This document shows positions 1 to 64,000 of a stretch of 64,000 nt of DNA, piece by piece; position 1 is the first letter of the stretch; each line of letters opens with the position of its first letter. The notes under the pieces were generated by a model that saw only the letters and a list, made by a program, of their open reading frames with translations, made no database searches and had not been told where the DNA came from. The stretch spans positions 15,815-79,814 of the forward strand of contig CAWWAF010000001.1 of assembly GCA_963934795.1 (NCBI GenBank), in the 5' to 3' direction. This stretch comes from an uncultured bacterium. Lineage in GTDB: Bacteria > Acidobacteriota > Vicinamibacteria > Vicinamibacterales > UBA8438. Both the position numbers and the translations under genes were made by a program.

Positions 1-835
1 TCGGCACCATCCCCTTCGGGTGGAACCAGATACCCACATCGGTGACGCTCGTAATCTCTTCGCCGACAGAGTGATAGTGGTTGTCGAACGCGATCCGCGA
101 CCCCACTTTCAACAACTTCCCGGTATTCTCGCGGAAGATGTCACCCACCTTCCCCACCGCGAACTCCGTCAGGTAGCTACCGCGCCCCGGTATATCCACG
201 GCGGCTTCGTGGTCCCCTGGCTGCTCGTCCTGCTGCAGGTAGATGACCGCGTGATGCGTCACCCGACGCCCCTCCAGTGACGGTCGCACTTCCATGCCGG
301 CAATCCACTTGTCCTCGCTCACTCCGGTCTCGACGATCGGCTGCCACCACTGGTCTTGCCCCTCGGCTGCCTGCGTCCATGGATCCGAGGTCACGACGAG
401 ATCCGGTTCGCGGCCGTACTCGTCGGCCAGGCGCCATGCGTTATCGGCCGGCCAGTCTGGCTGCGGTGGCAGGTCGGCCGGATTCCCGCGGGGGGCGCCG
501 GCATCGACCCAACGCGCTACGGTCTCAATCTCCGCGTCGGATAGCGAGATATCGTTCTCAAAGTCCCGGATCCCAACGGTCTTGTCGAGATGCCAGGGCG
601 GCATCACACGCTCGACGACCTTGGTTCGGATTGCCCTCGCCCACGGCCGTACGTCCTCATAGGTCATGAGAGACATCGGACCCATCTGCCCGGGGCGATG
701 GCAGCCCTGACAGCTCCGCTGGAGAATCTGGGCGACATCGCGAGAGAAAGTGACCTCCACCGTCTGGGCGATCGCGGTGGCTGCGGTCAGCGTCAACGTC
801 ACGGCGATCGCGCCACTGCGAGTGGACTGTCTCAT
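1..835 (-). CDS. Exported cytochrome c domain (PSCyt1-like CxxCH) fused to a PHM/DBH-like copper monooxygenase domain. The C-terminus runs off the window.
   Basis: Absent from the ORF track because no stop lies in the window. Reverse translation from ATG at 835 reads MRQSTRSGAIAVTLTLTAATAIAQ (signal peptide), then FSRDVAQILQRSCQGCHRPG...MPPWHLD, then RRVTHHAVIY and FDNHYHSVGEE. It is collinear with the full-length paralog at 30824..32245. Confidence 0.8.
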   Translation of the reverse strand, partial: MRQSTRSGAIAVTLTLTAATAIAQTVEVTFSRDVAQILQRSCQGCHRPGQMGPMSLMTYEDVRPWARAIRTKVVERVMPPWHLDKTVGIRDFENDISLSDAEIETVARWVDAGAPRGNPADLPPQPDWPADNAWRLADEYGREPDLVVTSDPWTQAAEGQDQWWQPIVETGVSEDKWIAGMEVRPSLEGRRVTHHAVIYLQQDEQPGDHEAAVDIPGRGSYLTEFAVGKVGDIFRENTGKLLKVGSRIAFDNHYHSVGEEITSVTDVGIWFHPKGMVP

Positions 836-872
836 CGCGTCTCCTGAAGTCAAGATGTCGAATGTGGTGCGC

Positions 873-1733
873 CTACTGTACCTGAACTGAGACATACGCG
901 TTGGTCCAGCAGCAGAAGAACCCGCCAGCCATGATAGCGCTCTGGCCTCCAGAGTCATCCCAGGCTAATACGCGCAACACGTACTCGCCCGGTTGGCTGA
1001 AGGTGACCGTGGTTTCGGACCTCGACATCGAGTCGATGGCCGGCGTGGCATCGTCGAACGTCACCGTCCCCGGTCCTCGGTACTTGCTCCAGACGAGGCC
1101 GAGGCTCGGAGCGCGTTGCGCGTTCCTGGCCCTGCGAACCTCGTCATCGGTGGCCCAGACCGTCAGGGTCGCCGGCGTCAGCGCCGTCGCGGTGAGGGTC
1201 CCCCGCACACCTAGCGGACCCTGCCCCGGGTCTCCACTCGCTCCCCCGAACCTGACGACCGGCGGCGTATTGCCACTCGTCACCTCCCCCAGCGCGGTGA
1301 TCTCCCACTCGGGCCGCACGTGACCGGGAATCGCGATGGTCTCGTGGTTCGCGGTCAACGTCCAGATCAACTGGTCATCAAACCCTGGCGGCACGACCAC
1401 CGCAAACACTCCGGTCTGTCGCCTCGGAAGAAAGTGGGTCGGCTGCCCACGGTCTGCGACACCCGGACTGAACGCGTTCTCTGGCCCGACGGGAATGTCC
1501 AGGTGCTGTTCGTAGTTGCGATTGAAGTAGCCGAACACCAGACTTCGGGTGCCGTCCGAGTTGGGATACCAGCCCTCGAACGATGCAGACACACTTTGAC
1601 CACGGGCGTGTGGCATCGGAGCATCCGTCTTGGTGTCCTGCGCGTCAGCGAGTGCCGGAACCACGGCGGCTATCGCCAGCACACCGAGGCTGACGCGCAG
1701 CCGAGCCCGTCCGTTCGAGGTCAACCTGTACAC
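873..1733 (-). CDS. Secreted hypothetical protein; partner of the heme-monooxygenase gene and paralog of 29994..30797.
   Basis: 286-aa ORF with signal peptide (LGVLAIAAVVPALADAQ). The shared block FGYFNRNYEQHLDIPVGPENAFSPG..DRGQPTHFLP matches FTYFNHNRTTISVPIGEDNMFLTGEPDRGQPTTFLP in the paralog. The C-terminal part looks Ig/PKD-like (PGEYVLRVLAWDDSGG). It lies 38 nt upstream of the 1..835 gene on the same strand. Confidence 0.8.
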   Translation of the reverse strand: MYRLTSNGRARLRVSLGVLAIAAVVPALADAQDTKTDAPMPHARGQSVSASFEGWYPNSDGTRSLVFGYFNRNYEQHLDIPVGPENAFSPGVADRGQPTHFLPRRQTGVFAVVVPPGFDDQLIWTLTANHETIAIPGHVRPEWEITALGEVTSGNTPPVVRFGGASGDPGQGPLGVRGTLTATALTPATLTVWATDDEVRRARNAQRAPSLGLVWSKYRGPGTVTFDDATPAIDSMSRSETTVTFSQPGEYVLRVLAWDDSGGQSAIMAGGFFCCWTNAYVSVQVQ

Positions 1734-1811
1734 GATGCCTGGATCTTGACCAACCCACGACAGCGTGTCAACGTCGAGTGCTCGTACTGACCATCGCCTA
1801 GAGTAACAACC

Positions 1812-2903
1812 ATGAACGCGCTTATTGCTTCGGACGCCGGCCTCACCTCCGCCTGCACACAGTGGTCAACGAAAACGGTGCTGGGGCTGGACACCGAGTT
1901 CTTCCGAGAACGGACGTACTACCCGCGCCCGGCCCTCATCCAGGTGGCCGACGACGAGGGCATCGCCTTGGTGGACCCGCTTGCGGTGTCCGACTTCGCG
2001 CCGCTCGACCGGCTGCTCGCAGACCCAGCCGGTGTGATCTTGATGCACTCCTGTGGTGAAGACCTGGAGGTCTTCGAACGTCTGTTCCCAAGCCCACCAA
2101 CACGCATCTTCGATACGCAGCTGGCGGCGGCGTTCACCGGCTACGGTTTTTCGCTGGGCTACAGCGCCCTGGTGGCGGCTCTGCTCGGAGTCGAGTTGGA
2201 CAAGGGCGAAACCCGCTCGGACTGGTTGCGGCGTCCGCTCTCGGAGTCCCAACAGCGCTACGCCGCGCTCGATGTCATGTATCTCGCGCCCATGCACGAT
2301 CAGTTGTCCAAGGCGCTGGTCCGGCTGGGCCGCGCCGACTGGGTCGAGCAGGAATTCGAGTTTCGGCGGCAGTGTCGGGAGGTGGAGCGACAACCGGAGG
2401 CGGCATACCTCAAGGTCTCGGGACGCGGCGCACTCTCGCCGCCCGACCACGCGGTGCTCAGGGCGCTGACGGCCTGGCGCGAGACCGAAGCCCGGACACG
2501 GGACATGCCGCGCCGGCATCTCCTGGGCGACGACGTGCTTGTCAAGCTGGCCCGCGTGCGGGCGCCCGCGATCGACGCCCTTCGGAGTATTACGAGCCTC
2601 TCACCACGCGTCAGGACGCGCTACGGCAACACCATCGCGGCGAGCATCGACTCCGCGCGAACAGCCGGTCCGACCCCGTTGGACACACCGACGAATCTGC
2701 GGCCTCACGCGGCCACGTTGAAACGTCTCAAAGCGGCCGTGCTCGTTGAGGCAGAGACACTGATGGTGCCACCGGGTCTCCTTGCAAACCGACGCGCGCT
2801 CGAGTCTCTTGTTGTGAGTGCGGTGACAGAAAGCGCGGTGCCAGCCGAGTTTCGTGGTTGGCGGTCCGCGGTCATCACGCCCGTACTGCTGGCCTGTCTG
2901 TAA
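1812..2903 (+). CDS. rnd: Ribonuclease D (3'-5' exonuclease plus HRDC domain).
   Basis: 363 aa. Carries the DEDDy exonuclease motifs (LGLDTEFFRERTYYPRPALIQV, HSCGEDLEVF, YAALDVMYL) and a C-terminal HRDC-like region. Confidence 0.9.
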   Translation: MNALIASDAGLTSACTQWSTKTVLGLDTEFFRERTYYPRPALIQVADDEGIALVDPLAVSDFAPLDRLLADPAGVILMHSCGEDLEVFERLFPSPPTRIFDTQLAAAFTGYGFSLGYSALVAALLGVELDKGETRSDWLRRPLSESQQRYAALDVMYLAPMHDQLSKALVRLGRADWVEQEFEFRRQCREVERQPEAAYLKVSGRGALSPPDHAVLRALTAWRETEARTRDMPRRHLLGDDVLVKLARVRAPAIDALRSITSLSPRVRTRYGNTIAASIDSARTAGPTPLDTPTNLRPHAATLKRLKAAVLVEAETLMVPPGLLANRRALESLVVSAVTESAVPAEFRGWRSAVITPVLLACL

Positions 2904-3027
2904 GGTGACACAGCCACACCGGCGGCGGGGAGCCGCCGAAAACGGCCGCCGTCCGGACACACACGAGCAGGCCTCGCGGAATCCGGAACGGCAGCGCTAC
3001 TTGCGTTCGTCGTCTGTGGTCTAACGG

Positions 3028-3360
3028 TTAGACCATGTCCTTGAGCTTTTTCAGCGGAAGCACTTTCACCCGGGTGCTCGCGGGCTTCGCCTTCACGTCC
3101 ATGAGTTCGCCGGGCCGAAACGGGTTCGGCACGTTCTTCTTGGCTCTTTGGGCCGGCTTCTTGATCGTCTTGATCTTCAGCAGACCAGGGACCGTGCACG
3201 AACCAACAGAGCCCTTCGCTATGTGTCGCGCGATAATGCCTTCGAGCGCCACGAGGACGGACCCAACCTGCTTCTTGGTCAGCTCAGTACTCTCGGCAAT
3301 GTCCGCGAGCATCTGGGTCTTGGTCATCGCCGCCACGAGCTTCTTTGCCTTTGCCAACAT
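3028..3360 (-). CDS. HU/IHF-family DNA-binding protein with a short Lys/Ala-rich N-terminal extension.
   Basis: Contains MTKTQMLADIAESTELTKKQVGSVLVALEGIIARHIAKG...VPGLLKIKTIKKPA...RNPFTGE-like arm (NPFRPGE). AGGAGG lies directly upstream, so the exact start is uncertain by a few codons (3360, 3357 or 3327). Confidence 0.85.
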   Translation of the reverse strand: MLAKAKKLVAAMTKTQMLADIAESTELTKKQVGSVLVALEGIIARHIAKGSVGSCTVPGLLKIKTIKKPAQRAKKNVPNPFRPGELMDVKAKPASTRVKVLPLKKLKDMV

Positions 3361-3674
3361 CTCCTCCTAAGGGTTGCATGACACGAGAATTCTGCGTCAG
3401 AAGGACCACTGCCCACCGAGCGCAAGGCCCACTGTACACCGTCCCGCTCTTGCCAGCTAGTCTCCATTCAGCGTGTATGCCTACTGCGCTCGCGCCCGAT
3501 CATCCTGACCGACACGTTCTCTCAGCTCAGGCGAGCGGCGGACATTCACGCTAGCCGCGTCGGGAGGTCCTGATCAACACTTGACCGTTCGTCGAAGAGG
3601 ACCGGGTGACTTGCCTGCGCCTGTCGCGGTCCCGCACAAGCGATGAGCCCCGTCACCTCCACGCCATCGCACCG

Positions 3675-5282
<1,608 letters not shown>

Positions 5283-5389
5283 CGTCACCGTGCGGACGGG
5301 CGCACGGTCTTTCAGTCCAGCCACACGGCGTCGCCATACGCACCCATCGAGTCCCACTGCCGCAACCTCCGACACCGACAGGAATCCAG

Positions 5390-6562
5390 ATGACCGATGC
5401 ACCGCTCGCACACCCCGCGCTCACCCAGTTGTCGGAGGAAGAACAACTATTCCGTTCGAGCGTCCGCGCGTTCGCGGAGGCCGAGGTCGCTCCACTCGCG
5501 CGAGAGATGGATGAACAGGCCGCGATGCCACGGACGCTGATCGACCAGTTGTTCGACATCGGTGTCATGGCGATCGAAATCCCGGAGACCTTCGGCGGCG
5601 CCGGCGCGCCGTTCTTCCTCTCGGTCCTCGCGGTCGAGGAACTGTCGCGAGTGGATCCCTCCGTGGCCGTGGTCGTCGACGTCCAAAACACACTGGTCAT
5701 CAACGCGATCCTGAAGTGGGGATCGGAGGACATACAGCAACGGTTCCTCCCGGCCCTCGCGACCGGGACCATTGGCGCCTACGCGTTGTCGGAGGCTGGC
5801 TCTGGAAGTGACGCGTTTGCGCTTACAACACGCGCCACCGAGGCCGCCGACGGCGACTACATCCTGACCGGACGGAAGCTCTGGATCACCAACGCCAAAG
5901 AAGCGGGACTGTTCATCGTGTTCGCCACCGTGAACCCGGACGCCGGGCACCGCGGGATTACCGCGTTCCTGGTCGAGCATGACCGACCGGGCTTCCAGGT
6001 CGGCAAGAAGGAAGACAAGCTGGGGATCCGGGCCAGCAGTACCTGCGAGCTACTGCTCGACGAATGCCGCGTCCCGAAATCCAACATCCTCGGCGACGTG
6101 GGCCGCGGCTACAAAGTCGCCATCCAGACATTGAACGAGGGGCGTATCGGCATCGGTGCCCAAATGGTCGGGGTGGCGCAGGGCGCGCTCGACCACGCCC
6201 TCGGCTACGTCCAGGAACGTAGTCAGTTCGGGCAGCCGATCGGCGCGTTCCAGGCTGTGCAGTTCCAGCTCGCGCAGGCACAGACCGAGGTCGACATGGC
6301 CCGCCTTGGGGTCTACAACGCGGCGCGGCTCCATGACGCCGGTCGGCCGTTCCTGACCGAAGGAGCCATGGCGAAGCTGTTTTCGTCACAAGTGGCCGAA
6401 CGGGCCACCTCGCTCGCCGTGCAGTTGTTCGGCGGGATGGGGTACACAAAGGACTATCCCGTAGAGAAGCTCTTCCGCGACGCCAAGATCGGACAGATCT
6501 ACGAGGGGACGTCCAATATGCAGCTACAGACGATCGCCAAGCAGATCATGCCGAGAGCATGA
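5390..6562 (+). CDS. Acyl-CoA dehydrogenase (short or branched-chain type).
   Basis: 390 aa from ATG 5390. Contains AYALSEAGSGSDAFALTTRA, ITNA, and the C-terminal QLFGGMGYTKDYPVEKLFRDAKIGQIYEGTSNMQ. It directly follows the acyl-CoA mutase gene. Confidence 0.9.
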   Translation: MTDAPLAHPALTQLSEEEQLFRSSVRAFAEAEVAPLAREMDEQAAMPRTLIDQLFDIGVMAIEIPETFGGAGAPFFLSVLAVEELSRVDPSVAVVVDVQNTLVINAILKWGSEDIQQRFLPALATGTIGAYALSEAGSGSDAFALTTRATEAADGDYILTGRKLWITNAKEAGLFIVFATVNPDAGHRGITAFLVEHDRPGFQVGKKEDKLGIRASSTCELLLDECRVPKSNILGDVGRGYKVAIQTLNEGRIGIGAQMVGVAQGALDHALGYVQERSQFGQPIGAFQAVQFQLAQAQTEVDMARLGVYNAARLHDAGRPFLTEGAMAKLFSSQVAERATSLAVQLFGGMGYTKDYPVEKLFRDAKIGQIYEGTSNMQLQTIAKQIMPRA

Positions 6563-6614
6563 ACGACGCTACGGTCTGTTCCAAAGCCCTGACGGGTCCT
6601 CGGCGCTGGCGGGA

Positions 6615-7223
6615 CTAGCCTGCGGCGGCGACGGGCCCGCGGCGACGCGAGAACCATCGCCATGCGGTGCGTGAAATCACACCCAGGAAGCACAGGATCA
6701 GCAGAATCAGCACGCTGGCGACCGCGAACGCGGCGACCGGATAGTTGATGGCCAGCGTACCAAGCCCGACGACGAACAGATCCTCCGAGATACTGAGCAC
6801 CCAGTTCGACACCGGCTCCGGGCTGGTATTGACCGCGGCCCGCGTGCTGGCCTTGGTCAGGTGGGCGCCGGCCGCGACCGACCCGCCCAGCACGGCCATC
6901 AAGACGTCGGCCATCGGCACCCCGTCGCCCATCTCACCCAATGACGCGACGGCTACGAGCGCGCCGCCCACGGGACGAATGGCGGTGTGCACGGCGTCCC
7001 ACGCGGAGTCGACCCACGGAATCTTGTCGGCGAAGAACTCCACCACGTAGAGTGCCGACGCCACGGCAATGACGATGTTGCTGTCGAACATGGCGAACCG
7101 TTCCGGCAGGTCCACCCAGCCGAACCGGGACGCCAGCCCGAGGATCGCCACCGTGGCATAGAGGTTCACACCGGCCGCCAGCGAAAATCCGAGCGCGTGA
7201 CCGAGGGTGGCGATGAGTGTCAT
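6615..7223 (-). CDS. DUF4126-like integral membrane protein.
   Basis: 202 aa and multi-TM. Contains GVNLYATVAILGLASRFGWVDLP...FFADKIPWVDSAWDAVHTAIRPVGGA. Confidence 0.75.
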   Translation of the reverse strand: MTLIATLGHALGFSLAAGVNLYATVAILGLASRFGWVDLPERFAMFDSNIVIAVASALYVVEFFADKIPWVDSAWDAVHTAIRPVGGALVAVASLGEMGDGVPMADVLMAVLGGSVAAGAHLTKASTRAAVNTSPEPVSNWVLSISEDLFVVGLGTLAINYPVAAFAVASVLILLILCFLGVISRTAWRWFSRRRGPVAAAG

Positions 7224-7350
7224 GGGCAGTCTCTCTCATCCCATACGGAGGTGGGCCAGACAGGTTCCAGAGGAGGGAGTAGCCAGGCGAGGCGTGACGG
7301 CACTTGGCCGAGGCGCGACGTCTGCCGTCACGAACGCCTCTCTCGGGCGC

Positions 7351-8724
7351 CTACCAGCCGGCGCTCGCGTAGGCGCCGTGCGATTCAAGAAACGCGGCGA
7401 CGGTCCGTAACCCGGCGGCTCTGGCGCCATCGACCGCCGTACGTCCGTCGGCGTCAGTCGCGTGCAAGTCGGCTCCGAGCTCCACCAGCAGCTGTGCCGC
7501 CTCAAGCGCCCGCGTCTCGGCTTCGCGCCGAGGGGGCGGGAACCATCCGCGCAGGCGGCCCCCCCCCATCCCCGTCACGGCCATCAGGGCGGTCGTTTCT
7601 TCCAGTCGCGGCTGGAAGTATGTGGGTTCCTTGTAGTCTGGATGATGCACGAAGGCAGGGTCTGCCCCATGTTCGACCAGCAGTCGCATGACGGATGGCG
7701 CAGCGAAACGAGCCGCCAGCCAGAACGGTGTGGCCCCGACCAGCGGTGGAGAGAAGTTGAAGTCGCGCGACGAGCGCCGGATAGGGGTCCACGTGCGCAG
7801 CGGCGCGTTCGGGTCGGCCCCGTGGGCCAGCAGGAGCGCCACCAGCCGCTCGTCCTGTCGCATGACCGCGGGGTGAATCGCGGCAAATCCGGCCTCGGCC
7901 GCGTTCGCGTTGGCGCCAGCTTCCAGGAGTAGCTCGACAACGTCTGTGAAGCCGGCGTGGGTCGCCACGGTCGTCGCGCTGACACCCCAGGCGTCCGTGT
8001 CATCGACATTGGCGCCGGCGGCGACCAACACCCGGGCCGTCGCCAGGGCACCGCCGCGAGCCGCGAACATCAAGGCGGTGTTGCCACCGTGGGGAATCTC
8101 TCTCTTGTATTCCGGCTGGCTGTGTGGCGGCACCGCCATCACCTGACTCCACACCTCTGACTTCGCGTGGAGTTCAGCGCCTGCTGCCAACAGGACCGTC
8201 ACCACGTCAGCGTGCTGCTGCGCCGCGGCCCACATCAACGCCGTCTGCCCACGAGCAGCCCGCGTGTCGGTCCGGGCACCGCGCTCGAGCAGTAGTTCAA
8301 CCACCCCCGTCGCGCCAGCGCGTGAGCCCACCATCAAGGGCGTTTCGCCGCTCCACAGGGCCAGGTTCGGGTCGGCGCCAGCTTCCAGAAGCCGACCCAC
8401 CATCACCGCGCTCCCGTTCTGGCTCGCCGACCAGAGCGACGTCGCGCCGAGATCGTTCGCCACGTTCACGGAAGCCCCCGCATCCAGCAGCAACGCCACC
8501 GCGTCGATGTCGTCGCGATAGCTGGCCCAGTGCAGTGCGGTCGTGCCGTCCCCCTCGGCGGCATCGACCTCCGTGCCCTGTGCCAGCAGGCTCCTGACCG
8601 CGTTGGTGTCACCCTGCTTGGCGGCCGTGACCAGCGCTGGGGTGTCGGCGGCGCGAACTGCCCCTGACGCGGTGAGGCACAATGCCAGCGCGACGAGGCA
8701 CATCCGGACGGTGTGGCTAGGCAT
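7351..8724 (-). CDS. Exported ankyrin-repeat protein; third gene of module copy 1.
   Basis: Signal peptide MPSHTVRMCLVALALCLTASGAVRA. Many ANK repeats (G.TALHWA...D.V.LLL.AGA). Paralog of 51040..52677. Start trimmed to ATG 8724, which clears the upstream gene's stop at 8744. Confidence 0.85.
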   Translation of the reverse strand: MPSHTVRMCLVALALCLTASGAVRAADTPALVTAAKQGDTNAVRSLLAQGTEVDAAEGDGTTALHWASYRDDIDAVALLLDAGASVNVANDLGATSLWSASQNGSAVMVGRLLEAGADPNLALWSGETPLMVGSRAGATGVVELLLERGARTDTRAARGQTALMWAAAQQHADVVTVLLAAGAELHAKSEVWSQVMAVPPHSQPEYKREIPHGGNTALMFAARGGALATARVLVAAGANVDDTDAWGVSATTVATHAGFTDVVELLLEAGANANAAEAGFAAIHPAVMRQDERLVALLLAHGADPNAPLRTWTPIRRSSRDFNFSPPLVGATPFWLAARFAAPSVMRLLVEHGADPAFVHHPDYKEPTYFQPRLEETTALMAVTGMGGGRLRGWFPPPRREAETRALEAAQLLVELGADLHATDADGRTAVDGARAAGLRTVAAFLESHGAYASAGW

Positions 8725-8743
8725 GGCGGAAGCTGGCCTGTGT

Positions 8744-10084
8744 CTACAGGAGCCCGGGCAAGGTATCGATCGGCAGCGCCCCAGAACTGCCGCCGAGCTT
8801 CTCGACCGGCACACCCATCTTGTCCATGAGCGTCACCAGCAGGTTCGCCATCGACGGCTCGTCCGTGAACCTCAGATGCCGCCCGCTGGGCAGGCGGCCG
8901 GCGCCACCGCCGACCAGCATCAGGGGCAGATCGACGCCTGAGTGGCGTGTGCTGTTCGAAATGCCGGAGCCGTACAGGATCGTCATGTGATCGAGCAGCG
9001 ACCCGTCCCCGTCCGGTGTGGCGCGTAGCTTCGTCAGATACCGCGAGAACAGATCCGTGTGGTACGTGTTGATCTTGGACATGTGCAGGATCAACTCCGG
9101 CACGTCGTTGTGGTGCGACAGCGGGTGATGCGCCTCCGGCACCCCGATCTGCGGATACGGCCGGGCGCTCTGTTCCTTGCCGATCATGAAGGAAATGACG
9201 CGAGTCAGATCCGACTGCATGGCCAGCAGTTGCAGGTCGAGCATCAGCTCAAGGTGGTCCTCGAACACCGACGGAGCCCCCTGCGGCTGGCCAATGGTCG
9301 GCAGCTCGAGATCGCTCTGCTCCTCCGCCCGTTGGATACGTCGCTCGACGTCGCGAATCGCCTCGGTGTATTCCTCCACCTTGGTCTGGTCGCCGGGTCC
9401 GAGTTCCCGCCGCAACGCCGCCAGCTTGTCGCCGACGGAGTCGAGCAAACTCTTGTGCTGCCGCAACCGGCTCTCACGAGCGGCACGATCCGTGGTGCCG
9501 CTGTCACCGAACAGTGTTTCGAACACCGCGCGCGGATTCCACTCGGTTGGCAGCGGCTGCGTGGCGCTGCGCCACGAGAGGGTGTGGGTATAGACGCAGC
9601 TCAGGTTGCCGGTGCACGCCCCCGCGTTGTTCGGCGGATCGAGTGACAGCTCCAGCGACGGCACCTGTGTCTCCTCCGCGAAGTGCCGGGCCAGCAGCTG
9701 ATCCATCGAGACATCGGCCACGATCTCGATCTCGTTGCGGCCCCCGCGTGTGGTGCCGGTCAAGAACGACCCGGACGCCCCCGCATGGATGTAATTCCAG
9801 CTCGAGTTCAGACCGGACAGCACGATCATCTGGTCTTTGAATGCCGCAAGCGGCGCCAGAATCGGCGACAGCTCGAAGCTCGTTCCCTCCCCCTTGGGCG
9901 TCCAGTGCTCCATGGCCATGCCGTTGGGCACGTAGAAGGCCTGAAACCGGTGCGGGGCGGTGGTCGCGGCACGCGCGCGAGCCGTGAACACCGGATGCAT
10001 CGCATCGAGGAACGGCAGCGCGACGGTTGCGCCCAAGCCTCGAAGCACCGTTCGACGCGGCAACGTCTTGGTCAGGAAGGTCAT
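8744..10084 (-). CDS. DUF1552 domain protein with a Tat-like signal; module copy 1.
   Basis: Contains MTFLTKTLPRRTVLRGLGATVALPFLDAM and ...HHPLSHH... Highly similar to 52756..54099. Start trimmed to ATG 10084, 11 nt after the upstream stop. Confidence 0.9.
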   Translation of the reverse strand: MTFLTKTLPRRTVLRGLGATVALPFLDAMHPVFTARARAATTAPHRFQAFYVPNGMAMEHWTPKGEGTSFELSPILAPLAAFKDQMIVLSGLNSSWNYIHAGASGSFLTGTTRGGRNEIEIVADVSMDQLLARHFAEETQVPSLELSLDPPNNAGACTGNLSCVYTHTLSWRSATQPLPTEWNPRAVFETLFGDSGTTDRAARESRLRQHKSLLDSVGDKLAALRRELGPGDQTKVEEYTEAIRDVERRIQRAEEQSDLELPTIGQPQGAPSVFEDHLELMLDLQLLAMQSDLTRVISFMIGKEQSARPYPQIGVPEAHHPLSHHNDVPELILHMSKINTYHTDLFSRYLTKLRATPDGDGSLLDHMTILYGSGISNSTRHSGVDLPLMLVGGGAGRLPSGRHLRFTDEPSMANLLVTLMDKMGVPVEKLGGSSGALPIDTLPGLL

Positions 10085-10095
10085 TCGAGCTCTTT

Positions 10096-12660
10096 CTAGT
10101 TCGTCGCGGCCTCGGCCGCTCTCGTGAGAAACGTCGGGCTCTTCACAATACCTACGATCAGCGACGACCACCGATAATTGTCTACTTCCGCCTCACGGAC
10201 GACCCGACGAACCGTGGGACGGTCGTAATACGCCAGTGGGCGACCGAGCGCGTAGGCCAGCAACTTTTCGGTCACGGTGCGGGGGAACTGCTCCGGGTTG
10301 TCCAACAGCAAGGCCCGTAGACCCGCCAGTCCCTCCACGCGCGCTCCACTCGTCGTGGTCCCGGTCGCATCCACCGGCTGCCCCGCTTCGTCGATGTCAC
10401 GCCATCCGCCGATGACATCGAAATTCTCGAGCGCGAATCCAAGTGGGTCTATGACCGAGTGGCAGCTGGCGCACGTTGGACTGCGCCGATGCTGGGCCAG
10501 CCGCTCCCGGATGGTAAACGGCCTGAAACCTGGAATCTCCTCGAGGGTCGTATCGACACCCGGCGGCGGCGGGGGCACCGGTAGTCCGAAAATATTGTCG
10601 AGCAGCCACTTGCCGCGCAGCACCGGCGACGTGCGATCCGGATACGACGTGGTGGCTAGCAATGCACCCTGGCCGAGCAATCCGCCGCGCTCGGACGGGT
10701 TGGACAACGCAACGCGTCGGAAACGACTGCCGTACACCCCAGGAATACCGTAGTGCCGGGCCAACCGCTCGTTCACGAACGTGTAGTCGGCGTTCAGTAA
10801 CGTGGCCACGCCTCGGTCCTGGCGCAAGGTGTCGCCGACGAACAGTTCGGTTTCGCGCCTGAAAGCGTTGAGCAACGTCTCGTCGTAGTGCGGGTAGCGA
10901 CGGGGATCGACCACCACCTCCCCCACTCGTCGCAGGTTCAACCACTGCGCCGAGAAGTCATCCACCAGCGTGTCGACGGCCCGAGGGTCTGACAACAACC
11001 GGCGAGTCTGCGCCTCGAGCACCGCCGGTTCGGTCAGTCGGCCCGCCTCTGCCAGCGAGAGGAGCTCGTCGTCCGGCACGCTGCTCCAGAGGAAGAACGC
11101 GAGGCGCGACGCGACCTCCAGGTCGCTGAGCGCGTACACCCCGCCAGGCTCATTGGGAACGCCGTCGCGCTCGATACGCAACAGGAAATCAGGGTCAACC
11201 AGCAGCCGTTCCAGGGCGAACTGAATCCCAGCGTCGAAACTGCCGCCATCGCGACGGCCAGCGTCGAAGAACTCGAGGAGCGTGGCCGTATCGCCCTCGG
11301 TGACCGGTCGCCGGTACGCACGGCGAGCCAGCCGTGACGCGATCTCGCGGGCGCACGCTCGCTCGGCGGCCTCATCGACATCGACGATGGCGGCAGGGGT
11401 CGGGGGTCGACAACTGAAAATCGCCTGCCGGCTGGGAGTCACCGTGGTCGAAGCCGATTGGGTATAGGGGCCACCAATGTCGACCGCGCCGACCGCGGCG
11501 TATCCCATGTAAATCTGGTCGTTCGTCAGCACACGGCCGCGCTGCAACGGCTGCGGCAAACCCTCCGGCTCCCACAGTTCGCGGACAAACGACACGCCAA
11601 TGGTGTGCGGGCCAGCCTCGACAGGCAGACGCACTTCCAGGCCATCGTCGCCAGTAAGTTGCATGAAGGTTTCCCAGTCCGCGTCAGCCGCGAAGCCCGG
11701 CTCCCCGTCACCCGCGTAACTGGCCGCCGCCGGCGTGCCCGTGGCGTTGCCACCCACCGTGAACCGCCCGACCAGCTTCCCATCGAGCCGCACCTCAAGC
11801 TGCTGGGCCCAGCCCATGCCCATGAGATAGCGCTGGTATTGTCGGCGGAGACGAACCTTGAGCATGTACTCGCCATCGACCGGAAACTGATAGGGAATGG
11901 CCATCCCGCCGCGAGACCCGAGCGGCAAGTCCTCGCTCTGCCTGGCGTCCTGCACGACATGCAACGGAATCTCGAACGTGTCAAAGCCTGGGCTCGGCGG
12001 CACCAGTCCAACGGCAAGCCGGGTCACCTGCCGAGCCACCGAGAGATAACGCTCCAGCTGCGACCGAGAAATCGTGAGGACGTCGGCGAAGTTGTCGAAG
12101 CTGCCGTCGGCGGTCTCGTCGCCTGGCAACAGCTCGGTCACATCGATGTCCAATGCGAACAGGTCTCGCACGACGTTGCCGTACTCGGTGCGATTGATTC
12201 GATGAACGGCACTGCCTCGACCGGAACGTGGGGCCCTGGCCCACCCCGCGTCGAGCGCCTCCTCAAGGGCCGTGGCCAGCACGTTGTAGGTGGCCGCATC
12301 GGGTCGTGGACGACTCGGCGGCGGCATGGAGCCGGCACGCAACTTCGCGACCACACGCTCCCACAACTCGGGGTCCGTCTCAGGATGGCTCGCGTCTACC
12401 GTGTCCAGCGCCAGGTCCGCCGTGCGGAGCCGCTCGTTGTGGCAGGCGATGCAGTATTGGTCCAGCGCCGCTCGCAGAGCTGGCGTCGATGCGGGGGCCT
12501 GAGTAGACTCGGCCGCCGTGGTCTCGACCTCGATCAGCGCGGCCCCACCGACTGCTCCGCACAGCAGCGCGATCGCCGCGGTGCGGCCTCGGCGACGGCG
12601 CCAAAGGCCCGAACGCGGGTGTCGCTCGGGGTCGGCCGTGTGTGAAACAAGATTTGACAC
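10096..12660 (-). CDS. DUF1592/DUF1595/DUF1587/DUF1588/DUF1585-family protein (PSD-type) with two CxxCH heme motifs; module copy 1.
   Basis: Contains YCIACHN near the N-terminus and CASCHSVIDPLGFALENFD near the C-terminus. Paralog of 54096..56555. The ORF is open to 12792, but that start would overlap the divergent gene at 12759, so GTG 12660 is preferred (uncertain). Confidence 0.85.
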   Translation of the reverse strand: MSNLVSHTADPERHPRSGLWRRRRGRTAAIALLCGAVGGAALIEVETTAAESTQAPASTPALRAALDQYCIACHNERLRTADLALDTVDASHPETDPELWERVVAKLRAGSMPPPSRPRPDAATYNVLATALEEALDAGWARAPRSGRGSAVHRINRTEYGNVVRDLFALDIDVTELLPGDETADGSFDNFADVLTISRSQLERYLSVARQVTRLAVGLVPPSPGFDTFEIPLHVVQDARQSEDLPLGSRGGMAIPYQFPVDGEYMLKVRLRRQYQRYLMGMGWAQQLEVRLDGKLVGRFTVGGNATGTPAAASYAGDGEPGFAADADWETFMQLTGDDGLEVRLPVEAGPHTIGVSFVRELWEPEGLPQPLQRGRVLTNDQIYMGYAAVGAVDIGGPYTQSASTTVTPSRQAIFSCRPPTPAAIVDVDEAAERACAREIASRLARRAYRRPVTEGDTATLLEFFDAGRRDGGSFDAGIQFALERLLVDPDFLLRIERDGVPNEPGGVYALSDLEVASRLAFFLWSSVPDDELLSLAEAGRLTEPAVLEAQTRRLLSDPRAVDTLVDDFSAQWLNLRRVGEVVVDPRRYPHYDETLLNAFRRETELFVGDTLRQDRGVATLLNADYTFVNERLARHYGIPGVYGSRFRRVALSNPSERGGLLGQGALLATTSYPDRTSPVLRGKWLLDNIFGLPVPPPPPGVDTTLEEIPGFRPFTIRERLAQHRRSPTCASCHSVIDPLGFALENFDVIGGWRDIDEAGQPVDATGTTTSGARVEGLAGLRALLLDNPEQFPRTVTEKLLAYALGRPLAYYDRPTVRRVVREAEVDNYRWSSLIVGIVKSPTFLTRAAEAATN

Positions 12661-12758
12661 AGGAAACCACCCCAATTGTGCCTGATCCTCGACGCGCCGG
12701 TAAAGGCGCAAACTGCCCACCCGCCGCACGGTAACGAGAACTGTGTGATCATGTTGTT

Positions 12759-14357
12759 GTGGTTCGCCGTTGGTTCTACGGGTGCTCGACACTCCTCCTG
12801 ATCGGAATCCTCGCGGCGTCTGCCGTCATCCCTGCCATTCTCTGGGCACTGCTGATCGTCGGTCCGCTCATGCTGGTCGGTGTGTACGACGTCACACAGC
12901 GCCAGCACACCATCCTGCGGAACTTTCCGATCATCGGGCACGGTCGCTACCTCTTCGAACTCGTGCGGCCCGAGATTCAGCAGTACTTCATCGAGTCCAA
13001 CACCGACGCCTTTCCCATTGAGCGGGAGTTTCGAGACCTCGTGTACCAGCGGTCGAAGGGCGACCTGGAGACCCAGCCGTTCGGCACGCAGCGAGACGTC
13101 TACCGCCTGGGTTATGAGTGGGCCGCGCATTCGCTGGCCCCGGTCGTGCCGCTCGAGACCCCACCGCGTATCCCGATTGGCGGCGCCGACTGTCGCCAGC
13201 CCTACGACAGTGCGCTGCTCAATATTTCCGCCATGAGCTTTGGCTCGCTGTCCAGTCACGCCATCATGGCCCTCAATGGCGGGGCCAAGGCGGGCGGCTT
13301 CGCGCACAACACCGGCGAGGGTGGCATCTCGCCGTATCACCTGGAGCAGGGCGGTGACCTGATTTGGCAGGTCGGCACCGGGTACTTCGGGTGCCGCACA
13401 TCGGACGGACGGTTTGACCCCGATCGCTTCGCGGACCAAGCGGCGCACAATACGGTGCGAATGATCGAGCTCAAACTGTCGCAAGGCGCCAAACCTGGGC
13501 ACGGCGGCGTCCTGCCAGGCCGCAAAGTCTCGGCGGAGATCGCCGCGATTCGCGGCGTGCCGATAGGGGAAACGGTGCTCTCCCCACCGGGGCACCCGGG
13601 GTTCACCACCCCGACCGGTCTGCTGGAGTTCGTAGCGCGGCTACGGGCGCTGTCAGGCGGAAAGCCGGTCGGTTTCAAGCTGTGCATCGGGCAGCGGACC
13701 GAATTCCTGAGGCTGTGTAAGGCGATGCTCGACACCGGTATCCTCCCCGACTTCATCACGGTCGATGGGAGTGAGGGCGGCACCGGCGCAGCGCCACTGG
13801 AGTTCGCCAATTCGGTCGGGATGCCAGCGCGCGATGGGTGGATGCTCGCGCACAACGCGCTCAGAGGGGTACGGCTCCGAGACCGCATCACGATCATCGC
13901 GTCCGGCAAAATACTGACCGGATTTGATATGGCGCGGGCGCTCGCGCTCGGCGCCGACGTGTGTCTCTCCGCGCGAGGAATGATGCTGGCGCTGGGCTGT
14001 ATTCAGGCGTTGCGCTGTCACTCGGACCATTGCCCTACCGGGATCGCAACACAGAACCCGGCGTTGGTGCACGGTCTCGATGTCGACGCCAAAACGCCAC
14101 GCGTCACCAGGTTTCAGGAGGCGACGGTGAGGAGCTTGTTGGAGCTGCTGGGAGCGATGGGACTCTCGCACCCCAATGCGCTGGGCCCCCAGCACATCTT
14201 TCGTCGCATCAGCGACAGCCGCGTGCGCACCCTTCAGGACCTCCACGAGTTTATCCCTGAGGGCGCGCTGCTCGACGGCGGCGGCGAGGGGCCGTGGCAC
14301 GAGGATTGGCGGACGGCCTGTGATTGCACCCTGTGGCGAGAGGCGGAGCAAATATGA
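12759..14357 (+). CDS. FMN-binding glutamate synthase family protein (GltB domain-2-like) with an N-terminal membrane anchor.
   Basis: 532 aa. Contains TILRNFPIIGHGRYLFE..., ISAMSFGSLS, KLSQGAKPGHGGVLPG and VDGSEGGTGAAP. Confidence 0.9.
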   Translation: MVRRWFYGCSTLLLIGILAASAVIPAILWALLIVGPLMLVGVYDVTQRQHTILRNFPIIGHGRYLFELVRPEIQQYFIESNTDAFPIEREFRDLVYQRSKGDLETQPFGTQRDVYRLGYEWAAHSLAPVVPLETPPRIPIGGADCRQPYDSALLNISAMSFGSLSSHAIMALNGGAKAGGFAHNTGEGGISPYHLEQGGDLIWQVGTGYFGCRTSDGRFDPDRFADQAAHNTVRMIELKLSQGAKPGHGGVLPGRKVSAEIAAIRGVPIGETVLSPPGHPGFTTPTGLLEFVARLRALSGGKPVGFKLCIGQRTEFLRLCKAMLDTGILPDFITVDGSEGGTGAAPLEFANSVGMPARDGWMLAHNALRGVRLRDRITIIASGKILTGFDMARALALGADVCLSARGMMLALGCIQALRCHSDHCPTGIATQNPALVHGLDVDAKTPRVTRFQEATVRSLLELLGAMGLSHPNALGPQHIFRRISDSRVRTLQDLHEFIPEGALLDGGGEGPWHEDWRTACDCTLWREAEQI

Positions 14358-15024
14358 CCACTGTGATCGAACGTCTGGACATGGTCCAACTGTTGACCCA
14401 GATCATCGAGTAATTGCCGAAACTGTTCGCGGCACTCGTGGTCATCGTGCTCTTCTGGTTGGGGTACCGGCTGACACGACTACCGTTCTCGGGGTTGCTG
14501 GAGCGCGGCGCTGGCCGGCCTCGGCGTAGTCGGCATTGCGGTTGGATTCGCTGTGCAGGACTCGATTGCCAATGTCATCTCCGGCATCATGATCTTCATG
14601 GATAAGCCGTTCGAGGTAGGCGACTGGATCACGGTCGTCGACCGGTCTGGCGAGGTGAACGACATCACCATGCGGTCGACGCGTATTCGGACGCAACGCA
14701 ACACCTACGTGGTCATCCCGAACAAGACGATCATCGACGCGGTATTGGTCAATCACCCCCAAAAGGGCATCACACGCGTGGACGTTCCGGTCGGCATCGC
14801 CTACAAAGCATCGGTCCCGAGCGCCCGCGAGGTGATGCGGACCTCCGCACGCGGCGGCGAGGGGGTCATGACCGATCCGGCCCCGGACGTTGTCGTGATG
14901 GAGCTGGGCGACTCGCGTGTCAACCTCAGTCTACGGGTGTGGATCGAGCGAGCCACTAATGCGGAACCGGTGTACTCTGCGGTCATGGAGGCGGCCAAGC
15001 TCGCGCTGGATGAGGCCTTCGCTC
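14354..15024 (+). pseudogene. Small-conductance mechanosensitive channel (MscS family), disrupted by an in-frame TAA, a frame change with an apparently missing TM2, and a 3' truncation.
   Basis: MTTVIERLDMVQLLTQIIE is followed by TAA (14411..14413), then LPKLFAALVVIVLFWLGYRL in the same frame. Between about 14475 and 14512 the homology moves to another frame (LAGLGVVGIAVGFAVQDSIANVISGIMIFMDKPFEVGDWI...). After ...AAKLALDEA the usual C-terminal IEIPFPQ-type segment is absent. Confidence 0.65.
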
Positions 15025-15119
15025 CGCTCGACAAGGGCGCGAGCCTCCGGCCGCGGCGAACCGTCCGCCAGAAACAGCTCGTCGTGGAACCCCTCGGTCC
15101 TATACCCGTCGAATCGCAA
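15005..15119 (-). pseudogene. 5' stub of a circularly permuted type-2 ATP-grasp gene; only about 35 codons remain.
   Basis: MRFDGYRTEGFHDELFLADGSPRPEARALVER resembles, from memory, the conserved N-terminus of COG2308-type ATP-grasp proteins. It then runs antisense into the mscS remnant and loses similarity. Confidence 0.35.
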
Positions 15120-15145
15120 CGCGGTCGTCTCCTGTTCCGAGCCGA

Positions 15146-16231
15146 CTATCGGGCCTCGCGAGCATCCGCCTCGAGGACGCGGGCTCCCCGAAGAATGCCG
15201 CCGAATGAGTAATTCGCCTCATGGCACGCGTACTCGTAGACCTTGTTGTCAGTGGCCGGCCAGACATATTCACCGCTCCACGACGCCGCCCAGACCGTGG
15301 GGTCCTCCACGGTGAAGCCGTACAGGAGGGTGTCGGCGTCGATCCGGCTGAATCGTTCCACAACATGCAGGTTCCGCGAGGCCTGACCCAGCGATGGGGA
15401 ATCGCGAAAATTCGTCGTGTCAACGACCAGGGTGTCGCCGTCCCAGTGTCCGATTGAATCACCCAGCCACGTTCGAATCTCCGGCGACACGTGCTCCTGA
15501 TTCATCCGCACAATACGCGCGTCATGCACCATCTCGACCAGGACCATCACGGTGTCGTCGGTCTGCACGATCCGCTTCAGATTGTTGTAAAGCACGGGCA
15601 GCATCGGCGGCCCCGCAGTGGACCCGAAACCCATAAGGCAGCGTTCGGCGTGTGGGCGCCGCTCGGGGTGGTCATAGGGTCCAGGCGCGTCAAGGTCGTC
15701 GTCGAGCCACCATGCGGTGCCCGTGTTGGGCCGGCCCGCGAAAGCAGGCGTCGATGCGCGCGCCGCCGGTGTCAGTGGCGGACGCCGCCCGTTCGGCGGG
15801 TCGGTGATGATCGACGTGCGGAACTGACCGTCGATCCGGAACCCCGACTGGCCAAAGTCCATCCAGAACGAGTTGTAACCACCGACGTTGCCAGCGGCGC
15901 CGCTCGACCCGTCGCCTCCAACCGGCGGGGCCTCTCTCGGCGCTCCGCCTTCCACGTTCCGTTCGTCCGGGATGTTGAAGAGCCCTTCGAGCGAACTGGC
16001 GCCGGCAGCCAGGGTCGCGGCCTCCTCCTCGGTCAACACCAGCTGGTCAGCCAGCTCGACTGGTCGCTGCAACGGCGTCAGCGTCGCAATGTCATACATC
16101 CCCGACAAGTCCGGCCGACCGTCCGGCCGCCTCGGAATGTCCGAGGTGGGCGCCTGTGCGAAGGCAGTGGACACCGAGACCACAGCCGTAACCGCCAACG
16201 CCCCGAACCGTAACCTTCGTCGACTCCGCAT
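15146..16231 (-). CDS. Secreted hypothetical protein; paralog of 45722..46726.
   Basis: GGAGG lies 5 nt before ATG 16231. Signal peptide MRSRRRLRFGALAVTAVVSVSTAFAQA. Blocks shared with the paralog: PDLSGMYDIATLTPLQRP, RTSIITDPPNGRRP, and the C-terminal YEYACHEANYSFGGILRGAR. Confidence 0.8.
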   Translation of the reverse strand: MRSRRRLRFGALAVTAVVSVSTAFAQAPTSDIPRRPDGRPDLSGMYDIATLTPLQRPVELADQLVLTEEEAATLAAGASSLEGLFNIPDERNVEGGAPREAPPVGGDGSSGAAGNVGGYNSFWMDFGQSGFRIDGQFRTSIITDPPNGRRPPLTPAARASTPAFAGRPNTGTAWWLDDDLDAPGPYDHPERRPHAERCLMGFGSTAGPPMLPVLYNNLKRIVQTDDTVMVLVEMVHDARIVRMNQEHVSPEIRTWLGDSIGHWDGDTLVVDTTNFRDSPSLGQASRNLHVVERFSRIDADTLLYGFTVEDPTVWAASWSGEYVWPATDNKVYEYACHEANYSFGGILRGARVLEADAREAR

Positions 16232-16554
16232 ACACACCTCCATCTGGCACTCGCGTCAACCGCATCAGTCCGTCAACTCTCCACGCGGCGCGGACCGCGA
16301 AGCCACTCCCGCTAGTGTATCGCTGGCCGGGAGGCCGCCACCACTCTACCGGGGTCCTGCGGCCGTCCCCAGCAGGCCCAAGGGCCACCAGCCCCGCGGT
16401 TGGAGCCGACTACACGCGTGGCGCCGCGACGCGCGGTATCCGGGGTGGAGACGTGTCACCACGCCGCCGCGTCATCGCGAAGAAGCGCGGTGACTGGTTC
16501 GACGGCCCCCGCTTGACATGGAGCCAACGGAGTCTGCATCGTCAAAATCGTCAC

Positions 16555-16896
16555 ATGTTCTGGATCCGCGCCCATCTCACCGTCGCGACCGCAATTATCG
16601 CCTCCACCCACGTGACGGCGATTGCGGCGACCTCGATCGCGCTCTGCTGCGCGCCGCATCATCATGCGACCGAGGCGCCGGAGAACACCGACGAGACCGG
16701 GACGTCAGCGGCCGCGACATGCCCGCTCCATCGGGCCGCGGAAGAGACCTGCTCGATGCCACAGTGCCCGATTCATTCGCGATCCACAGAAGTCTCGGAC
16801 CATCTCGGCCATGTGACCGCGACCGCGCACCAGCACCACGCTGAGCGGACGACGGTAGCCGACGACGACGGCGCCTTCCACGGGCGCACCGTCTGA
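16555..16896 (+). CDS. Possible small membrane-anchored His/Cys-rich protein (putative metal binding).
   Basis: 113 aa: MFWIRAHLTVATAIIASTHVTAIAATSIALCCAPHHH...CPLH...CSMPQCPIH...HLGH...HQHH. By my hand count, third-position G/C is clearly higher than in the overlapping antisense ORF 16705..16995. I recognise no homolog. Confidence 0.4.
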   Translation: MFWIRAHLTVATAIIASTHVTAIAATSIALCCAPHHHATEAPENTDETGTSAAATCPLHRAAEETCSMPQCPIHSRSTEVSDHLGHVTATAHQHHAERTTVADDDGAFHGRTV

Positions 16897-17294
16897 ACCG
16901 TTAAATCTGAAGGAACCAAGGCACTGCCCAACACCCAGCAGTGCCAGCTCGTGTGCGACGAGGATGAGTTGTCGCCACTCGTCGTGCTCGGCCACCCTGG
17001 GGTACTACCTCGGGCCAGCGCCGTACCGACCCCAGACCGGCTAAGCATGCGCCTCCCGGCACGTGCCCTGTCGCTTCCGACCCCGCCCCGCCCGGTGTTC
17101 GTTCCTCCTCCGCGCTCCCAGTCGTCACTGTCAAGACGAAGTCGTTCGCACGGCGGTTCCATAGCCGGCGCGTGCTCGCCATCGTGGCGTCATGTCGCCG
17201 GTCGCTGTGCACAGACGAACAGACCGTCCCAGCCAGGTCGGAGACTGCGCACGCGCAGCCCGACGACGCGGGCCGGCCCTCGCGAGGAGCACGA

Positions 17295-18536
17295 ATGATG
17301 ACCGCACGACCCCGGACCCTTACTGCACTGTTAGTGGTTTTGCTGTGGACCAGCTGGCCAGCCCAGTCCCCAGGCCGTGCCGCGGTGGCTGACGGTGGAC
17401 CACCGCCCGCGCATGGGGCGTTTCCCTCTGGAGCGTTCGACGACACCGGCCGACTCTGGGTGGCGTGGGTAGATGGACCACGCGTCGTCGTCGCGAGTTC
17501 GACCGACCGCGGCCGGTCATTCGGTGACCCGGTGGAGGTCACCGACGCCCCTGAAGAGATCGACGCAAACGGTGATGCTCGACCGAAGGTGGCGGTCGGC
17601 CGCGATGGAGAGGTGTTCGTTGCCTGGACGCGCCGCGGCGTCAAGCCCTACACCGGAGATATCCGTTTCGCGCGCTCGACGAACGGTGGCCTCAGCTTCT
17701 CGCGCCCCCGAACCATCAACGACGACGGCCTCGCCACCGGACACCGGTTCGAATCGATCGGGGTGAACCAACGAGGCGAGCTGTTCATGGTCTGGATCGA
17801 TAAGCGGGACCTTGAGGTGGCGGTGGACGCGGGTGATTCCTGCGACGGGGCGGCGCTCTACTACACCTGGAGCACCGACAGCGGCGCGACGTTCGCTCCC
17901 AATTGAAAACTCAAGGACCAGGTGTGCGAGTGCTGCCGGATTGCACTCAGCTTCAATGCACGGGGCTGGCCGGTCATCGTCTGGCGCGAGGTGCTCGAGG
18001 GGAGCATTCGCGACCACGGGGTAGTGCAGTTCCTCGACCGCGATCGATTCACCGCCATTGGTCGAGTCGCGGTGGACGGCTGGAAGCTGGATGGATGCCC
18101 GCACCATGGCCCGGCGCTCACGCGCGATGCGGATGGCGCGTACCACACGGTGTGGCTCACGGGGGCTGGCCCGCAGGGCGGCGGCGCTTTCTATGCCCGG
18201 TCCGCCGGTGGCCACGGCGACGCCCCGCTCACCTTCTCCGAGCCGATGCGAGTGGGTACGCCCAAGACGCTTGGGCATGCCGACATCGAAGCCGTGGGCC
18301 GCCAGGTGGTCATCGTCTGGAAAGAACGGGTGCAACCCAACGCCACCGCAATCTTTGCCATGACCTCGGACGACGCCGGACGCAGTTGGGCGGAGCCGCA
18401 CGAGGTCACCCGCACCACGGGCATCTCGGATCATCCGCTGCTGCTCGCGGACGGCAGCAACCTGCTCGTCGCGTGGCACACAGCCGCCGAGGGCTACCGC
18501 CTCCTCACGGTGGACAGTAGTCGAGCCAGTTACTAG
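17295..18536 (+). pseudogene. BNR/sialidase-like beta-propeller protein with CECC and CPHHGP motifs, interrupted by an in-frame TGA at 17904..17906.
   Basis: GAGGAG precedes ATG 17295. Signal peptide MMTARPRTLTALLVVLLWTSWPAQS. Repeated S-x-D-x-G-x-[ST]-[FW] BNR motifs (SSTDRGRSFG, STNGGLSFS, STDSGATFA, SDDAGRSWA). ORFs 17172..17906 and 17922..18536 are in the same frame, separated only by TGA plus 5 codons. Confidence 0.7.
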
Positions 18537-18624
18537 TTGCGCCCCGGACACCACCGGAGGTCTTAAGTAATCTTGTGCGGTAACCTGCATCGTAACGACG
18601 CAACGCGTTCATCTCAGGAGCAAC

Positions 18625-18999
18625 ATGATGACCATTCGACCTTACACATTGGCTGCCTCCACCCTGATCATCGCGCTGGCCGCGGCGGCCACATTGTCGG
18701 CGCATATGGCCTACTCGAAGAGCATGCCCGCCAAGGACGCGACGTTGAGCGAGTCGCCCGGTCACGTGCAGGTGTGGTTTACCCAGGACCCTGAACCGGC
18801 CGTGAGTCAGCTCTCGCTGGAGGGACCGAATGGCGAGATCGCGCTAGGCGAGACAACGGTCGGCGACGAGAAGTCGCTTGTCGCGACTGTGCCAGCCGCT
18901 CTCGCGCCTGGCAGCTACACCGTCAAATGGCGCTCCGCTGGTGACGACGGTCATGTGCTTCGAGGCGACATCGCATTTTCGGTCCGCGCGGCCGAGTAG
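18625..18999 (+). CDS. copC: Copper resistance protein CopC (periplasmic Cu-binding).
   Basis: 124 aa. The signal peptide ends ..ATLSA|HMAYSKS, which would leave His as the mature N-terminus. Typical CopC core: PGSYTVKWRSAGDDGHVLRGDIAFSV. Confidence 0.85.
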   Translation: MMTIRPYTLAASTLIIALAAAATLSAHMAYSKSMPAKDATLSESPGHVQVWFTQDPEPAVSQLSLEGPNGEIALGETTVGDEKSLVATVPAALAPGSYTVKWRSAGDDGHVLRGDIAFSVRAAE

Positions 19000-19050
19000 C
19001 GGCGGTGGAATCCGCGAAGCGGACCTGACGGCCCCACGGGCACAACGTTC

Positions 19051-19452
19051 TCACCGTGGCGGACGTTGCACGGTGAAGGTGACGGTGCCAGACTGTTTCT
19101 CGCTGTCGGCGCGGTCAACGGTCCAGGTCATCGTCCACTCGCCATTGGGCATGGGTCCGGTGACCCGACCCATAAGATCATTCTCCCCCATGGTGTGGAG
19201 GCCCTCGATCCTGGCGCGGTTGCCCGGCCCGGAGATCTCGAGCGTGCTCCCCTCAACGGGCGGGGCGAGGTCGAACCAGACCCGTACCGTTCGGACCGGC
19301 CCGTCGAGCGCGGCACCATCCTCCGGCGTGCTGCCAGCCAGCGTGATCTGAGCGGACACCGGTGTCGCCAATAGGGCGAACAGGGCGACCGCCGCGAACG
19401 CCCGAGCCATACGGGCAAGCGGTCTGCGCCGCTCCGAAAGTACATCCGTCAT
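19051..19452 (-). CDS. CopC-domain-like periplasmic protein lacking the N-terminal His.
   Basis: 133 aa with signal peptide ..LATPVSA|QITLAGSTPEDGAALDGPVRTVRVWFD. It has a CopC-like beta-sandwich pattern (NGEWTMTWTV) and is convergent with copC. Confidence 0.65.
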   Translation of the reverse strand: MTDVLSERRRPLARMARAFAAVALFALLATPVSAQITLAGSTPEDGAALDGPVRTVRVWFDLAPPVEGSTLEISGPGNRARIEGLHTMGENDLMGRVTGPMPNGEWTMTWTVDRADSEKQSGTVTFTVQRPPR

Positions 19453-19505
19453 GTCAGCTTCCTTTCCGATGCGAAGCGCGTCCGCGATCCGGTCCTGCCG
19501 ACTTC

Positions 19506-21146
19506 CTACCGCTCTTGCATGTGCGGATAGCGATAGTCACGCGCCGGCGTGAACGTCTCTTTGGTCGTTCGGGTGCTGACCCACCGCAACAAATTCTGGG
19601 CGCTGCCAGCCTTGTCGTTGGTACCTGACGCGCGTGAACCGCCGAACGGCTGCTGCCCGACGACGGCGCCCGTCGGCTTGTCGTTGATATAGAAGTTGCC
19701 CGCGGCGTGGCGCAGCCTGGACGAGGCCACATTGATGGCCGCGCGGTCCCGCGCGAACACGGCCCCGGTCAACGCATAGGGCGATGTGCGATCGCACAAC
19801 TCAAGTGCCTGCTCGTAGTCGGCGTCCTGGTACACGTAGACGGTCAGGATCGGACCGAATAACTCGGTCTCCATCGTCGCATAGCGCGGGGCATGGGCCT
19901 GGATGATCGTGGGCGCGATGAAGTAGCCGACGCTGTCGTCACACACTCCGCCGCAGATGACATCGGCATCCGTATCAGTCTTCGCCCGGTCAATGTAGCC
20001 CTTGAGTGTGTCGAACGCGGACTTGTCGATGACCGCGCCCATGAAGTTCCTGAAGTCGGCGACATCGCCGTAGGGTATCGCTTCGACCTCACTCACCAGC
20101 CGATCACGTAGATCGGTCCACAGACTTGCGGGAATATAGGCACGACTGGCGGCGCTACATTTCTGGCCCTGGTACTCAAACGCGCCGCGAATCAGATTCG
20201 CCGCCAGTTCCTCCGGGTCCGCCGACGAGTGGGCGAACACAAAGTCCTTGCCGCCGGTCTCACCGACGATGCGGGGATAGCTCTTGTATCCGGCGATGTT
20301 GGTGCCCACCGTGCGCCACATGCCTTGAAATACCGGGGTACTGCCGGTGAAATGAACTCCAGCCAGGTCCGGGTGCGCCATCGCCGGGTCGCCAATCTGC
20401 GCGCCCCCCCCCGGAACCAGATTGATGACACCAGGCGGAAGACCGGCCTCTTCGAGCAGTTGCATCAACCAGTAGGCTGAAAAGACGGCGGTCGAGGCTG
20501 GTTTCCACACCACGGTGTTCCCCATCAGCGCTGGGCTCGTCGGCAGATTGCCCGCGATCGACGTGAAATTGAACGGTGTGACCGCGAAGACGAATCCTTC
20601 AAGCGCGCGGTACTCGACGACATTCCATATCCCAGGCGCGCTCTGCGGCTGCTGCTCGTAGATCTCAGGCAGATACGACACATTGAACCGCCAGAAATCG
20701 ATCAGCTCGCAGGCGGCGTCGATCTCGGCCTGAAACGCGGTCTTGCTCTGATTGAGCATGGTCGCCGCGTTCAACACCTGGCGATACCGGCCGGCCAGCA
20801 GTTCCGCAGCTTTCAGGAAAATTGCCGCCCGAGACTCCCACGGCATGGCGCTCCATTCGGGGCGCGCCGCCGCGGCGGCCGCGGTCGCCTGGTGCACGGT
20901 CTCGGCATTCCCACGGTGATATGTGGCCAGCTGCCGCTGATGGTCGTGCGGCACGATGCAGGTGCCGACGTCACCGGTCGCCACGTCCCGACCACCGATG
21001 ACGAGCGGAATCTCTACCGAGGACGTGCCGAACGCGTCGAGCTGCGCCTTGATAGCCGTCTTCTCCGAAGATCCTGGCGCATAGCTCAGGACCGGTTCAT
21101 TGAGGGGAGTCGGGACTGTGACGCGGGCGTTGTGCATCGGGGACAC
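19506..21146 (-). CDS. pruA: L-glutamate gamma-semialdehyde (1-pyrroline-5-carboxylate) dehydrogenase.
   Basis: 546 aa in the aldehyde dehydrogenase superfamily. N-terminus PTPLNEPVLSYAPGSSEK. Contains ETGGKDF, EYQGQKCSAASR and FGGSRASGTNDKAG. Confidence 0.9.
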   Translation of the reverse strand: MSPMHNARVTVPTPLNEPVLSYAPGSSEKTAIKAQLDAFGTSSVEIPLVIGGRDVATGDVGTCIVPHDHQRQLATYHRGNAETVHQATAAAAAARPEWSAMPWESRAAIFLKAAELLAGRYRQVLNAATMLNQSKTAFQAEIDAACELIDFWRFNVSYLPEIYEQQPQSAPGIWNVVEYRALEGFVFAVTPFNFTSIAGNLPTSPALMGNTVVWKPASTAVFSAYWLMQLLEEAGLPPGVINLVPGGGAQIGDPAMAHPDLAGVHFTGSTPVFQGMWRTVGTNIAGYKSYPRIVGETGGKDFVFAHSSADPEELAANLIRGAFEYQGQKCSAASRAYIPASLWTDLRDRLVSEVEAIPYGDVADFRNFMGAVIDKSAFDTLKGYIDRAKTDTDADVICGGVCDDSVGYFIAPTIIQAHAPRYATMETELFGPILTVYVYQDADYEQALELCDRTSPYALTGAVFARDRAAINVASSRLRHAAGNFYINDKPTGAVVGQQPFGGSRASGTNDKAGSAQNLLRWVSTRTTKETFTPARDYRYPHMQER

Positions 21147-21252
21147 TCACCCGTATTCTCCCACAGCCTGCATCGCTGAGGCCCGTGTACAGCGGGCGGT
21201 TACAATCAAGCAGCGCGCTGCCGCGCCGCACCTTCCCTGCCAGAGATCCTGA

Positions 21253-23700
21253 TTGTTCTCGACTGTGTCTTCGACTGCCCGTGCTCTCGCTCTTCTGTTG
21301 GGCGCGGTGCTGCTCACGCCGGCATCCACCACAGCCCAACCGCCGTCCAGCGTGACGGGCCAGGTCATCGATGGTGTCACTGAGGCGCCGTTGGAGGACG
21401 CGCGTGTCGAAGGCGCCACCGACACGGTCGTCACCGAGTCTGGCGGTCGTTTCTCCATCGACGTAGGAGCGGCCGAGACCACCTTGCGGGTTCGGGCGAC
21501 CGGCTACCTGGACACGGTCGTGCCCGTCGACAGCCTAGAGCTGGTCATTCGGTTGTTTCCCAACAGGTTCGCAGAGACCGTCGAGGTGGTCTCTGCACCC
21601 GATGCGCAGGAGCGGCCCTCGTCGACACCGGTGAGTCCAGCCGAGGTCTTTCGCGCCCCCGGGAGTATCGACAATGTCTTTCGGACGCTCAACACCCTCC
21701 CGGGGGTCGCCTCCACGGACGACTTCGGTAGCCGGCTCGCGGTACGCGGCGGCACCCCGGACCAGAACTTGACGGTGATGGACGGCATCGAGGTGCACAA
21801 TCCGTATCGCCTCTTCGGCATTGCCAGCGCATTCAACCCAGAAACCGTCGAAGGTTTTCAACTCAGCGCCGGCGGCTTTGGGGCTGCTTACGGCGACCGG
21901 CTGTCGTCGCTGCTGATCGTCGAGAACCGTCCGGGGCGTCCGACATTCGCGGGGGCCGGATCGGCGAGTGTGACGGACGCCAACGTCGTGCTGGAAGGAG
22001 CCACGCCGGGCGGACACAACGGCACCTGGCTTGTCAGCGCCCGCCGCACCTACTACGACCTCGTCGCGGGGCGCCTGCAAGATCAGAATTTTCCATCGTT
22101 CGCGGACCTCCAACTGCGGGCGGGCTGGGAGTTTGGGCCGGGCCACCGTCTGACCCTGACCGGACTTCGCAGCGTGGAGGACGCCGACCTGGACATAGAC
22201 GGCGACCGGGACGACGAGCGGGCGGCGCTCGGGTCAGACGTGACGAACGGGCTTGCCTCGGCCCGGTTGGACGCGGTGCTCGGGGCGCGCGCCACGTCGA
22301 CGACCATCGTGTCCTGGTATCGCAACCGGGAGCAGCTCAACTTCGACGGCCTCGTGCGCGCGGACGCGAGACGTTCGAATGCACCGGACAACGATGTCGC
22401 GTTCGAGCTCAGCACGATTCTGTTCGACCGCTCGCTCGATATCGGCGACGTCTCAGCCCGGCAAGAGCTTGGCGTACAGGTGTCTCCCCGTCATCTGCTC
22501 GGCGCCGGCATCGAGGTGCACCGCCTTGATACGCGCGTTGGATTCACCCTCAGGGGCGACAGGAACGACACGCAGGCCAACGGATCGAGCATTCAGGGCG
22601 GCGCCGGACTCCCGGACGACCTGCAGTCTGCACTCCGCGGGACTCGCGGCGGCCTCTGGCTCAAGGACACGTACACGCCGTCATCCCGCGTGTCGTTCGA
22701 ACCGGGCCTGCGTCTGGACTGGAGCACCATCAACGGCGACATGGCACTGTCCCCCCGGATCGCGCTGAGCTACGCCCTGGGCCGCGGCGCCCGTGTGCGC
22801 GCCGCGGGCGGGTTATACACGCAGAGCCCCGGCTACGAGAAGCTCACACAGTCGGACTACTTCATCGACCTGTCCGGGGCCCATGACGGTGGTCTGCTCC
22901 ACGAGAAAGCCACGCACGTCGTGGTTGGCCTGGAGCAGGCGCTGGGTCGGGACCTGACTGCGCGGATCGAGGGCTACTATAAGGGTTTCAATGATCTACT
23001 CTTGGGCCGCCTCGAGAACGAGTCTGAACGACTCGAGCGAGTGTCTCAGTACGATTTTCCGGAGCCCTTGCGCGACGACGTGCCCACGGCGCCGCTGATT
23101 TTGAGCGCCCCGACGAACGACGCCGGTGGCATCGCCTACGGCCTGGACCTGTTCTTCAGCCACAGCAACGACGCGGCGCCACTCACCGGATGGCTCTCGT
23201 ACGCCTGGGGACGGGCCACGCGCGAGAGTTACGGTCGACGGTACGCCTTCGAGTACGACCGCCGCCACGCATTCAACGCGGTCGGCCGATACCGGCTCAC
23301 CCGTCGGTGGGACGTGGCCACGACGTTCCGCGTCGCCAGCGGCTTTCCGCACACCGCGCCACTCGGGGTCCGGGTTTCGGCGGTCGAGGACGACCGGGGC
23401 CGGCTCGTGCCAGGGACCGACTCTGTCGGGAATTTGATCTACACCGTGGACTACGGCGGCCTCGACAACCTGAACGCGGCCAGACTGCCCCACTATGCCC
23501 GAGTCGATGTCCGGGGAACCTATCGGAGAGGCCGCTGGTCGTTCTACGTTGAGGTGCTCAATCTGTTGGGTCGAGACAACGCGGTTGTCCTGGAGCCACG
23601 ACTCCGACACAACCCGGACGCGGCCCTGCCGCAGGTCTTTGAGACGGCGTCTCAAGGGTTCCCGCGCATACCGACATTCGGGCTGCGCGCACGCTTCTGA
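21253..23700 (+). CDS. TonB-dependent receptor with an N-terminal carboxypeptidase-regulatory-like domain.
   Basis: 815 aa. Signal peptide, then VTGQVIDGVTEAPLEDARVE. Plug region (PGVASTDDFGSRLAVRGGTPDQNLTVMDGIEVHNPYR). Ends in a beta-barrel terminal ..GLRARF. Confidence 0.9.
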   Translation: MFSTVSSTARALALLLGAVLLTPASTTAQPPSSVTGQVIDGVTEAPLEDARVEGATDTVVTESGGRFSIDVGAAETTLRVRATGYLDTVVPVDSLELVIRLFPNRFAETVEVVSAPDAQERPSSTPVSPAEVFRAPGSIDNVFRTLNTLPGVASTDDFGSRLAVRGGTPDQNLTVMDGIEVHNPYRLFGIASAFNPETVEGFQLSAGGFGAAYGDRLSSLLIVENRPGRPTFAGAGSASVTDANVVLEGATPGGHNGTWLVSARRTYYDLVAGRLQDQNFPSFADLQLRAGWEFGPGHRLTLTGLRSVEDADLDIDGDRDDERAALGSDVTNGLASARLDAVLGARATSTTIVSWYRNREQLNFDGLVRADARRSNAPDNDVAFELSTILFDRSLDIGDVSARQELGVQVSPRHLLGAGIEVHRLDTRVGFTLRGDRNDTQANGSSIQGGAGLPDDLQSALRGTRGGLWLKDTYTPSSRVSFEPGLRLDWSTINGDMALSPRIALSYALGRGARVRAAGGLYTQSPGYEKLTQSDYFIDLSGAHDGGLLHEKATHVVVGLEQALGRDLTARIEGYYKGFNDLLLGRLENESERLERVSQYDFPEPLRDDVPTAPLILSAPTNDAGGIAYGLDLFFSHSNDAAPLTGWLSYAWGRATRESYGRRYAFEYDRRHAFNAVGRYRLTRRWDVATTFRVASGFPHTAPLGVRVSAVEDDRGRLVPGTDSVGNLIYTVDYGGLDNLNAARLPHYARVDVRGTYRRGRWSFYVEVLNLLGRDNAVVLEPRLRHNPDAALPQVFETASQGFPRIPTFGLRARF
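23640..23654. promoter_or_regulatory. Candidate distal operator site TGAGACGGCGTCTCA, a perfect palindrome, inside the 3' end of the TonB-receptor CDS.
   Basis: Same TGAGAC-N3-GTCTCA pattern as the site at 23798..23812. Lies about 100 nt upstream of the predicted feo -35 element. Confidence 0.35.
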
Positions 23701-23755
23701 AAAGAGGTCGCCGTCGACCAGCTCCGAGAGCCCTTCTCGTGACGTCCCGGACCTG

Positions 23756-23783
23756 TTGACCGACCAAATTGGCGCGATATAAA
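23756..23783 (+). promoter_or_regulatory. Predicted sigma70-type promoter of feoAB (TTGACC-N16-TATAAA).
   Basis: TTGACC at 23756..23761 and TATAAA at 23778..23783, in a locally AT-rich stretch. The -35 context TTGACCGACCAAATTGG resembles TTGACGACCAAAGTGG in the promoter at 60456..60484. Confidence 0.45.
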
Positions 23784-23797
23784 ATGAGCTCCGAAAC

Positions 23798-23812
23798 TGA
23801 GACTGAGTCTCA
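23798..23812. promoter_or_regulatory. Palindromic operator TGAGACTGAGTCTCA just downstream of the predicted feoAB -10 element.
   Basis: Perfect inverted repeat TGAGAC/GTCTCA, 14 nt after the -10 and 22 to 37 nt before the feoAB start. Related sites lie at 23640, 60428 and 60492. Confidence 0.55.
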
Positions 23813-23848
23813 CTTCTTGGATCCGCACGGTGGGTGGCCTCGCCACCG

Positions 23849-26383
23849 ATGCGAGGAGCATTTCGCCCCGTGCATCAGGGTCTCCGCACGCTCGACCAGC
23901 TTCCGATTGGCACCCACGCGGTGGTCCACCACGTGGGGTGCGACCGCCCCGTCGCGCGCCGCCTCATGGAAATGGGGCTGCTGCCAGGCACCGCCATCGA
24001 AACGGTCCGCCGCGCGCCACTTGGCGATCCGCTTGAGATTCGTCTCCGCGGCTATCTGCTCTCACTGCGACTCGCCGACGCCGCACTGATCCAGCTGATT
24101 CCTGAGGGCCGAGCGGATCTCGTTGATGAGGTCGATGCAACCGATCGCGACCAGCTCTTGCAGTTTGGCGCCTACCCAAGCAAACCCAGGGCCGCGACCG
24201 ACCGGGTCCAGACGGTGCTCCTGGCGGGGAATGCCAACTCCGGCAAGACCACAATCTTCAATGCGCTGACCGGCGCCCGGGCCCAGGTCAGCAACTATCC
24301 AGGGGTCACCGTGACCCGCTCATCCCGACGCATCACCCTGCCAGAAGGCTCGCCGGTCGAAGTGGTGGACCTGCCCGGCACCTACAGTTTGAGCGCGAAT
24401 TCACCCGACGAGCAGGTGGCGGCCGACGAGGTGCTCGGGCGTCGAGGCGACCCGCCTGACGCCGTCGTGGTGGTGGTTGACGCCGGCGCGGTCGAACGCG
24501 GCCTCTACCTGGTGCTCCAAATCGTCGAAACGGGGGTACCCGTCGTCGTCGCCCTCAATATGATCGACGAGGCGAGCGCCGGGGGTACCGACTTCGACAC
24601 GAAGCGACTGGGCCAGTGGCTCGGGGCCACTGTTGTCCCGACCGTCGCCTCGCGAGGCCGCGGCCTGGAGGAGTTGCGCGAGGCCATCGACGCCACTCTC
24701 ACGCGCGGCCCAAGGACCGACTCGTCCAGGCCGGGATTGCCTGCCGACGCGGAACAGGACGTAGCCGCGGTGACCAAGGCGCTGGCCGACGCCAACTTTG
24801 GCCAGACCCCGGCGGTGCAACGCGCGTGGGCGGTGTGGTCGCTGTTGTCGTTGGAGCACGACGACGACGCCTCGGGGCTTCCCGAGCCGGTTCGCCGCCA
24901 GGTGCAGGCGATCCAAGACCGTGCGACACAGACACAGCGCAATCTCCACCAGGAACTCATTACCGCCCGTTACCGGTGGATTGAGACGGTGGCGGCCGAC
25001 GTTCGCACACAAGCGCGCGAAGATACGCGACAGTGGACCGAACGACTCGATGGGATCCTCATCCACCGTTTCTACGGCGTGGCGGCCTTCGCTGTGGTCA
25101 TGGCGGTACTGTTCGAAGCCTTGTTCAGCTGGTCTGAGCCTTTCATCGGCGCCATCGAGGGCGCGACCGGCTGGCTGCAAACCATGGTGGCCACAAGCCT
25201 TCCGCCGGGGGTATTGAACGACCTCTTGATTGACGGCGTCATCGCGGGTGTCGGCAATGTGGTGGTGTTCGTGCCGCAGATCGCGATGCTGTTTTTCTTC
25301 ATCGCGCTGCTCGAAGATCTGGGCTATCTGGCCCGCGTCGCTTTCGTCATCGATCGGCTGATGGGACGGGTCGGTCTGCATGGCAAGGCGTTCGTGCCGA
25401 TGTTGTCCGGGTTCGCATGCGCGATCCCTGCGGTCATGGCGACACGCACGATCGAGAGCCGGCGAGACCGATTGATCACGATGCTGACGCTGCCGATGGT
25501 CTCCTGCAGCGCGCGACTCCCGGTCTACGCCCTGGTGACCGCCGTCGTGTTCGCGGGTGAGCCCCGCGTCTTTGGCTTGCTCAGCGTCGGGGCGCTCGTC
25601 CTATTTTCCATGTACACGCTCTCGGTCGTCGCCACCTTGGGCGCGGCGGCCGTCCTCCGGCGCACCGTGCTCACGGGCCCGCGGCTGCCGTTGGTGCTCG
25701 AACTCCCCCCCTATCGGGTACCGGTGTGGCGGAACGTCGCGCTGGTCACGTGGCGACGCGTGCGCAAGTTCCTCGAAGACGCCGGCACGATCATCCTCAC
25801 GATGACGATAATTCTGTGGGCGCTTCTCTCATTCCCGCACAGCGCGGAGATCGATACCCTGCATGACGCGTCGCGCGCGCAGGTGCTGGCGACGACGCCT
25901 GCGGCCGACCAGGAGGCCGCGCTGGCCGAGCTCGATGGCCGCCTCGCCAGCGACCAGCTACGCTACAGCGTGGGGGGCCGAATGGGCCGCCTTATCGAAC
26001 CGGTGCTCGAGCCACTGGGCTTCGACTGGCGAATCGGCGTGGGCATTCTCGGCGCATTCGCGGCCCGAGAGGTGTTTGTCTCGACCCTCGGCATCGTCTT
26101 CGGCATCGAAGCGGCGGACGAAGAAAGCGTCAGCCTGCGATCATCGCTACAAAACGCGACCCGTGTCGACGGATCCCCCTTGATGACCCCGCTGGCCGGT
26201 GTGTCTCTGATGGTGTTCTTTGTCCTCGCTTGCCAGTGCATGAGCACCATCGTAGTTGTGCGCAAGGAGGCGGGGGGCTGGGGCTGGCCTGTCTTCATGT
26301 TTAGCTATATGTCGGTGCTCGCCTACGTCGCCTCACTCGCGGTGTATCAAATTGGCTCCCTCATGGGATGGGGGACCGCATGA
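23849..26383 (+). CDS. feoB: Ferrous iron transporter: FeoA domain fused to FeoB.
   Basis: The N-terminal 80 to 90 aa match FeoA (LDQLPIGTHAVVHHVG...ARRLMEMGLLPGTAIETVRRAPLGDPLEIRLRGYLLSLR). Next comes the FeoB G-domain (VLLAGNANSGKTTIFNALTG...NYPGVTV...VVDLPGTYSL) and then a polytopic membrane domain. The ORF opens at 23834; ATG 23849 is preferred. Confidence 0.9.
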   Translation: MRGAFRPVHQGLRTLDQLPIGTHAVVHHVGCDRPVARRLMEMGLLPGTAIETVRRAPLGDPLEIRLRGYLLSLRLADAALIQLIPEGRADLVDEVDATDRDQLLQFGAYPSKPRAATDRVQTVLLAGNANSGKTTIFNALTGARAQVSNYPGVTVTRSSRRITLPEGSPVEVVDLPGTYSLSANSPDEQVAADEVLGRRGDPPDAVVVVVDAGAVERGLYLVLQIVETGVPVVVALNMIDEASAGGTDFDTKRLGQWLGATVVPTVASRGRGLEELREAIDATLTRGPRTDSSRPGLPADAEQDVAAVTKALADANFGQTPAVQRAWAVWSLLSLEHDDDASGLPEPVRRQVQAIQDRATQTQRNLHQELITARYRWIETVAADVRTQAREDTRQWTERLDGILIHRFYGVAAFAVVMAVLFEALFSWSEPFIGAIEGATGWLQTMVATSLPPGVLNDLLIDGVIAGVGNVVVFVPQIAMLFFFIALLEDLGYLARVAFVIDRLMGRVGLHGKAFVPMLSGFACAIPAVMATRTIESRRDRLITMLTLPMVSCSARLPVYALVTAVVFAGEPRVFGLLSVGALVLFSMYTLSVVATLGAAAVLRRTVLTGPRLPLVLELPPYRVPVWRNVALVTWRRVRKFLEDAGTIILTMTIILWALLSFPHSAEIDTLHDASRAQVLATTPAADQEAALAELDGRLASDQLRYSVGGRMGRLIEPVLEPLGFDWRIGVGILGAFAAREVFVSTLGIVFGIEAADEESVSLRSSLQNATRVDGSPLMTPLAGVSLMVFFVLACQCMSTIVVVRKEAGGWGWPVFMFSYMSVLAYVASLAVYQIGSLMGWGTA

Positions 26384-26574
26384 GTTGGCAGGAACCGATC
26401 GCGGCTCTCATCGTAGGGTTGGCGGTGGTGTCCCTGGTCCGGCATTTCCGTGGGCTGTTCGGCAGCTCGACACCAGACTCGCAGGCCTCCTGCCACGGGT
26501 GCGACAACTGCGACACCGACGCGGGACCCGAGCCGAACCCTCCCCCATTTCCGCCGAGTGCGCACACGCACTGA
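26380..26574 (+). CDS. FeoB-associated Cys-rich small membrane protein.
   Basis: The ATG overlaps the feoB stop (ATGA). Has one TM (MSWQEPIAALIVGLAVVSLVRHF) followed by CHGCDNC. This matches, from memory, the short FeoB-associated Cys-rich family. Confidence 0.65.
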   Translation: MSWQEPIAALIVGLAVVSLVRHFRGLFGSSTPDSQASCHGCDNCDTDAGPEPNPPPFPPSAHTH

Positions 26575-26590
26575 CAGCACGGGCCACGAC

Positions 26591-27094
26591 ATGCCCACTG
26601 CACATCTGATCTGCGGACTCCCGTGTTCCGGAAAGACCACCTATGCCGGTGGTCTGCATGCAGACGGAGACAGCGTGCTGTTTTCACTCGACCGGTGGCT
26701 GATCACGGCATTCGGACGCTATACGCTGTCCGACGTCGGTCAAGACGAGCATGTCAGACGTGTCCTCGCCTGCCGGGAACTCATCTGGGAGCAGTGCGTC
26801 GAGCTGTTGAGACGCTCCGTCGACGTGATTCTCGACGACGGCTTCTTTCTCCGGGAGAACAGAATCCAGTGCATTGAGGCGGCAAGGGCGGCCGGGGCCC
26901 AGGCCACGATTCATCTCGTTGAGACGCCAGTGGCCGTGATTCAGTCCCGACTGACATCGCGAAATGCGGCCCTGCCGCGCCACAACTTCGCGATTGACCC
27001 GGCCACTCTGCTGAGCTTTGTAGGGCTCTTCGAGCGCCCTTCCTCCGACGAAGGCGCCACACTCCTGGTGCCCCCCGTCTCCGGGACCGGCTAG
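26591..27094 (+). CDS. P-loop ATP-binding protein (AAA_33 / small kinase-like).
   Basis: 168 aa from ATG 26591. Walker A motif in MPTAHLICGLPCSGKTTYA; Walker B-like VILDDGF. Confidence 0.7.
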   Translation: MPTAHLICGLPCSGKTTYAGGLHADGDSVLFSLDRWLITAFGRYTLSDVGQDEHVRRVLACRELIWEQCVELLRRSVDVILDDGFFLRENRIQCIEAARAAGAQATIHLVETPVAVIQSRLTSRNAALPRHNFAIDPATLLSFVGLFERPSSDEGATLLVPPVSGTG

Positions 27095-27118
27095 CAGCCC
27101 ATGGCACACGTGCGTGGA

Positions 27119-27871
27119 TCAGTCTCGGCTCTGCAACTTGGCCAGCAGCCGCAAGATTTCGAGATACAACCACACCAGAGTGACCAGCAGGCCGAATGCC
27201 CCGTACCACTCCATGTACTTCGGCGCGCCACGCTCGGCGCCCTGCTCGATGAAGTCAAAGTCCAGAACCAGATTGAGCGCCGCGATCACCACAACGAACA
27301 CGCTGAAGAGAATGCCGAACGTGCCGCTCGAGTGAATCAAGGGAACGCTGATACCAAAGAACCCGAGCACGAAGCTCAGCAGGTAGACGAGACCGATACC
27401 GCCGGTCGCCGCGAACACCCCAAGCTTGAAGTTCTCTGTGGCGCGGATGATCCCGCTCCGATACGCGAAGAGGAGTGCACCGAGGGTGCCGAACGTCAGA
27501 AAGACCGCCTGCGCCACGATGCCGGGGTACATCTGCTCGAAGACATAGGAGATGCCGCCAAGGGCCAGCCCTTCGAGCGCCGCGTAGAGGGGGGTCGTGT
27601 ACGGCGCCCAGACCGGCTTGAAGGTGGTGACCATGGCGACAGCGAAGCCACCAATCACCCCGCCCCACATCCAGAACATCGGCAGCTGCCCCTGGGCGCC
27701 CTTGCCCCACACATACATCGCGGCCACGAGCAGCACGATCAGCGACATCGCCGTCTTGTTGACGGTGCCGGTGATCGTCATGGACTCATGACCAGCGAGC
27801 GGGGGCACCCGGGTGAATGTGTCTGCCGTAAGCGCGGGATTACCTGACCGTAGAGCGAGATGGGCTGACAT
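27119..27871 (-). CDS. Bax inhibitor-1/YccA-family membrane protein.
   Basis: 250 aa with 7 predicted TMs. GGAGA lies 7 nt before ATG 27871. Ends in the charged tail typical of this family, ...EILRLLAKLQSRD. Confidence 0.8.
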   Translation of the reverse strand: MSAHLALRSGNPALTADTFTRVPPLAGHESMTITGTVNKTAMSLIVLLVAAMYVWGKGAQGQLPMFWMWGGVIGGFAVAMVTTFKPVWAPYTTPLYAALEGLALGGISYVFEQMYPGIVAQAVFLTFGTLGALLFAYRSGIIRATENFKLGVFAATGGIGLVYLLSFVLGFFGISVPLIHSSGTFGILFSVFVVVIAALNLVLDFDFIEQGAERGAPKYMEWYGAFGLLVTLVWLYLEILRLLAKLQSRD

Positions 27872-28030
27872 GCGATTCTCCGTACCGAATCTTGATAAGC
27901 GAACCGAACGCGCGCAGGGCGCGAACAGGGCTCTCGCCCGCCATAATAGACACGACGGCGATCGGTAGCCTCTGGTTCCACTGTACAGAGCGGTACGCCC
28001 CTCGGCAACCGTCGACTTGACACGAGACCT

Positions 28031-29983
28031 ATGGATCCACACGCGCACCCGGAACTCACGGTAGCCCTGGCCTTGGCCGCCGGTATTCTGGCCCAATCCG
28101 TCTCACGCCTGCTTCGGCTACCGGGCATCGTGCTCCTCCTGGCCTGCGGTGCGCTGCTCGGGCCCGAAGGGATGGGCTGGATTCAGCCGCGGTCACTTGG
28201 CGAGGGCCTGTTCGGCATTGTCGATTTCGGCGTCGCCATCATTCTGTTCGAGGGCGGACTCAACCTGCAGTGGTCGCGCCTCAAGCGCCAGGAAGCAGCG
28301 ATCCGGCGGTTGATTAGCGTGGGCGCGCTGGCCACGTGGGGCGGCGCCACGTTGCTGGCCACGTTCTTGCTCGGCTGGCGCCTCGAGCTGGCGACGCTCT
28401 TCGGGGCACTCGTCGTGGTGACCGGCCCCACGGTGATTCAACCGTTGCTGAGGGACATGCGACTGCGCCCGCGGGTCAAGACGATTCTGGAGGCTGAAGG
28501 GGTGCTCATCGACCCGGTCGGCGCGCTGCTCGCTGGTTTCCTCCTGCAGTTGGTCATCGCGCCTCGGCTGACCACGTTCGCATCGGAAACGCTCGGGGTC
28601 GTCGTCAGTATCGGCTTTGGGGTCGTCGCGGGTCTGGCGACAGGGTTCGCGCTGGCCGGCGCGTTGCGGTATCGCGTGCTGGTCGCGCGCAACTACGAAA
28701 ATGTCTTTGCCTTGGCCAGCGTCGTATTGCTGTTCGAAGCCTGTAACGCCGTCATGGAGCCGAGCGGCCTGGTGGCGGTCACGGTGGCCGGTGTGGTGAT
28801 CGGCAATCTCGACACCCGGGTGGGACACGAGTTGCGTGAGTTCAAGGACCAACTCACGGTCTTGCTGGTCGGCATGCTCTTCGTACTGCTCTCGGCCGAT
28901 GTCGCACTCGACGATGTGCGCGCGCTGGGCTGGGGCGGACTCGCGGTCGTCGCCGCCCTGATCCTGGTCGTCAGACCGGTCGGTGTGTGGTGGTCCACCC
29001 GCGGCTTGAAGCTGACCCGCCAAGAACGAATCTTCATCGGCGGCGTGGCGCCGCGCGGGATTGTGGCGGCCGCCATCGCCTCCATCACAGCCGCGACACT
29101 TGAGGCGCAGGGCGTCGCCGGCGGTGCCGCCCTGCGCGCCCTCGTGTTTTCGACCATTGCCGGCACTGTCGTGCTGTCCGGGATGTTCGCCTACCCACTC
29201 GCCTGGGTCCTCAACCTACGGCTTCCCGAGCGGGACCGCGTCGCCATCTTTGGCACCGACGGTCTCGCACTCTCGTTAGCCGGTGCGCTCCGCACCGGCG
29301 GTGCCTCGGTGTTGTTCATCGAATCCGATCCCAAGCGTTGCCACGTCGCCGAACAGGCCGGCCATGACGTGGTCTTCGGTGACCCGCTCGACGAGCGCAC
29401 CATGCAGCGCGCGCGGATGGAGTTGGTCGGCACGGTGGTAGGCCTGACGTTCAACGAACACGCCAACGGTCTGTTCGTGCGCGAGGCGCGAGAGTCATAC
29501 GGTGTCGAGCGAGGATATGTTGCCATCGAAGAAATGGACGACTCGCGCACAGCGCACTTGATCCAGCGGTCCGGCCTCGACGTGCTGTTTGACGGACCAC
29601 ACGACCAGGCTCGCTGGGATGTCCGCTGCAGACATGGCGAGATCGACGTCCAGCTCTTCGAGTTCGGTCAGCCAGATCCGCCCCTACCGGCTGCGCCCGA
29701 CGACGGAACAGAGCAACCCGCGCCACCGCCGTCGCCGAGCCCAGGCCCAAACCCGGATCCGGATCCGACGGACTGCTACGCACTGCTCACGCGGCAACGG
29801 CGAGGCCGCGCGTGGCCGTTCCATCTCGGCTTCGTGCCCAAGCCCGGCGACGTAGCCAGTGTCGCGCTGTATCGCCCCGAGCGCGAGGCCGCTATCGCCC
29901 AACTCAATCTGGTGGGCTGGCGCCCGACTTCGGCCGAGATTGTCAGCGTGAGCTGCAAGCCCAACGACACGCGGACACTATAA
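28031..29983 (+). CDS. Cation:proton antiporter (CPA1 Na+/H+ exchanger family) with a C-terminal RCK/TrkA-N-like domain and a Pro-rich tail.
   Basis: 650 aa with a polytopic N-terminal domain (LLACGALLGPEGMGWI, ILFEGGL, EGVLIDPVGA). Followed by RVAIFGTDGLALSLAGALRTGGASVLFIESD. Confidence 0.9.
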   Translation: MDPHAHPELTVALALAAGILAQSVSRLLRLPGIVLLLACGALLGPEGMGWIQPRSLGEGLFGIVDFGVAIILFEGGLNLQWSRLKRQEAAIRRLISVGALATWGGATLLATFLLGWRLELATLFGALVVVTGPTVIQPLLRDMRLRPRVKTILEAEGVLIDPVGALLAGFLLQLVIAPRLTTFASETLGVVVSIGFGVVAGLATGFALAGALRYRVLVARNYENVFALASVVLLFEACNAVMEPSGLVAVTVAGVVIGNLDTRVGHELREFKDQLTVLLVGMLFVLLSADVALDDVRALGWGGLAVVAALILVVRPVGVWWSTRGLKLTRQERIFIGGVAPRGIVAAAIASITAATLEAQGVAGGAALRALVFSTIAGTVVLSGMFAYPLAWVLNLRLPERDRVAIFGTDGLALSLAGALRTGGASVLFIESDPKRCHVAEQAGHDVVFGDPLDERTMQRARMELVGTVVGLTFNEHANGLFVREARESYGVERGYVAIEEMDDSRTAHLIQRSGLDVLFDGPHDQARWDVRCRHGEIDVQLFEFGQPDPPLPAAPDDGTEQPAPPPSPSPGPNPDPDPTDCYALLTRQRRGRAWPFHLGFVPKPGDVASVALYRPEREAAIAQLNLVGWRPTSAEIVSVSCKPNDTRTL

Positions 29984-29993
29984 TTGCGCCAAC

Positions 29994-30797
29994 ATGCATC
30001 GCATCGACACACGGACCGGCACACGCAGCGCAGCAACCCAGACAGCGCTGGTCGTGGTGGTGTCCATCGTAGTCGGGCTGGTGGTCACGGCCTTCTTGGT
30101 GGTGGCACCACCACTCTCCGCCCGGCAGACCACCACGTCGCTCTTTCCGGCCTACGACGGCTTCGCCTACAACGACGATGGGTCTTTGCTCTTGGCGTTC
30201 ACCTACTTCAATCACAACCGCACGACGATTTCGGTGCCCATCGGCGAGGACAACATGTTCCTGACGGGTGAACCCGACCGGGGCCAACCGACGACCTTCC
30301 TCCCGGGACACCACCGGTTTCAATGCATGATGGTCGTCGACGGCGATTTCGACGGGGTGCTCCGCTGGCGCCTCTCCTTGGGCGACGAGACCCACCTCAC
30401 CAGTGATTCGATGCTGCAATACAGCTGGGAATTCGATGCCAACAGCGAACGACAGGCCCGCCGAGACGTCGACCCCACGACCGCGCCACGCAATGTCTGT
30501 TTGAATCGGTCACCGATCGTGCGAGTCCTCGGTCCGACCGAATTGACAGGGACGGTGGGTGAGGGCGTGAAGCTCTTCGGCAGCGTGCGAGACGAGGGCC
30601 TCCCACGCGACGTGCCGGTGACAGCGGCGTGGCAGCAAACCAGTGGACCAGGCACCGCCACGTTTGACGTACCCGACACCCCGAGAACCCTCGCCTTTTT
30701 TGACAGGCCGGGCTCCTACACGGTCGAGCTGAGAGGTAGCGACGGCGTGTTCGAACGCACCGCCTCCGTCACCGTCGACATCCAACCCGCCCGCTAG
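29994..30797 (+). CDS. Exported hypothetical protein; partner of the heme-monooxygenase gene and paralog of 873..1733.
   Basis: 267 aa with an N-terminal TM/signal (ALVVVVSIVVGLVVTAFLVVA). Shares blocks with 873..1733 and has a C-terminal Ig-like part (PGSYTVELRGSDGVFERTASVTVDIQ). Convergent with 30824..32245, gap 26 nt. Confidence 0.8.
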   Translation: MHRIDTRTGTRSAATQTALVVVVSIVVGLVVTAFLVVAPPLSARQTTTSLFPAYDGFAYNDDGSLLLAFTYFNHNRTTISVPIGEDNMFLTGEPDRGQPTTFLPGHHRFQCMMVVDGDFDGVLRWRLSLGDETHLTSDSMLQYSWEFDANSERQARRDVDPTTAPRNVCLNRSPIVRVLGPTELTGTVGEGVKLFGSVRDEGLPRDVPVTAAWQQTSGPGTATFDVPDTPRTLAFFDRPGSYTVELRGSDGVFERTASVTVDIQPAR

Positions 30798-30823
30798 CGA
30801 CGAGACCGGGTTCAACCGTTCCG

Positions 30824-32245
30824 CTACTGCTCGTTATTCGTACGCTGGGGATTGGCGAGTCGGTCCATCTGTTCCGCGCGGCGCTCCTCATACTGCTCGT
30901 CGGTCATGAAAGCGATGTCGGTCCAGGCGTTGCCCATGTCATCCATGGTGCGGGCACCCCATCCGATCCAGGCGGACGGGTCAGGATTGTGCTTGTTGGC
31001 AGCGGTGTTGTCGTGCCACGCCACCGAGTGCAGGATCGTGCCAGCGGGGAACAGGTGGGGTTCCGCATAGGTATACGTCAACTGCCAGACCTGCTCGTAA
31101 TTCGGCACGTCCGTCAGCAGCTGGCGCCGCCCGTCCGCGTGAATCGCTTCGAGCAGCATGCGGCTTCCCCTGAAGTGCATGTGGGGCTGAAAGTTGATGA
31201 CAATCGCCGGTTGCTCAAGCCGAAGGAAACGCTCTGAGCGGGCGACGGTGTGCGGCGGAATGCTGAGCTGCGCCAGGCTGTTGACGTTGCCCTCGGTCAA
31301 AAAGGGCTCCAGCGGCGTCTCGCCATCGAGCGGTAGGTCGACGCCCTGCTTGAGCAACAGGTCTTCGACTTTCTCTCGGTTCAACGTCCAGTCGTCGCCG
31401 ATGCCGGTCCTGATACGGTGCGACGTGACCTCGAGGTCAGGCACCTCGCCGCGCGGATAGAACTTGATACCGACGCGTGAGATGTCGTGAACCTCTTCGC
31501 CCCAGGGATGGTAGTGGGGCGCAAACCGGAACTTGGACCCGGCGTACAACATCTTGCCAGTCCCCTCCGGAAAGTAGTCACCTTTGTTTCCCATGACGTA
31601 CTCGGTGACGTGCACGGGATCAATGTCCTCGGTGTCGTCGGGGTTCTCCTCGGTAAAGGCGTAGACGTGTTCGTGATGCACGCAGCAGTTCGCGGTCGTG
31701 AGCAGCTGGACCCACTGCATGTGTCGGTCTTCGGTGAGTCCGGACTCGACCGTCTCCGACGGGAACATGTCGGCACCCTCCGCAGAGATGGTGAAACCTT
31801 TCTCCATCGAGACGATCATGTCTGGCTCGCCCCAGGCCCACTCGTCGAGCGAGGCGAGATCCAATGGCGGCGGTGCGTCCTCCGGATTTCCTTGCGGTGC
31901 GCCGGCCTCGACCCACCCGACGATGGTCGCAATCTCAGCGTCGCTAAGCGAGGGGTCGTCGCGGTAGACGCCAATGGCCCGGTCAAGGTGCCACGGCGGC
32001 ATCTGCCGCGCACTCACGCGGTCTTTGATGGCTCGCGCCCACGGCCGAACCTGGCCATACGTAAGCAATGACATTGGTGCCGCGGTGCCAGGACGATGGC
32101 AACTCTGGCAGGAGCGCTGGAGCAACGGCAGCACATCTTTCGTGAACGTCGGCGCCTCTGCCTCGGTCGCCGCGGCTACGGGCGCGGGACTACCGATGAC
32201 ACACGCCAGCGCAAGCAGACCGACAACGGTGATGACTCGCTTCAC
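30824..32245 (-). CDS. Exported cytochrome c domain (PSCyt1-like CxxCH) fused to a PHM/DBH-like two-copper monooxygenase domain.
   Basis: 473 aa. Signal peptide, then FTKDVLPLLQRSCQSCHRPG...RQMPPWHLD. Followed by CCVHHEHVY, FAPHYHPWG, FQPHMHFRG and TMDDMGNAW, in the order of the CuH (H,H,H) and CuM (H,H,M) ligands of peptidylglycine alpha-hydroxylating monooxygenase. Confidence 0.85.
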   Translation of the reverse strand: MKRVITVVGLLALACVIGSPAPVAAATEAEAPTFTKDVLPLLQRSCQSCHRPGTAAPMSLLTYGQVRPWARAIKDRVSARQMPPWHLDRAIGVYRDDPSLSDAEIATIVGWVEAGAPQGNPEDAPPPLDLASLDEWAWGEPDMIVSMEKGFTISAEGADMFPSETVESGLTEDRHMQWVQLLTTANCCVHHEHVYAFTEENPDDTEDIDPVHVTEYVMGNKGDYFPEGTGKMLYAGSKFRFAPHYHPWGEEVHDISRVGIKFYPRGEVPDLEVTSHRIRTGIGDDWTLNREKVEDLLLKQGVDLPLDGETPLEPFLTEGNVNSLAQLSIPPHTVARSERFLRLEQPAIVINFQPHMHFRGSRMLLEAIHADGRRQLLTDVPNYEQVWQLTYTYAEPHLFPAGTILHSVAWHDNTAANKHNPDPSAWIGWGARTMDDMGNAWTDIAFMTDEQYEERRAEQMDRLANPQRTNNEQ

Positions 32246-32389
32246 AACTGCCTCCGGTATCTCGCCAGGGTCCTGCGAACGCGGGGGGCCATACTGGACG
32301 AGTGAAATTGGGCAAGGTCAGCATAGCGTCCGGTGCCGGTGCCACGCAACAGGATTCGCCTGGGCTGGCGGGTATACTGCGTGGTCATC

Positions 32390-33704
32390 ATGCAGATCAC
32401 ATTTCACGGCGCCGCGCGCGGGGTCACGGGATCTTGCCACTTGGTCGAGTGCGGCGGCACACGCATCCTCCTCGACTGCGGCTTGATCCAAGGGGGACGT
32501 GAGCGGCACGAGCGCAATCGAACGCCGTTCCCGTTCGACCCCGCGACCATCGACGCCGTCGTTCTCAGTCACGCGCACATCGATCACTCGGGGCGGCCTC
32601 CGCTGCTGCGGAAACACGGATACCGAGGCCCTATCTTCACCACGGCCACGACCGCGCGTCTGCTTGAGATCATGCTGGCCGACTCGGGCCACATCCAGGA
32701 AGAAGACGCCCGCTGGAAGATCAAGCGGCTCAAGAAACAAAAGCAGGACGCGAGCTGGGTCACGCCGCTCTACACGGAGCAAGATGCCCTCGCCCTCCTC
32801 GGGCAGCTGGTGCCGGTTGGGCTGGGTTACACCGAGTCGCTGCCGGGGGGCGCTCAGGTCACGTTCGTGCCAGCTGGCCACATTTTGGGCGCGGCCATCA
32901 TTGAGCTGCGACTGGACGATGACGGCACCACACGCCGCCTGGTCTTCTCAGGCGACCTCGGGGTCCAGGGCTCCCGGCTGCTGCCACCGCCCCGGACGGT
33001 CGAGCGGCCGGACTACCTCATCATGGAGTCGACATACGGTGACCGAGAGCGGGAAGACGAGGACGACCGGACGGAGATGCTCTTCGACATCATTCGCGAC
33101 ACGACGGCGCGAGGCGGGAAGGTCATCATCCCGTCCTTCGCGGTCGGTCGGACGCAGGAGATACTCACCCGCCTGAACGACCTCGTAGAAACGGGCCGGC
33201 TGCCGGGCCTACGAGTGTTCGTCGACAGCCCCATGGCGGTCGCCGCCACCAAGGCGTTCGCTCTTCATCCCGAGTCATACTCCGGTCCGGTAAGGGAACT
33301 CCTGGCCAGCGGTGATCATCTCCGCGTCTGGCATGTGTACGGCGGGACGAGTGAAGCATCATCTGAAACACACGATAGCCGATGCCAAGAACACGATCGT
33401 CTTCGTGGGCTACCAGGCCGCCAGGTCGCTCGGCCGGATCATTCAGTCCGGCGTCTCGCCGGTGCGGATCTTCGGCCATTCGTATCCGCTGAACGCCCGG
33501 GTCGAGACCATCGAGGGCTTCTCTGCGCACGCGGACCGCACGGAGCTGCTGGACTGGTTCGAAGGGCTGGGCGGTACACCAGAGCGGACATTCTTGGTGC
33601 ACGGCGAGGAAACGGCCGCGCTCGCCTTCGCCACCTCGCTCGTCGACCGGTTCGCCGCCACGGTCACCGTGCCCACGCTCGGCGAGTGCGTCGATCTGTC
33701 GTGA
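32390..33704 (+). pseudogene. MBL-fold beta-CASP metallo-hydrolase (RNA-metabolising type), disrupted by an internal out-of-frame deletion near 33290..33315.
   Basis: Frame A reads MQITFHGAARGVTGSCHLVE...LSHAHIDHSG...AGHILGAA...ESTYGDR...FALHPESYSGPVRELLASG. Homology then resumes in another frame as VIISASGMCTAGRVKHHLK...GFSAHADRTELLDW...FLVHGE (ORF 33312..33704). About 25 aa normally found between these blocks is missing. Confidence 0.7.
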
Positions 33705-33791
33705 CCATGCACACCGAGTCTCCGAGAACACGGACAGACGGGCACTAAAACGCGCCGCGTCTGGACGCACCCCCGGGGACCGATTCAGTGC

Positions 33792-34400
33792 CTAGCCAAC
33801 CGTGAAGTCGGCAACGTGAACGTCGAGCTGGTGACTGAACCGGACGCCAGCAATACCGTCGACGCTCAGGCCCGATTTCGGCACGCTCGCCACCGCCGTG
33901 CCATTCGACAGAAAGCGCACGTTGCTTGCGCCCACCTCGACACTGAGCGTGTTCCGCGCCTGGCCGTTGTCGAGTCCGTTGACCGCGGCATGCCGCGCCC
34001 AGCCATCGGTGACGTTCTCGGTAACAGCGCCCATCCGCTTCTTGATGAGGAATTCTCCCGTTTCACGGATCAAGAAGTAGGTGTAGGTCTGACCTTCGCC
34101 ATCGAGGTCCGTCCCCCCCACGAACAACCCGTAGGAATTGGGGTGCGAGGACGGCTTGGTCTGCATGAGCGTGACGCTCGCGGTGAACGTGCCCGACCCC
34201 GAGTTGGCGGCATTCCAGAAAATCGCGTGGGGCCCCGTGGTCACGTGGAACCCATCACCCATCGACCGGAAGCTGAGCTCCTCGACGTTGGTGCCTCGAT
34301 CGAGGCGCGTCTTCCAACCGTCTGCCGTCACCCCGCCGCCCTGACCCAAGACCGGAAGGGTCATACAAAGGACCGCCGCCGCTACAAGACTGGTTCGCAT
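33792..34400 (-). CDS. Secreted protein, possibly a DUF1080/LamG-like jelly-roll.
   Basis: 202 aa with signal peptide MRTSLVAAAVLCMTLPVLGQ. The family call is weak and rests only on the pattern ADGWK...FTASVTL...NSYGLFVGG.... Confidence 0.7.
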   Translation of the reverse strand: MRTSLVAAAVLCMTLPVLGQGGGVTADGWKTRLDRGTNVEELSFRSMGDGFHVTTGPHAIFWNAANSGSGTFTASVTLMQTKPSSHPNSYGLFVGGTDLDGEGQTYTYFLIRETGEFLIKKRMGAVTENVTDGWARHAAVNGLDNGQARNTLSVEVGASNVRFLSNGTAVASVPKSGLSVDGIAGVRFSHQLDVHVADFTVG

Positions 34401-34523
34401 AGTGCCTCCTTCAGGCTGCCGTGAAGTCTGCTCTGTAATACGCCACTGGCGCCTCGGGCATTTCGCTGGTCACGAGACAGGGTGCGACCCGAGGCCCGGC
34501 GCGGCGCGCGTAGTCGCGCGCCG

Positions 34524-35969
34524 TTATGCCAGTTCCGAGAGTGTGGCGGCCACCAGGGTGTAGAAACGGGCGACGGACGCGACGTGCACCCGTTCGTCTG
34601 GAGAGTGCGGAAATTCGATTTGCGGGCCAAAGGAAATCATGTCGATGCCGGGAATCTTCTTGCCAAGAATGCCGCACTCGAGCCCGGCATGGATCGCCTT
34701 GATCTCTGGGTCGGCGCCAAGCTCGCGCTTGTGTACCGCCTTGACCACCTCAAGCAGCCGAGACTCGAGGTCCGGTTTCCACCCGGGATACGCGGCGTCC
34801 TCTTCCACCTCCGCACCGGCCAATAGACCCACCGCGCGGACCCGCCGACGCAGCGCCTCGAGCGCTGAATCAATCGACGACCGACTGCTCACGCCGATCC
34901 GCAGAGTCCCGTCCTCCTCCCCGACGGTCGCCAGGTTCACGCTCGTCTCAACCAGATCTGGGATGTCGTAGCTCATGGCCTCGACGCCATGAGGCAGTGC
35001 ATTGAGCAACGCGAGCACGCGCTCGGTCGTCGCATCGTCCCAGACGGCGGACGGCGGCGTCACGTCATCCACCGTGAGCTCCATGCCGGGGTCGGCCGGA
35101 CCATACTCGCGCTGAATCGCCTCCAGCTCCCGCTCGAGGGACGCCATCATGGCGCTGCGCTCCCCGGTCGATACCAGGAGCGTCGCGAACGCCTCTCTGG
35201 GGATCGCGTTGTGCGCGCTCCCACCGTCGATCCCGGCTAGCCGAAACCGGCAACCCGCGTAAGAGGCCCAGAGCGCCCGTGCGAGCAACTGCACCGCGTT
35301 TCCTCGCTGCAGATGGATATCGCATCCGGAGTGCCCACCCTTGAGCCCCCGCAGCGAGACCGACAACGCGGTACCCGCCGCGGGCGCTGACGTCACCGGC
35401 ACGGTGAGCTGCGTGTCGCCCCCACCGGCACAGCCGACGTAGACGATGCCATCCTCCTCGGAGTCCAGATTGAGCAGCTGACGCCCCCGCAACAGGCTCG
35501 CGTCGAGCTCCGCGGCTCCGGTCAGGCCGGTCTCCTCATCTATCGTGAACAACAGTTCCAGTGGACCGTGCGCGAACCCCGTGTCACCCATGAGCGCAAG
35601 CATGGTGGCCACGCCCATGCCGTTGTCGGAGCCGAGGGTCGTGCCGGTGGCGGTGAGGTATTGGCCATCAAGTTGGGGAACGATCGCGTCGGTCGCGAAA
35701 TCGAACACCACGTCGGAATTCTTCTCCTGCACCATGTCGAGGTGTGACTGGAGAATTGTCACGGCCGCGCCCTCGCTACCCGGGGTCCCAGGTTTTCGGA
35801 CCACGACGTTGCCTGCGGCGTCGATCTGGTGGGGCAACCCGTGCCGGTCAGCGACCGCGAGGACGTGGGTGCGCATCCGCCCCTCATCTTTTGAGGCCCG
35901 GGGAATTGTCAAAATCGTGTCGAAATGCTGCCAGACGGCGGTCGGTTCAAGCTCTGCGACGAACGTCAT
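34524..35969 (-). CDS. pepD: Aminoacyl-histidine dipeptidase (Xaa-His dipeptidase, peptidase M20C).
   Basis: AGGAGG precedes ATG 35969. Contains LEPTAVWQHFDTILTIPRASKDE, LQSHLDMV, TTLGSDNGMGVA and EETGLTGA. Confidence 0.9.
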   Translation of the reverse strand: MTFVAELEPTAVWQHFDTILTIPRASKDEGRMRTHVLAVADRHGLPHQIDAAGNVVVRKPGTPGSEGAAVTILQSHLDMVQEKNSDVVFDFATDAIVPQLDGQYLTATGTTLGSDNGMGVATMLALMGDTGFAHGPLELLFTIDEETGLTGAAELDASLLRGRQLLNLDSEEDGIVYVGCAGGGDTQLTVPVTSAPAAGTALSVSLRGLKGGHSGCDIHLQRGNAVQLLARALWASYAGCRFRLAGIDGGSAHNAIPREAFATLLVSTGERSAMMASLERELEAIQREYGPADPGMELTVDDVTPPSAVWDDATTERVLALLNALPHGVEAMSYDIPDLVETSVNLATVGEEDGTLRIGVSSRSSIDSALEALRRRVRAVGLLAGAEVEEDAAYPGWKPDLESRLLEVVKAVHKRELGADPEIKAIHAGLECGILGKKIPGIDMISFGPQIEFPHSPDERVHVASVARFYTLVAATLSELA

Positions 35970-36142
35970 GCATCCTCCTGGTACGGAATCCAGATTGCAC
36001 GGACACCATCGACACTCCGGCGGGTCGGCCCGAACGTGCGGGCGACGGCGATGCCAGCGGCGCTCATCGGACGTGCACCCGACGTGCACCCGACGTGCAG
36101 ATGACCCGCCGAGAGGGCGGGGTGTATCATCAAATCTACACC

Positions 36143-37045
36143 ATGACTGCGATACGAGCAGTGGGGACGACAGTCCCGAGGCCGGGCCGGCCAACCTCGA
36201 GGCCACGCCTCGCCTGGTATCTCGGCGCGCTTATCGTCACCGCCAGCGCGACTTCGGCGGAGGCACAGCCGGCGGCGTCTGGCGAGCCTCCCGCTCAATC
36301 TGCGCCTCAGGCGGACGCGCCTGCGGCCACCGCGTCACCGGCATCGCTCGAACGCATCAAACGCGCGCTGGACCTTCGTCGAACGGACAGGGCTCGGGCG
36401 AGCGGCCTCGAATTCCGCGAAGAAATCCTGCTACGCGACGAGCGACCGGAAACCGAGCCACTGCGTAACCTCGGCGTGGTGGCCGGGGTCGACTACGACC
36501 AATTCAGCCGCATACGTCCGGCGACGCCAGGGGCACTCCCCGGCCACTGGGACATGGTGGCGGCCATGACCCCGCGGGAGGCGACCGAGGCCGGGTCGGC
36601 CGACGTGATGGGTATCGCGACGGCGTCTGCCTTCAGCGCGGCCGCGTTCACGTTGGTCCCCGCGGCCATCAGGGCCATCGGCGGCTGGTTCGACGCCGAT
36701 GACGCCCGCGAGCCGACGACTCCGCCTGTACTCACCCGCGGGGAAGCATCCATCGCACTCGCCGGCGTATCCAACAGCGATTCGGTCATCAACGCGGACA
36801 TCGACCAACGTGGACGCACGGTCGCGTTGTCCCTCACGGTGAGGGCCGATACAGGACCCACTGCGGCGCGTGCGCTTGGGGAGGAGTTTGTTCGACTGGT
36901 CAAGACGATGGCCGCCACCGAACCGACACCCGGAGACGACCTGGGCATCGGTGCGTTCGACTATGTCGTCCACATCAGGACGCCCAGTAACGGGCTTCTC
37001 GCCCGCGGCGGCAAGTCCACGGCCGACCGAACGATTCATTGGTAA
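36143..37045 (+). CDS. Hypothetical exported protein.
   Basis: 300 aa from ATG 36143. Hydrophobic N-terminal segment (AWYLGALIVTASATSAEA). Codon position 3 is G/C-rich. No recognisable family. Confidence 0.5.
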   Translation: MTAIRAVGTTVPRPGRPTSRPRLAWYLGALIVTASATSAEAQPAASGEPPAQSAPQADAPAATASPASLERIKRALDLRRTDRARASGLEFREEILLRDERPETEPLRNLGVVAGVDYDQFSRIRPATPGALPGHWDMVAAMTPREATEAGSADVMGIATASAFSAAAFTLVPAAIRAIGGWFDADDAREPTTPPVLTRGEASIALAGVSNSDSVINADIDQRGRTVALSLTVRADTGPTAARALGEEFVRLVKTMAATEPTPGDDLGIGAFDYVVHIRTPSNGLLARGGKSTADRTIHW

Positions 37046-37064
37046 CCCGTCTGGCGGTGCGACC

Positions 37065-38552
37065 TCAGAGATCCATGATGGCCTCGATGTCTGGGTCGAT
37101 CTCTGGAGCTGGAGACGCCAGCGAGATGCCGAAGAACAGCGTCAACGACAGCAGCAGTGCCACGAACCCGCCGGTAATACCGTAGGGGATCGCAAGACCG
37201 AACACTTCAATACCGAAGTTCACGACCAGACTGGTGACGATGGCGACGTTGGCCGCGGTCGCGGTCGCCCGCTTCCAGTTGAAGCCAATGGCCACGGCCG
37301 GCACCAGCGCGGCCGCAAAGGTGCCCCACCCGAAGGCGCCGAGCAGGGCCACCAAGTCCTGCCGGGAGTAGAGCACGAAAATCGCGGATCCCACGGCCAG
37401 GACCACCGTCGCGACCCGGGCCCAGAACAGCTCGTTTGACAGTGACCGTCCGTACAAGGCGCGCGGGATGTCGTGCACGACGGCGGCGGCCCCGAGATTG
37501 AGAAAACTGTCGGCGGTGGACATGATGGCGGCAAAGAGCCCCGCGAAAACGATGCCAGCCAACATCGGACTCGCATGAAATTGCAGAAACTGCGGCGCCG
37601 CCTCGTCCGGGCTCGCCAGCTCCGGGTGGCCCCCCTGGATGACCAGTGCCCGCATCGCCAACCCGATGCTGAGCCACAGCAACGAACACAACATGTACCC
37701 GCCAGCGCTCACCGGCAAGGTGCGACGCGCGTCCTCGACCCGTCGGTTCATCATGAACTTGGTAATCACGTGCGGCTGGCCCGCCGAGCCCAGCACAAAG
37801 ACCACGAGCCAGGACAGTGACCCCATCATGCCGAGCGTGCCCCACGGGCTGACCACTTCCGGATCGTCCTCCATCAAGGCCGTGACCATCCCAGTCAACC
37901 CTCCGTCCACCGCACCCAACGCCGCGAAAAAGACAAACACCGCGGCGACGATCATGATGGCGCCCTGGACCAGGTCCGTGTAGACGGACGCCACGATACC
38001 CCCGGTGACGCAGTAGAAGACCAGCACGGCGCAGGCGATCACCATGCACGTCAGAATGGAGACCTCCGGAATGAACGACACGTTGTTCAACACATCGCGC
38101 AATACCGTGGCCATCGCGAGTATCTGCGTCCCCAGATAGCCGACGACCCCTAGCAGGATAGCCACCGCCGTCAGCAGACGCGCGCGCTCGCTGTTGTAGC
38201 GCGCCGCCACCGCGTCCGGCAGCGAGATGGTGTCCCGCAGCTCGGCGATCATGCGCAACCGGGAGGCGAGCAGGTAGAAGCTGCAGCAGAACGCCAGTGG
38301 ACCAACCACCGTCATCCAGGACGAACTCAGCCCCATCCGGTAGACCAGGCCTGGTCCACCGACGAATCCAAACCCGCTCATCTGGCTCGAGAACAACGCG
38401 AGCCCGGTCACCATCACGCCCAGGTCCCGGCCCGCCATGAAGAAATCGCGTGGAGACTTGGTGCGACGGAGGGCCCAGAGGCCGACGCCTATGCACATCA
38501 CCAGATAGACCACGACGAAGGCGAGCGTAATGACCGACCGCGAGTCGTCCAT
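37065..38552 (-). CDS. Sodium:solute symporter family transporter.
   Basis: 495 aa with about 13 TMs. Contains FFMAGRDLGVMVTGLALFSSQMSGFGFVGGPG. Confidence 0.9.
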   Translation of the reverse strand: MDDSRSVITLAFVVVYLVMCIGVGLWALRRTKSPRDFFMAGRDLGVMVTGLALFSSQMSGFGFVGGPGLVYRMGLSSSWMTVVGPLAFCCSFYLLASRLRMIAELRDTISLPDAVAARYNSERARLLTAVAILLGVVGYLGTQILAMATVLRDVLNNVSFIPEVSILTCMVIACAVLVFYCVTGGIVASVYTDLVQGAIMIVAAVFVFFAALGAVDGGLTGMVTALMEDDPEVVSPWGTLGMMGSLSWLVVFVLGSAGQPHVITKFMMNRRVEDARRTLPVSAGGYMLCSLLWLSIGLAMRALVIQGGHPELASPDEAAPQFLQFHASPMLAGIVFAGLFAAIMSTADSFLNLGAAAVVHDIPRALYGRSLSNELFWARVATVVLAVGSAIFVLYSRQDLVALLGAFGWGTFAAALVPAVAIGFNWKRATATAANVAIVTSLVVNFGIEVFGLAIPYGITGGFVALLLSLTLFFGISLASPAPEIDPDIEAIMDL

Positions 38553-39145
38553 CAGTGGGAGCCCGTCTGCCCAGACTGCGGCGAGTGACCGGCGGCAGCC
38601 TGGCGGGACGCCACGATTTCTCGAAATCGGCGCATGTCAGTCGGCGTCACAATCGACCGACTGAACAGCACGACATAGACCAGGACCACCAGGAACTCGG
38701 CCGGCCACAGCCCGTAGAGAAACCATGCGGTCGGAGCGGGGAGCCCGAAGAAGAGGGAAGGGGCCGCGTCTGTCAGGTAGCCCCGATACGACAGCACCAT
38801 CATGGTGAACAGACCACCGAGGAGCAGTCCCGAGAGGCCGAGCCACAGGCGGGTGACTCCCGCTCGCTTCACCCCAAGCATGAGACAACCAATGACGATG
38901 GCGAGTTGCAACAGACCAAACGCCCAGCCGAGCCACAGAATCGGGCTGTGGCGGACACGCCCGTCCCCGCCGTGATTCATCGATGGAAACCCCTCGTGGA
39001 TCACGCCGTGCCCGGTATAGACGCGCTGGATGGCCCCGTCCGCGGCTGCGACGTCTTCGAACGGGACCTCCTCGAGCAGAAACGCCACGTTCGTGACGAC
39101 ACACAACGCGACGAGCAACCCGAACAGGACGACTGGCAGTTTCAT
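38552..39145 (-). CDS. Small polytopic membrane protein translationally coupled to the symporter.
   Basis: 197 aa from ATG 39145 with 4 to 5 TMs. Its stop overlaps the symporter start (ATGA-type overlap at 38552). This arrangement is common for SSS accessory subunits. Confidence 0.65.
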   Translation of the reverse strand: MKLPVVLFGLLVALCVVTNVAFLLEEVPFEDVAAADGAIQRVYTGHGVIHEGFPSMNHGGDGRVRHSPILWLGWAFGLLQLAIVIGCLMLGVKRAGVTRLWLGLSGLLLGGLFTMMVLSYRGYLTDAAPSLFFGLPAPTAWFLYGLWPAEFLVVLVYVVLFSRSIVTPTDMRRFREIVASRQAAAGHSPQSGQTGSH

Positions 39146-39237
39146 CGCGGGGGTGAGGGTCTCGGTCCGGGCAGTGTAGCCCGTCCGTCCTCGGAGGTAC
39201 AATCGAAATACGTCGCTGGGCTTCACAGCTCGACGGC

Positions 39238-40494
39238 ATGGGGGACGATATGAGATACCGGTCACTGGCCTGCCTGACCGCCGTAGTGCTGACGGGATCC
39301 GCGCTGACCGCGCAGGCCCAGGACGGCGCGCTCGACTATCCGCAATGGCGCGGTGCGCAGCGAGATGGGGTGGCGGCGGCATTCGCGGAGCCCGCGAGCT
39401 GGCCGGTCGGGTTGACCCGTCAGTGGCAAGCGGAAACCGGTCTTGGCTACGCCACGCCGATTCTGGTCGGTGACCGCGTCTACACGTTTGGGCGCCTGGG
39501 CACGGACGAGGTGATCATGGCCCTCGACGCCGATACCGGCGCCATCGTCTGGCGCACGACCTACGCCGCGCCCTTCCGCGACAATGCCGGCGTGTCGCGA
39601 CATGGACCCGGCCCGAAGTCGACCCCGTTGTTCTACAACGGGGCGTTGTACACCCTGGGTATCAACGGTGTCGTCTTGGCCGTCGACGCCGCCGACGGAG
39701 CGCTCCTGTGGCGGAAACCGGCCGAAACAGTCGAACCGCTCTACGCCACAGCGCTGTCGCCGGTCGCCGATGACGGGCGGGTCATCTTTCATCTCGGCGG
39801 CCAGAACGACGGAGCGCTGACGGCGTTCGACGCCACGAGCGGCGACGTGGTCTGGAGCTGGGATGGTGACGGTCCCGCGTATGCCTCTCCGATGGTGGCT
39901 GAACTCGGCGGTGTGCGACAGATCGTCACCGTCACCCAAGCGCACGTGGTGGGGGTCGCCGCCGACAGCGGTGAGTTGCTGTGGGAGCGGCCGTTCGTCT
40001 CCCGGTCAACCAACAACTCCATCACCCCGATCGTGGATGGAGACGACGTGATCGTCACGGGGCACGACCTCGGGGTGACGAGATTCCGACCTCGGCGCAA
40101 CTCGGACCAAGGAGGCTGGACGACCGACACGCTCTGGGAAACGGCCGAGGTGTCCATGTTCATGAGCAACCCGGTGCTGTCCGGCAACACGCTGTTCGGC
40201 ATGTCGCACCTCCGCAGCGGCCAGTTCTTTGCGATTGACGCCGGCAGCGGCGCAACGCTGTGGCGCACGGAGGGGCGGGAGGCGACCAACTCCGCGGTCG
40301 TGCTAGCCGGCGACCTGCTGTTCCTCCTCAACAACGACGGCGATCTGGTGGTCGCGCGCACCACCCGATCTGGCTTCAGTCAAGTCGCCCGGTACGAGGT
40401 GTCCCCCACCGCCACATGGGCCCAGCCAGCCATCTCCGGCAACCGGGTGTTCATCAAAGACGAGTCGAACGTGACGCTCTGGACGGTGCCATGA
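39238..40494 (+). CDS. PQQ-like (BamB-type) beta-propeller repeat protein, exported.
   Basis: Signal peptide (LACLTAVVLTGSALTAQAQ), then YPQWRGAQRDG and repeated G..LW blades. The start may be 39238 or 39250. Confidence 0.85.
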   Translation: MGDDMRYRSLACLTAVVLTGSALTAQAQDGALDYPQWRGAQRDGVAAAFAEPASWPVGLTRQWQAETGLGYATPILVGDRVYTFGRLGTDEVIMALDADTGAIVWRTTYAAPFRDNAGVSRHGPGPKSTPLFYNGALYTLGINGVVLAVDAADGALLWRKPAETVEPLYATALSPVADDGRVIFHLGGQNDGALTAFDATSGDVVWSWDGDGPAYASPMVAELGGVRQIVTVTQAHVVGVAADSGELLWERPFVSRSTNNSITPIVDGDDVIVTGHDLGVTRFRPRRNSDQGGWTTDTLWETAEVSMFMSNPVLSGNTLFGMSHLRSGQFFAIDAGSGATLWRTEGREATNSAVVLAGDLLFLLNNDGDLVVARTTRSGFSQVARYEVSPTATWAQPAISGNRVFIKDESNVTLWTVP

Positions 40495-41831
40495 TCGTGC
40501 AGCCTCGGCCGGGTGGGACTGGACAGATGCGACGCACGCTGCGTGGGGCCGTCGGGCTTGTGGCCGTCGTACTCGTGGCCCTGGTGAGCGTCACGACTGT
40601 CAATGGGCAACGGGGCGGTGTGTTTCGCGAATCACGTGATCACCCCGCGATTCGCTATTCGACGGGCGAGACCACAGACGCGGTGACGGTCCTCGATAGT
40701 GCGGTCAAGGCCGGTGACGTAGCACTCGCCTTTGACCCCGCGACCGGGTACCTCCACTCGATACTCGCGGCGCTCAATGTGCCGATCGAGTCGCAGGTCA
40801 CCGTCTTCTCACAAACCAGTTTTCAGGCGAACCTCATCAATCCAGAGAACCCACGGGCGATCTTCTTCAACGACACGGTGGCCGTCGGGTGGGTCCGCGG
40901 GGGCGACGTCTTGGAGATCGCGTCGCTCGACCCGCGTCAGGGTGTGCTGTTCTATTCGATCGACCAGACGCCGGCCGAACGCCCGGAGATTCAGCGCAAC
41001 GATCGGTGCCTCGCGTGCCATCTTTCCTGGGACACGCTGGGCGTGCCCGGACTCACGACGATCAACACGTTGCCAATGCCGGACGACCCGAACGCATACG
41101 CGGTCGGGTGGACCACAGATCACCGCAGCCCACTCGAGGACCGCTGGGGCAGCTGGTATATCACCGGCGCACCGCCGGCGCTGAGCCATCTGGGCAACAT
41201 GACCGAGCCTATGGAGTACCTCCCTGGCGGACCGTCCGTGCCGGCGCCGGAACTAGCGACACTGGAGGGGCTCTTCGATCTAGCTGGGTACCCAACCCCC
41301 TACAGCGACATCGTCGCCATGCTGGTACTTGAGCACCGCAACCATATGACCAACTTGTTGGTCCGGATCGGGTGGGAGGCCAGGGTCGCCAGCCATCCGC
41401 AATCATCAGCTGAGAGAACGCGGGAAGGCCCCGAGGTCGACCTGGAGGACACGGCCGAGGAACTGGTGGACTACCTGTTATTCGTCGACGAAGCACCGCT
41501 GCCAGCCGGTCTCACGAGCACGTCTGGATTTGCGGAGCGATTCTCGTCCGAGGGGCCATTCGACGAAGAGGACCGCTCGCTTCATCAGCTGAGCCTCGAT
41601 GGTCGCTTGCTGCGTTATCCGTGCAGCCCCCTCATCTACGCTGCCGCGTTCGACGCTCTCCCGGCCGACGCGCTCGAGGTGGTGTACGCGCGCCTGTGGA
41701 ATGTCCTGTCGGGCGCCGCCGCAGAACCTCGCTATGAGGTGCTCAGTCGGCAGGATCGACTCGCGATCGTCGAGATTCTGCGGGAGACAAAGACCAATCT
41801 GCCGGACTACTTTCTGGGCGACGTGCTGTAG
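40491..41831 (+). CDS. Exported hypothetical protein with a single CxxCH heme-binding motif.
   Basis: ATG 40491 overlaps the upstream stop (ATGA). Signal peptide (AVGLVAVVLVALVSVTTVNG). Contains NDRCLACHLSWD. No named family recognised. Confidence 0.7.
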   Translation: MIVQPRPGGTGQMRRTLRGAVGLVAVVLVALVSVTTVNGQRGGVFRESRDHPAIRYSTGETTDAVTVLDSAVKAGDVALAFDPATGYLHSILAALNVPIESQVTVFSQTSFQANLINPENPRAIFFNDTVAVGWVRGGDVLEIASLDPRQGVLFYSIDQTPAERPEIQRNDRCLACHLSWDTLGVPGLTTINTLPMPDDPNAYAVGWTTDHRSPLEDRWGSWYITGAPPALSHLGNMTEPMEYLPGGPSVPAPELATLEGLFDLAGYPTPYSDIVAMLVLEHRNHMTNLLVRIGWEARVASHPQSSAERTREGPEVDLEDTAEELVDYLLFVDEAPLPAGLTSTSGFAERFSSEGPFDEEDRSLHQLSLDGRLLRYPCSPLIYAAAFDALPADALEVVYARLWNVLSGAAAEPRYEVLSRQDRLAIVEILRETKTNLPDYFLGDVL

Positions 41832-41892
41832 TCTGGCCCTGCGGATCCGCTCCGAGACACGCGCGTGGGTCGGAAGTGGCGACGAGCCCGGC

Positions 41893-42609
41893 TCAGAGGT
41901 CCGCCAGGTCGATCTCATTCCGACCCGCAACAATCTCCACCTCGTGCGTTCGTCGCTCTTTCGCGATGATCACGGTCGCCGTGTACTGCCCGGGGACCAC
42001 ATCAGATACCGTAAAGCTCCCGTCCCGTTCGGCCACAACCGCATACGGCGACTCCACCACCATGATGTCGGCGGACATCTCAGTATGGGTGTTGCATTCG
42101 ACCGTGAACTCGTCGCCCACCTCGAAGGTGTGGGTGTAGGAATTGCCGTTGATCGACGCAACGTTGAATATGGACTCGCCAGCGCTGTCTTTCACGTGCA
42201 CCGTGTGGAGATCGTCCTCGCTATTCGTAAAGTCGATGGTCTGGCCAGCTCGAACGAGGATAAATCGGGGCACGAACTGACGGCCGATCTGGTCCATCAC
42301 CGGCAGTGCCACCGGAAGCGGGACGTCCACGTCGTGTTGCGGATCGAGCAACACGATGGCTCGGATGATCGCGTCCCCCTCAGGAGCCGCGCCAACGACC
42401 TGACCCAACGCCAGATCTTGAGCCGTGGGCGCTTCGGCTTCCGGGACCGGTTCCGGCTCAACCTCTGGGGCACCGCCGCCACAGCCGCCGACCATGAGCG
42501 CCGCGGCGACCGCCGCCGCACCACTCAGTCGCCGCGCGTGGCCGGGCGACCGCCACGCAGCAAGACGCCTGGGCGCCTGAGACACGTCAGCGGAACACAC
42601 AGTCAACAT
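41893..42609 (-). CDS. Lipoprotein with a cupredoxin (type-1 copper, amicyanin-like) domain and a C-terminal carboxypeptidase-regulatory-like domain.
   Basis: Lipobox ALMVGGC. Contains VRAGQTIDFTNSEDDLHTVHV...FTVECNTHTEMSADIMV, giving His, Cys-x2-His-x2-Met. Followed by DGSFTVSDVVPGQYTATVI. Confidence 0.7.
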   Translation of the reverse strand: MLTVCSADVSQAPRRLAAWRSPGHARRLSGAAAVAAALMVGGCGGGAPEVEPEPVPEAEAPTAQDLALGQVVGAAPEGDAIIRAIVLLDPQHDVDVPLPVALPVMDQIGRQFVPRFILVRAGQTIDFTNSEDDLHTVHVKDSAGESIFNVASINGNSYTHTFEVGDEFTVECNTHTEMSADIMVVESPYAVVAERDGSFTVSDVVPGQYTATVIIAKERRTHEVEIVAGRNEIDLADL

Positions 42610-42767
42610 TGCAAGAGATCGTACCAGAACTTGCGGACCGAGGCAGGGTGGACCGGGTGGATCAGCGTCTGAGCAACGACGCGTGCCGCCGTCGCTGGAC
42701 GTGTGCGGAGATATACTGCGCACAGTTTCCGAAACAGGTGTAGCCGTTCCAGAACGGGTGAATACTG

Positions 42768-43811
42768 ATGATCTTGTGGGCGCAACGTCTTGGTCGGGTC
42801 TTCCAGCGTGGCGAATTCCTCCTTGCGCTGGTCGTGCCACTGGTGTTGGCGATCACAGTGGCCTCTGCACGACAGCAGGAACGGCCGGTCCTTCGGACTG
42901 AAGCGGACTTCCACCGCGCGATGCAAGAGCTGTCCAACTGGGGGCGGTGGGGCAACGACGACGAACTGGGGGCGGCAAACTTCATCACACCCGCTACGCG
43001 CAAGGCGGCTGCAGCCCTGGTCACCGAAGGTATCAGCGTCTCGCTCGCGCATGACGTGATCCAGGAAGACGCCGTCGACGGTGGCACCTACCTGGACCGC
43101 GAGGTGCTTCGCGTCAGCGAAACTGGCGCCGCCGACCGATACCAATACACCGGCACCTATCACGGCACGATTCACAGTCACCTGGACTCGGTAGCCTGTC
43201 ACGTCATGTACCAAGGCAAGGGCTACAACGGCGTCACGCAAGAGTCGATCGAGGCGACTGGCGGCTGTCCGCAAGGCAGTATCCATGCACTGCGGGACGG
43301 CATCTTCACGCGCGGCATCTTGTTCGACGCCACGCTGCTGCCGGGTCGCGCCACGCCTGAAGGATGGATGCCACCAGGTGACGAGATCAGTTGGGCCGAC
43401 TTGGAGCAACTGGAGGCGATCGAAGGCGTCCGTGTGGCCGAAGGCGACGTCATTCTGCTCTACACCGGCCGCTGGAAGCGGAGGGCGGCGCTGGGCGCGT
43501 GGCCGACTTCGGAAGGCGTCTCTGGATATCAGGCGGAAGTGGCCTACTTCCTGAAAGAGCGTGGCGTGTCGTTCATCGGGCACGATATGTTCAACGACGT
43601 CTCGCCCCATGGATTCCCGCCAGACGTCGGTCTCCCCCTCCATCGGCTCGCGCTCGTCTCGCTGGGTGTATCGATCTTCGACAACCTGGACTTCGAAGCC
43701 TTGGCCGAAGAAGCACGGCGGCAGAATCGGTACGAATTCCTGTTCACAGCCGCTCCACTGCGGATCGAGCAGGGAATGGGTTCGCCGTTGAACCCGATCG
43801 CCACGTTCTAG
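42768..43811 (+). CDS. Cyclase-family protein (kynurenine formamidase-like fold).
   Basis: 347 aa. Contains SNWGRWGNDDELGAANFITP and YHGTIHSHLDSVACH, which is HxGTHxD-like. Confidence 0.8.
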   Translation: MILWAQRLGRVFQRGEFLLALVVPLVLAITVASARQQERPVLRTEADFHRAMQELSNWGRWGNDDELGAANFITPATRKAAAALVTEGISVSLAHDVIQEDAVDGGTYLDREVLRVSETGAADRYQYTGTYHGTIHSHLDSVACHVMYQGKGYNGVTQESIEATGGCPQGSIHALRDGIFTRGILFDATLLPGRATPEGWMPPGDEISWADLEQLEAIEGVRVAEGDVILLYTGRWKRRAALGAWPTSEGVSGYQAEVAYFLKERGVSFIGHDMFNDVSPHGFPPDVGLPLHRLALVSLGVSIFDNLDFEALAEEARRQNRYEFLFTAAPLRIEQGMGSPLNPIATF

Positions 43812-43890
43812 GTGGACGCCCCGACGCTACGTCCGGACGCAATGCAAGCTACGCAGGGATTCCCGGCTTGGGCCGGCAAGGAGGTAATGG

Positions 43891-45108
43891 ATGTCGTTTC
43901 TGAACAGATGCGGTCTCATGGCAACGCTGACGCTGGTGGCCGTCGCGACCGCGTGTAGCGGCGACTCGGGGATGACCGATGCCGTCGACGCGCCGGCGAC
44001 CAGCCAGGCGGCGGCGGCGCCTGACGCGAGCGGCCCGCAAGCGCCGATGTTCGAAGTCGACCCGCTGTGGCCCAAACCGCTGCCCAACCACTGGCTGCTC
44101 GGTTCCACCATCGGGGTCGACGTCGACGCCCAGGACCACGTCTGGATTGTCCACCGCGCATCGACGCTGGCCGGCAACGAGACATCGGCCATGGGAGACC
44201 CGCCGACGGCGGAAGAATGCTGCTTTCCCGCCCCGCCAGTGCTCGAGTTTGACCCGGCGGGGAACCTGGTGAACAGCTGGGGCGGACCCGGTGAGGGCTA
44301 CACCTGGCCGTCCTCCAATCACGGCATCACCGTGGACCACATGGACAATGTTTGGGTCGGCGGCAACGGCGGCGCCGACTCACACGCGGTCAAATTCACA
44401 CGGAGCGGGGACTTCTTGTTGGAGGTGGGTGTACCCGGTCGTGGCCGCGACAGTCTCAGCCTCGACAGTTTCAGCCGCATCGCCAAGATCGCGTTCGACG
44501 GACCGGCGAACGAGATGTATTTCGCCGACGGCTATGGCAATCGTCGGGTGGCCGTGGTCGACGCCGACACCGGCGAGCTGAAGCGGTTCTGGGGCGCGTA
44601 CGGGAACGAGCCGGACGATGCCTATGACGAGCGCTACGTACCGGGCGGCCCGAATCTGCAGCAGTTTCTCAGTCCGGTCCACTGCGCCGAGGTGTCCAGC
44701 AGCGGTTTGATCTACGTCTGCGACCGTGCGCACGATCGGATTCAGGTCTTCCAGAAAGATGGCACGTTCGTCGACGAGATGCTCGTCATGCCAAACACCA
44801 CGGGATCCGGAGCCGCGTGGGACCTCGACTTCTCACGCGACCCGGACCAGACCTACATCTATCTGGCGGACGGTGTGAACCAACGGGTGCATATCATCGA
44901 CCGCGTGAGCCTCACGCATCTGACCAGCTTCGGCGACGGCGGCCGGCAGCCCGGTCAGTTCTTCGGCACCCACAGCATCGCCACTGACTCTGCCGGCAAC
45001 ATTTATACGACCGAGACCTACGAAGGGAAGCGGCTGCAGAAATTCGTCTACAAGGGTCTCGGTCCGGTCACGACGAACAACCAGGGCGTGGTCTGGCCCC
45101 AGCCGTAA
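43891..45108 (+). CDS. Lipoprotein; NHL-repeat beta-propeller resembling peptidyl-alpha-hydroxyglycine alpha-amidating lyase (PAL).
   Basis: AGGAGG precedes the ATG. Lipobox LVAVATAC. Contains NHGITVD, FADGYGNRRVAVVD, VCDRAHDRIQVF, PGQFFGTHSIATD. Confidence 0.85.
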   Translation: MSFLNRCGLMATLTLVAVATACSGDSGMTDAVDAPATSQAAAAPDASGPQAPMFEVDPLWPKPLPNHWLLGSTIGVDVDAQDHVWIVHRASTLAGNETSAMGDPPTAEECCFPAPPVLEFDPAGNLVNSWGGPGEGYTWPSSNHGITVDHMDNVWVGGNGGADSHAVKFTRSGDFLLEVGVPGRGRDSLSLDSFSRIAKIAFDGPANEMYFADGYGNRRVAVVDADTGELKRFWGAYGNEPDDAYDERYVPGGPNLQQFLSPVHCAEVSSSGLIYVCDRAHDRIQVFQKDGTFVDEMLVMPNTTGSGAAWDLDFSRDPDQTYIYLADGVNQRVHIIDRVSLTHLTSFGDGGRQPGQFFGTHSIATDSAGNIYTTETYEGKRLQKFVYKGLGPVTTNNQGVVWPQP

Positions 45109-45124
45109 CGGCAAGGAGGTGCGT

Positions 45125-45667
45125 GTGCGACTGCTCGCAACGCTCAGTCTGGTCACGATACTCACCACTGTCGGACCGGCGGACGGCCAGTCACGCCGAA
45201 CCGCCGCCGCCGATGAACCGGCACCGGTCCGTGGATGTCTGGACCGAGACATGATTCTAGTGGCGAACGACGTCACCCATCAGGCTCGCGGCGCCCCATT
45301 CTGGGTCGACGCAGGGCACGAGTTCGAGCTGCTGGGCGAGCGTGAGATGCTCTTCGACCTCGAGCAACACATCGGCCACGAGGTGGAGATCACGTTGCTA
45401 CTGGAGTGGGAGTCGAACGCCGGGCCGCGACCGATACCGGAACCAACGGCGCCTGGCCCTGGTCTTCCCGGGCTGCCTGGCGGGGTCGGCGGCCGTGGCG
45501 GATTCGGTGGCCAACCCAGCGGGCCCACCGGACGGCCTCAAGGGGGCTTCGGGCAGCCGTCCCAGCCCCGGCGTAGCGGTGCGGTGCGAGCTGAAGCCAT
45601 CCCGGGTATCATGACCGACTTCAGGGTCGTCAGCCTGGCATGCCGCAGTGACCGCTGGGACCGCTAG
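45125..45667 (+). CDS. Hypothetical exported protein with a Gly/Pro-rich linker.
   Basis: AAGGAGG lies 5 nt before GTG 45125 (the ORF opens at 45119). Signal peptide RLLATLSLVTILTTVGPADG. Contains PGPGLPGLPGGVGGRGGFGGQPSGP. Confidence 0.5.
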   Translation: MRLLATLSLVTILTTVGPADGQSRRTAAADEPAPVRGCLDRDMILVANDVTHQARGAPFWVDAGHEFELLGEREMLFDLEQHIGHEVEITLLLEWESNAGPRPIPEPTAPGPGLPGLPGGVGGRGGFGGQPSGPTGRPQGGFGQPSQPRRSGAVRAEAIPGIMTDFRVVSLACRSDRWDR

Positions 45668-45721
45668 CAGCCGCGCGTCAGCTCCTCCCGGGCGCGCCGT
45701 GACGAGTGCTCGACGACAGCC

Positions 45722-46726
45722 CTAGCGCTCCTGTGCCCGGGCGCCCGCAAGCAGATTGGTCATCCCGTAATTGCCTTCGTGGCAGGCGTATTCGAACAAC
45801 GGCGCGTCGGTACGCTGCATCGGGATGACGGCGGTGAACGGCGCGCTGAAAGTCGAGGGGTCGTCCACGGTGAACTCGTAGCGCAGCGTGTCGTCAGAGA
45901 CGCGCGTAAAACGCTCGATCAGGTGTAGCGACTCGCCGGACCCGTACGTGCTGACAATCGTATAGAAGCTGCCGGTCTTGTCGGTGTAGTTGTCGCTCTC
46001 GACGACCAGTGTGTCACCGTCCCACCAACCGCGTGCGTCACCCATCCACTGTCGCATCCCCTCCGGCAACGGAGGACGACCGTCCAGCGGCACCACCCTG
46101 ACCTCGTGGATCATCTCGCTGAGGATCACCACGTGACCTGGCGTCTGAAAGATCTGCACGTTGTTGTTGTACGCGCTAGGAAGCATCGGCGGCCCGGAGT
46201 TGAACCCGAGCATGCAGCGCTCCGACAGCCCAAGGTCTTCCGGCCCGGTCGCGGGGGAACCGATGAGCACTCGTGCTCGTACGGGACGGATCCCATCCTG
46301 CTTGGCGGCCCCTTGGCTCTCGGTGGCGGGTAGGCGATCGGGGATACGCCCGTCCGAGGGATCCACAATCAGCGATGTACGACGATCAGCGGTCAGGCTG
46401 TTGCCCCAGTCCCACCAGAAGTCGTTATAGGCGCGCTCGACGTCGCGCTGTGAGCCGCCGTCACGGCGGTCGGCGTTTCGCCCTTCCGCTGACTGGCGTG
46501 CAAACTCCGCCGCTTCTTCGGCCGTCAGCACTGGCTTGTCCTTCAGCGCGGCGGGTCGCTCCAACGGCGTGACCGTACGAAAGTCCCAGACGCCGCCCAG
46601 GTCGGGTGCACCCCATGCGGTGCGGGGTGCTTCCCCGCTCTGGCCGGCGGCCGCCGAGGACCCGCCGCTGAGCACGGCGACAACGACAACGATGAGGAGA
46701 CGACCTCCGGTCGAGAGCATATTCAC
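45722..46726 (-). CDS. Secreted hypothetical protein; paralog of 15146..16231.
   Basis: AAGGAGG lies 5 nt before GTG 46726. Has a signal peptide and the shared C-terminal motif FEYACHEGNYGMTNLLAGAR. Confidence 0.8.
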   Translation of the reverse strand: MNMLSTGGRLLIVVVVAVLSGGSSAAAGQSGEAPRTAWGAPDLGGVWDFRTVTPLERPAALKDKPVLTAEEAAEFARQSAEGRNADRRDGGSQRDVERAYNDFWWDWGNSLTADRRTSLIVDPSDGRIPDRLPATESQGAAKQDGIRPVRARVLIGSPATGPEDLGLSERCMLGFNSGPPMLPSAYNNNVQIFQTPGHVVILSEMIHEVRVVPLDGRPPLPEGMRQWMGDARGWWDGDTLVVESDNYTDKTGSFYTIVSTYGSGESLHLIERFTRVSDDTLRYEFTVDDPSTFSAPFTAVIPMQRTDAPLFEYACHEGNYGMTNLLAGARAQER

Positions 46727-46772
46727 GACAACCTCCTTCAGGTCAGACCCGCGCACGATGAGGACGACGCCG

Positions 46773-48107
46773 CTACCGATCGAACAACGTCAGATCAATG
46801 GCGTGGGCCATGGCGCGATAGCCGATGTCGCTTGGATGGAGCCAGTCCCCCGACTGATAGTCTTCGCGAATCTTGCTCGGGTTCGTCGTATCCCGCACGG
46901 CGGCGTCGAAATCGATGACCGCGTCGTAGGCTCCCGATGTTCGCATCCACTGGTTGAACGCTTGACGTTTCACCTCGCCGATGTCGCGGAAGTAGAACGC
47001 TCCTTCAAATGGCGCCAGCGTGGCGCCGTAGATCTTGAGCCCTCGTGCATGGACCCGTGCGACCAGTTCGAGGTGGCCCGCGATGATCTCTTCCACGGTG
47101 GGCGTTTCGGACTCGAACGCCATCCCGATGTCATTGGTCGATTCGAGCACGATCACATGCGTCACACCGGGTTGGGACAGCACGTCGCGGTCCAACCTCG
47201 ACAGCGCGCTCGGGCCAAAGAGGGCGTTGGGGTTCGGCGGCGGCGGCGCCGGCCCATCCGCGCCGCGTCGCAAAATGCCGAGACCGGCATTGTGACCAAG
47301 CACTCGGTTGCCGCCAATGCCGACATTCAGTACGCCGGGCGGCGTGCGCCCTGGCCGCTGGACGAGTCGACGAGCAAGGAAATCTGGCCACCGGCTGTGG
47401 GTGTCTGGGGTGGAGGCGGTCCCGTCTGTGATGGAATCGCCGAGGGTCACGACGACCGGGGTGCCCTCCGGGGCCAGCACCTCGACACGCGACAGATAGA
47501 ACCACGACTGAAAGGTCTGCTCGACCGGCAGGTCGGCCACACCGGTGTGATCGCCGGTTGGCGACAGATAGTTCGTGGTGAGTCCCGTCCCGTGCACGGT
47601 GGCACCGGTGCCGGACGCCGAATCGCCCTGGACGTACAGATCAATGACCAGGTCGGCAAGTGCTGGCACGCCCAACTCGACCGCATCGCTGACGACCATC
47701 GCGCCGGGCGCTACCGTGACCGATGACATGCCTGCGAACCGAAGCGCCGCTCCAGCGCTGGTGTCGATGGCGGCGTCACCGTCCCGCAACGCGACGTGGG
47801 CCGCACCGATTTCGAGCGGCTCGCTACCGAATAGGTTGGTCAGTGCCACGCGAACGGACGAGCCACCGATGCTGGTGTGAATGATCTGCCGCACGGTCTG
47901 ATCCGCAATGCGAACCGAATCAGCTCCGGGCCCGCCCTGGGCACCATCGCCTGGCGGAGGCAGCAGTACCGGGGCCGTGGCCCACGTCCCCACCCAGGCG
48001 CCCTGTTCTTGCGCCCGGGCACTGCCGGACAACGAGAACAACACGAGCAGCGCCACAGGAACGACGTGAAGCCGACCCGTGCGAAATCCGAATATGCCAA
48101 GTGTCAT
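46773..48107 (-). CDS. SGNH/GDSL hydrolase family protein, exported.
   Basis: GAAGGAG precedes ATG 48107, followed by a signal peptide. Contains VVVTLGDSITDG, GIGGNRV and, near the C-terminus, DWLHP. Confidence 0.85.
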   Translation of the reverse strand: MTLGIFGFRTGRLHVVPVALLVLFSLSGSARAQEQGAWVGTWATAPVLLPPPGDGAQGGPGADSVRIADQTVRQIIHTSIGGSSVRVALTNLFGSEPLEIGAAHVALRDGDAAIDTSAGAALRFAGMSSVTVAPGAMVVSDAVELGVPALADLVIDLYVQGDSASGTGATVHGTGLTTNYLSPTGDHTGVADLPVEQTFQSWFYLSRVEVLAPEGTPVVVTLGDSITDGTASTPDTHSRWPDFLARRLVQRPGRTPPGVLNVGIGGNRVLGHNAGLGILRRGADGPAPPPPNPNALFGPSALSRLDRDVLSQPGVTHVIVLESTNDIGMAFESETPTVEEIIAGHLELVARVHARGLKIYGATLAPFEGAFYFRDIGEVKRQAFNQWMRTSGAYDAVIDFDAAVRDTTNPSKIREDYQSGDWLHPSDIGYRAMAHAIDLTLFDR

Positions 48108-48197
48108 GGTGACTCCTTCTCCGATGCCAGGAGCATAGCCGTCCAGACTCCGTGTGACAACGCCCTCGGGCGTCCCTGCTGGTACACACTAGGCCGC

Positions 48198-48973
48198 ATG
48201 ATGCCCACAGAACACACCGTGTCTGTCAACGGATTCGAGCTGCGCTACCAACTCAGCGGGCACGGTGACCCGCTGCTGCTCCTGCACGGGTTTCTCGGGT
48301 CCGGTGACACCTGTCCACCATCCTCGGCGGCCTCGATCGGTTCGACCAGCATTACCAGTTGATCGTGCCAGACCTGCGTGGCCACGGGGGCTCGACCAAC
48401 CCCAGCGGCGAATTCAGCATGCGTCAGTCCGCGCTCGACATCTTTGCGTTACTCGATCATCTCCATATCGAGCGCTGCAGGGCGATCGGGATGAGCGGGG
48501 GCGGCATGACCCTGTTGCACATGGCCACCCAGGCCCCCCACCGGGTGCAAGCGGCGGTGTTGATCAGCGCCACGACCCACTTTCCTGAGCAGGCTCGGAC
48601 CCTGATGCGGGGTACGACGGAAGAAGCCCAGACGGAGGACAGTTGGACCATGATGCGCACCTCGCATCATCACGGGGACGAACAGATTCGGGCGATCTGG
48701 CGAGTGGCACAAGGGTTTGCCCAGAGCAAGGACGACATGGCGTTCACCGCAAAGACCTTGGCGTCCATCACGGCTCCGACGCTAGTCGTGCACGGTGACC
48801 GCGACCCCTTCTTCCCCTTGGACATCGCGCTCTCGATACACGACGCCATTCCGGCGTCCTGGCTCTGGGTCGTGCCGAACGGTGGACATCTGAGCCTGGT
48901 CGCTGAGGGCTTGTCGGATCAATTCGTGGTCACGGCCACGGCGTTTCTCCGGGGTGACTGGCCGTCGACCTAG
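48198..48973 (+). pseudogene. Alpha/beta hydrolase, frameshifted by an apparent 1-nt deletion near 48312..48313.
   Basis: Frame A gives MMPTEHTVSVNGFELRYQLSGHGDPLLLLHGFLGSGDT. Homology continues in the next frame as STILGGLDRFDQHYQLIVPDLRGHGGS...GMSGGG...GDRDP...GGH. Restoring one G in acc-tg-tcc (to acc tgg tcc) gives GSGDTWSTILGG. Confidence 0.7.
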
Positions 48974-49016
48974 TCTCCAGGACCTCTGCGTCCGCCTCGT
49001 GTGGCACACTCTACCC

Positions 49017-51014
49017 ATGTTCCACAGACACACGACACGTGCGGTCCACACCCTGTTTGCCGTGCTCCTGGTGACAGCGGCCCAGGCATCGGCCCAACAG
49101 GGCGCTCCGAACGGCGAGTGGCCGACCTACGGCGGCGACCTCGGACACACGCGGTACTCGGCACTCGACCAGATCGACGCCGGCACGTTCAATGATCTGG
49201 AATTGGCGTGGCGATTCAACACCGCGAATCTGGGGCCCGGACCGGAGTACATCTTCCAGTCGACGCCGCTGATGGTGAACGGCGTGCTCTACACGACGGC
49301 CGGCACCCGACGGGCCGCGGTGGCCCTGGACGCCACGACCGGCGAGATGCTGTGGATCCACCGACTCAACGAAGGTGAACGGGGCGCTGGCGCACCGCGC
49401 CGGTTGTCTGGTCGCGGGCTGACCTACTGGAACGACGGCGACGACGGCGTCATCTTCTACGTGACGCCCGGCTACCGCTTGATTGCCCTCAACGCCCTTA
49501 CCGGACGGCGCATGGCTGACTTCGCTGACGAGGGCATGTTGGACCTGAAACAAGGGCTGGATCAGGACCTCGCGTCGGACGCCGAGATCGGTCTGCACGC
49601 GGCCCCGGTGATCTCGAACGGGGTCATCATGATCGGCGCGGCCCATCTGGCAGGCGTTGCGCCCGCCACGAAAGAAAAACCGAAAGGCTATGTGCGCGGC
49701 TTCGATGCGCGGTCCGGTGAGCGGAAATGGATCTTCCACACGATCCCGACCGCCGACGAGCTGGGCAACGACAGCTGGGGCAACGACTCGTGGCGCTACA
49801 CCGGGAACACGGGCGTCTGGGGCCAGATGACCATCGACGAAGAGCTCGGCTACGTCTATCTCCCGGTGGAGATGCCGACCGGCGACCTCTACGGTGGGCA
49901 TCGTCCAGGCGACAACCTGTTTGCCGACAGCATTGTGGCGATCGAGATCGCCACCGGCAACCGGGTGTGGCACTTCCAGACCGTGCACCACGACGTCTGG
50001 GACTTCGACCTGCCAAGCGCTCCCATTCTGGTCGACATCACGGTGGAGGGTCTGGCGATCAAGGCGGTCGCACAGCCCACCAAGATGGGTTTTCTGTTTG
50101 TGCTCGACCGAACCAACGGCGAGCCGGTGTGGCCGATCGAAGAACGCCCGGTTCCACAATCGGACGTCCCTGGCGAGATCACCTCCGCCACCCAGCCCTT
50201 CCCCACCAAGCCACCGCCGTTCGACCGCCAAGGTGTCACAGTCGACGACTTGATCGACTTCACGCCGGAGCTACGGCGACGGGCCGAGGAAGTCGTGACA
50301 CGTTACCGGATGGGACCGCTCTTCTCCCCGCCGTCCGTGGCGACATTGGACGGCACGCTGGGAACGCTCCACCTGCCTGGCCTGACCGGGGGCTCGAACT
50401 GGCCAGGTGGCTCGTTCGACCCCGAGACCGGCATCTTCTACCAGTACTCGAAGACCGAGGTCCACGGTTTGGGGCTGGTCAACAATCCCGAGCGCTCGAA
50501 CATGGACTACATCATGGGGCGACCGCGACCACCGGCCGGGGCCGCCGGAGGACGCGGGGGTCGAGGCGGGGGCGGGTTCGTGGGTACTAACATCGAGGGC
50601 ATCACGATCGTCAAACCACCATGGGGGCGGATCACCGCCATCGACCTGAACCGGGGGGAAATCGCGTGGCAGGTGGCGCACGGCGAAACCCCGGACAACA
50701 TCCGAAATCACCCACTGCTGGAGGGCATCGATGTCCCGCGTACCGGGGTCGCGAACGCCCGCATCGGCACGCTGGTTACCAGGACGCTCGTCATCGCCGG
50801 CGACGGCGGCTTGTTCACGAACGCGGAGGGAGTCCGAGGCTCCGCGCTCCGCGCGTACGACAAGGCTACCGGCGCGGAAGTGGGCACCGTGGCGTTGCCG
50901 GTACCGGCCACCGGGTCGCCGATGACCTACATGGCCGACGACGAGCAGTATCTGGTGGTGGCGATCGCCGGTGGTGGATTCGCGGGCGAGCTGTGGGCGT
51001 TCAAAGCCCCGTAG
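49017..51014 (+). CDS. PQQ-dependent dehydrogenase (quinoprotein glucose/alcohol dehydrogenase superfamily), exported.
   Basis: Signal peptide, then GEWPTYGGDLGHTRYSALDQI. Eight-blade propeller W-motifs. Contains VHHDVWDFDLPSAP. Confidence 0.9.
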   Translation: MFHRHTTRAVHTLFAVLLVTAAQASAQQGAPNGEWPTYGGDLGHTRYSALDQIDAGTFNDLELAWRFNTANLGPGPEYIFQSTPLMVNGVLYTTAGTRRAAVALDATTGEMLWIHRLNEGERGAGAPRRLSGRGLTYWNDGDDGVIFYVTPGYRLIALNALTGRRMADFADEGMLDLKQGLDQDLASDAEIGLHAAPVISNGVIMIGAAHLAGVAPATKEKPKGYVRGFDARSGERKWIFHTIPTADELGNDSWGNDSWRYTGNTGVWGQMTIDEELGYVYLPVEMPTGDLYGGHRPGDNLFADSIVAIEIATGNRVWHFQTVHHDVWDFDLPSAPILVDITVEGLAIKAVAQPTKMGFLFVLDRTNGEPVWPIEERPVPQSDVPGEITSATQPFPTKPPPFDRQGVTVDDLIDFTPELRRRAEEVVTRYRMGPLFSPPSVATLDGTLGTLHLPGLTGGSNWPGGSFDPETGIFYQYSKTEVHGLGLVNNPERSNMDYIMGRPRPPAGAAGGRGGRGGGGFVGTNIEGITIVKPPWGRITAIDLNRGEIAWQVAHGETPDNIRNHPLLEGIDVPRTGVANARIGTLVTRTLVIAGDGGLFTNAEGVRGSALRAYDKATGAEVGTVALPVPATGSPMTYMADDEQYLVVAIAGGGFAGELWAFKAP

Positions 51015-51039
51015 GCATGCCGCAGCCCGGCGGTCCGCG

Positions 51040-52677
51040 CTACGGCCCAACCGTTGGCATCTGGATGCCACGGTCCGTCGGGTCAAACACCGCTTCCATC
51101 TTGGCGTCGCGATCGGCCACGAACTGAATCTGGTCTCGCCGCGTTTGCAGACAGTCGTGGCAGACCGATCCGGGCACCGTGTGCCCATCGCCCTCGGCAC
51201 TGATACCCCGCTCAGCCATGAGCGCCTCCAGGTGGGCTGCCGTGAGCACCTGCGCCTTGTAGAAATCGGAATAGCTCAGGCCGCGGGCAATGGCCAGTGG
51301 CGACCACCCATCCACGGTGCGCGCGTCGAGATCGGCGCCCTGAGCGACCAGGTAGTCAACCACTTCGTTGGCTCCCCGGAAGGCAACCCCATGAAGCGCG
51401 GTCTCGCCACGATAGTTCGCGGCGTTCACGTCGTTCCCGACCTCGACGAGCATGCTAACGGCTTCGAGCACCTCATCCTCCTGACCCGGAAGAGACCCCC
51501 CGTCCTCGCCAGGATTCCAGAGAGCCAGGCCGGCCGCCACCATCAACGGCGTCGTGCCGTCGGCGCTGGGCATCAGCGGATCAGCACCAGCGTCAAGCAG
51601 GACCCGCATCGCCTCGACATCGGTCACCTTCGACGCCAGCATGAACGGGGTGGCGCCGAGCCGATTGAATCGGTTCCGCTGACCGTCCCGCATCCCATTG
51701 CGGGTCATTCGTGTATTGACCTCGACCCCGTCCGCCAACAGCCTTCGGATGAAATCGATGCTATCGAGGGTGCCCGAGGCAAACGGCCCAGGGGTGCCAA
51801 ATCCGACATTCATGCGGCGGGTGCGCACCGCTTGATGCAACGCGTTCCAGCCCGCCCCGGCATGGTTCGGGTCGGCGCCACGGTCGAGCAAGTAGGCGGC
51901 CAGCTCCCAATTGGCGTTGGCGGCCGCAATCACTAGCGCGCTCTGGCCGTCCGATACGGCGTCGTTGATATCGGCCCCGGCGTCCAACAGCACCGTGGTC
52001 GTCTCGAAATGCCCACTCCGCACGGCGAAGAGTAGCGGCGTGAAACCGGTGGCTGGCAGGCTCGCGAAGGTCCGGCCGCGCCCTGGCGGAGGATTGTCGG
52101 TCCGGGCATTGATGTCAGCCCCCAGCTCGGCCAGCGCGTGAACCACGGCCGCGTTGTTCTTCGCGGCCGCCCACATCAGTGCCGTCTGGCCGCGCAGCGC
52201 CTCGCGCGCGTTCGGGTCCGCACCACGCAGGAGCAGCACGCGGACCGCATCCGGGTCTCCAGTACGCGCGGCGGTCATCAGTACCGTCTCGCCTCCCGGC
52301 ATCGTGCGGTTCGCGTCCGCACCCGCATCGAGGAGCCGTTGCAACATCGGCGCGTCGCCATTTTCAGCCGCCAACCACACCGGGCTGACACCGTGTCTGT
52401 TCGCGGAGGTGACGTCGGCACCGGCCTCCAGCAGCAGATCGACCATCTCGGGTCGCTGCTCGTGCACCGCCCACTGCAACGCCGTCGACCCGTCGCCCAT
52501 GCGAACGTCGACGTTATCCGTCTCGTCGAGGATGCCACGCACGGCGTCGAGAGCACCACGACGCACCGCATCGATGAGCGGCGAATCAGCTGGGGCCAGG
52601 GCCACCAGTGAGGTCGACCCTGCCAGCCCCACGGCGACAACCAACAGCCCGACCGGCGCGATTCGCAGTAGTCTCAT
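51040..52677 (-). CDS. Exported ankyrin-repeat protein; third gene of module copy 2.
   Basis: Signal peptide MRLLRIAPVGLLVVAVGLAGS. Many ANK repeats. Long collinear similarity to 7351..8724 (for example RGQTALMWAAA in both). Confidence 0.85.
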   Translation of the reverse strand: MRLLRIAPVGLLVVAVGLAGSTSLVALAPADSPLIDAVRRGALDAVRGILDETDNVDVRMGDGSTALQWAVHEQRPEMVDLLLEAGADVTSANRHGVSPVWLAAENGDAPMLQRLLDAGADANRTMPGGETVLMTAARTGDPDAVRVLLLRGADPNAREALRGQTALMWAAAKNNAAVVHALAELGADINARTDNPPPGRGRTFASLPATGFTPLLFAVRSGHFETTTVLLDAGADINDAVSDGQSALVIAAANANWELAAYLLDRGADPNHAGAGWNALHQAVRTRRMNVGFGTPGPFASGTLDSIDFIRRLLADGVEVNTRMTRNGMRDGQRNRFNRLGATPFMLASKVTDVEAMRVLLDAGADPLMPSADGTTPLMVAAGLALWNPGEDGGSLPGQEDEVLEAVSMLVEVGNDVNAANYRGETALHGVAFRGANEVVDYLVAQGADLDARTVDGWSPLAIARGLSYSDFYKAQVLTAAHLEALMAERGISAEGDGHTVPGSVCHDCLQTRRDQIQFVADRDAKMEAVFDPTDRGIQMPTVGP

Positions 52678-52755
52678 CTCGATCTCCCAGTGCCCGCAGA
52701 TGCGGGTGCGACGAACCAGCACAGCCGCTCCCCATGTCTGGCGGCCGCCACTGTC

Positions 52756-54099
52756 CTACAGATCCGCTAGTCGCCCCGTACTGTCCGACACACGGTCGAC
52801 ACGTGCGCCCACCTTGTCGAGCAGGCTCACCCCCAAGTTCATGAACGGGGTGTCGAGCTCGTATTGCAGATGGCGTCCGCCGACGAGCTGTCCGTTGCCA
52901 CCACCAACCAGCGTGACGGGCAGGTTGTAGGGCGTGTGATGATCGCCATCCCCCATGCCCGTGCCATACAGCAGAATCGTGTGGTCGAGCAGCGTGCCGT
53001 CGCCGTCCGGCGTGTTGTGCATTTTCTCGACCATCTGTGCGAAGAGCGACATCTGGTGCGTGTTGATCTTCGTGTACTGCTCGATATTGTGCGGATCGAG
53101 TTGATGGTGCGACACGCTGTGGTGTGCCTCGGGCACGCCAATCTTCGGGTAGGTGCGCCCGCTCAGCTCGCGAGCCATCTGGGTGCAACTCACCCGGGTG
53201 ACGTCTGCCTGGTAGGCCAGCACCAGCATGTCGAACAGCAACAACACATGTTCGTCGTACTCTTCGGGCACGCCGCCTGGCTGCTCGACCGCGGGCAAAG
53301 GTGTCGCCGCATTGCCCTGCTCGGCCCGCTGAATCCGCCGTTCGATCTCCCGCACGGCGTCGAGATATTCCTCGACCGACGATCGGTCCCGCAGACCCAA
53401 GCGACGCTCGAGACGGGCAATACTCTCGGTCACGGAGTCGAGAATGCTGCGGTCGGTCTGCATCTGCGCCAGACGCGCTTCCATGCTGCCGCCATCGCCG
53501 AACAGACGCTGAAACACCACGCGCGGATCACGCTCGTGCGGTAGTGGCGTGGTCGCGGTGCGCCAGGACGTCGAATTCTGATAGGTGCAGCTGTAGCCGT
53601 TCTCGCAGTTCCCTACCGTGAAGTTCGATTCAGTCGTCAGCTCAAGCGACCGCAGCGAGGTGTCGGCACCCAGCGTGTCGGCGGCGTACTGGTCAATGGT
53701 CTTGCCGGCCTCGATATCCGCGCCTTCCGTCCGTTTGGGAAGCACACCGCTCAGCCAACCCCCGTGGGCGCGGGTGTGTACCCCGCCGCCTTCATTCGTG
53801 CTCACGAGACCACGGTTGCTCAGACCGCTCACCACCACCAACTGATCACGGTAGGGCTCGAGCGGCTTGAGAATCGGAGACATCTCGAAATCCCGCCCTC
53901 CGCCGCCGGCCGGGTGGAAGTTCGGCAGGAACATGCCGTTGGGCGCATACACGAACCCGAGCCGTGGAATGGGGTTCGCCGCGGTGCGCGCCGTGGCCGT
54001 CAGTGCGGGCGCCATGGCGTCGAGGAACGGCAGGGCGACGGTGGCACCGATGCCTCTGAGCACGGTCCGGCGCGGCAGCGCCTTCTTGGTGACAATCAT
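52756..54099 (-). CDS. DUF1552 domain protein with a Tat-like signal; module copy 2.
   Basis: Contains MIVTKKALPRRTVLRGIGATVALPFLDAM and HHSVSHH. The start overlaps the upstream stop by 4 nt. Confidence 0.9.
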   Translation of the reverse strand: MIVTKKALPRRTVLRGIGATVALPFLDAMAPALTATARTAANPIPRLGFVYAPNGMFLPNFHPAGGGGRDFEMSPILKPLEPYRDQLVVVSGLSNRGLVSTNEGGGVHTRAHGGWLSGVLPKRTEGADIEAGKTIDQYAADTLGADTSLRSLELTTESNFTVGNCENGYSCTYQNSTSWRTATTPLPHERDPRVVFQRLFGDGGSMEARLAQMQTDRSILDSVTESIARLERRLGLRDRSSVEEYLDAVREIERRIQRAEQGNAATPLPAVEQPGGVPEEYDEHVLLLFDMLVLAYQADVTRVSCTQMARELSGRTYPKIGVPEAHHSVSHHQLDPHNIEQYTKINTHQMSLFAQMVEKMHNTPDGDGTLLDHTILLYGTGMGDGDHHTPYNLPVTLVGGGNGQLVGGRHLQYELDTPFMNLGVSLLDKVGARVDRVSDSTGRLADL

Positions 54100-56555
54100 G
54101 ACTCGCTTCTCCTGTGCAAGAACGGATAGCTGTTCACGATGCCGATCACGATGGCATGCATCCCGTGGTCGTCCTCCGACGCCTCACGCACGATGCGCCG
54201 CACCGCCGGCATGTCGTAGTAGTCCAGGCCGCGGCCCAACGCATAGGTCAGCAGCTTCTCGGTCACGGTCGTGGCGAAACGATCGGGGCGCTCAACGAGC
54301 GCCGCCCGCAGTTCGGCCACGCCATCGAACGCCGTCCCATCCGGCAACACTCCGGATGTGTCCAGCACGTTGAACGACTCGTCCACCACGCGCGAGCGAC
54401 CGATGGCGTCGAACCGCTCCAGCGCGAATCCGGCCGGATCGATCATCGAATGACAGGCGGCGCAGGCGGGATTCGCCCTATGCGCCGACATCCGCTCGCG
54501 CATCGTCGCCACTTTGGCCTGGGTCTTCTTGTCGTTCAGCGCAGGAATCCCTGGCGGCGGATCGGGAGGTGGGGTGCCCAGAATGTTGTTGAGAATCCAC
54601 TTCCCACGGAGCACCGGCGAGGTTCGGATGGCGTGCGACGTCAGGGTCAGGATGCTGCCGTGACCCAGCAAACCACCACGAGCGCTGTCGGCCGGCAGGG
54701 CAACCCGGCGAAAGTGGCTGCCCTGCACGTTGGGAATGTCGTAGTGGTCGGCGAGGCGCTCGTTGAGGAACGTGTAGTCGGCCGTCAACAGATCGAATAC
54801 CCCACGATCCTCACGGACGACACTGTCGAAGAACAACTCGGTTTCGCGCAGCATGGCCTGGCGCAGGGTCTCGTCGAACGCCAGCGCATACGGGTCACCC
54901 GGCCGAACCACCTGCTCGAGGTTGCGAAGCTGCAACCACTGTCCGGCAAAGTTACGCGTGACAGACTCCGACCGAGCATCCGCAATCATCCGACGTGTCT
55001 GTTGCTCAAGAACCGCCGGGTCGCTCAGTGCGCCGCGCTCGGCCAACGAGAGCAGCTCGTCGTCAGGGATGCTGCTCCAGAGGAAGAAGGAAAGCCGGGA
55101 GGCCAGCTCGAGGTCGGTCACTTGATAGGACGCGCCCGGGGGCGAGTCTGCCGGGTCTCCTTCGATGCGCAGGAGGAATTCGGGGCTCACCAGCAGGCGC
55201 CGTAGCCCCATTTCGATACCCGCTTCGAAAGTGGCCCCGTCGCCACGACCCATCTCGTAGAAGCGGAGCAGTACATCGAGATCGGTACCGGACACCGGCG
55301 CCCGATAGGCGCGTCGCGCCAGCGTCGACAAGATGGTTCGCGCGCAGGCTAGCTCGTCAGCCGGAGTGGCCGGACGGCAGGAAAAAATGCGGTCACGGCT
55401 CGGCGTCTGCCCCGGCCCTCTGGCGTCGTGCGGCCCGGAGATACTCACGGTGCTGACGAATGGCAGGCTCCCACCCGGACCACCAGCGTTCCCGGACGTG
55501 CGGGGATTCTGGAAACGCTCTCGAACCTGTTCGACCAGCACCGGAGGATTCCGCGAAAAGGCCAGGGCCAGCTCGTGCCGCCCGGCACCGACGGGCACGC
55601 GCAAGTCGAGCCTGCCACCGGTGAGATACGGATTCGGCTCGCCCTCGCTGGGCGCGGGCCCCAACGTGTAGTGTTCGACCGGCTCCCCATCCAGGGTCAC
55701 CTCCAGCCGATGTTCTTCGCGCAGTCCTCGGTTGCCGTTCAATTGAACATGAACGTCATAGGCGGCATCGAGCGGAAAGAGATAGTCAACCAGCATTCCA
55801 CCCCGGGTGCCGAACGGCAGGCCTTGTGCGCGTTGATGCTGCTGCTCGTCCTGCGCCGCACGAAACGTCTCGGATACCACCCCCGGCGGTGGACTACCGA
55901 CGGCCAGCCGGCTAATCGATCGACTTGCGGCCAGATACCGCTCCAGCAGCGACTGCGACATCCGCAGCACGCCGCCGATGTTGTCGAAACCGAAACTCGC
56001 GTCGTCGGCCGGCAGCAGGTCGTCAACATCAACCTCAAGCGCCAGCAGATCCCGAACGGCATTGCGGTACTCGGTGCGGTTCAACCGGTGTAGAGCCACG
56101 GTTCGGCCGGGGTCCGGTGCCGCCATCCAGTTGCTGTCCAGTTGCGCTTCCAGCCACGACCGGAACCCGTCCAGCGTGGCCTCATCCGGCCGTGGGCGCC
56201 CGGCGGGCGGCATCAGCCCCGCGCGGAGCTTGCGTACCACCTGTTCCCAATGCTGTGCCGCATCGCCAACGCGGGACAGGTCGAGCGTATCGAGGCTCAG
56301 CCCGACCGCGCGCAGCTGAGACACCATGGGCGTGCGAGGAGCGTCGGTGCCGTCCACCACCGCCTCGCTGTGGCAGGTGACGCAGTACTGATCCAGCATC
56401 GCGGCGTAGGCGTTCACAGGCTCGTCGGCGGCCGTCGGCTGGGCTGCCGCCGCGCCGCCATACAGCAAGGCGGCAGTCAGCAAAGCCGCCGCGACCGCCC
56501 GGGCGCCGTGGATGCTTGTCAATTGCACTCCAGAAACGTCAACAGTGCTTTCCAT
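54096..56555 (-). CDS. DUF1592/DUF1595/DUF1587/DUF1588/DUF1585-family protein with two CxxCH motifs; module copy 2.
   Basis: 819 aa. Contains YCVTCHS near the N-terminus and CAACHSMIDPAGFALERFD near the C-terminus. Collinear with 10096..12660. Confidence 0.9.
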   Translation of the reverse strand: MESTVDVSGVQLTSIHGARAVAAALLTAALLYGGAAAAQPTAADEPVNAYAAMLDQYCVTCHSEAVVDGTDAPRTPMVSQLRAVGLSLDTLDLSRVGDAAQHWEQVVRKLRAGLMPPAGRPRPDEATLDGFRSWLEAQLDSNWMAAPDPGRTVALHRLNRTEYRNAVRDLLALEVDVDDLLPADDASFGFDNIGGVLRMSQSLLERYLAASRSISRLAVGSPPPGVVSETFRAAQDEQQHQRAQGLPFGTRGGMLVDYLFPLDAAYDVHVQLNGNRGLREEHRLEVTLDGEPVEHYTLGPAPSEGEPNPYLTGGRLDLRVPVGAGRHELALAFSRNPPVLVEQVRERFQNPRTSGNAGGPGGSLPFVSTVSISGPHDARGPGQTPSRDRIFSCRPATPADELACARTILSTLARRAYRAPVSGTDLDVLLRFYEMGRGDGATFEAGIEMGLRRLLVSPEFLLRIEGDPADSPPGASYQVTDLELASRLSFFLWSSIPDDELLSLAERGALSDPAVLEQQTRRMIADARSESVTRNFAGQWLQLRNLEQVVRPGDPYALAFDETLRQAMLRETELFFDSVVREDRGVFDLLTADYTFLNERLADHYDIPNVQGSHFRRVALPADSARGGLLGHGSILTLTSHAIRTSPVLRGKWILNNILGTPPPDPPPGIPALNDKKTQAKVATMRERMSAHRANPACAACHSMIDPAGFALERFDAIGRSRVVDESFNVLDTSGVLPDGTAFDGVAELRAALVERPDRFATTVTEKLLTYALGRGLDYYDMPAVRRIVREASEDDHGMHAIVIGIVNSYPFLHRRSES

Positions 56556-56640
56556 CTAAAACGGGCGCAACGGACCGCGTGACGTTATCGGACCATGCTA
56601 GACCGGCCGCAGGATGGCTGACAAGCGTAAAACAAGCCTA

Positions 56641-57711
56641 CTAGTTAGGGCCGCGTTGGACGGGCATCCCGAGCCGGTCGTTGACCTGTTCGGTGGCCCG
56701 TGGAAACCGACGCTCAAACGCCACGGTGGCGCGGGCCGTCAGACCATTGCCGGTGGCCTCGGTGGACGGCGCCAGAAAGAGCGCGGCCAAATCGCGGGCC
56801 TCGGCGAAGTGCACCCCGTCTTCGGGCCCCAGAACATACAGCGCCGTCGACAGCAGGTCCGCGACGAGGGGGTCCTGGTGCCAGACTGTCACTGATTCCG
56901 GGCGGTAGAGCGCGTCGCCCGATCGCGGATCCAGGATATGGGCGATTCGTTCACCGTCCACGCTGAAAGAGCGTTCCGATGCTCCGCTGGTAGCGAGCGA
57001 CCCCTCGATCAGCACAATGTCCATGGCAGGCTGGCTCCTGCGGGCCGGATCGGCAATGGCAAACGGCCAGCCCTCGGAATGTCTCGTGGCCGCCGACACA
57101 GCGACCTGACCGCCGAGATCTACCCACCACGGGAAATTGCTCTCGCCGTCGGCTTGCAAACGGCGCAAAGCCTCGCCCTTCCCGAAAGCCCCGGCATCGA
57201 GCGTGACGTCTGCCAGCCGCGTCACCCGGCACGCTCCTGTTTCGGAGTTAAACGCGAAGTGGTGAAATCCAGACACCGCGCGCGCTGTTAGAAGTTCGGC
57301 CTCGGATGGGCGTCGCCCCCCGTCCCGTAGCCCCCAGGCCTCGATCAGGGCACCCACGGCTGGGTCGAAAGCGCCGTCTGTTTCCACATGCCACCGGGTC
57401 AATATTGCCCAGAGCGCGCAGACGTCCTGCCCGACCTCAAACGGGTCGCCCACGGGTTGACGATTGAGGCGGCCGAGCTCGGTGTTCTCACGCCACGTGC
57501 TGAGCGTGGCCTCGCTCTGCTCCAGGCGCCGAACCATGCGGTCTAGCTGATTCAGCGCGGCGACCCGGTCCGGCGCGTGGACCGCGAGCGTCGCGCGCGT
57601 CCCCATCAGGTAAAGCGTGCGCTCGACTTCAACCGGACCGGCAGCCAGGAGCGAATACAGGAGCAATGGAGAGAGCGTGCCGAGCGCGACGAGGCTCGGC
57701 ACGCGGCTCAC
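56641..57711 (-). CDS. apbE: FAD:protein FMN transferase (ApbE family).
   Basis: 356 aa. Contains LMGTRATL, DGAFDPAVG, LDAGAFGKGEA, VDLGGQV and LATSGASERSF. Confidence 0.9.
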   Translation of the reverse strand: MSRVPSLVALGTLSPLLLYSLLAAGPVEVERTLYLMGTRATLAVHAPDRVAALNQLDRMVRRLEQSEATLSTWRENTELGRLNRQPVGDPFEVGQDVCALWAILTRWHVETDGAFDPAVGALIEAWGLRDGGRRPSEAELLTARAVSGFHHFAFNSETGACRVTRLADVTLDAGAFGKGEALRRLQADGESNFPWWVDLGGQVAVSAATRHSEGWPFAIADPARRSQPAMDIVLIEGSLATSGASERSFSVDGERIAHILDPRSGDALYRPESVTVWHQDPLVADLLSTALYVLGPEDGVHFAEARDLAALFLAPSTEATGNGLTARATVAFERRFPRATEQVNDRLGMPVQRGPN

Positions 57712-58184
57712 GCCGAGATGCCGACCTTGCTGGGAAACATGCTGGTGGAGTCTGACGACGCTCGACCAAGACGCCAGCTGATGAAGAGGTGCGCGCTGTA
57801 GCCGACGACGAACATGACACTGGTCGACACATGGGCCCAGACCATGGCCGTCACGAATTCAGGTGTCGATGCCACCTGCAGCAAGTAGCCGGACAGGGCC
57901 ATTGCCGAAAAACTAAGCAGTGACATCCAACCGGACCGCCGGTTCCTTGCACTCGGCGAGATGAGCTTCTTCAATGTGTGCGAACGAAACACCATGCCGA
58001 AAAAGGCAATGAAGACCGGCGCGGCAAGCAGATGCAGGGAGAGCATGGCCGGCTGCCACGGATGATTGATGACCGCGAACGGGTCAACCGCGGTCACGGC
58101 GTACTTCATGTAGAAATACGCGAGGCCGGTCACGGTCACGACGCCGTGCAAACCATTGAACGCCCACTGTTCCCACCACTTCAT
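57708..58184 (-). CDS. Small 4-TM membrane protein with intramembrane histidines (possible b-type heme carrier).
   Basis: 158 aa. His residues sit in predicted TM1 (NGLHGV), TM2 (LSLHLL) and TM4 (WAHVS, YSAHLF). It has 4-nt overlaps with both neighbouring genes. Confidence 0.7.
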   Translation of the reverse strand: MKWWEQWAFNGLHGVVTVTGLAYFYMKYAVTAVDPFAVINHPWQPAMLSLHLLAAPVFIAFFGMVFRSHTLKKLISPSARNRRSGWMSLLSFSAMALSGYLLQVASTPEFVTAMVWAHVSTSVMFVVGYSAHLFISWRLGRASSDSTSMFPSKVGISA

Positions 58185-58744
58185 CGGGCTACCGCTCCAC
58201 CTTCTTCTCGGCCGCGTTCCAACACCTGGTCCATCGCCAACACCCGTCGCACAGCGGCGTTTGCCGCACCCGTCGTCAGCGTGCCGCCGAGAATGGGCTG
58301 TATCGCCCGCTGCACGGCCAGATCGTCGGTCAGAAGCTGTTTGTAGTACTGCTGCAACCAGTTCTGCGCCGGTTGATACTCGGGCGGCTCCTGAAAGGCC
58401 GTCACTTCGATCCGCTTCACGCTACCGTCAGGCTCGAGTGAAATCAGCAAGCTCTCCATTTTGGTTCGGACGACGTGGGTGTCGATGTAGGCGCGTCCCA
58501 CGGTCCGTCCACCCTGCGTCGCGACGTAGCGAGCCACGAGCGCGCTTCTCACCTCGCCCCCCGCCAGCTCGCCGATCCGAACCATCTGCTGCTCGGTCAA
58601 GAACACGCGTTCCGCTTCAATCCCCGCGTGCGGAAACACGGCGGCCAGAGCCTCCTCCCGAGTCATCTGGCCGCCCTGGGCAACTACGACCACCGTGGTC
58701 GTCACAAGCATCAACGACGCGCACATTAAGGCCACTCGGATCAT
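58181..58744 (-). CDS. Exported FMN-binding domain protein, a likely ApbE flavinylation substrate.
   Basis: 187 aa with a signal/anchor (ALMCASLMLVTTTVVVVA). FMN_bind-like core. ILGGTLTTGAAN resembles the [S/T]GA[T/S] flavinylation motif. Confidence 0.75.
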   Translation of the reverse strand: MIRVALMCASLMLVTTTVVVVAQGGQMTREEALAAVFPHAGIEAERVFLTEQQMVRIGELAGGEVRSALVARYVATQGGRTVGRAYIDTHVVRTKMESLLISLEPDGSVKRIEVTAFQEPPEYQPAQNWLQQYYKQLLTDDLAVQRAIQPILGGTLTTGAANAAVRRVLAMDQVLERGREEGGAVAR

Positions 58745-58756
58745 GCCAACCTCGCC

Positions 58757-60235
58757 CTAGAAGGCGTACCCCATGCTCACGTTGAACTGGTTGACGCCGG
58801 TCTCTGCGTCGTTGCTGACCCAGGCGTGGTCCACCTTCACTACGATTTGGGAAATTGGCTTCAACTCAATACCCACCGTAAGAAACGTGTTATCTGTCGA
58901 GAGGCTGCGGGACAGGCCGTCCGGCACTCGGTCCTGAGTATCCACCTGCTCGTAGCGAACATACGGCGTCAGCGCGACTCCAGCGGAATCCGTCTGCGAG
59001 AGCACGTTGTAACCCACTTGAATGTAGGCCCCCTGCATCCGTTCACCAACACCGTTACCGAGCAGCTGATTAAGCTGAGCCGCGTCGTCGAGGTGGGCCC
59101 TGGCGAAAAGCCCCCGCACGTCCAGTCCGCGCACTTGCGCGGCACCATGCAGGTCGAAAATGGTCGTTCGAACGCCATACTCAGCGCCATCAACCACCAC
59201 CTGACCCTGTCCTGAATCACCGGTATACAAGCTAGCTCCCACAAACACTCCGGGGGTCGGCGTAACGTCGACGCGTCCGGTGAACGCCATACTCGTGGCC
59301 TTGGCCTTGTTGCCTTTCTGGCGGCCGCCGCGTACCCCCTTCGAGGAAAAGTCGAGACCGTCAAATCCGTTCATGACATAGGCCCGGAACGACACGCGGT
59401 CGAACGCTCCGTATATGCCGGCTCCATTTTCTCGCCACGTCGACGGGATAATCCGTTGTTCGGTCACCGGACGCTCGGCACCGAGGAAGACGGTCGGCTC
59501 ATGGAACTCGTTGACCAGTCCCATGGGCGCCAGCAACATACCGCCGCGCACCCCCATGTTGTCAGTCGCCTGGTAGTCCAGGTATGCGAACTCCACGTAA
59601 ATCTCATCGGCGTGCTCAATCTCGATTTCCGAGTTGAACAGAAACTTGTCGTTGAAGCGGTACCCCGCGTAGATGATGGCGCGAAGAAAATCGGCCTTGG
59701 TCGTTTGCCCTGTTGCGGCCCCGCCTTCGTTCTCGTCTGCGTAATTTTCGAAGAGCATCTCACCATACCCGGCAATGGAGACCCCTTGACCTCGGCTGTA
59801 GGTGGACGCCGCCGACGGAGCGAGTCCCAACCGGCGGGCATCGTCCACACTGACCGGCTGTACCCCTTCTCCTTCTCCACTACGGAGGCGCTCGACCTCA
59901 TCGGCCAACAGGTCAACACGGCGCTGTAACTCCTCAACATCCGATGGTTGCTGCTCCGTTTCGGCAGCGCCGCACGCAGCGGGTGCAATATCCACCTCAA
60001 CCTCGGCCGATGTGCGCTCGGTGACCTCTTCGGAAGCGCCGACTGGAGCTCCGTCCGTGTTGCCGACAATGCCGCACGTAGCGGGTGCGATATCCGCCTC
60101 AGTCTCGGCCGATGTGGGCTCGGTGACCTCTCTAATCTGCGTTTGCGCGGTCGCGCTCGTGGCGAGGGCGCACAGCGCCAACGCCGGAATCATCTGATTG
60201 CGCCAGAAATAGCCCTGGTGTGTCTTTGTCGTCAA
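58757..60235 (-). CDS. Outer-membrane beta-barrel porin (porin O/P-like) with an N-terminal repeat and a coiled-coil segment.
   Basis: Signal peptide MIPALALCALATSATAQ. Coiled-coil ELQRRVDLLADEVERLR. Alternating beta-strand pattern ending in ..NVSMGYAF. Start is either TTG 60235 or ATG 60193. Confidence 0.8.
   Translation of the reverse strand: MTTKTHQGYFWRNQMIPALALCALATSATAQTQIREVTEPTSAETEADIAPATCGIVGNTDGAPVGASEEVTERTSAEVEVDIAPAACGAAETEQQPSDVEELQRRVDLLADEVERLRSGEGEGVQPVSVDDARRLGLAPSAASTYSRGQGVSIAGYGEMLFENYADENEGGAATGQTTKADFLRAIIYAGYRFNDKFLFNSEIEIEHADEIYVEFAYLDYQATDNMGVRGGMLLAPMGLVNEFHEPTVFLGAERPVTEQRIIPSTWRENGAGIYGAFDRVSFRAYVMNGFDGLDFSSKGVRGGRQKGNKAKATSMAFTGRVDVTPTPGVFVGASLYTGDSGQGQVVVDGAEYGVRTTIFDLHGAAQVRGLDVRGLFARAHLDDAAQLNQLLGNGVGERMQGAYIQVGYNVLSQTDSAGVALTPYVRYEQVDTQDRVPDGLSRSLSTDNTFLTVGIELKPISQIVVKVDHAWVSNDAETGVNQFNVSMGYAF
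59969..60131. repeat. Two copies of a 61-nt direct repeat (period 102 nt) inside the porin gene.
   Basis: 59969..60029 and 60071..60131 align with few mismatches (gccgcacg[c/t]agcgggtgc[a/g]atatcc[a/g]cctca..ctcggccgatgtg.gctcggtgacctct). They encode VTE[P/R]TSAE[T/V]E[A/V]DIAPA[T/A]CG twice. Confidence 0.75.
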
Positions 60236-60427
60236 GGGTTTGTCTCTCGGTTGCGGTTGCGCGCCCTGACGATCATCTCTACAATAAGCACCACTGATGT
60301 CATCAGCTCACGCGACCTGGTTCCAAACTGCGTCTTAAGGGAAGCGGCGAGTGACCGCTCAGTTGGCCCGCCGGGTGTGACAGCACCCGCGGGCCATTTT
60401 TGCTACACACTCAAACTGAATCAATAA

Positions 60428-60442
60428 TGAGACTCGATCTCA
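60428..60442. promoter_or_regulatory. Operator site TGAGACTCGATCTCA, just downstream of the predicted -10 of the porin operon.
   Basis: Inverted repeat TGAGA-N5-TCTCA. Read on the minus strand, it starts 13 nt after the TATAGT -10. This is the same relative position as the feoAB site. Confidence 0.55.
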
Positions 60443-60455
60443 ATTTGATATCGCA

Positions 60456-60484
60456 ACTATATATCCGACCACTTTGGTCGTCAA
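60456..60484 (-). promoter_or_regulatory. Predicted sigma70-type promoter of the porin/FMN/4-TM/apbE operon (TTGACG-N17-TATAGT on the minus strand).
   Basis: On the forward strand, cgtcaa lies at 60479..60484 and actata at 60456..60461. This is the most AT-rich stretch in the window. The -35 context matches the feoAB promoter. Confidence 0.45.
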
Positions 60485-60491
60485 TAGAAAA

Positions 60492-60506
60492 TGAGACTGG
60501 ATCTCA
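60492..60506. promoter_or_regulatory. Operator site TGAGACTGGATCTCA, immediately upstream of the predicted -35.
   Basis: Second copy, 64 nt from the first. Both copies are preceded by tcaata..aatgagact. Confidence 0.5.
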
Positions 60507-60586
60507 AAAAGATCGCCTGACCGTGCAGGGGTGCGCAGCGGTCCTCGGGTCGATCAGTCCCGGCAGGAGACGCGATAGGGAGTAGT

Positions 60587-60616
60587 GAAGCGCCGGCGCG
60601 GGTGCGCCGGCGCTTC
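60587..60616 (-). terminator. Perfect 13-bp GC-rich stem-loop downstream of the 60664..61737 gene; candidate terminator.
   Basis: gaagcgccggcgc-gggt-gcgccggcgcttc, 48 nt after the stop. No clear U-tract on the minus strand, so the intrinsic-terminator call is tentative. Confidence 0.45.
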
Positions 60617-60663
60617 GGTGTGTTCAAGCCATCGCCCCAGGGACCTGGAGCGTTGGCTGCCTG

Positions 60664-61737
60664 CTACTGCTCGTTTGATGTCTGTGCGGTCTGGTTCAGC
60701 AGCAGTTTCTGCACGCGCCAGTTGTTCATGTCGGCCACGAACAAGGTGTTCTCATCGCGGCACGACAGACCGTGAATCCAGTTGAACTGTCCCGGGCCCC
60801 GGCCAGACTCACCCAGGTAGCCCAACATCTCGCCCTCCAGCGTCATCTTGTAGATGCGGCCGGGATCTTCGTCGGACGCGAACAGGTACTGTGTGTCACC
60901 ACCGGAAATACACAGGGTCCACGGCGCGTGCGCGTCCGGTCGACCCGGGTTCCGGTTGCCAAGCACCGGCTGATAGTTCTTGTCGAAGGGGACGGCCATG
61001 ACGATCGACTTCAGGAGATTGCCATCACTGTCGAACTTCTGAATCCGCCGGTTGGAGCGGTCGGCTACATAGACGTTGCCGGCTCGATCCACCTGCAGGC
61101 TGTGCGGCAGACGGAACTGACCGGGTTCGTTGCCGTACCCCCCCCAGGACTTGAGCCAGTTGCCCCACTTGTCCATCTTGCCCACGCGTGAGTTGATGTA
61201 CCCGTCGCTGACGTAGATGTTGCCTTCCGCGTCCCACCCGACATCTGTCGGTCCACCAAAGTACCCGTCGACAGCCCGCGCTTCGCTAGCTGGCGGATGG
61301 TGGTATTCGTCGAACCCTTCGGGCCGACGCCCCAGATTCAGGGTGACGTAGCCGTCGGGGTTGATCTTGGTCACCGCGTTGGTCCCCTTGTCGACAATCC
61401 AGAGGTTGTCCTCGTTATCGAAACGGACCGAGTGGCCGTAGCCGAAGCCGTAGACGTTCTGACCAATCTCGCGGACGAAGTTACCGCGATCGTCGAACTC
61501 GAGCAGGTTGGTCGTGGCATTGCCGAACAACGGACCGCTGGTCGACGAGCCCGGATGGTTCAGCACAATCAGGTGGCCCTTGGAGTTCTCCGCCACCCCC
61601 AGCGTCTCGCCCAGATTCATCGTGGGCGGGTATTTCAGGTAGTCCGGCACAGATACGTACGGGATTTCTGGCACAGTCTGCGCGAACGCGGGCGCGGCAA
61701 ACGCTATAAGCGCCACGGCGGCAATGAGACGTTTCAC
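60664..61737 (-). CDS. Exported NHL-repeat beta-propeller resembling peptidyl-alpha-hydroxyglycine alpha-amidating lyase (PAL).
   Basis: AGGAGG lies 6 nt before GTG 61737. Signal peptide VKRLIAAVALIAFAAPAFAQ. Contains GHSVRFD, SDGYINSRVGKMD, PGQFRLPHSLQVD and VADRSNRRIQKFD, which parallel, from memory, the PAL blocks SDGYCNSRIVQF, PGQFSVPHSLAL and VADRENGRIQCF. Confidence 0.85.
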   Translation of the reverse strand: MKRLIAAVALIAFAAPAFAQTVPEIPYVSVPDYLKYPPTMNLGETLGVAENSKGHLIVLNHPGSSTSGPLFGNATTNLLEFDDRGNFVREIGQNVYGFGYGHSVRFDNEDNLWIVDKGTNAVTKINPDGYVTLNLGRRPEGFDEYHHPPASEARAVDGYFGGPTDVGWDAEGNIYVSDGYINSRVGKMDKWGNWLKSWGGYGNEPGQFRLPHSLQVDRAGNVYVADRSNRRIQKFDSDGNLLKSIVMAVPFDKNYQPVLGNRNPGRPDAHAPWTLCISGGDTQYLFASDEDPGRIYKMTLEGEMLGYLGESGRGPGQFNWIHGLSCRDENTLFVADMNNWRVQKLLLNQTAQTSNEQ

Positions 61738-62171
61738 GGGAACCTCCTTGAGACCGGTCGGAGACCGGGAGCGGATCACGAACAGATAGTGCCCAATCAT
61801 AGCGCAGACAACGCCCACTGGCGTTGTCTGGTTGTTCGGGCACACCACTATGATAAGGTGAGGAATTGACCATCTCCCGTCTCTGGTGGGTGTTGCCACG
61901 CTCACATGTGGCCGTCAGTAGATGGAAGGACCCAAGCCGATGCGCTTTCAGATTATCGTCCGTCACTCGTAAGCGCTCCGACCTCCGGTTAGGTCTGCCA
62001 GATCCGCACCCGGGACCGCAAGTCCCTCACTACAAACGCTGATTTGTCGCTGTCCCCGCCCCGGGCGGTCGAGCGACCCGTGTTCTTGCTCGTGCTGTGG
62101 GACTCCCCATAGACGAGGCTTTGCCATCGTGTCTTACAGACGGGCTGGGTAGCCCGTCCCGAGGGTGTGCC

Positions 62172-63593
62172 ATGTCATCGATCAGCGCCAGCACAGACGG
62201 GGCGCCGCGTACCGGACTCTGGACCGACGTCCGCGACTCCATCCGCGGGGTGCCGCGCGACTACACGGTCGGCAACATCGGGCGCGCGGTCATGCTGTTG
62301 GCCATCCCGATGGTGCTTGAAATGTCGATGCAATCGCTCTTTGCGGTGGTCGACGTCTTTTTCGTGGCCCGGCTCGGCCCTGAAGCCGTTGCGATTCTCG
62401 GCCTGTCCGATTCGCTGCTCGCGCTTGTGTTCTCGGTCGCCATCGGTCTCTGCATGGGCACGACCGCGATGGTCTCGCGACGCATCGGCGAAGGTTCGCC
62501 TGAACAGGCGTCCCTGACGGCGGTGCAGGCCATTGCCACCGGCGTGGCGGTGTCCATTGTCCTCGGGACGATCGGCGTGGTGTGGGCCCAGGACCTGTTG
62601 CAGATGCTCGGTGCGACGCCCGAGCTGGCTGCCAACGGGCGCCCGTTCACGTCGATCATGCTCGGCGGCAGCGTGACCGTCATGCTGCTATTCCTGATCA
62701 ACGCGATCTTTCGAGGCGCCGGAGATGCGGCGCTGGCCATGCGGTCACTCTGGCTGGCCAACCTGATCAACATGGCGCTCGACCCCGTGCTGATCTTTGG
62801 ACTCGGGCCAATCCCGGCCATGGGTCTGGAAGGCGCCGCCATCGCCACCACCTTCGGTCGGGCCGTGGGTGTGCTGTATCAGCTCCACCACCTCACCAAT
62901 GGGCGGGGTGTCATCCAGATCGACTGGCGTCGTGTCAGGATCAGCGTCGGCGTGATGGCGCGACTGCTGCGGGTCAGCGGGATTGGCGTCGTGCAATACC
63001 TGATCAGCACGGCCAGTTTCCTGGGTCTGATCCGGATCCTGGCGCCGTTCGGTGAAACCGCGTTGGCCGGCTACACCATCGCCATCCGGATCATCATCTT
63101 TATCCTGCTGCCGGCGTGGGGCATGGGCAACGCAGCGGCGACCTTGGTGGGACAGAACCTCGGCGCAGGGAATCCGGAGCGGGCAGAGCGGTCGGTATGG
63201 TTCACGGCCCGATGCAGTTCGGCGTTCCTGGGCTCGGTCGGGCTCTTGCTGTTCATGCTCGCGACCCCGATCGTCGCGTTGTTCACCACCGAACCGAACG
63301 CGGCGGCGACCGCAATCGCCTGTCTACGGACGATCAGCTTCAGCTATGTGTTTTGGGGCTTCGGATTGGTGACGGTCCAGGCGTTCAACGGCTCCGGTGA
63401 CACGACGACGCCCACCTGGATCAACTTTGTCGTTTTCTGGGTGGTCCAGCTCCCCTTGGCGTGGACGCTGTCAAACCCGGTCGGATTAGGGCCGACCGGG
63501 ATCTTTGTCGCCATCGCCGTCTGCCAGAGTCTGCTCGCCGTGGTCGGCGTGACCGTGTTCCGGCGCGGCACGTGGAAGCGCCGCGAGATTTAG
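62172..63593 (+). CDS. MATE-family efflux transporter.
   Basis: 473 aa from ATG 62172 with 12 TMs. Contains LAIPMVLEMSMQSLFAVVDVFFVARLG. Confidence 0.9.
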   Translation: MSSISASTDGAPRTGLWTDVRDSIRGVPRDYTVGNIGRAVMLLAIPMVLEMSMQSLFAVVDVFFVARLGPEAVAILGLSDSLLALVFSVAIGLCMGTTAMVSRRIGEGSPEQASLTAVQAIATGVAVSIVLGTIGVVWAQDLLQMLGATPELAANGRPFTSIMLGGSVTVMLLFLINAIFRGAGDAALAMRSLWLANLINMALDPVLIFGLGPIPAMGLEGAAIATTFGRAVGVLYQLHHLTNGRGVIQIDWRRVRISVGVMARLLRVSGIGVVQYLISTASFLGLIRILAPFGETALAGYTIAIRIIIFILLPAWGMGNAAATLVGQNLGAGNPERAERSVWFTARCSSAFLGSVGLLLFMLATPIVALFTTEPNAAATAIACLRTISFSYVFWGFGLVTVQAFNGSGDTTTPTWINFVVFWVVQLPLAWTLSNPVGLGPTGIFVAIAVCQSLLAVVGVTVFRRGTWKRREI

Positions 63594-63751
63594 TGTCGTG
63601 TCCCAGAAATTCGCTGGTAGTTTTTTGGGGCGCGGCATCCCGGCTGGCAAGGCGCGACGAGGGAGCATACGGGCAGTATGTGACCGAGGAGCAACGCCGG
63701 CAGGCGGGATGCCCCGCCCGAAAAATGCCAGCGAACTTCTGGGACACGGCA
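63594..63751. repeat. Long imperfect palindrome (about 55-nt arms, about 47-nt spacer) between the convergent MATE and typA genes.
   Basis: The left arm gtgtcgtgtcccagaaattcgctggtag..ggcatcccggctggc pairs with the right arm gccggcaggcgggatgcc..gccagcgaacttctgggacacggcac. It also produces the mirror-image ORFs 63598..63786 (+) and 63421..63747 (-), both beginning MSQKFAG. Confidence 0.7.
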
Positions 63752-63754
63752 CTG

Positions 63755-64000
63755 CTACGCGGTCTCTTTCTTCGGTCGCTGGTTAAAGGCGAGCACCCGC
63801 TTGCGCAGGCGGATGCTATGCGGCGTCACCTCGACCAGTTCGTCATCGTTGATGAACTCGATCGATTGCTCGAGATTGAGCAGCCGGGGCGGCACCAGAC
63901 GCAACGCATCATCGGCGGTCGACTGACGCATGTTCGTCAGCTTCTTTTCCTTGGTAACGTTGACGTCCATGTCCGACGGCCGGGCGTTCTCACCGATGAC
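63755..64000 (-). CDS. typA: Translational GTPase TypA/BipA, C-terminal end only; the gene continues beyond the window.
   Basis: ...[67 protein letters not shown] matches the conserved BipA C-terminus. Confidence 0.85.

Follow-up and report, generated by a model that had tools for sequence, protein, structure and literature searches.

The window, as the whole 64-kb stretch of DNA analysed here is called, contains a minus-strand operon of four genes which probably encodes an iron-starvation-induced module for reductive iron acquisition. This module would span the cell envelope, with a periplasmic ferric reductase feeding an iron importer. The preliminary description of this DNA had already read the operon as a periplasmic ferric reductase, and this reading is partly supported by the gene content, the conservation and the shared operators described below.

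A conserved four-gene operon

Four open reading frames on the minus strand, where the preliminary description had placed them, encode in order of transcription a predicted outer-membrane beta-barrel protein resembling porins (58757..60235, 492 aa), an exported protein with a putative FMN_bind domain of the RnfG/NqrC type (58181..58744, 187 aa), an inner-membrane protein with four transmembrane helices (4-TM; 57708..58184, 158 aa) and, as the last gene, the FAD:protein FMN transferase ApbE (56641..57711, 356 aa). The claim that three of these genes are joined by 4-nt overlaps was borne out by the junctions, which read ATGA between the FMN_bind and 4-TM genes and GTGA between the 4-TM and apbE genes; a 12-nt spacer containing GAGG separates the porin gene from the FMN_bind gene. 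Translational coupling is the probable consequence of the two overlaps and was counted in favor of the integrity of the module. The four genes constitute one operon behind a strong promoter of the sigma-70 type, TTGACG-17-TATAGT (60456..60484, minus strand, 10/12 matches), and the gene following apbE has a promoter-like site of its own at 56624->56595.

Conservation of the gene set across genomes, a check called for in the preliminary description, is extensive. Of 80 related genome loci, most of them by far from the acidobacterial order Vicinamibacterales, 73 show the order porin-FMN-4TM-ApbE, and six of the seven loci without the full set are cut by contig ends. Among metagenome loci, the same order occurs in 12, and 25 loci of more distant relatives display the order apbE-porin-FMN-4TM. 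Rare gene fusions add to this picture, placing ApbE either behind the 4-TM domain (7 representative proteins) or ahead of the coiled coil of the porin (two assemblies of one lineage). The cluster can also be reduced: a close lineage (L001/L018) carries it without apbE, and the L006 lineage without both FMN_bind and apbE. Comparative genomics, Rosetta-stone fusions included, supports the prediction that the four genes form one conserved functional module.

The flavoprotein, the membrane protein and the porin

The ApbE protein matches PF02424 over its entire length (profile positions 1-266 of 266, E=1.5e-50, 172.6 bits for a cut-off of 25.6). Its score against the E. coli-type equivalog PRK10461 is 98 bits, under the cut-off of 498, and it is therefore considered as a member of the family and not as that equivalog. 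A hydrophobic segment devoid of a lipobox cysteine, either signal or anchor, is found at its N-terminus.

The FMN_bind protein of the window scores 14.2 bits against the Pfam profile (PF04205), under the cut-off of 22, and all 28 aligned relatives match this profile weakly (best 8.3e-6). The profile of the family itself matches RnfG (9eri_G, E=3.8e-4, residues 20-169), and the flavinylation sites align, 'iaGATlt' in the family facing 'iTGSTiT' in RnfG. Substrates of ApbE are modified on a Ser or Thr of the motif [S/T]GA[S/T] (PMC8238504). The broad family follows a motif [T/S/A]-G-A-[T/S] in which G, A and T/S are invariant in 66 relatives. In the window protein, the position homologous to the flavinylated threonine of RnfG/NqrC is Thr155 of L-G-G-T155, within L-G-G-T-L-T, and this residue is the predicted target of ApbE. 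The Thr and the first Gly are kept there, but positions 1 and 3 depart from [S/T]GA[S/T], and the tetrapeptide also differs from AGAT, the consensus of its own family; the same LGGT is present in P0121, and AGGT in 7 other clusters. The sequence TTGA, previously put forward as the flavinylation motif, does exist literally at T157-A160, but the homologous site is LGGT155 and this assignment had to be abandoned. In spite of the likeness of fold and site to RnfG and NqrC of the RNF and NQR complexes, the cluster encodes none of the remaining Rnf or Nqr subunits; the FMN_bind protein stands alone and, unlike RnfG/NqrC, is exported.

An AlphaFold2 model of moderate quality (pLDDT 70.6) gives the 4-TM protein four helices, with a predicted N-in, C-in topology. 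The preliminary description had reported histidines in TM1, in TM2 and twice in TM4. These four residues (His13, His51, His118 and His132) are indeed present in the window protein, but the invariant set is another one, namely two in TM2 (H51 and H69) and two in TM4 (H118 and H132), conserved in 136-147 representatives with <50% mutual identity. Conservation of the histidines, a check set beforehand, was thus found with the exception of the TM1 residue, which is lineage-specific and absent from 56 of 111 family members. The loop residue H41 is likewise invariant, within the conserved periplasmic stretch DPFxVxNH41PWQP. According to the positive-inside rule, the two histidine pairs would lie at opposite membrane faces. 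The TM4 pair is spaced by 14 residues and the TM2 histidines lie 18 residues apart, the usual spacing of such a pair being 13-14 residues. On the basis of these features, the protein is predicted to be a putative dihaem cytochrome b.

Its classification by profile and structure, proposed in the preliminary description, gave a partial answer. The two Pfam families most frequently matched by the 4-TM family are Ni_hydr_CYTB (PF01292), weakly found in 8/34 close and 14/57 distant relatives (best 1e-7, in one relative), and DUF4405 (PF14358), found below threshold in 6/34 close and 8/57 distant relatives (best 2e-5); the window protein itself does not match DUF4405. Neither a fold search nor a PDB sequence search with the 4-TM protein returned a cytochrome b, and PepSY or PepSY_TM (PF03929/PF16357) was matched by none of the four proteins or their relatives. 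The predicted layout recalls FdnI and the prokaryotic cytochrome b561 family (PF01292), four-helix dihaem proteins whose TM4 histidines are also spaced by 14 residues. In the FdnI family the other two haem ligands come from TM1 and TM2, whereas here the TM1 histidine is not conserved and TM2 provides two invariant ones. The DUF4405-like cytochromes b, including the ferrosome protein FezC, are similarly adjacent to apbE and possess four conserved transmembrane histidines, and haem b binding by these ApbE-associated proteins was shown for one of them (PMC11334425). Those described so far, however, come from Proteobacteria and Firmicutes, have six transmembrane helices and are associated with Flavodoxin_4 and a transporter of flavin, whereas the present protein has four helices and is accompanied by FMN_bind and a porin.

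No Pfam family matches the porin-like protein of the window. It is preceded by a signal peptide, its N-terminal region is acidic and contains two Cys-containing repeats of 34 aa, a coiled coil is predicted to lie in the periplasm, and the C-terminus carries the motif GYAF. Its AlphaFold2 model is poor (pLDDT 49); the fold matches obtained with it are all 16-strand porins, the best being OmpC, OmpF, OmpU and OprO (E ~1e-5 to 1e-4). Porin_O_P (PF07396) is matched by one of 30 relatives (0.003), and the distant, fused ApbE-porin relative L091 reaches 23.1 bits for a cut-off of 20.9, but across 73 residues only. An outer-membrane barrel of the OprO/P type is predicted from this model and these matches.

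Operators and an iron-type regulon

The porin promoter is flanked by two copies of TGAGA-N5-TCTCA, a 7-1-7-like palindrome. The first (TGAGATCCAGTCTCA, 60492..60506, minus strand) lies immediately 5' of the -35 hexamer and the second (TGAGATCGAGTCTCA, 60428..60442, minus strand) starts 14 nt downstream of the -10 hexamer. Copy 1 is included in a 25-nt direct repeat and is spaced by 64 nt from copy 2, and a two-copy arrangement is common among related loci. The exact palindrome occurs only 4 times in the window: twice at this promoter, once before feoAB and once, in a GC-rich version, at 23640. Its placement before the porin is far beyond chance, because it was detected there in 68 of 78 related loci, to be compared with 49 other sites in 1.41 Mb. 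The 5' leader of about 200 nt carries in addition a GC-rich hairpin (GCCCGCGGGUG-CUGUCA-CACCCGGCGGGC, 60366..60394, minus strand). A stem of 11-14 bp is formed by 41/41 distinct orthologous leader sequences, with compensatory changes, and no Rfam family matched it.

The claim that the operon shares its operator with feoAB was confirmed, TGAGA-N5-TCTCA being found at both promoters. The plus-strand copy (TGAGACTGAGTCTCA, 23798..23812) is located downstream of promoter-like hexamers, TTGACC...TATAAA, which by eye resemble the operon promoter. The listed start of a gene for a FeoA-FeoB fusion ferrous iron transporter (23834..26383, plus strand; FeoA 8.7e-19, FeoB_N 1.5e-52, Gate and FeoB_C) follows 22 nt after this copy. 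This gene is unlinked to the module, the two being 30 kb apart in the window, and no feoAB was found within 10 kb of the module in the 80 related genome loci; the shared palindrome nevertheless suggests that FeoAB and the module are co-regulated.

The same palindrome precedes P19-like genes in three loci (L024, L027 and L043). In distant relatives, it heads operons opening with a Fur-family gene (15 loci; PF01475, 4e-33), lies 60-100 nt upstream of this gene and is usually the sole site in ~16 kb. In 11 distant loci, the palindrome-headed operon also comprises an iron permease of the FTR1 family (PF03239, 3.6e-33), in the form fur-ftr1-apbE-porin-fmn-cytb; the linked importer in many relatives is FTR1 and not Feo. 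Comparative genomics supports the assignment of the module to an iron-type regulon, and the operator is inferred to be of the Fur type, that is a putative Fur site.

Proposed function and alternative explanations

Under iron-replete conditions, a repressor of the Fur family would bind both palindromes flanking the promoter, and derepression would lead to the production of all four proteins. The porin may let in small iron species whose entry is independent of TonB-dependent receptors. Judging from its invariant histidines and its topology, the cytochrome b would hold two b haems, one bound by H51 and H118 near the periplasm and the other by H69 and H132 near the cytoplasm, and would move electrons outward, receiving them from quinol or from a donor in the cytoplasm. 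ApbE, as expected from its family, would attach FMN to Thr155 of the RnfG-like periplasmic protein by a phosphoester bond. Flavin redox chemistry and analogy suggest that the reduced FMN would then reduce periplasmic Fe(III) species, and the resulting Fe(II) would be imported by the co-regulated FeoAB here and by the operon-encoded FTR1 in distant relatives. A periplasmic ferric reductase feeding FeoAB is known in B. japonicum (PMC10760861), and repression by Fur has been reported for PepSY-like/ApbE systems (PMC8238504).

The PepSY-like systems associate a PepSY_TM cytochrome, a DUF2271 or FMN_bind substrate and ApbE, with VciB, FoxB and FsrB as relatives (PMC8238504, PMC10760861). They share with the present module ApbE, an exported flavinylated protein (predicted here), a small His-rich membrane electron conduit, Fur repression in some species (proposed here) and periplasmic ferric reduction followed by ferrous import, either proposed or demonstrated for the PepSY-like systems and proposed here. 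The module differs from them by a 4-TM protein without detected PepSY or PepSY_TM domain, by a porin in place of a TonB-dependent receptor as outer-membrane partner, by an RnfG-like FMN_bind protein instead of DUF2271 as flavin carrier and by its lineage, Vicinamibacterales and relatives. No description of the combination of porin, FMN_bind, 4-TM protein and ApbE was found among the papers retrieved, as the preliminary description had suspected. The concept of iron assimilation by flavinylation and a membrane cytochrome is however established for PepSY-like, MsrQ-like and DUF4405 systems (PMC8238504, PMC11334425), and the novelty is therefore lower than had been implied.

Sequence does not settle which way the electrons flow, and it is conceivable, if unlikely, that the flavoprotein and the cytochrome b serve as an oxidase-type FTR1/P19 partner. 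In the reverse of the reductase scheme, they would take electrons from periplasmic Fe(II) and send them inward, either into the quinone pool or onto Fe(III) in the cytoplasm; ferroxidation and permeation would be coupled, as they are in Fet3-Ftr1 or FtrB/FtrD. In favor of this reading, permeases of the FTR1 family classically work with an oxidising partner, as in Fet3/Ftr1 and FtrABCD, the 11 distant clusters with FTR1 have no P19/EfeO-type partner that was noticed, and P19-like genes share the operator. The 11 distant loci, in which FTR1 is directly upstream of and adjacent to apbE, resemble the P19-FTR1, FtrABCD and EfeUOB clusters by the presence of FTR1 in the operon and by the operator common to P19-like genes. 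They differ from P19-FTR1 clusters in that no P19/EfeO-type gene was noticed inside them and that the redox partner is a flavoprotein with a cytochrome b and a porin. FMN, however, has a low midpoint potential and is therefore well suited to reducing Fe(III) but ill suited to oxidising Fe(II); moreover, the module occurs without FTR1 in the window genome and in all 80 genome loci, and in the window it appears to be co-regulated with an importer of Fe(II). Gram-positive P19 clusters also contain an FMN_bind protein, with an undefined redox function (PMC8238504). The characterised analogues VciB, FoxB and FsrB are all reductases (PMC8238504, PMC10760861).

It is quite improbable that the operon instead directs trans-outer-membrane or extracellular electron transfer to insoluble Fe(III). 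The porin would then be no passive channel but a structural partner, docking the flavoprotein or releasing reduced free flavin, and the module would be the flavin-based equivalent of a porin-cytochrome conduit or of the PplA system in Listeria. The porin is obligate and unusually conserved (60-87% identity across genome loci, exceeding that of ApbE in the same loci), its periplasmic coiled coil is conserved and it is fused to ApbE in one lineage; in Gram-positives, moreover, extracellular electron transfer is carried out by FMN_bind lipoproteins (PMC8238504). The barrel region, however, amounts to ~350-390 residues and matches 16-strand general porins, a size at which a 17-kDa domain would not fit inside. 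The porin is furthermore devoid of a flavinylation motif, and the cluster has neither a conserved flavin exporter nor any further conserved redox protein.

The signal of a Fur-family regulator is not assignable from sequence alone and could be another metal or peroxide, and MsrQ-type cytochromes function in protein repair. A PepSY_TM protein has also been reported recently to be tied to copper supply for oxidases (PMC13038864). Even so, a non-iron substrate (Cu(II), Mn oxides or an oxidised periplasmic protein or metabolite) or a role as iron-sparing electron carrier, with the palindrome as the site of a Fur paralogue (Zur, Mur or PerR-like), is very unlikely, as no MsrP-like substrate enzyme is conserved in the cluster and every other gene found behind the palindrome encodes an iron transporter (FeoAB, P19-like or FTR1).

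The four-gene operon and its conservation

The module consists of four ORFs arranged head to tail on the minus strand. They encode a porin-like protein of 492 aa (58757-60235), an FMN_bind-like protein of 187 aa (58181-58744), a protein of 158 aa with four transmembrane helices, called here the 4-TM protein (57708-58184), and ApbE, of 356 aa (56641-57711). The porin and FMN_bind genes are separated by 12 nt that include a GAGG, and the last three genes are joined by 4-nt overlaps as the preliminary description had stated, with ATGA between the FMN_bind and 4-TM genes and GTGA between the 4-TM gene and apbE. A strong sigma-70-type promoter, TTGACG-17-TATAGT, is located on the minus strand of the upstream intergenic region (60484 to 60456). 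A perfect 13-bp hairpin (60587-60616) stands between the operon and the upstream NHL-repeat gene, and the DUF1592 gene downstream of apbE has its own promoter-like site; the operon is therefore limited to the four genes. The NHL-repeat gene was rejected as a fifth member because this hairpin, the promoter and the operators intervene before the porin, and because it is found beside the module only in close relatives. The flanks of the module carry, on one side (51040-56555), a DUF1592/DUF1588-type cytochrome-like protein, a DUF1552 protein and a large ankyrin-repeat protein and, on the other (60664-61905), the NHL-repeat beta-propeller. The same flanking genes are present in the closely related locus L001 and absent from more distant loci.

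The gene set was followed in 80 genome loci located through the 4-TM family and labeled nearly all as Vicinamibacterales/Vicinamibacteria or unclassified Acidobacteria, with a few MAGs of Latescibacterota or Gemmatimonadota. Vicinamibacteria and their relatives within the Acidobacteriota reach high abundance in soils and in the oceans but are barely cultured; to our knowledge, their iron acquisition is essentially unstudied. The order porin-FMN-4TM-ApbE is kept in 73 of the 80 loci, and six loci are truncated at contig ends. In one close lineage (L018, equivalent to L001; 8474-8608) apbE is lost from the cluster and porin-FMN-4TM remain. A locus obtained separately, L006 (7876-9393), has porin and 4-TM genes followed by a 274-aa OMP_b-brl-like protein, without FMN_bind or apbE. 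In a scan of metagenomes with more distant members, of about 40-45% identity, 25 loci had the genes in another arrangement, apbE-porin-FMN-4TM, and 12 had them in the order of the window.

Gene fusions were also detected. Seven representatives, less than 50% identical to one another, are 4TM-ApbE fusions (P0362, P0375, P0377, P0378, P0399, P0431 and P0390), and one of them lies within a porin-FMN-fusion locus (L088, 2590-4080). In these proteins the cytochrome domain is N-terminal and ApbE C-terminal, an arrangement consistent with an N-in/C-in 4-TM protein and with the ApbE signal anchor serving as a fifth helix. An ApbE-porin fusion forms a single 736-aa ORF in L091 (2416-4626) and L092 (2397-4607), from GCA_015657895.1 and GCA_015657855.1 respectively. 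It comprises ApbE at residues 41-290, then the coiled coil and the porin barrel, with a Porin_O_P match at 411-483; the FMN_bind and 4-TM genes come next. This fusion would place the N-terminal coiled coil of the porin in the periplasm; since it is limited to two related assemblies, with none found in the metagenome loci, it is possibly a frameshift artefact. Taken together, the conserved set, the two gene orders and the fusions argue that the four genes, porin included, behave as one functional unit.

Predicted properties of the partner proteins

The ApbE assignment is unambiguous (PF02424, 1.5e-50). The 187-aa protein alone scores 14.2 bits against Pfam FMN_bind, under the threshold, and FMN_bind is matched by all 28 of its aligned relatives. 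The profile of this family also matches RnfG of a solved Rnf complex (9eri_G, E=3.8e-4), with the family sequence IAGATLT aligned over ITGSTIT of RnfG. On the basis of this alignment, the predicted flavinylated residue is Thr155, within L-G-G-T-L-T. The TTGA proposed in the preliminary description as a flavinylation-like motif stands three residues downstream of this site and has to be replaced by it. In 66 distant relatives the motif reads [T/S/A]-G-A-[T/S], with G, A and T/S invariant, which is the canonical ApbE motif (PMC8238504). The 120 nearest homologues include AGAT in 105 cases, AGGT in 7, AGAS in 6 and LGGT in 1; judging from these sequences, the LGGT of the window lineage is a degenerate version of the flavinylation motif. 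Some loci, for instance L004 (9507-10064, minus strand) and L071 (2923-3396), encode a further FMN_bind-like paralogue of divergent sequence (185 aa, FMN_bind E=0.033), in convergent orientation just downstream of apbE.

The 158-aa 4-TM protein has no match in Pfam or NCBIfam. Its family amounts to 236 proteins in a word-indexed search and to 664 clusters at 50% identity (E<=1e-3). Four long helices are predicted by AlphaFold2 (pLDDT 70.6). The histidines H51 and H69 of TM2, spaced by 18 residues, and H118 and H132 of TM4 are invariant across 149 representatives, and H41, which belongs to an acidic periplasmic loop, DPFxVxNHPxQP, is found in 140 of 144. The TM1 histidine that had been counted among the candidate haem ligands (H13) is restricted to the taxonomic order of the window, and 56 of 111 family members have no histidine in TM1. 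Loop 2 contains on average 5.1 Lys+Arg per sequence and loop 1 only 0.23, an excess from which the N-in/C-in topology is deduced. H51 and H118 would then face the periplasmic side and H69 and H132 the cytoplasmic side, the arrangement expected for two stacked b haems, and haem binding is predicted on these grounds. The most frequent Pfam matches of the family, both weak, are Ni_hydr_CYTB (14 of 57 distant relatives, best 1e-7) and DUF4405 (8 of 57, best 2e-5). A Foldseek comparison of the model with the PDB returned non-significant matches only. At the sequence level, neither a narrow nor a broad profile matched anything meaningful in the PDB, and hits to GlpG and LHC were set aside as chance.

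The 492-aa protein is likely, not proven, to be a porin. Its signal peptide is followed by an acidic region of variable sequence, a conserved coiled coil and some 350 very conserved residues, the last of which are GYAF. The barrel region contains 42 acidic and 28 basic residues, with 26 invariant acidic positions in the alignment. Its AlphaFold2 model is poor (pLDDT 49), and the best PDB fold matches of this model, with low TM-scores, are all 16-strand porins (OmpC, OmpF, OmpU and OprO). A distant relative exceeds the Porin_O_P threshold over a 73-residue stretch. A PDB profile search with the family matched the coiled coil and nothing else. DUF3570, a flavinylated, barrel-sized domain, was ruled out, as 30 relatives show no Pfam match to it and the porin has no [S/T]GA[S/T] motif. 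A Cyc2-like cytochrome-porin fusion was likewise eliminated by the absence of a CXXCH motif. The gene also contains a 68-nt direct repeat (59962-60029 and 60064-60131, 87% identical, spaced 102 nt), which encodes two acidic repeats 34 aa apart (residues 38-55 and 72-89 approximately), each with IAPA(T/A)CG at its end and a single Cys. The aligned homologues, which have an acidic N-terminal region of variable sequence, do not contain these repeats.

Operator, iron link and candidate mechanism

The 64 kb contains four exact copies of the palindrome TGAGA-N5-TCTCA, two of which, of sequence TGAGATC(C/G)AGTCTCA and 64 nt apart, flank the porin promoter. The first (60492-60506) lies just upstream of the -35 hexamer and the second (60428-60442) begins 14 nt downstream of the -10 hexamer. 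A third copy, TGAGACTGAGTCTCA (23798-23812), is located downstream of a TTGACC...TATAAA promoter, which resembles that of the porin operon, and before the FeoA-FeoB fusion gene. The operator that the module was said to share with feoAB is thus real, the exact palindrome being present at both places. The fourth copy, the GC-rich TGAGACGGCGTCTCA (23640-23654), is found about 160 nt upstream of the feoAB operator, within the 3' end of a TonB-dependent receptor ORF (21253-23700); it may serve as an additional operator or form the stem of a terminator, or it may have arisen by chance.

With one mismatch allowed, 68 of 78 related loci have the palindrome at most 500 nt before the porin gene, frequently in two copies separated by about 64 nt, and the remaining 1.41 Mb contains only 49 other sites, several of them before P19-like (PF10634) iron transport genes. 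In the distant metagenome loci there is usually no other copy in about 16 kb, and the palindrome precedes the first gene of the operon by 60-100 nt. In 15 of these loci a Fur-family gene (PF01475, 4e-33) stands upstream of the module, usually as first gene, and in 11 the next gene encodes an FTR1 iron permease (PF03239, 3.6e-33), the order being fur-ftr1-apbE-porin-fmn-cytb. In L155 (3977-8429, with the fur gene at 3977-4486), the six-gene operon is headed by a single TGAGAC-N3-GTCTCA palindrome; the same operon is present in L110, L116, L130, L135, L149, L150, L154 and L166. In L114, a short ORF between fur and apbE (255-1073) matches two short stretches of the N-terminal G-domain region of FeoB (E=2e-10) and no other part of it, and may be a FeoB remnant or a small FeoB relative. 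The palindrome has a 7-1-7-like layout, TGAGAYN-N-NRTCTCA, with TGAGACNNNGTCTCA as candidate operator sequence. As it heads autoregulated fur operons, and as all other genes found behind it are iron transporters, we propose it as the box recognised by a Fur-family iron sensor and as a likely Fur-family operator consensus for Acidobacteriota.

The anatomy of the module, its conservation and its regulatory association are direct observations, and their best-supported reading is a ferric reductase, the chemical steps of which are drawn from protein families and analogues. Iron limitation would derepress the operon, and the cytochrome b would move electrons from the membrane or the cytoplasm to the periplasmic face. 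The ApbE-matured flavoprotein would take these electrons and reduce the Fe(III) species admitted by the porin, and Fe(II) would be imported by FeoAB in the window genome or by FTR1 in the relatives. The analogues are the periplasmic ferric reductases VciB, FoxB and FsrB, of which FsrB feeds FeoAB (PMC10760861), the PepSY-like/ApbE clusters repressed by Fur (PMC8238504), and an apbE-linked DUF4405 protein that binds haem b (PMC11334425).

Among the rival readings, a reversed electron flow would serve FTR1-type oxidative uptake. The fur-ftr1 operons do carry FTR1, no partner of the P19/EfeO type was noticed between their module genes, and phmmer (1e-5) detected no Fur, FTR1 or P19 homologue in the window. 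Another rival is a porin-dependent route to extracellular Fe(III). In a related reading, which we consider improbable, the porin would not be a passive channel but would take an active part in a redox machine that spans the envelope. Its conserved periplasmic coiled coil would recruit the flavoprotein and, in some lineages, ApbE as well. Reduction of iron would take place at, or within, a metal-selective acidic pore; alternatively, extracellular Fe(III) minerals would receive electrons or reduced flavin. If true, the module would be the equivalent, based on flavin and poor in haem, of porin-cytochrome conduits and would account for the "unknown reductase for inorganic ferric iron" upstream of FeoAB in aerobes (PMC10760861). 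A non-iron substrate under a Fur paralogue is the last rival, to be set beside the iron transporters that share the palindrome.

The ferric reductase reading agrees with a published principle: sets made up of ApbE, a flavoprotein that is exported and a His-rich cytochrome in the membrane have already been put forward as assimilatory iron reductases. The module lacks the defining features of PepSY-like systems, and DUF4405 as described has six transmembrane helices and belongs to PF14358, neither of which applies to the 4-TM protein. On present evidence, the module would function like these systems but is not a member of them. The papers retrieved contain no description of the 4-TM family missed by Pfam, of an obligate OprO/P-like porin partner of such modules, of the fur-ftr1-linked version, or of the dominance of the module in Vicinamibacterales. 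Widespread (664 cytochrome clusters), compact and under an iron-type operator, the module is mainly of value as a candidate for non-siderophore ferric iron reduction before Feo- or FTR1-mediated import in aerobes, a step assigned in Bradyrhizobium, before Feo import, to an "unknown ferric reductase" (PMC10760861). To ApbE-dependent extracytosolic electron transfer it would add a Pfam-invisible, minimal family of predicted dihaem cytochromes b, an uncharacterised and highly conserved porin family, and a likely Fur-family operator consensus for the phylum.

The leader hairpin

The 5' leader of about 200 nt (60236-60450) contains a conserved GC-rich hairpin on the minus strand (60366-60394), characterized by an A-rich 5' flank, a GCGGCAAC-like or GCUGUCAC loop and a 3' GCUGAACG motif. 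By means of a relaxed pattern search, it was located ahead of the porin gene in the majority of the related genome loci. This gave 57 distinct sequences; the 41 clean ones among them were retained, and each folds, as a single sequence, into a stem of 11-14 bp with compensatory changes in its middle. RNAalifold on a MAFFT alignment recovered the inner 5 pairs only, because bulges in the stem shift the register. The entire leader folds with z = -3.3, and a comparison with Rfam gave no family match. This hairpin may constitute an additional, post-transcriptional control element of the regulon. A near-perfect palindromic version is found in about nine loci beside P19-like genes, 0.7-1.1 kb upstream of the porin. 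P19/Iron_transport (PF10634) genes stand near the module in some Vicinamibacterales (L024, L027 and L043) with the same promoter-operator-hairpin architecture; in L024 the gene occupies 6066-6701 on the minus strand, with operator sites at 5702, 6858 and 7003.

Follow-up and report, generated by a model that had tools for sequence, protein, structure and literature searches.

The question raised by this locus is which protein would read the pair of inverted repeats that brackets the promoter of a four-gene operon, and what the operon would be for. The window, i.e. the whole stretch of DNA analysed (64,000 nucleotides), carries on its minus strand, in the direction of transcription, a distal Fur-type box TGAGATCCAGTCTCA (60506-60492; centre at ca. 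-50 from the predicted start site), a -35 hexamer TTGACG (60484-60479), a -10 hexamer TATAGT (60461-60456; family pattern TAnncT) and a proximal Fur-type box TGAGATCGAGTCTCA (60442-60428) that covers ca. +7 to +21 of the predicted transcript; both hexamers were placed by a consensus promoter scan and by a profile of 94 promoters. The promoter TTGACG-17-TATAGT is near-consensus for sigma-70 and is bracketed by the two boxes; an independent consensus scan picked the same hexamers (10/12 matches), and the TTGAC of the -35 is invariant in the 94-promoter profile. The transcription start of the operon is a predicted one throughout, near 60449 on the minus strand, which would give a leader of ca. 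214 nt. The first-pass annotation had described the same operator twice at this promoter, and both 15-mers were found on the minus strand, with 13 nt between TATAGT and the proximal box, as claimed; the gap between the distal box and the -35, given as 8 nt, is 7 nt (TTTTCTA). The region had also been named the most AT-rich of the window, which was borne out at lengths of 60, 80 and 100 nt (60396-60495; GC 0.32-0.35 against 0.65 overall).

The core of the boxes, TGAGA-N5-TCTCA, occurs in four exact copies in the 64-kb window (0.02-0.04 expected by chance); with one mismatch allowed, zero extra sites were obtained. Another copy, TGAGACTGAGTCTCA (23798-23812, plus strand), is the proximal box of the feoAB promoter (TTGACCGACCAAATTGG...; 23756-23812, plus strand), which was as first described and is a cassette of the same type: TTGACC, palindrome CCGACCAAATTGGCGCG (half-degenerate), -10 TAAAAT and the box. 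The distance from the -10 to the proximal box had been said to be equal in both promoters; it is 13 nt in the operon, and in feoAB it is 12-14 nt, depending on the hexamer chosen. Counted in the register of the palindrome, the offsets of the proximal box in the two promoters are 37 and 38 nt. The fourth exact copy, TGAGACGGCGTCTCA (23640-23654, plus strand), 158 bp upstream of the feoAB proximal box, is located in the 3' end of the ORF of a TonB-dependent receptor and was absent from the first account. No second box of this 158-bp type was found in 7 metagenomic feoAB loci, each promoter being single-box; the second feoAB site of the window is not general among feoAB promoters.

Conservation of the pair was followed at 80 loci of the operon's first gene from reference genomes, nearly all of Vicinamibacterales/Vicinamibacteria (Acidobacteriota), by which the lineage of the window is also given; 129 exact boxes were counted in 1.0 Mb of orthologous loci. 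Two boxes (≤1 mismatch per box, ≤800 bp upstream of the orthologous gene) were present at 54 of the 80 loci, 62-68 bp apart in 51 of these 54 (mode 64), and a single box at another 19 of the 80. Vicinamibacterales loci that seemed boxless had a variant repeat with a centre shorter by 1 nt, or their upstream sequence was missing; the loci of Latescibacterota and Gemmatimonadota homologues had no box. The box arms are invariant, without compensatory variation, and the promoter overall is fixed base for base where functional elements sit and variable elsewhere. The box pair is a real, strongly conserved regulatory feature. Its distal member, at -25 to -28 from the spacer palindrome, was present in 47 of the 59 promoters of loci whose first gene encodes the probable outer-membrane protein (OMP), and in only 2 of the 35 module promoters of a metagenome scan, one of the two being itself an OMP promoter; since the feoAB promoters are moreover single-box, the doubling is a conserved speciality of this operon, and the distal box is almost specific to it, a point overlooked in the first-pass annotation. 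Spacings of 64 and 158 bp come close to an integral number of helical turns; as the box spacing spreads over 62-68 bp across genomes, the phasing is not strictly maintained.

The genes placed behind the box were collected from the same metagenome scan, the pattern of which (TATA, a gap of 14-18 nt and the box only) returned 120 loci. Downstream were TonB-dependent receptors (18 loci), ZnuA-like binding proteins (11 loci; low-GC genomes only), the same OMP family as gene 1 of the window (9 loci), PepSY_TM proteins (8 loci), FeoAB (7 loci), FTR1 permeases (5 loci), Fur-family regulators (5 loci) and a Bfd-like ferredoxin (1 locus). In the orthologous loci, extra boxes precede the P19/FtrA Fe2+ transport protein (PF10634), a secreted CbiX-like protein, a DUF6787 membrane protein and a methyltransferase. 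Across the iron genes the boxes lie 12-16 nt past a -10-like hexamer or overlap the -10, and in low-GC genomes some of them sit over the -10.

A perfect box was found 10-30 nt before the start codon of fur at the Acidobacteriota loci L154, L202, L205 and L206 (L203 and L204 are duplicates of L202); the sources are Thermoanaerobaculia or "Acidobacteria bacterium", the product is a Fur family ferric uptake regulator, and FTR1 follows. The same box upstream of fur, the sign of Fur autoregulation, was thus present at these loci and in 5 of the 120 scan hits. At L206 the gene order is fur-FTR1-ApbE-OMP-FMN-4TM, the OMP, FMN and 4TM products being 46, 43 and 39% identical to those of the window and ApbE 35%. 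The box-preceded fur genes belong to other Acidobacteriota (Thermoanaerobaculia-like) and to other phyla, not to Vicinamibacterales; neither the window, nor the 8 kb past its left edge, nor the Vicinamibacterales loci yielded a fur gene, the only Fur-family match in those loci being a small Zur-like paralogue without a box. As the fur gene of this genome was not found, the link of Fur to Vicinamibacterales is drawn from evidence at the level of the phylum. The Fur of L127 and L099 was rejected as the acidobacterial regulator, its sequence being Omnitrophota-like. No transcription factor was detected by Pfam across ca. 38 ORFs of the window, and clustering of the small ORFs near module promoters gave no recurrent regulator.

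In form the sites are inverted repeats of 15-19 bp, of the 7-1-7 / 9-1-9 type, with outer TGA...TCA, and in location they stand at core promoters of iron-acquisition genes across genomes, as Fur boxes do; the acidobacterial symmetrised consensus, aaNTGAGAYYNRRTCTCANtt, was derived from 113 sites unbiased for flanks and centre. The classical Fur box of E. coli and B. subtilis in the 7-1-7 reading, TGATAATnATTATCA, is equal in length and symmetry and has TGA.A.T / A.T.TCA in common with it (10/14 specified positions), and classical Fur regulons follow the same logic, with fur autoregulation and repressor-type placement; the acidobacterial half-site differs by G for T at position 4 and Y for A at position 6 and is GC-richer. 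The Fur sites of Caulobacter crescentus validated by gel shift, e.g. ATTGAGAACCATTCTCAAA and TTTGAGAATGGTTCTCAAT (da Silva Neto et al. 2009, PMC2724300), gave the symmetrised consensus ATTGAGAATGATTCTCAAT; motifs of this class are known as Fur-alpha boxes (Rodionov et al. 2006, PMC1698941). The same 5-N5-5 core, TGAGA-N5-TCTCA, lies there inside a longer inverted repeat, the sites are likewise at promoters of TonB-dependent receptors, bfd and other iron genes, and tolerated variants such as TCGCA were also seen in acidobacterial distal boxes. In contrast to Caulobacter, which prefers A after TGAGA and has AT flanks, the predicted acidobacterial sites prefer a pyrimidine at this position (A in only 6%) and have the flank aaN; their host phylum is Acidobacteriota, and they form part of a fixed promoter cassette that also contains a second palindrome. 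DtxR/IdeR, FNR and LexA boxes were rejected, as the sequence does not match them; a mobile or REP-like repeat was rejected, since the arms are fixed while centres and linkers vary and there is one copy per locus; an ECF-sigma promoter was rejected, since the spacing of the conserved blocks does not fit ECF-type -35/-10.

Because iron genes and fur carry the box and its core equals that of the Caulobacter Fur sites, a Fur-family operator and an iron regulon are supported. By its sequence the box belongs to a type of Fur box already known, and iron-uptake genes are where such a box would be expected; albeit in a new phylum, the operator is ordinary in kind. No relevant paper on the box sequence was found in the literature. 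The first-pass annotation had placed feoAB and the operon in one regulon and, by association with feoAB, had called it an iron regulon. Both claims gained support, the former from the same box in the same promoter cassette before both units and from the same box at iron genes elsewhere, the latter from the boxed iron-gene content, the perfect boxes at Acidobacteriota fur genes and the core in common with validated Caulobacter sites; the probable identity of the regulator, a member of the Fur family, had been overlooked.

Other readings of the box were weighed against this one. Because the same type adjoins znuA in low-GC marine genomes (11 loci, with paired boxes between a Fur-family gene and the gene of a His-rich ZnuA), the metal cannot be read from the box type by itself; between Fur, Zur and PerR boxes just one or two positions per half-site differ. 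The box could accordingly be bound by a Fur-family paralogue with another signal (Zur, zinc; Mur, manganese; PerR, peroxide), the regulon then not being primarily iron-responsive. We regard this as improbable, since in the high-GC, acidobacterial group the boxed genes are feoAB, FTR1, P19, siderophore-type TonB-dependent receptors, PepSY and bfd, a boxed fur gene leads an operon that includes FTR1, and no zinc or manganese transporter with a box was seen in these loci. Binding by a regulator of the RirA type (Rrf2 family) would agree with the published RirA box TGA-N9-TCA, which literally fits the sequence (PMC1698941), and with the known role of Rrf2 regulators as repressors of iron-uptake genes. 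It is nevertheless very improbable: conservation reaches TGAGA/TCTCA and YY/RR, as in Fur-alpha sites, the box precedes fur genes and adjoins Fur-family genes in several phyla, none of the loci examined yielded an Rrf2 gene, and close RirA orthologues have been reported only in Rhizobiales (PMC1698941). The proximal box, a perfect inverted repeat downstream of the predicted start, might also be taken for a hairpin of the transcript's 5' end that acts on RNA stability or translation, not for a DNA operator; we give this hardly any credence, as an identical box stands upstream of the -35, outside the transcript, as the position of the box relative to promoters is variable (over the -10 in low-GC genomes included), and as invariant arms without compensatory variation are a signature of protein-DNA recognition, not of base pairing. 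A Fur-family operator is retained as the reading of both boxes.

The near-identical -35 context that the first-pass annotation had noticed in the operon and feoAB promoters is real; it proved to be a regulon-wide palindrome, CCGACC-N5-GGTCGG, the operator-like nature of which had escaped notice. In the window it reads ACGACC-AAAGT-GGTCGG, i.e. ACGACCAAAGTGGTCGG (60481-60465, minus strand), and is a candidate second operator. The family consensus was obtained from 94 distinct promoters, 35 of them from the metagenome scan, whose pattern did not ask for a palindrome; in this profile the arms are invariant and the centre is variable and A/T-rich. The left arm begins at -35 position 5, 3 nt separate the right arm from the TAnncT -10, and in 87 of the 94 promoters the offset of the proximal Fur box from the palindrome start is 36-39 nt (mode 38). 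The palindrome is present at OMP, feoAB, TonB-dependent receptor and PepSY promoters and absent from those fur, P19 and DUF6787 promoters that carry a Fur box; none was found at other, non-iron promoters in the window or in ca. 1 Mb of flanking Vicinamibacterales DNA, and 25 "orphan" exact matches lay in GC-rich, coding-like sequence. One subgroup of loci (L013, L020, L028, L029 and L063) has an OMP promoter without the palindrome.

Compared with the 25-bp IscR type-1 consensus ATASYYGACTRWWWYAGTCRRSTAT, the palindrome scored on average 18.6/25 against a background of 8.3 ± 2.2, the AT-richness of promoters inflating the score; on the 15 positions not used for selection the values were 10.4 against 5.3 ± 1.7, with half-sites GACC/GGTC, the 5' ATA absent and AT-richness again inflating the score. 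Identity to the E. coli IscR consensus averages 74%; that of footprinted P. aeruginosa sites is 68-76%. The palindrome overlaps the -35/-10 region at a fixed spacer position, like P. aeruginosa iscR site B and the Iron-Rhodo-boxes; the footprinted site B, ATAGTTGACCTAATTACTCGGATAA, lies between -35 and -10 (IscR/Rrf2 sources: PMC6599224, PMC4618611, PMC1698941), in the same layout. In common with IscR type-1 sites and Iron-Rhodo-boxes are the GAC(C/T)-N7-(G/A)GTC geometry, the A/T-rich centre, the 3' flank of RR then TAT and the placement between or over -35 and -10. Unlike IscR type-1 sites, the palindrome is mostly GACC/GGTC, not GACT/AGTC, the TTGA of the -35 replaces the 5' ATA, and a Fur box always accompanies it at the fixed offset of 36-39 nt. 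Iron-uptake promoters of alpha-proteobacteria are controlled by Rrf2 repressors, namely RirA, and IscR on Iron-Rhodo-boxes (PMC6599224, PMC4618611, PMC1698941). Given the likeness to IscR type-1 sites, the layout of site B and this role of Rrf2 proteins, an Rrf2-like Fe-S-sensing co-repressor is the best guess for the palindrome, which by analogy may be bound by a second, Fe-S-sensing repressor of Rrf2/IscR type. A tblastn search of all loci examined with E. coli IscR and SoxR gave zero matches for an Rrf2 or SoxR homologue, no Rrf2 gene was found within 8 kb beyond the left edge of the window, and no relevant paper on the palindrome or the module was found in the literature.

The palindrome is fused in fixed register to the -35 and the -10, and in the merO, copA and soxS promoters the left arm of the dyad likewise begins at -35 position 5; it may therefore be no operator, but a built-in property of one class of promoters or the target of a spacer-remodelling MerR-type activator. 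It has also been cautioned that cTTGACgr can be conserved merely as a -35 (Rodionov et al., PMC1698941). Sites of MerR-type activators typically have a spacer of 19-20 bp, and the 17 bp of the window and 18 bp of most family members speak against one here. Against this reading stands also the absence of the palindrome both from all other promoters in the window and ca. 1 Mb of flanking Vicinamibacterales DNA and from the Fur-boxed fur, P19 and DUF6787 promoters. Invariant arms around a variable centre are, moreover, typical of a dimeric DNA-binding protein, and the score against the IscR type-1 consensus, though inflated by AT-richness, is far above background; a palindrome that is not an operator is on balance rather unlikely, and that of a second repressor is the reading carried further.

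Between the proximal box and the start codon lie 192 nt, which contain a conserved hairpin GGCCCGCGGGTG-CTGTCA-CACCCGGCGGGCC (60395-60365, minus strand), preceded by an A-rich tract and followed by a conserved GCTGAACG-like stretch (CTGAGCG in the window). The leader structure was scored by folding each sequence singly and counting anchored pairs; with RNAalifold on MAFFT-aligned leaders only 5 pairs were recovered, the arms being mis-registered. Of 80 orthologous leaders, >60 carry the hairpin, which comes in 43 distinct variants with a mean dG of -24 kcal/mol and shows compensatory changes of the G-C/A-T and G-C/C-G kinds. Each locus has a single copy, and L011 has one more, adjoining another Fur-box promoter. 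No U-tract is present in the sense direction, and in the antisense reading the structure would be a canonical terminator. Rfam at gathering thresholds gave zero matches over the whole window, and under permissive settings the leader matched only an sRNA at chance level (E = 1.1).

The operon was labelled porin/FMN/4-TM/ApbE in the first-pass annotation. The ApbE label was confirmed by PF02424 and the FMN-binding label by an ortholog profile; for the outer-membrane and 4-TM labels the agreement is with sequence features and secondary structure only, and a porin function found no support. Gene 1 (58757-60235, minus strand) encodes a secreted protein of a large, unnamed family (>2,600 homologues) with no Pfam match. 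By its signal peptide, coiled-coil segment, beta-rich C-terminal part and terminus ...MGYAF, the product is likely an outer-membrane beta-barrel; the AlphaFold model of it was poor (pLDDT 40). Gene 2 (58181-58744, minus strand) encodes a periplasmic FMN-binding domain protein (RnfG/NqrC-like). Alone it gave zero Pfam matches; its ortholog profile matches RnfG 9eri_G (E = 2.2e-6) with the modified (flavinylated) site aligned, and PF04205 (FMN_bind) was found in 25 of 26 orthologues. The flavinylation motif is LGGTLT in the window (L-G-G-T, a variant), the ortholog consensus being AGATLT. Gene 2 thus has the features of an ApbE-flavinylated protein: the FMN_bind fold, an (S/T)-G-A-(T/S) acceptor motif (in the window a variant) and ApbE two genes downstream.

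Gene 3 (57708-58184, minus strand) encodes a four-helix membrane protein with five invariant histidines. No Pfam match and, by sequence or profile search, no credible PDB relative were found for it, and a single-sequence AlphaFold model was poor (pLDDT 63); it is put forward as a candidate haem-binding transmembrane electron carrier. Gene 4 (56641-57711, minus strand; start and stop codons of genes 4 and 3 overlapping) encodes the ApbE flavin transferase (PF02424, E = 1.5e-50). Wherever detected (84 loci), the orthologues of genes 2 and 3 are directly downstream of the OMP gene. Flavinylated proteins have been tied to P19/FTR1 iron assimilation (Meheust et al. 2021, PMC8238504), and in those clusters, too, ApbE and an extracytosolic FMN-binding protein are linked to FTR1/P19 and iron regulation; the module of the window differs in that it adds two proteins absent from Pfam, one a dedicated outer-membrane protein and the other a novel 4-TM protein rich in His, and stands apart from FTR1 and P19. 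The fur-FTR1 linkage at L206 and this published association suggest an extracytosolic ferric-reducing electron path, and from its context the operon most likely encodes a module for electron transfer (ferric-reducing) outside the cytosol, which would supply Fe2+ to transporters of the FTR1/FeoAB kind.

The promoter architecture, its conservation, the regulon content and the boxes at fur genes were observed directly; the proposal for the binding protein and the direction of regulation is built upon them. The best joint explanation, which we hold with considerable confidence, is that the two 15-bp palindromes are operators of a Fur-family iron-sensing repressor (an acidobacterial 7-1-7 Fur box) that bracket the strong sigma-70 promoter of an iron-uptake operon, with the spacer palindrome as the proposed site of a second repressor. 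Being near-consensus, the promoter would be strong by default. When Fe2+ is plentiful, Fe2+-Fur dimers would, as in established Fur biology, occupy both boxes; the proximal dimer (ca. +7 to +21) would block RNA polymerase binding/initiation or escape, and the distal one (ca. -50), about six helical turns off, would add cooperativity or polymerisation and so tighten repression. The second repressor, on the spacer palindrome, would probably exclude RNA polymerase directly; with an Rrf2/IscR-like Fe-S sensor, the best guess, derepression would require two iron signals. Under iron shortage Fur would leave and the operon would be transcribed, giving the outer-membrane protein, the ApbE-flavinylated periplasmic protein, the His-rich four-helix membrane protein and ApbE.

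A wider reading joins all of these parts and is offered tentatively, as a possibility. According to it, a rigid cassette of Vicinamibacteria-like Acidobacteriota (-35, CCGACC-N5-GGTCGG operator, -10 and a Fur box 38 nt downstream) would be read by Fur (free Fe2+) and by an Rrf2/IscR-like Fe-S protein, so that uptake genes would fire only when both pools are low; the operon would add the distal Fur box and the structured leader RNA and would encode an undescribed outer-to-inner-membrane flavin/haem electron conduit for reductive iron uptake.

Worth following are the fixed two-operator promoter cassette, the operon-specific doubling of the box, the leader with its conserved structure and the iron-uptake module, hitherto uncharacterised. 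In soil and sea the Vicinamibacterales are abundant; hardly any have been cultured, and to our knowledge nothing is known of their gene regulation; a Fur-box consensus and a first Fur regulon are now predicted for them, and with the consensus regulon prediction becomes possible in hundreds of metagenome-assembled genomes. A role in iron acquisition is proposed for a four-gene module, very widespread and still without a name, in which ApbE flavinylation is joined to two families absent from Pfam. Should the second palindrome found across the regulon be bound by an Fe-S sensor, it would illustrate clearly, from nature, how two iron signals are read in one fixed promoter architecture.

The four-gene module that forms the operon of the window (OMP-FMN-4TM-ApbE, minus strand, 60235 down to 56641; OMP is a probable outer-membrane beta-barrel) has a counterpart physically joined to fur and an FTR1 iron permease gene at an Acidobacteriota locus (L206:5968-10576), where fur-FTR1-ApbE-OMP-FMN-4TM form one operon preceded by a single perfect Fur-type box.

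The 5' leader of the window operon carries a conserved GC-rich hairpin (60365-60395, minus strand) with an A-rich tract on its 5' side; covariation was seen among the 43 variants compared, and no Rfam family was found for it. A conserved GCTGAACG-like stretch follows on the 3' side, the window version being CTGAGCG; read on the antisense strand, the hairpin would be an intrinsic terminator. At the other end, one of two paralogous three-gene cassettes on the minus strand (51040-56555 and 7351-12792; PSD/PSCyt (DUF1592 and related), DUF1552 and ankyrin-repeat proteins) lies directly 3' of ApbE with a gap of 85 nt, and could therefore be transcribed either together with the iron operon or separately from it.

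A fourth exact box, TGAGACGGCGTCTCA, is located at 23640-23654, within the 3' end of a TonB-dependent receptor ORF and 158 bp upstream of the proximal box of feoAB; such a second upstream box was absent at all seven other feoAB loci compared. Two convergent CopC-domain genes (18625-18999, plus strand; 19051-19452, minus strand) precede the feoAB locus by about 4 kb; no box was found close to them.

Boxes of the same type occur in pairs before a His-rich ZnuA-like gene at 11 loci (L084, L088, L135, L138, L146, L153, L160, L171, L174, L186 and L190) on metagenomic contigs of low GC content (0.33-0.37), many of them marine, in the layout TGAGATAAATTCTCA ... TTGACA ... TGAGACTTATTCTCA. At least 8 of them also have a Fur-family gene in the vicinity, so these loci probably represent a Zur system that relies on this box type as well.

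In other Vicinamibacterales, further box-preceded genes adjoin the operon: secreted CbiX-like protein (L061:3287-4240), DUF6787 membrane protein (L061:5021-5425), P19/FtrA (L063:4321-5055) and SAM methyltransferase (L025:293-1120); their promoters have the Fur box and lack the spacer palindrome CCGACC-N5-GGTCGG, the candidate operator of a second regulator.

Variation was also found upstream of the OMP gene itself. Boxes with a 4-nt centre (L009, L017, L027; e.g., TGAGATCAGTCTCA) have a 7-0-7 arrangement instead of the usual 7-1-7. In a subgroup of OMP promoters (L013, L020, L028, L029, L063) the distal box has TCGCA at its end, a variant shared with many Caulobacter Fur sites, and the promoter spacer is devoid of the palindrome; this subgroup constitutes a natural test set for the idea of a second regulator.
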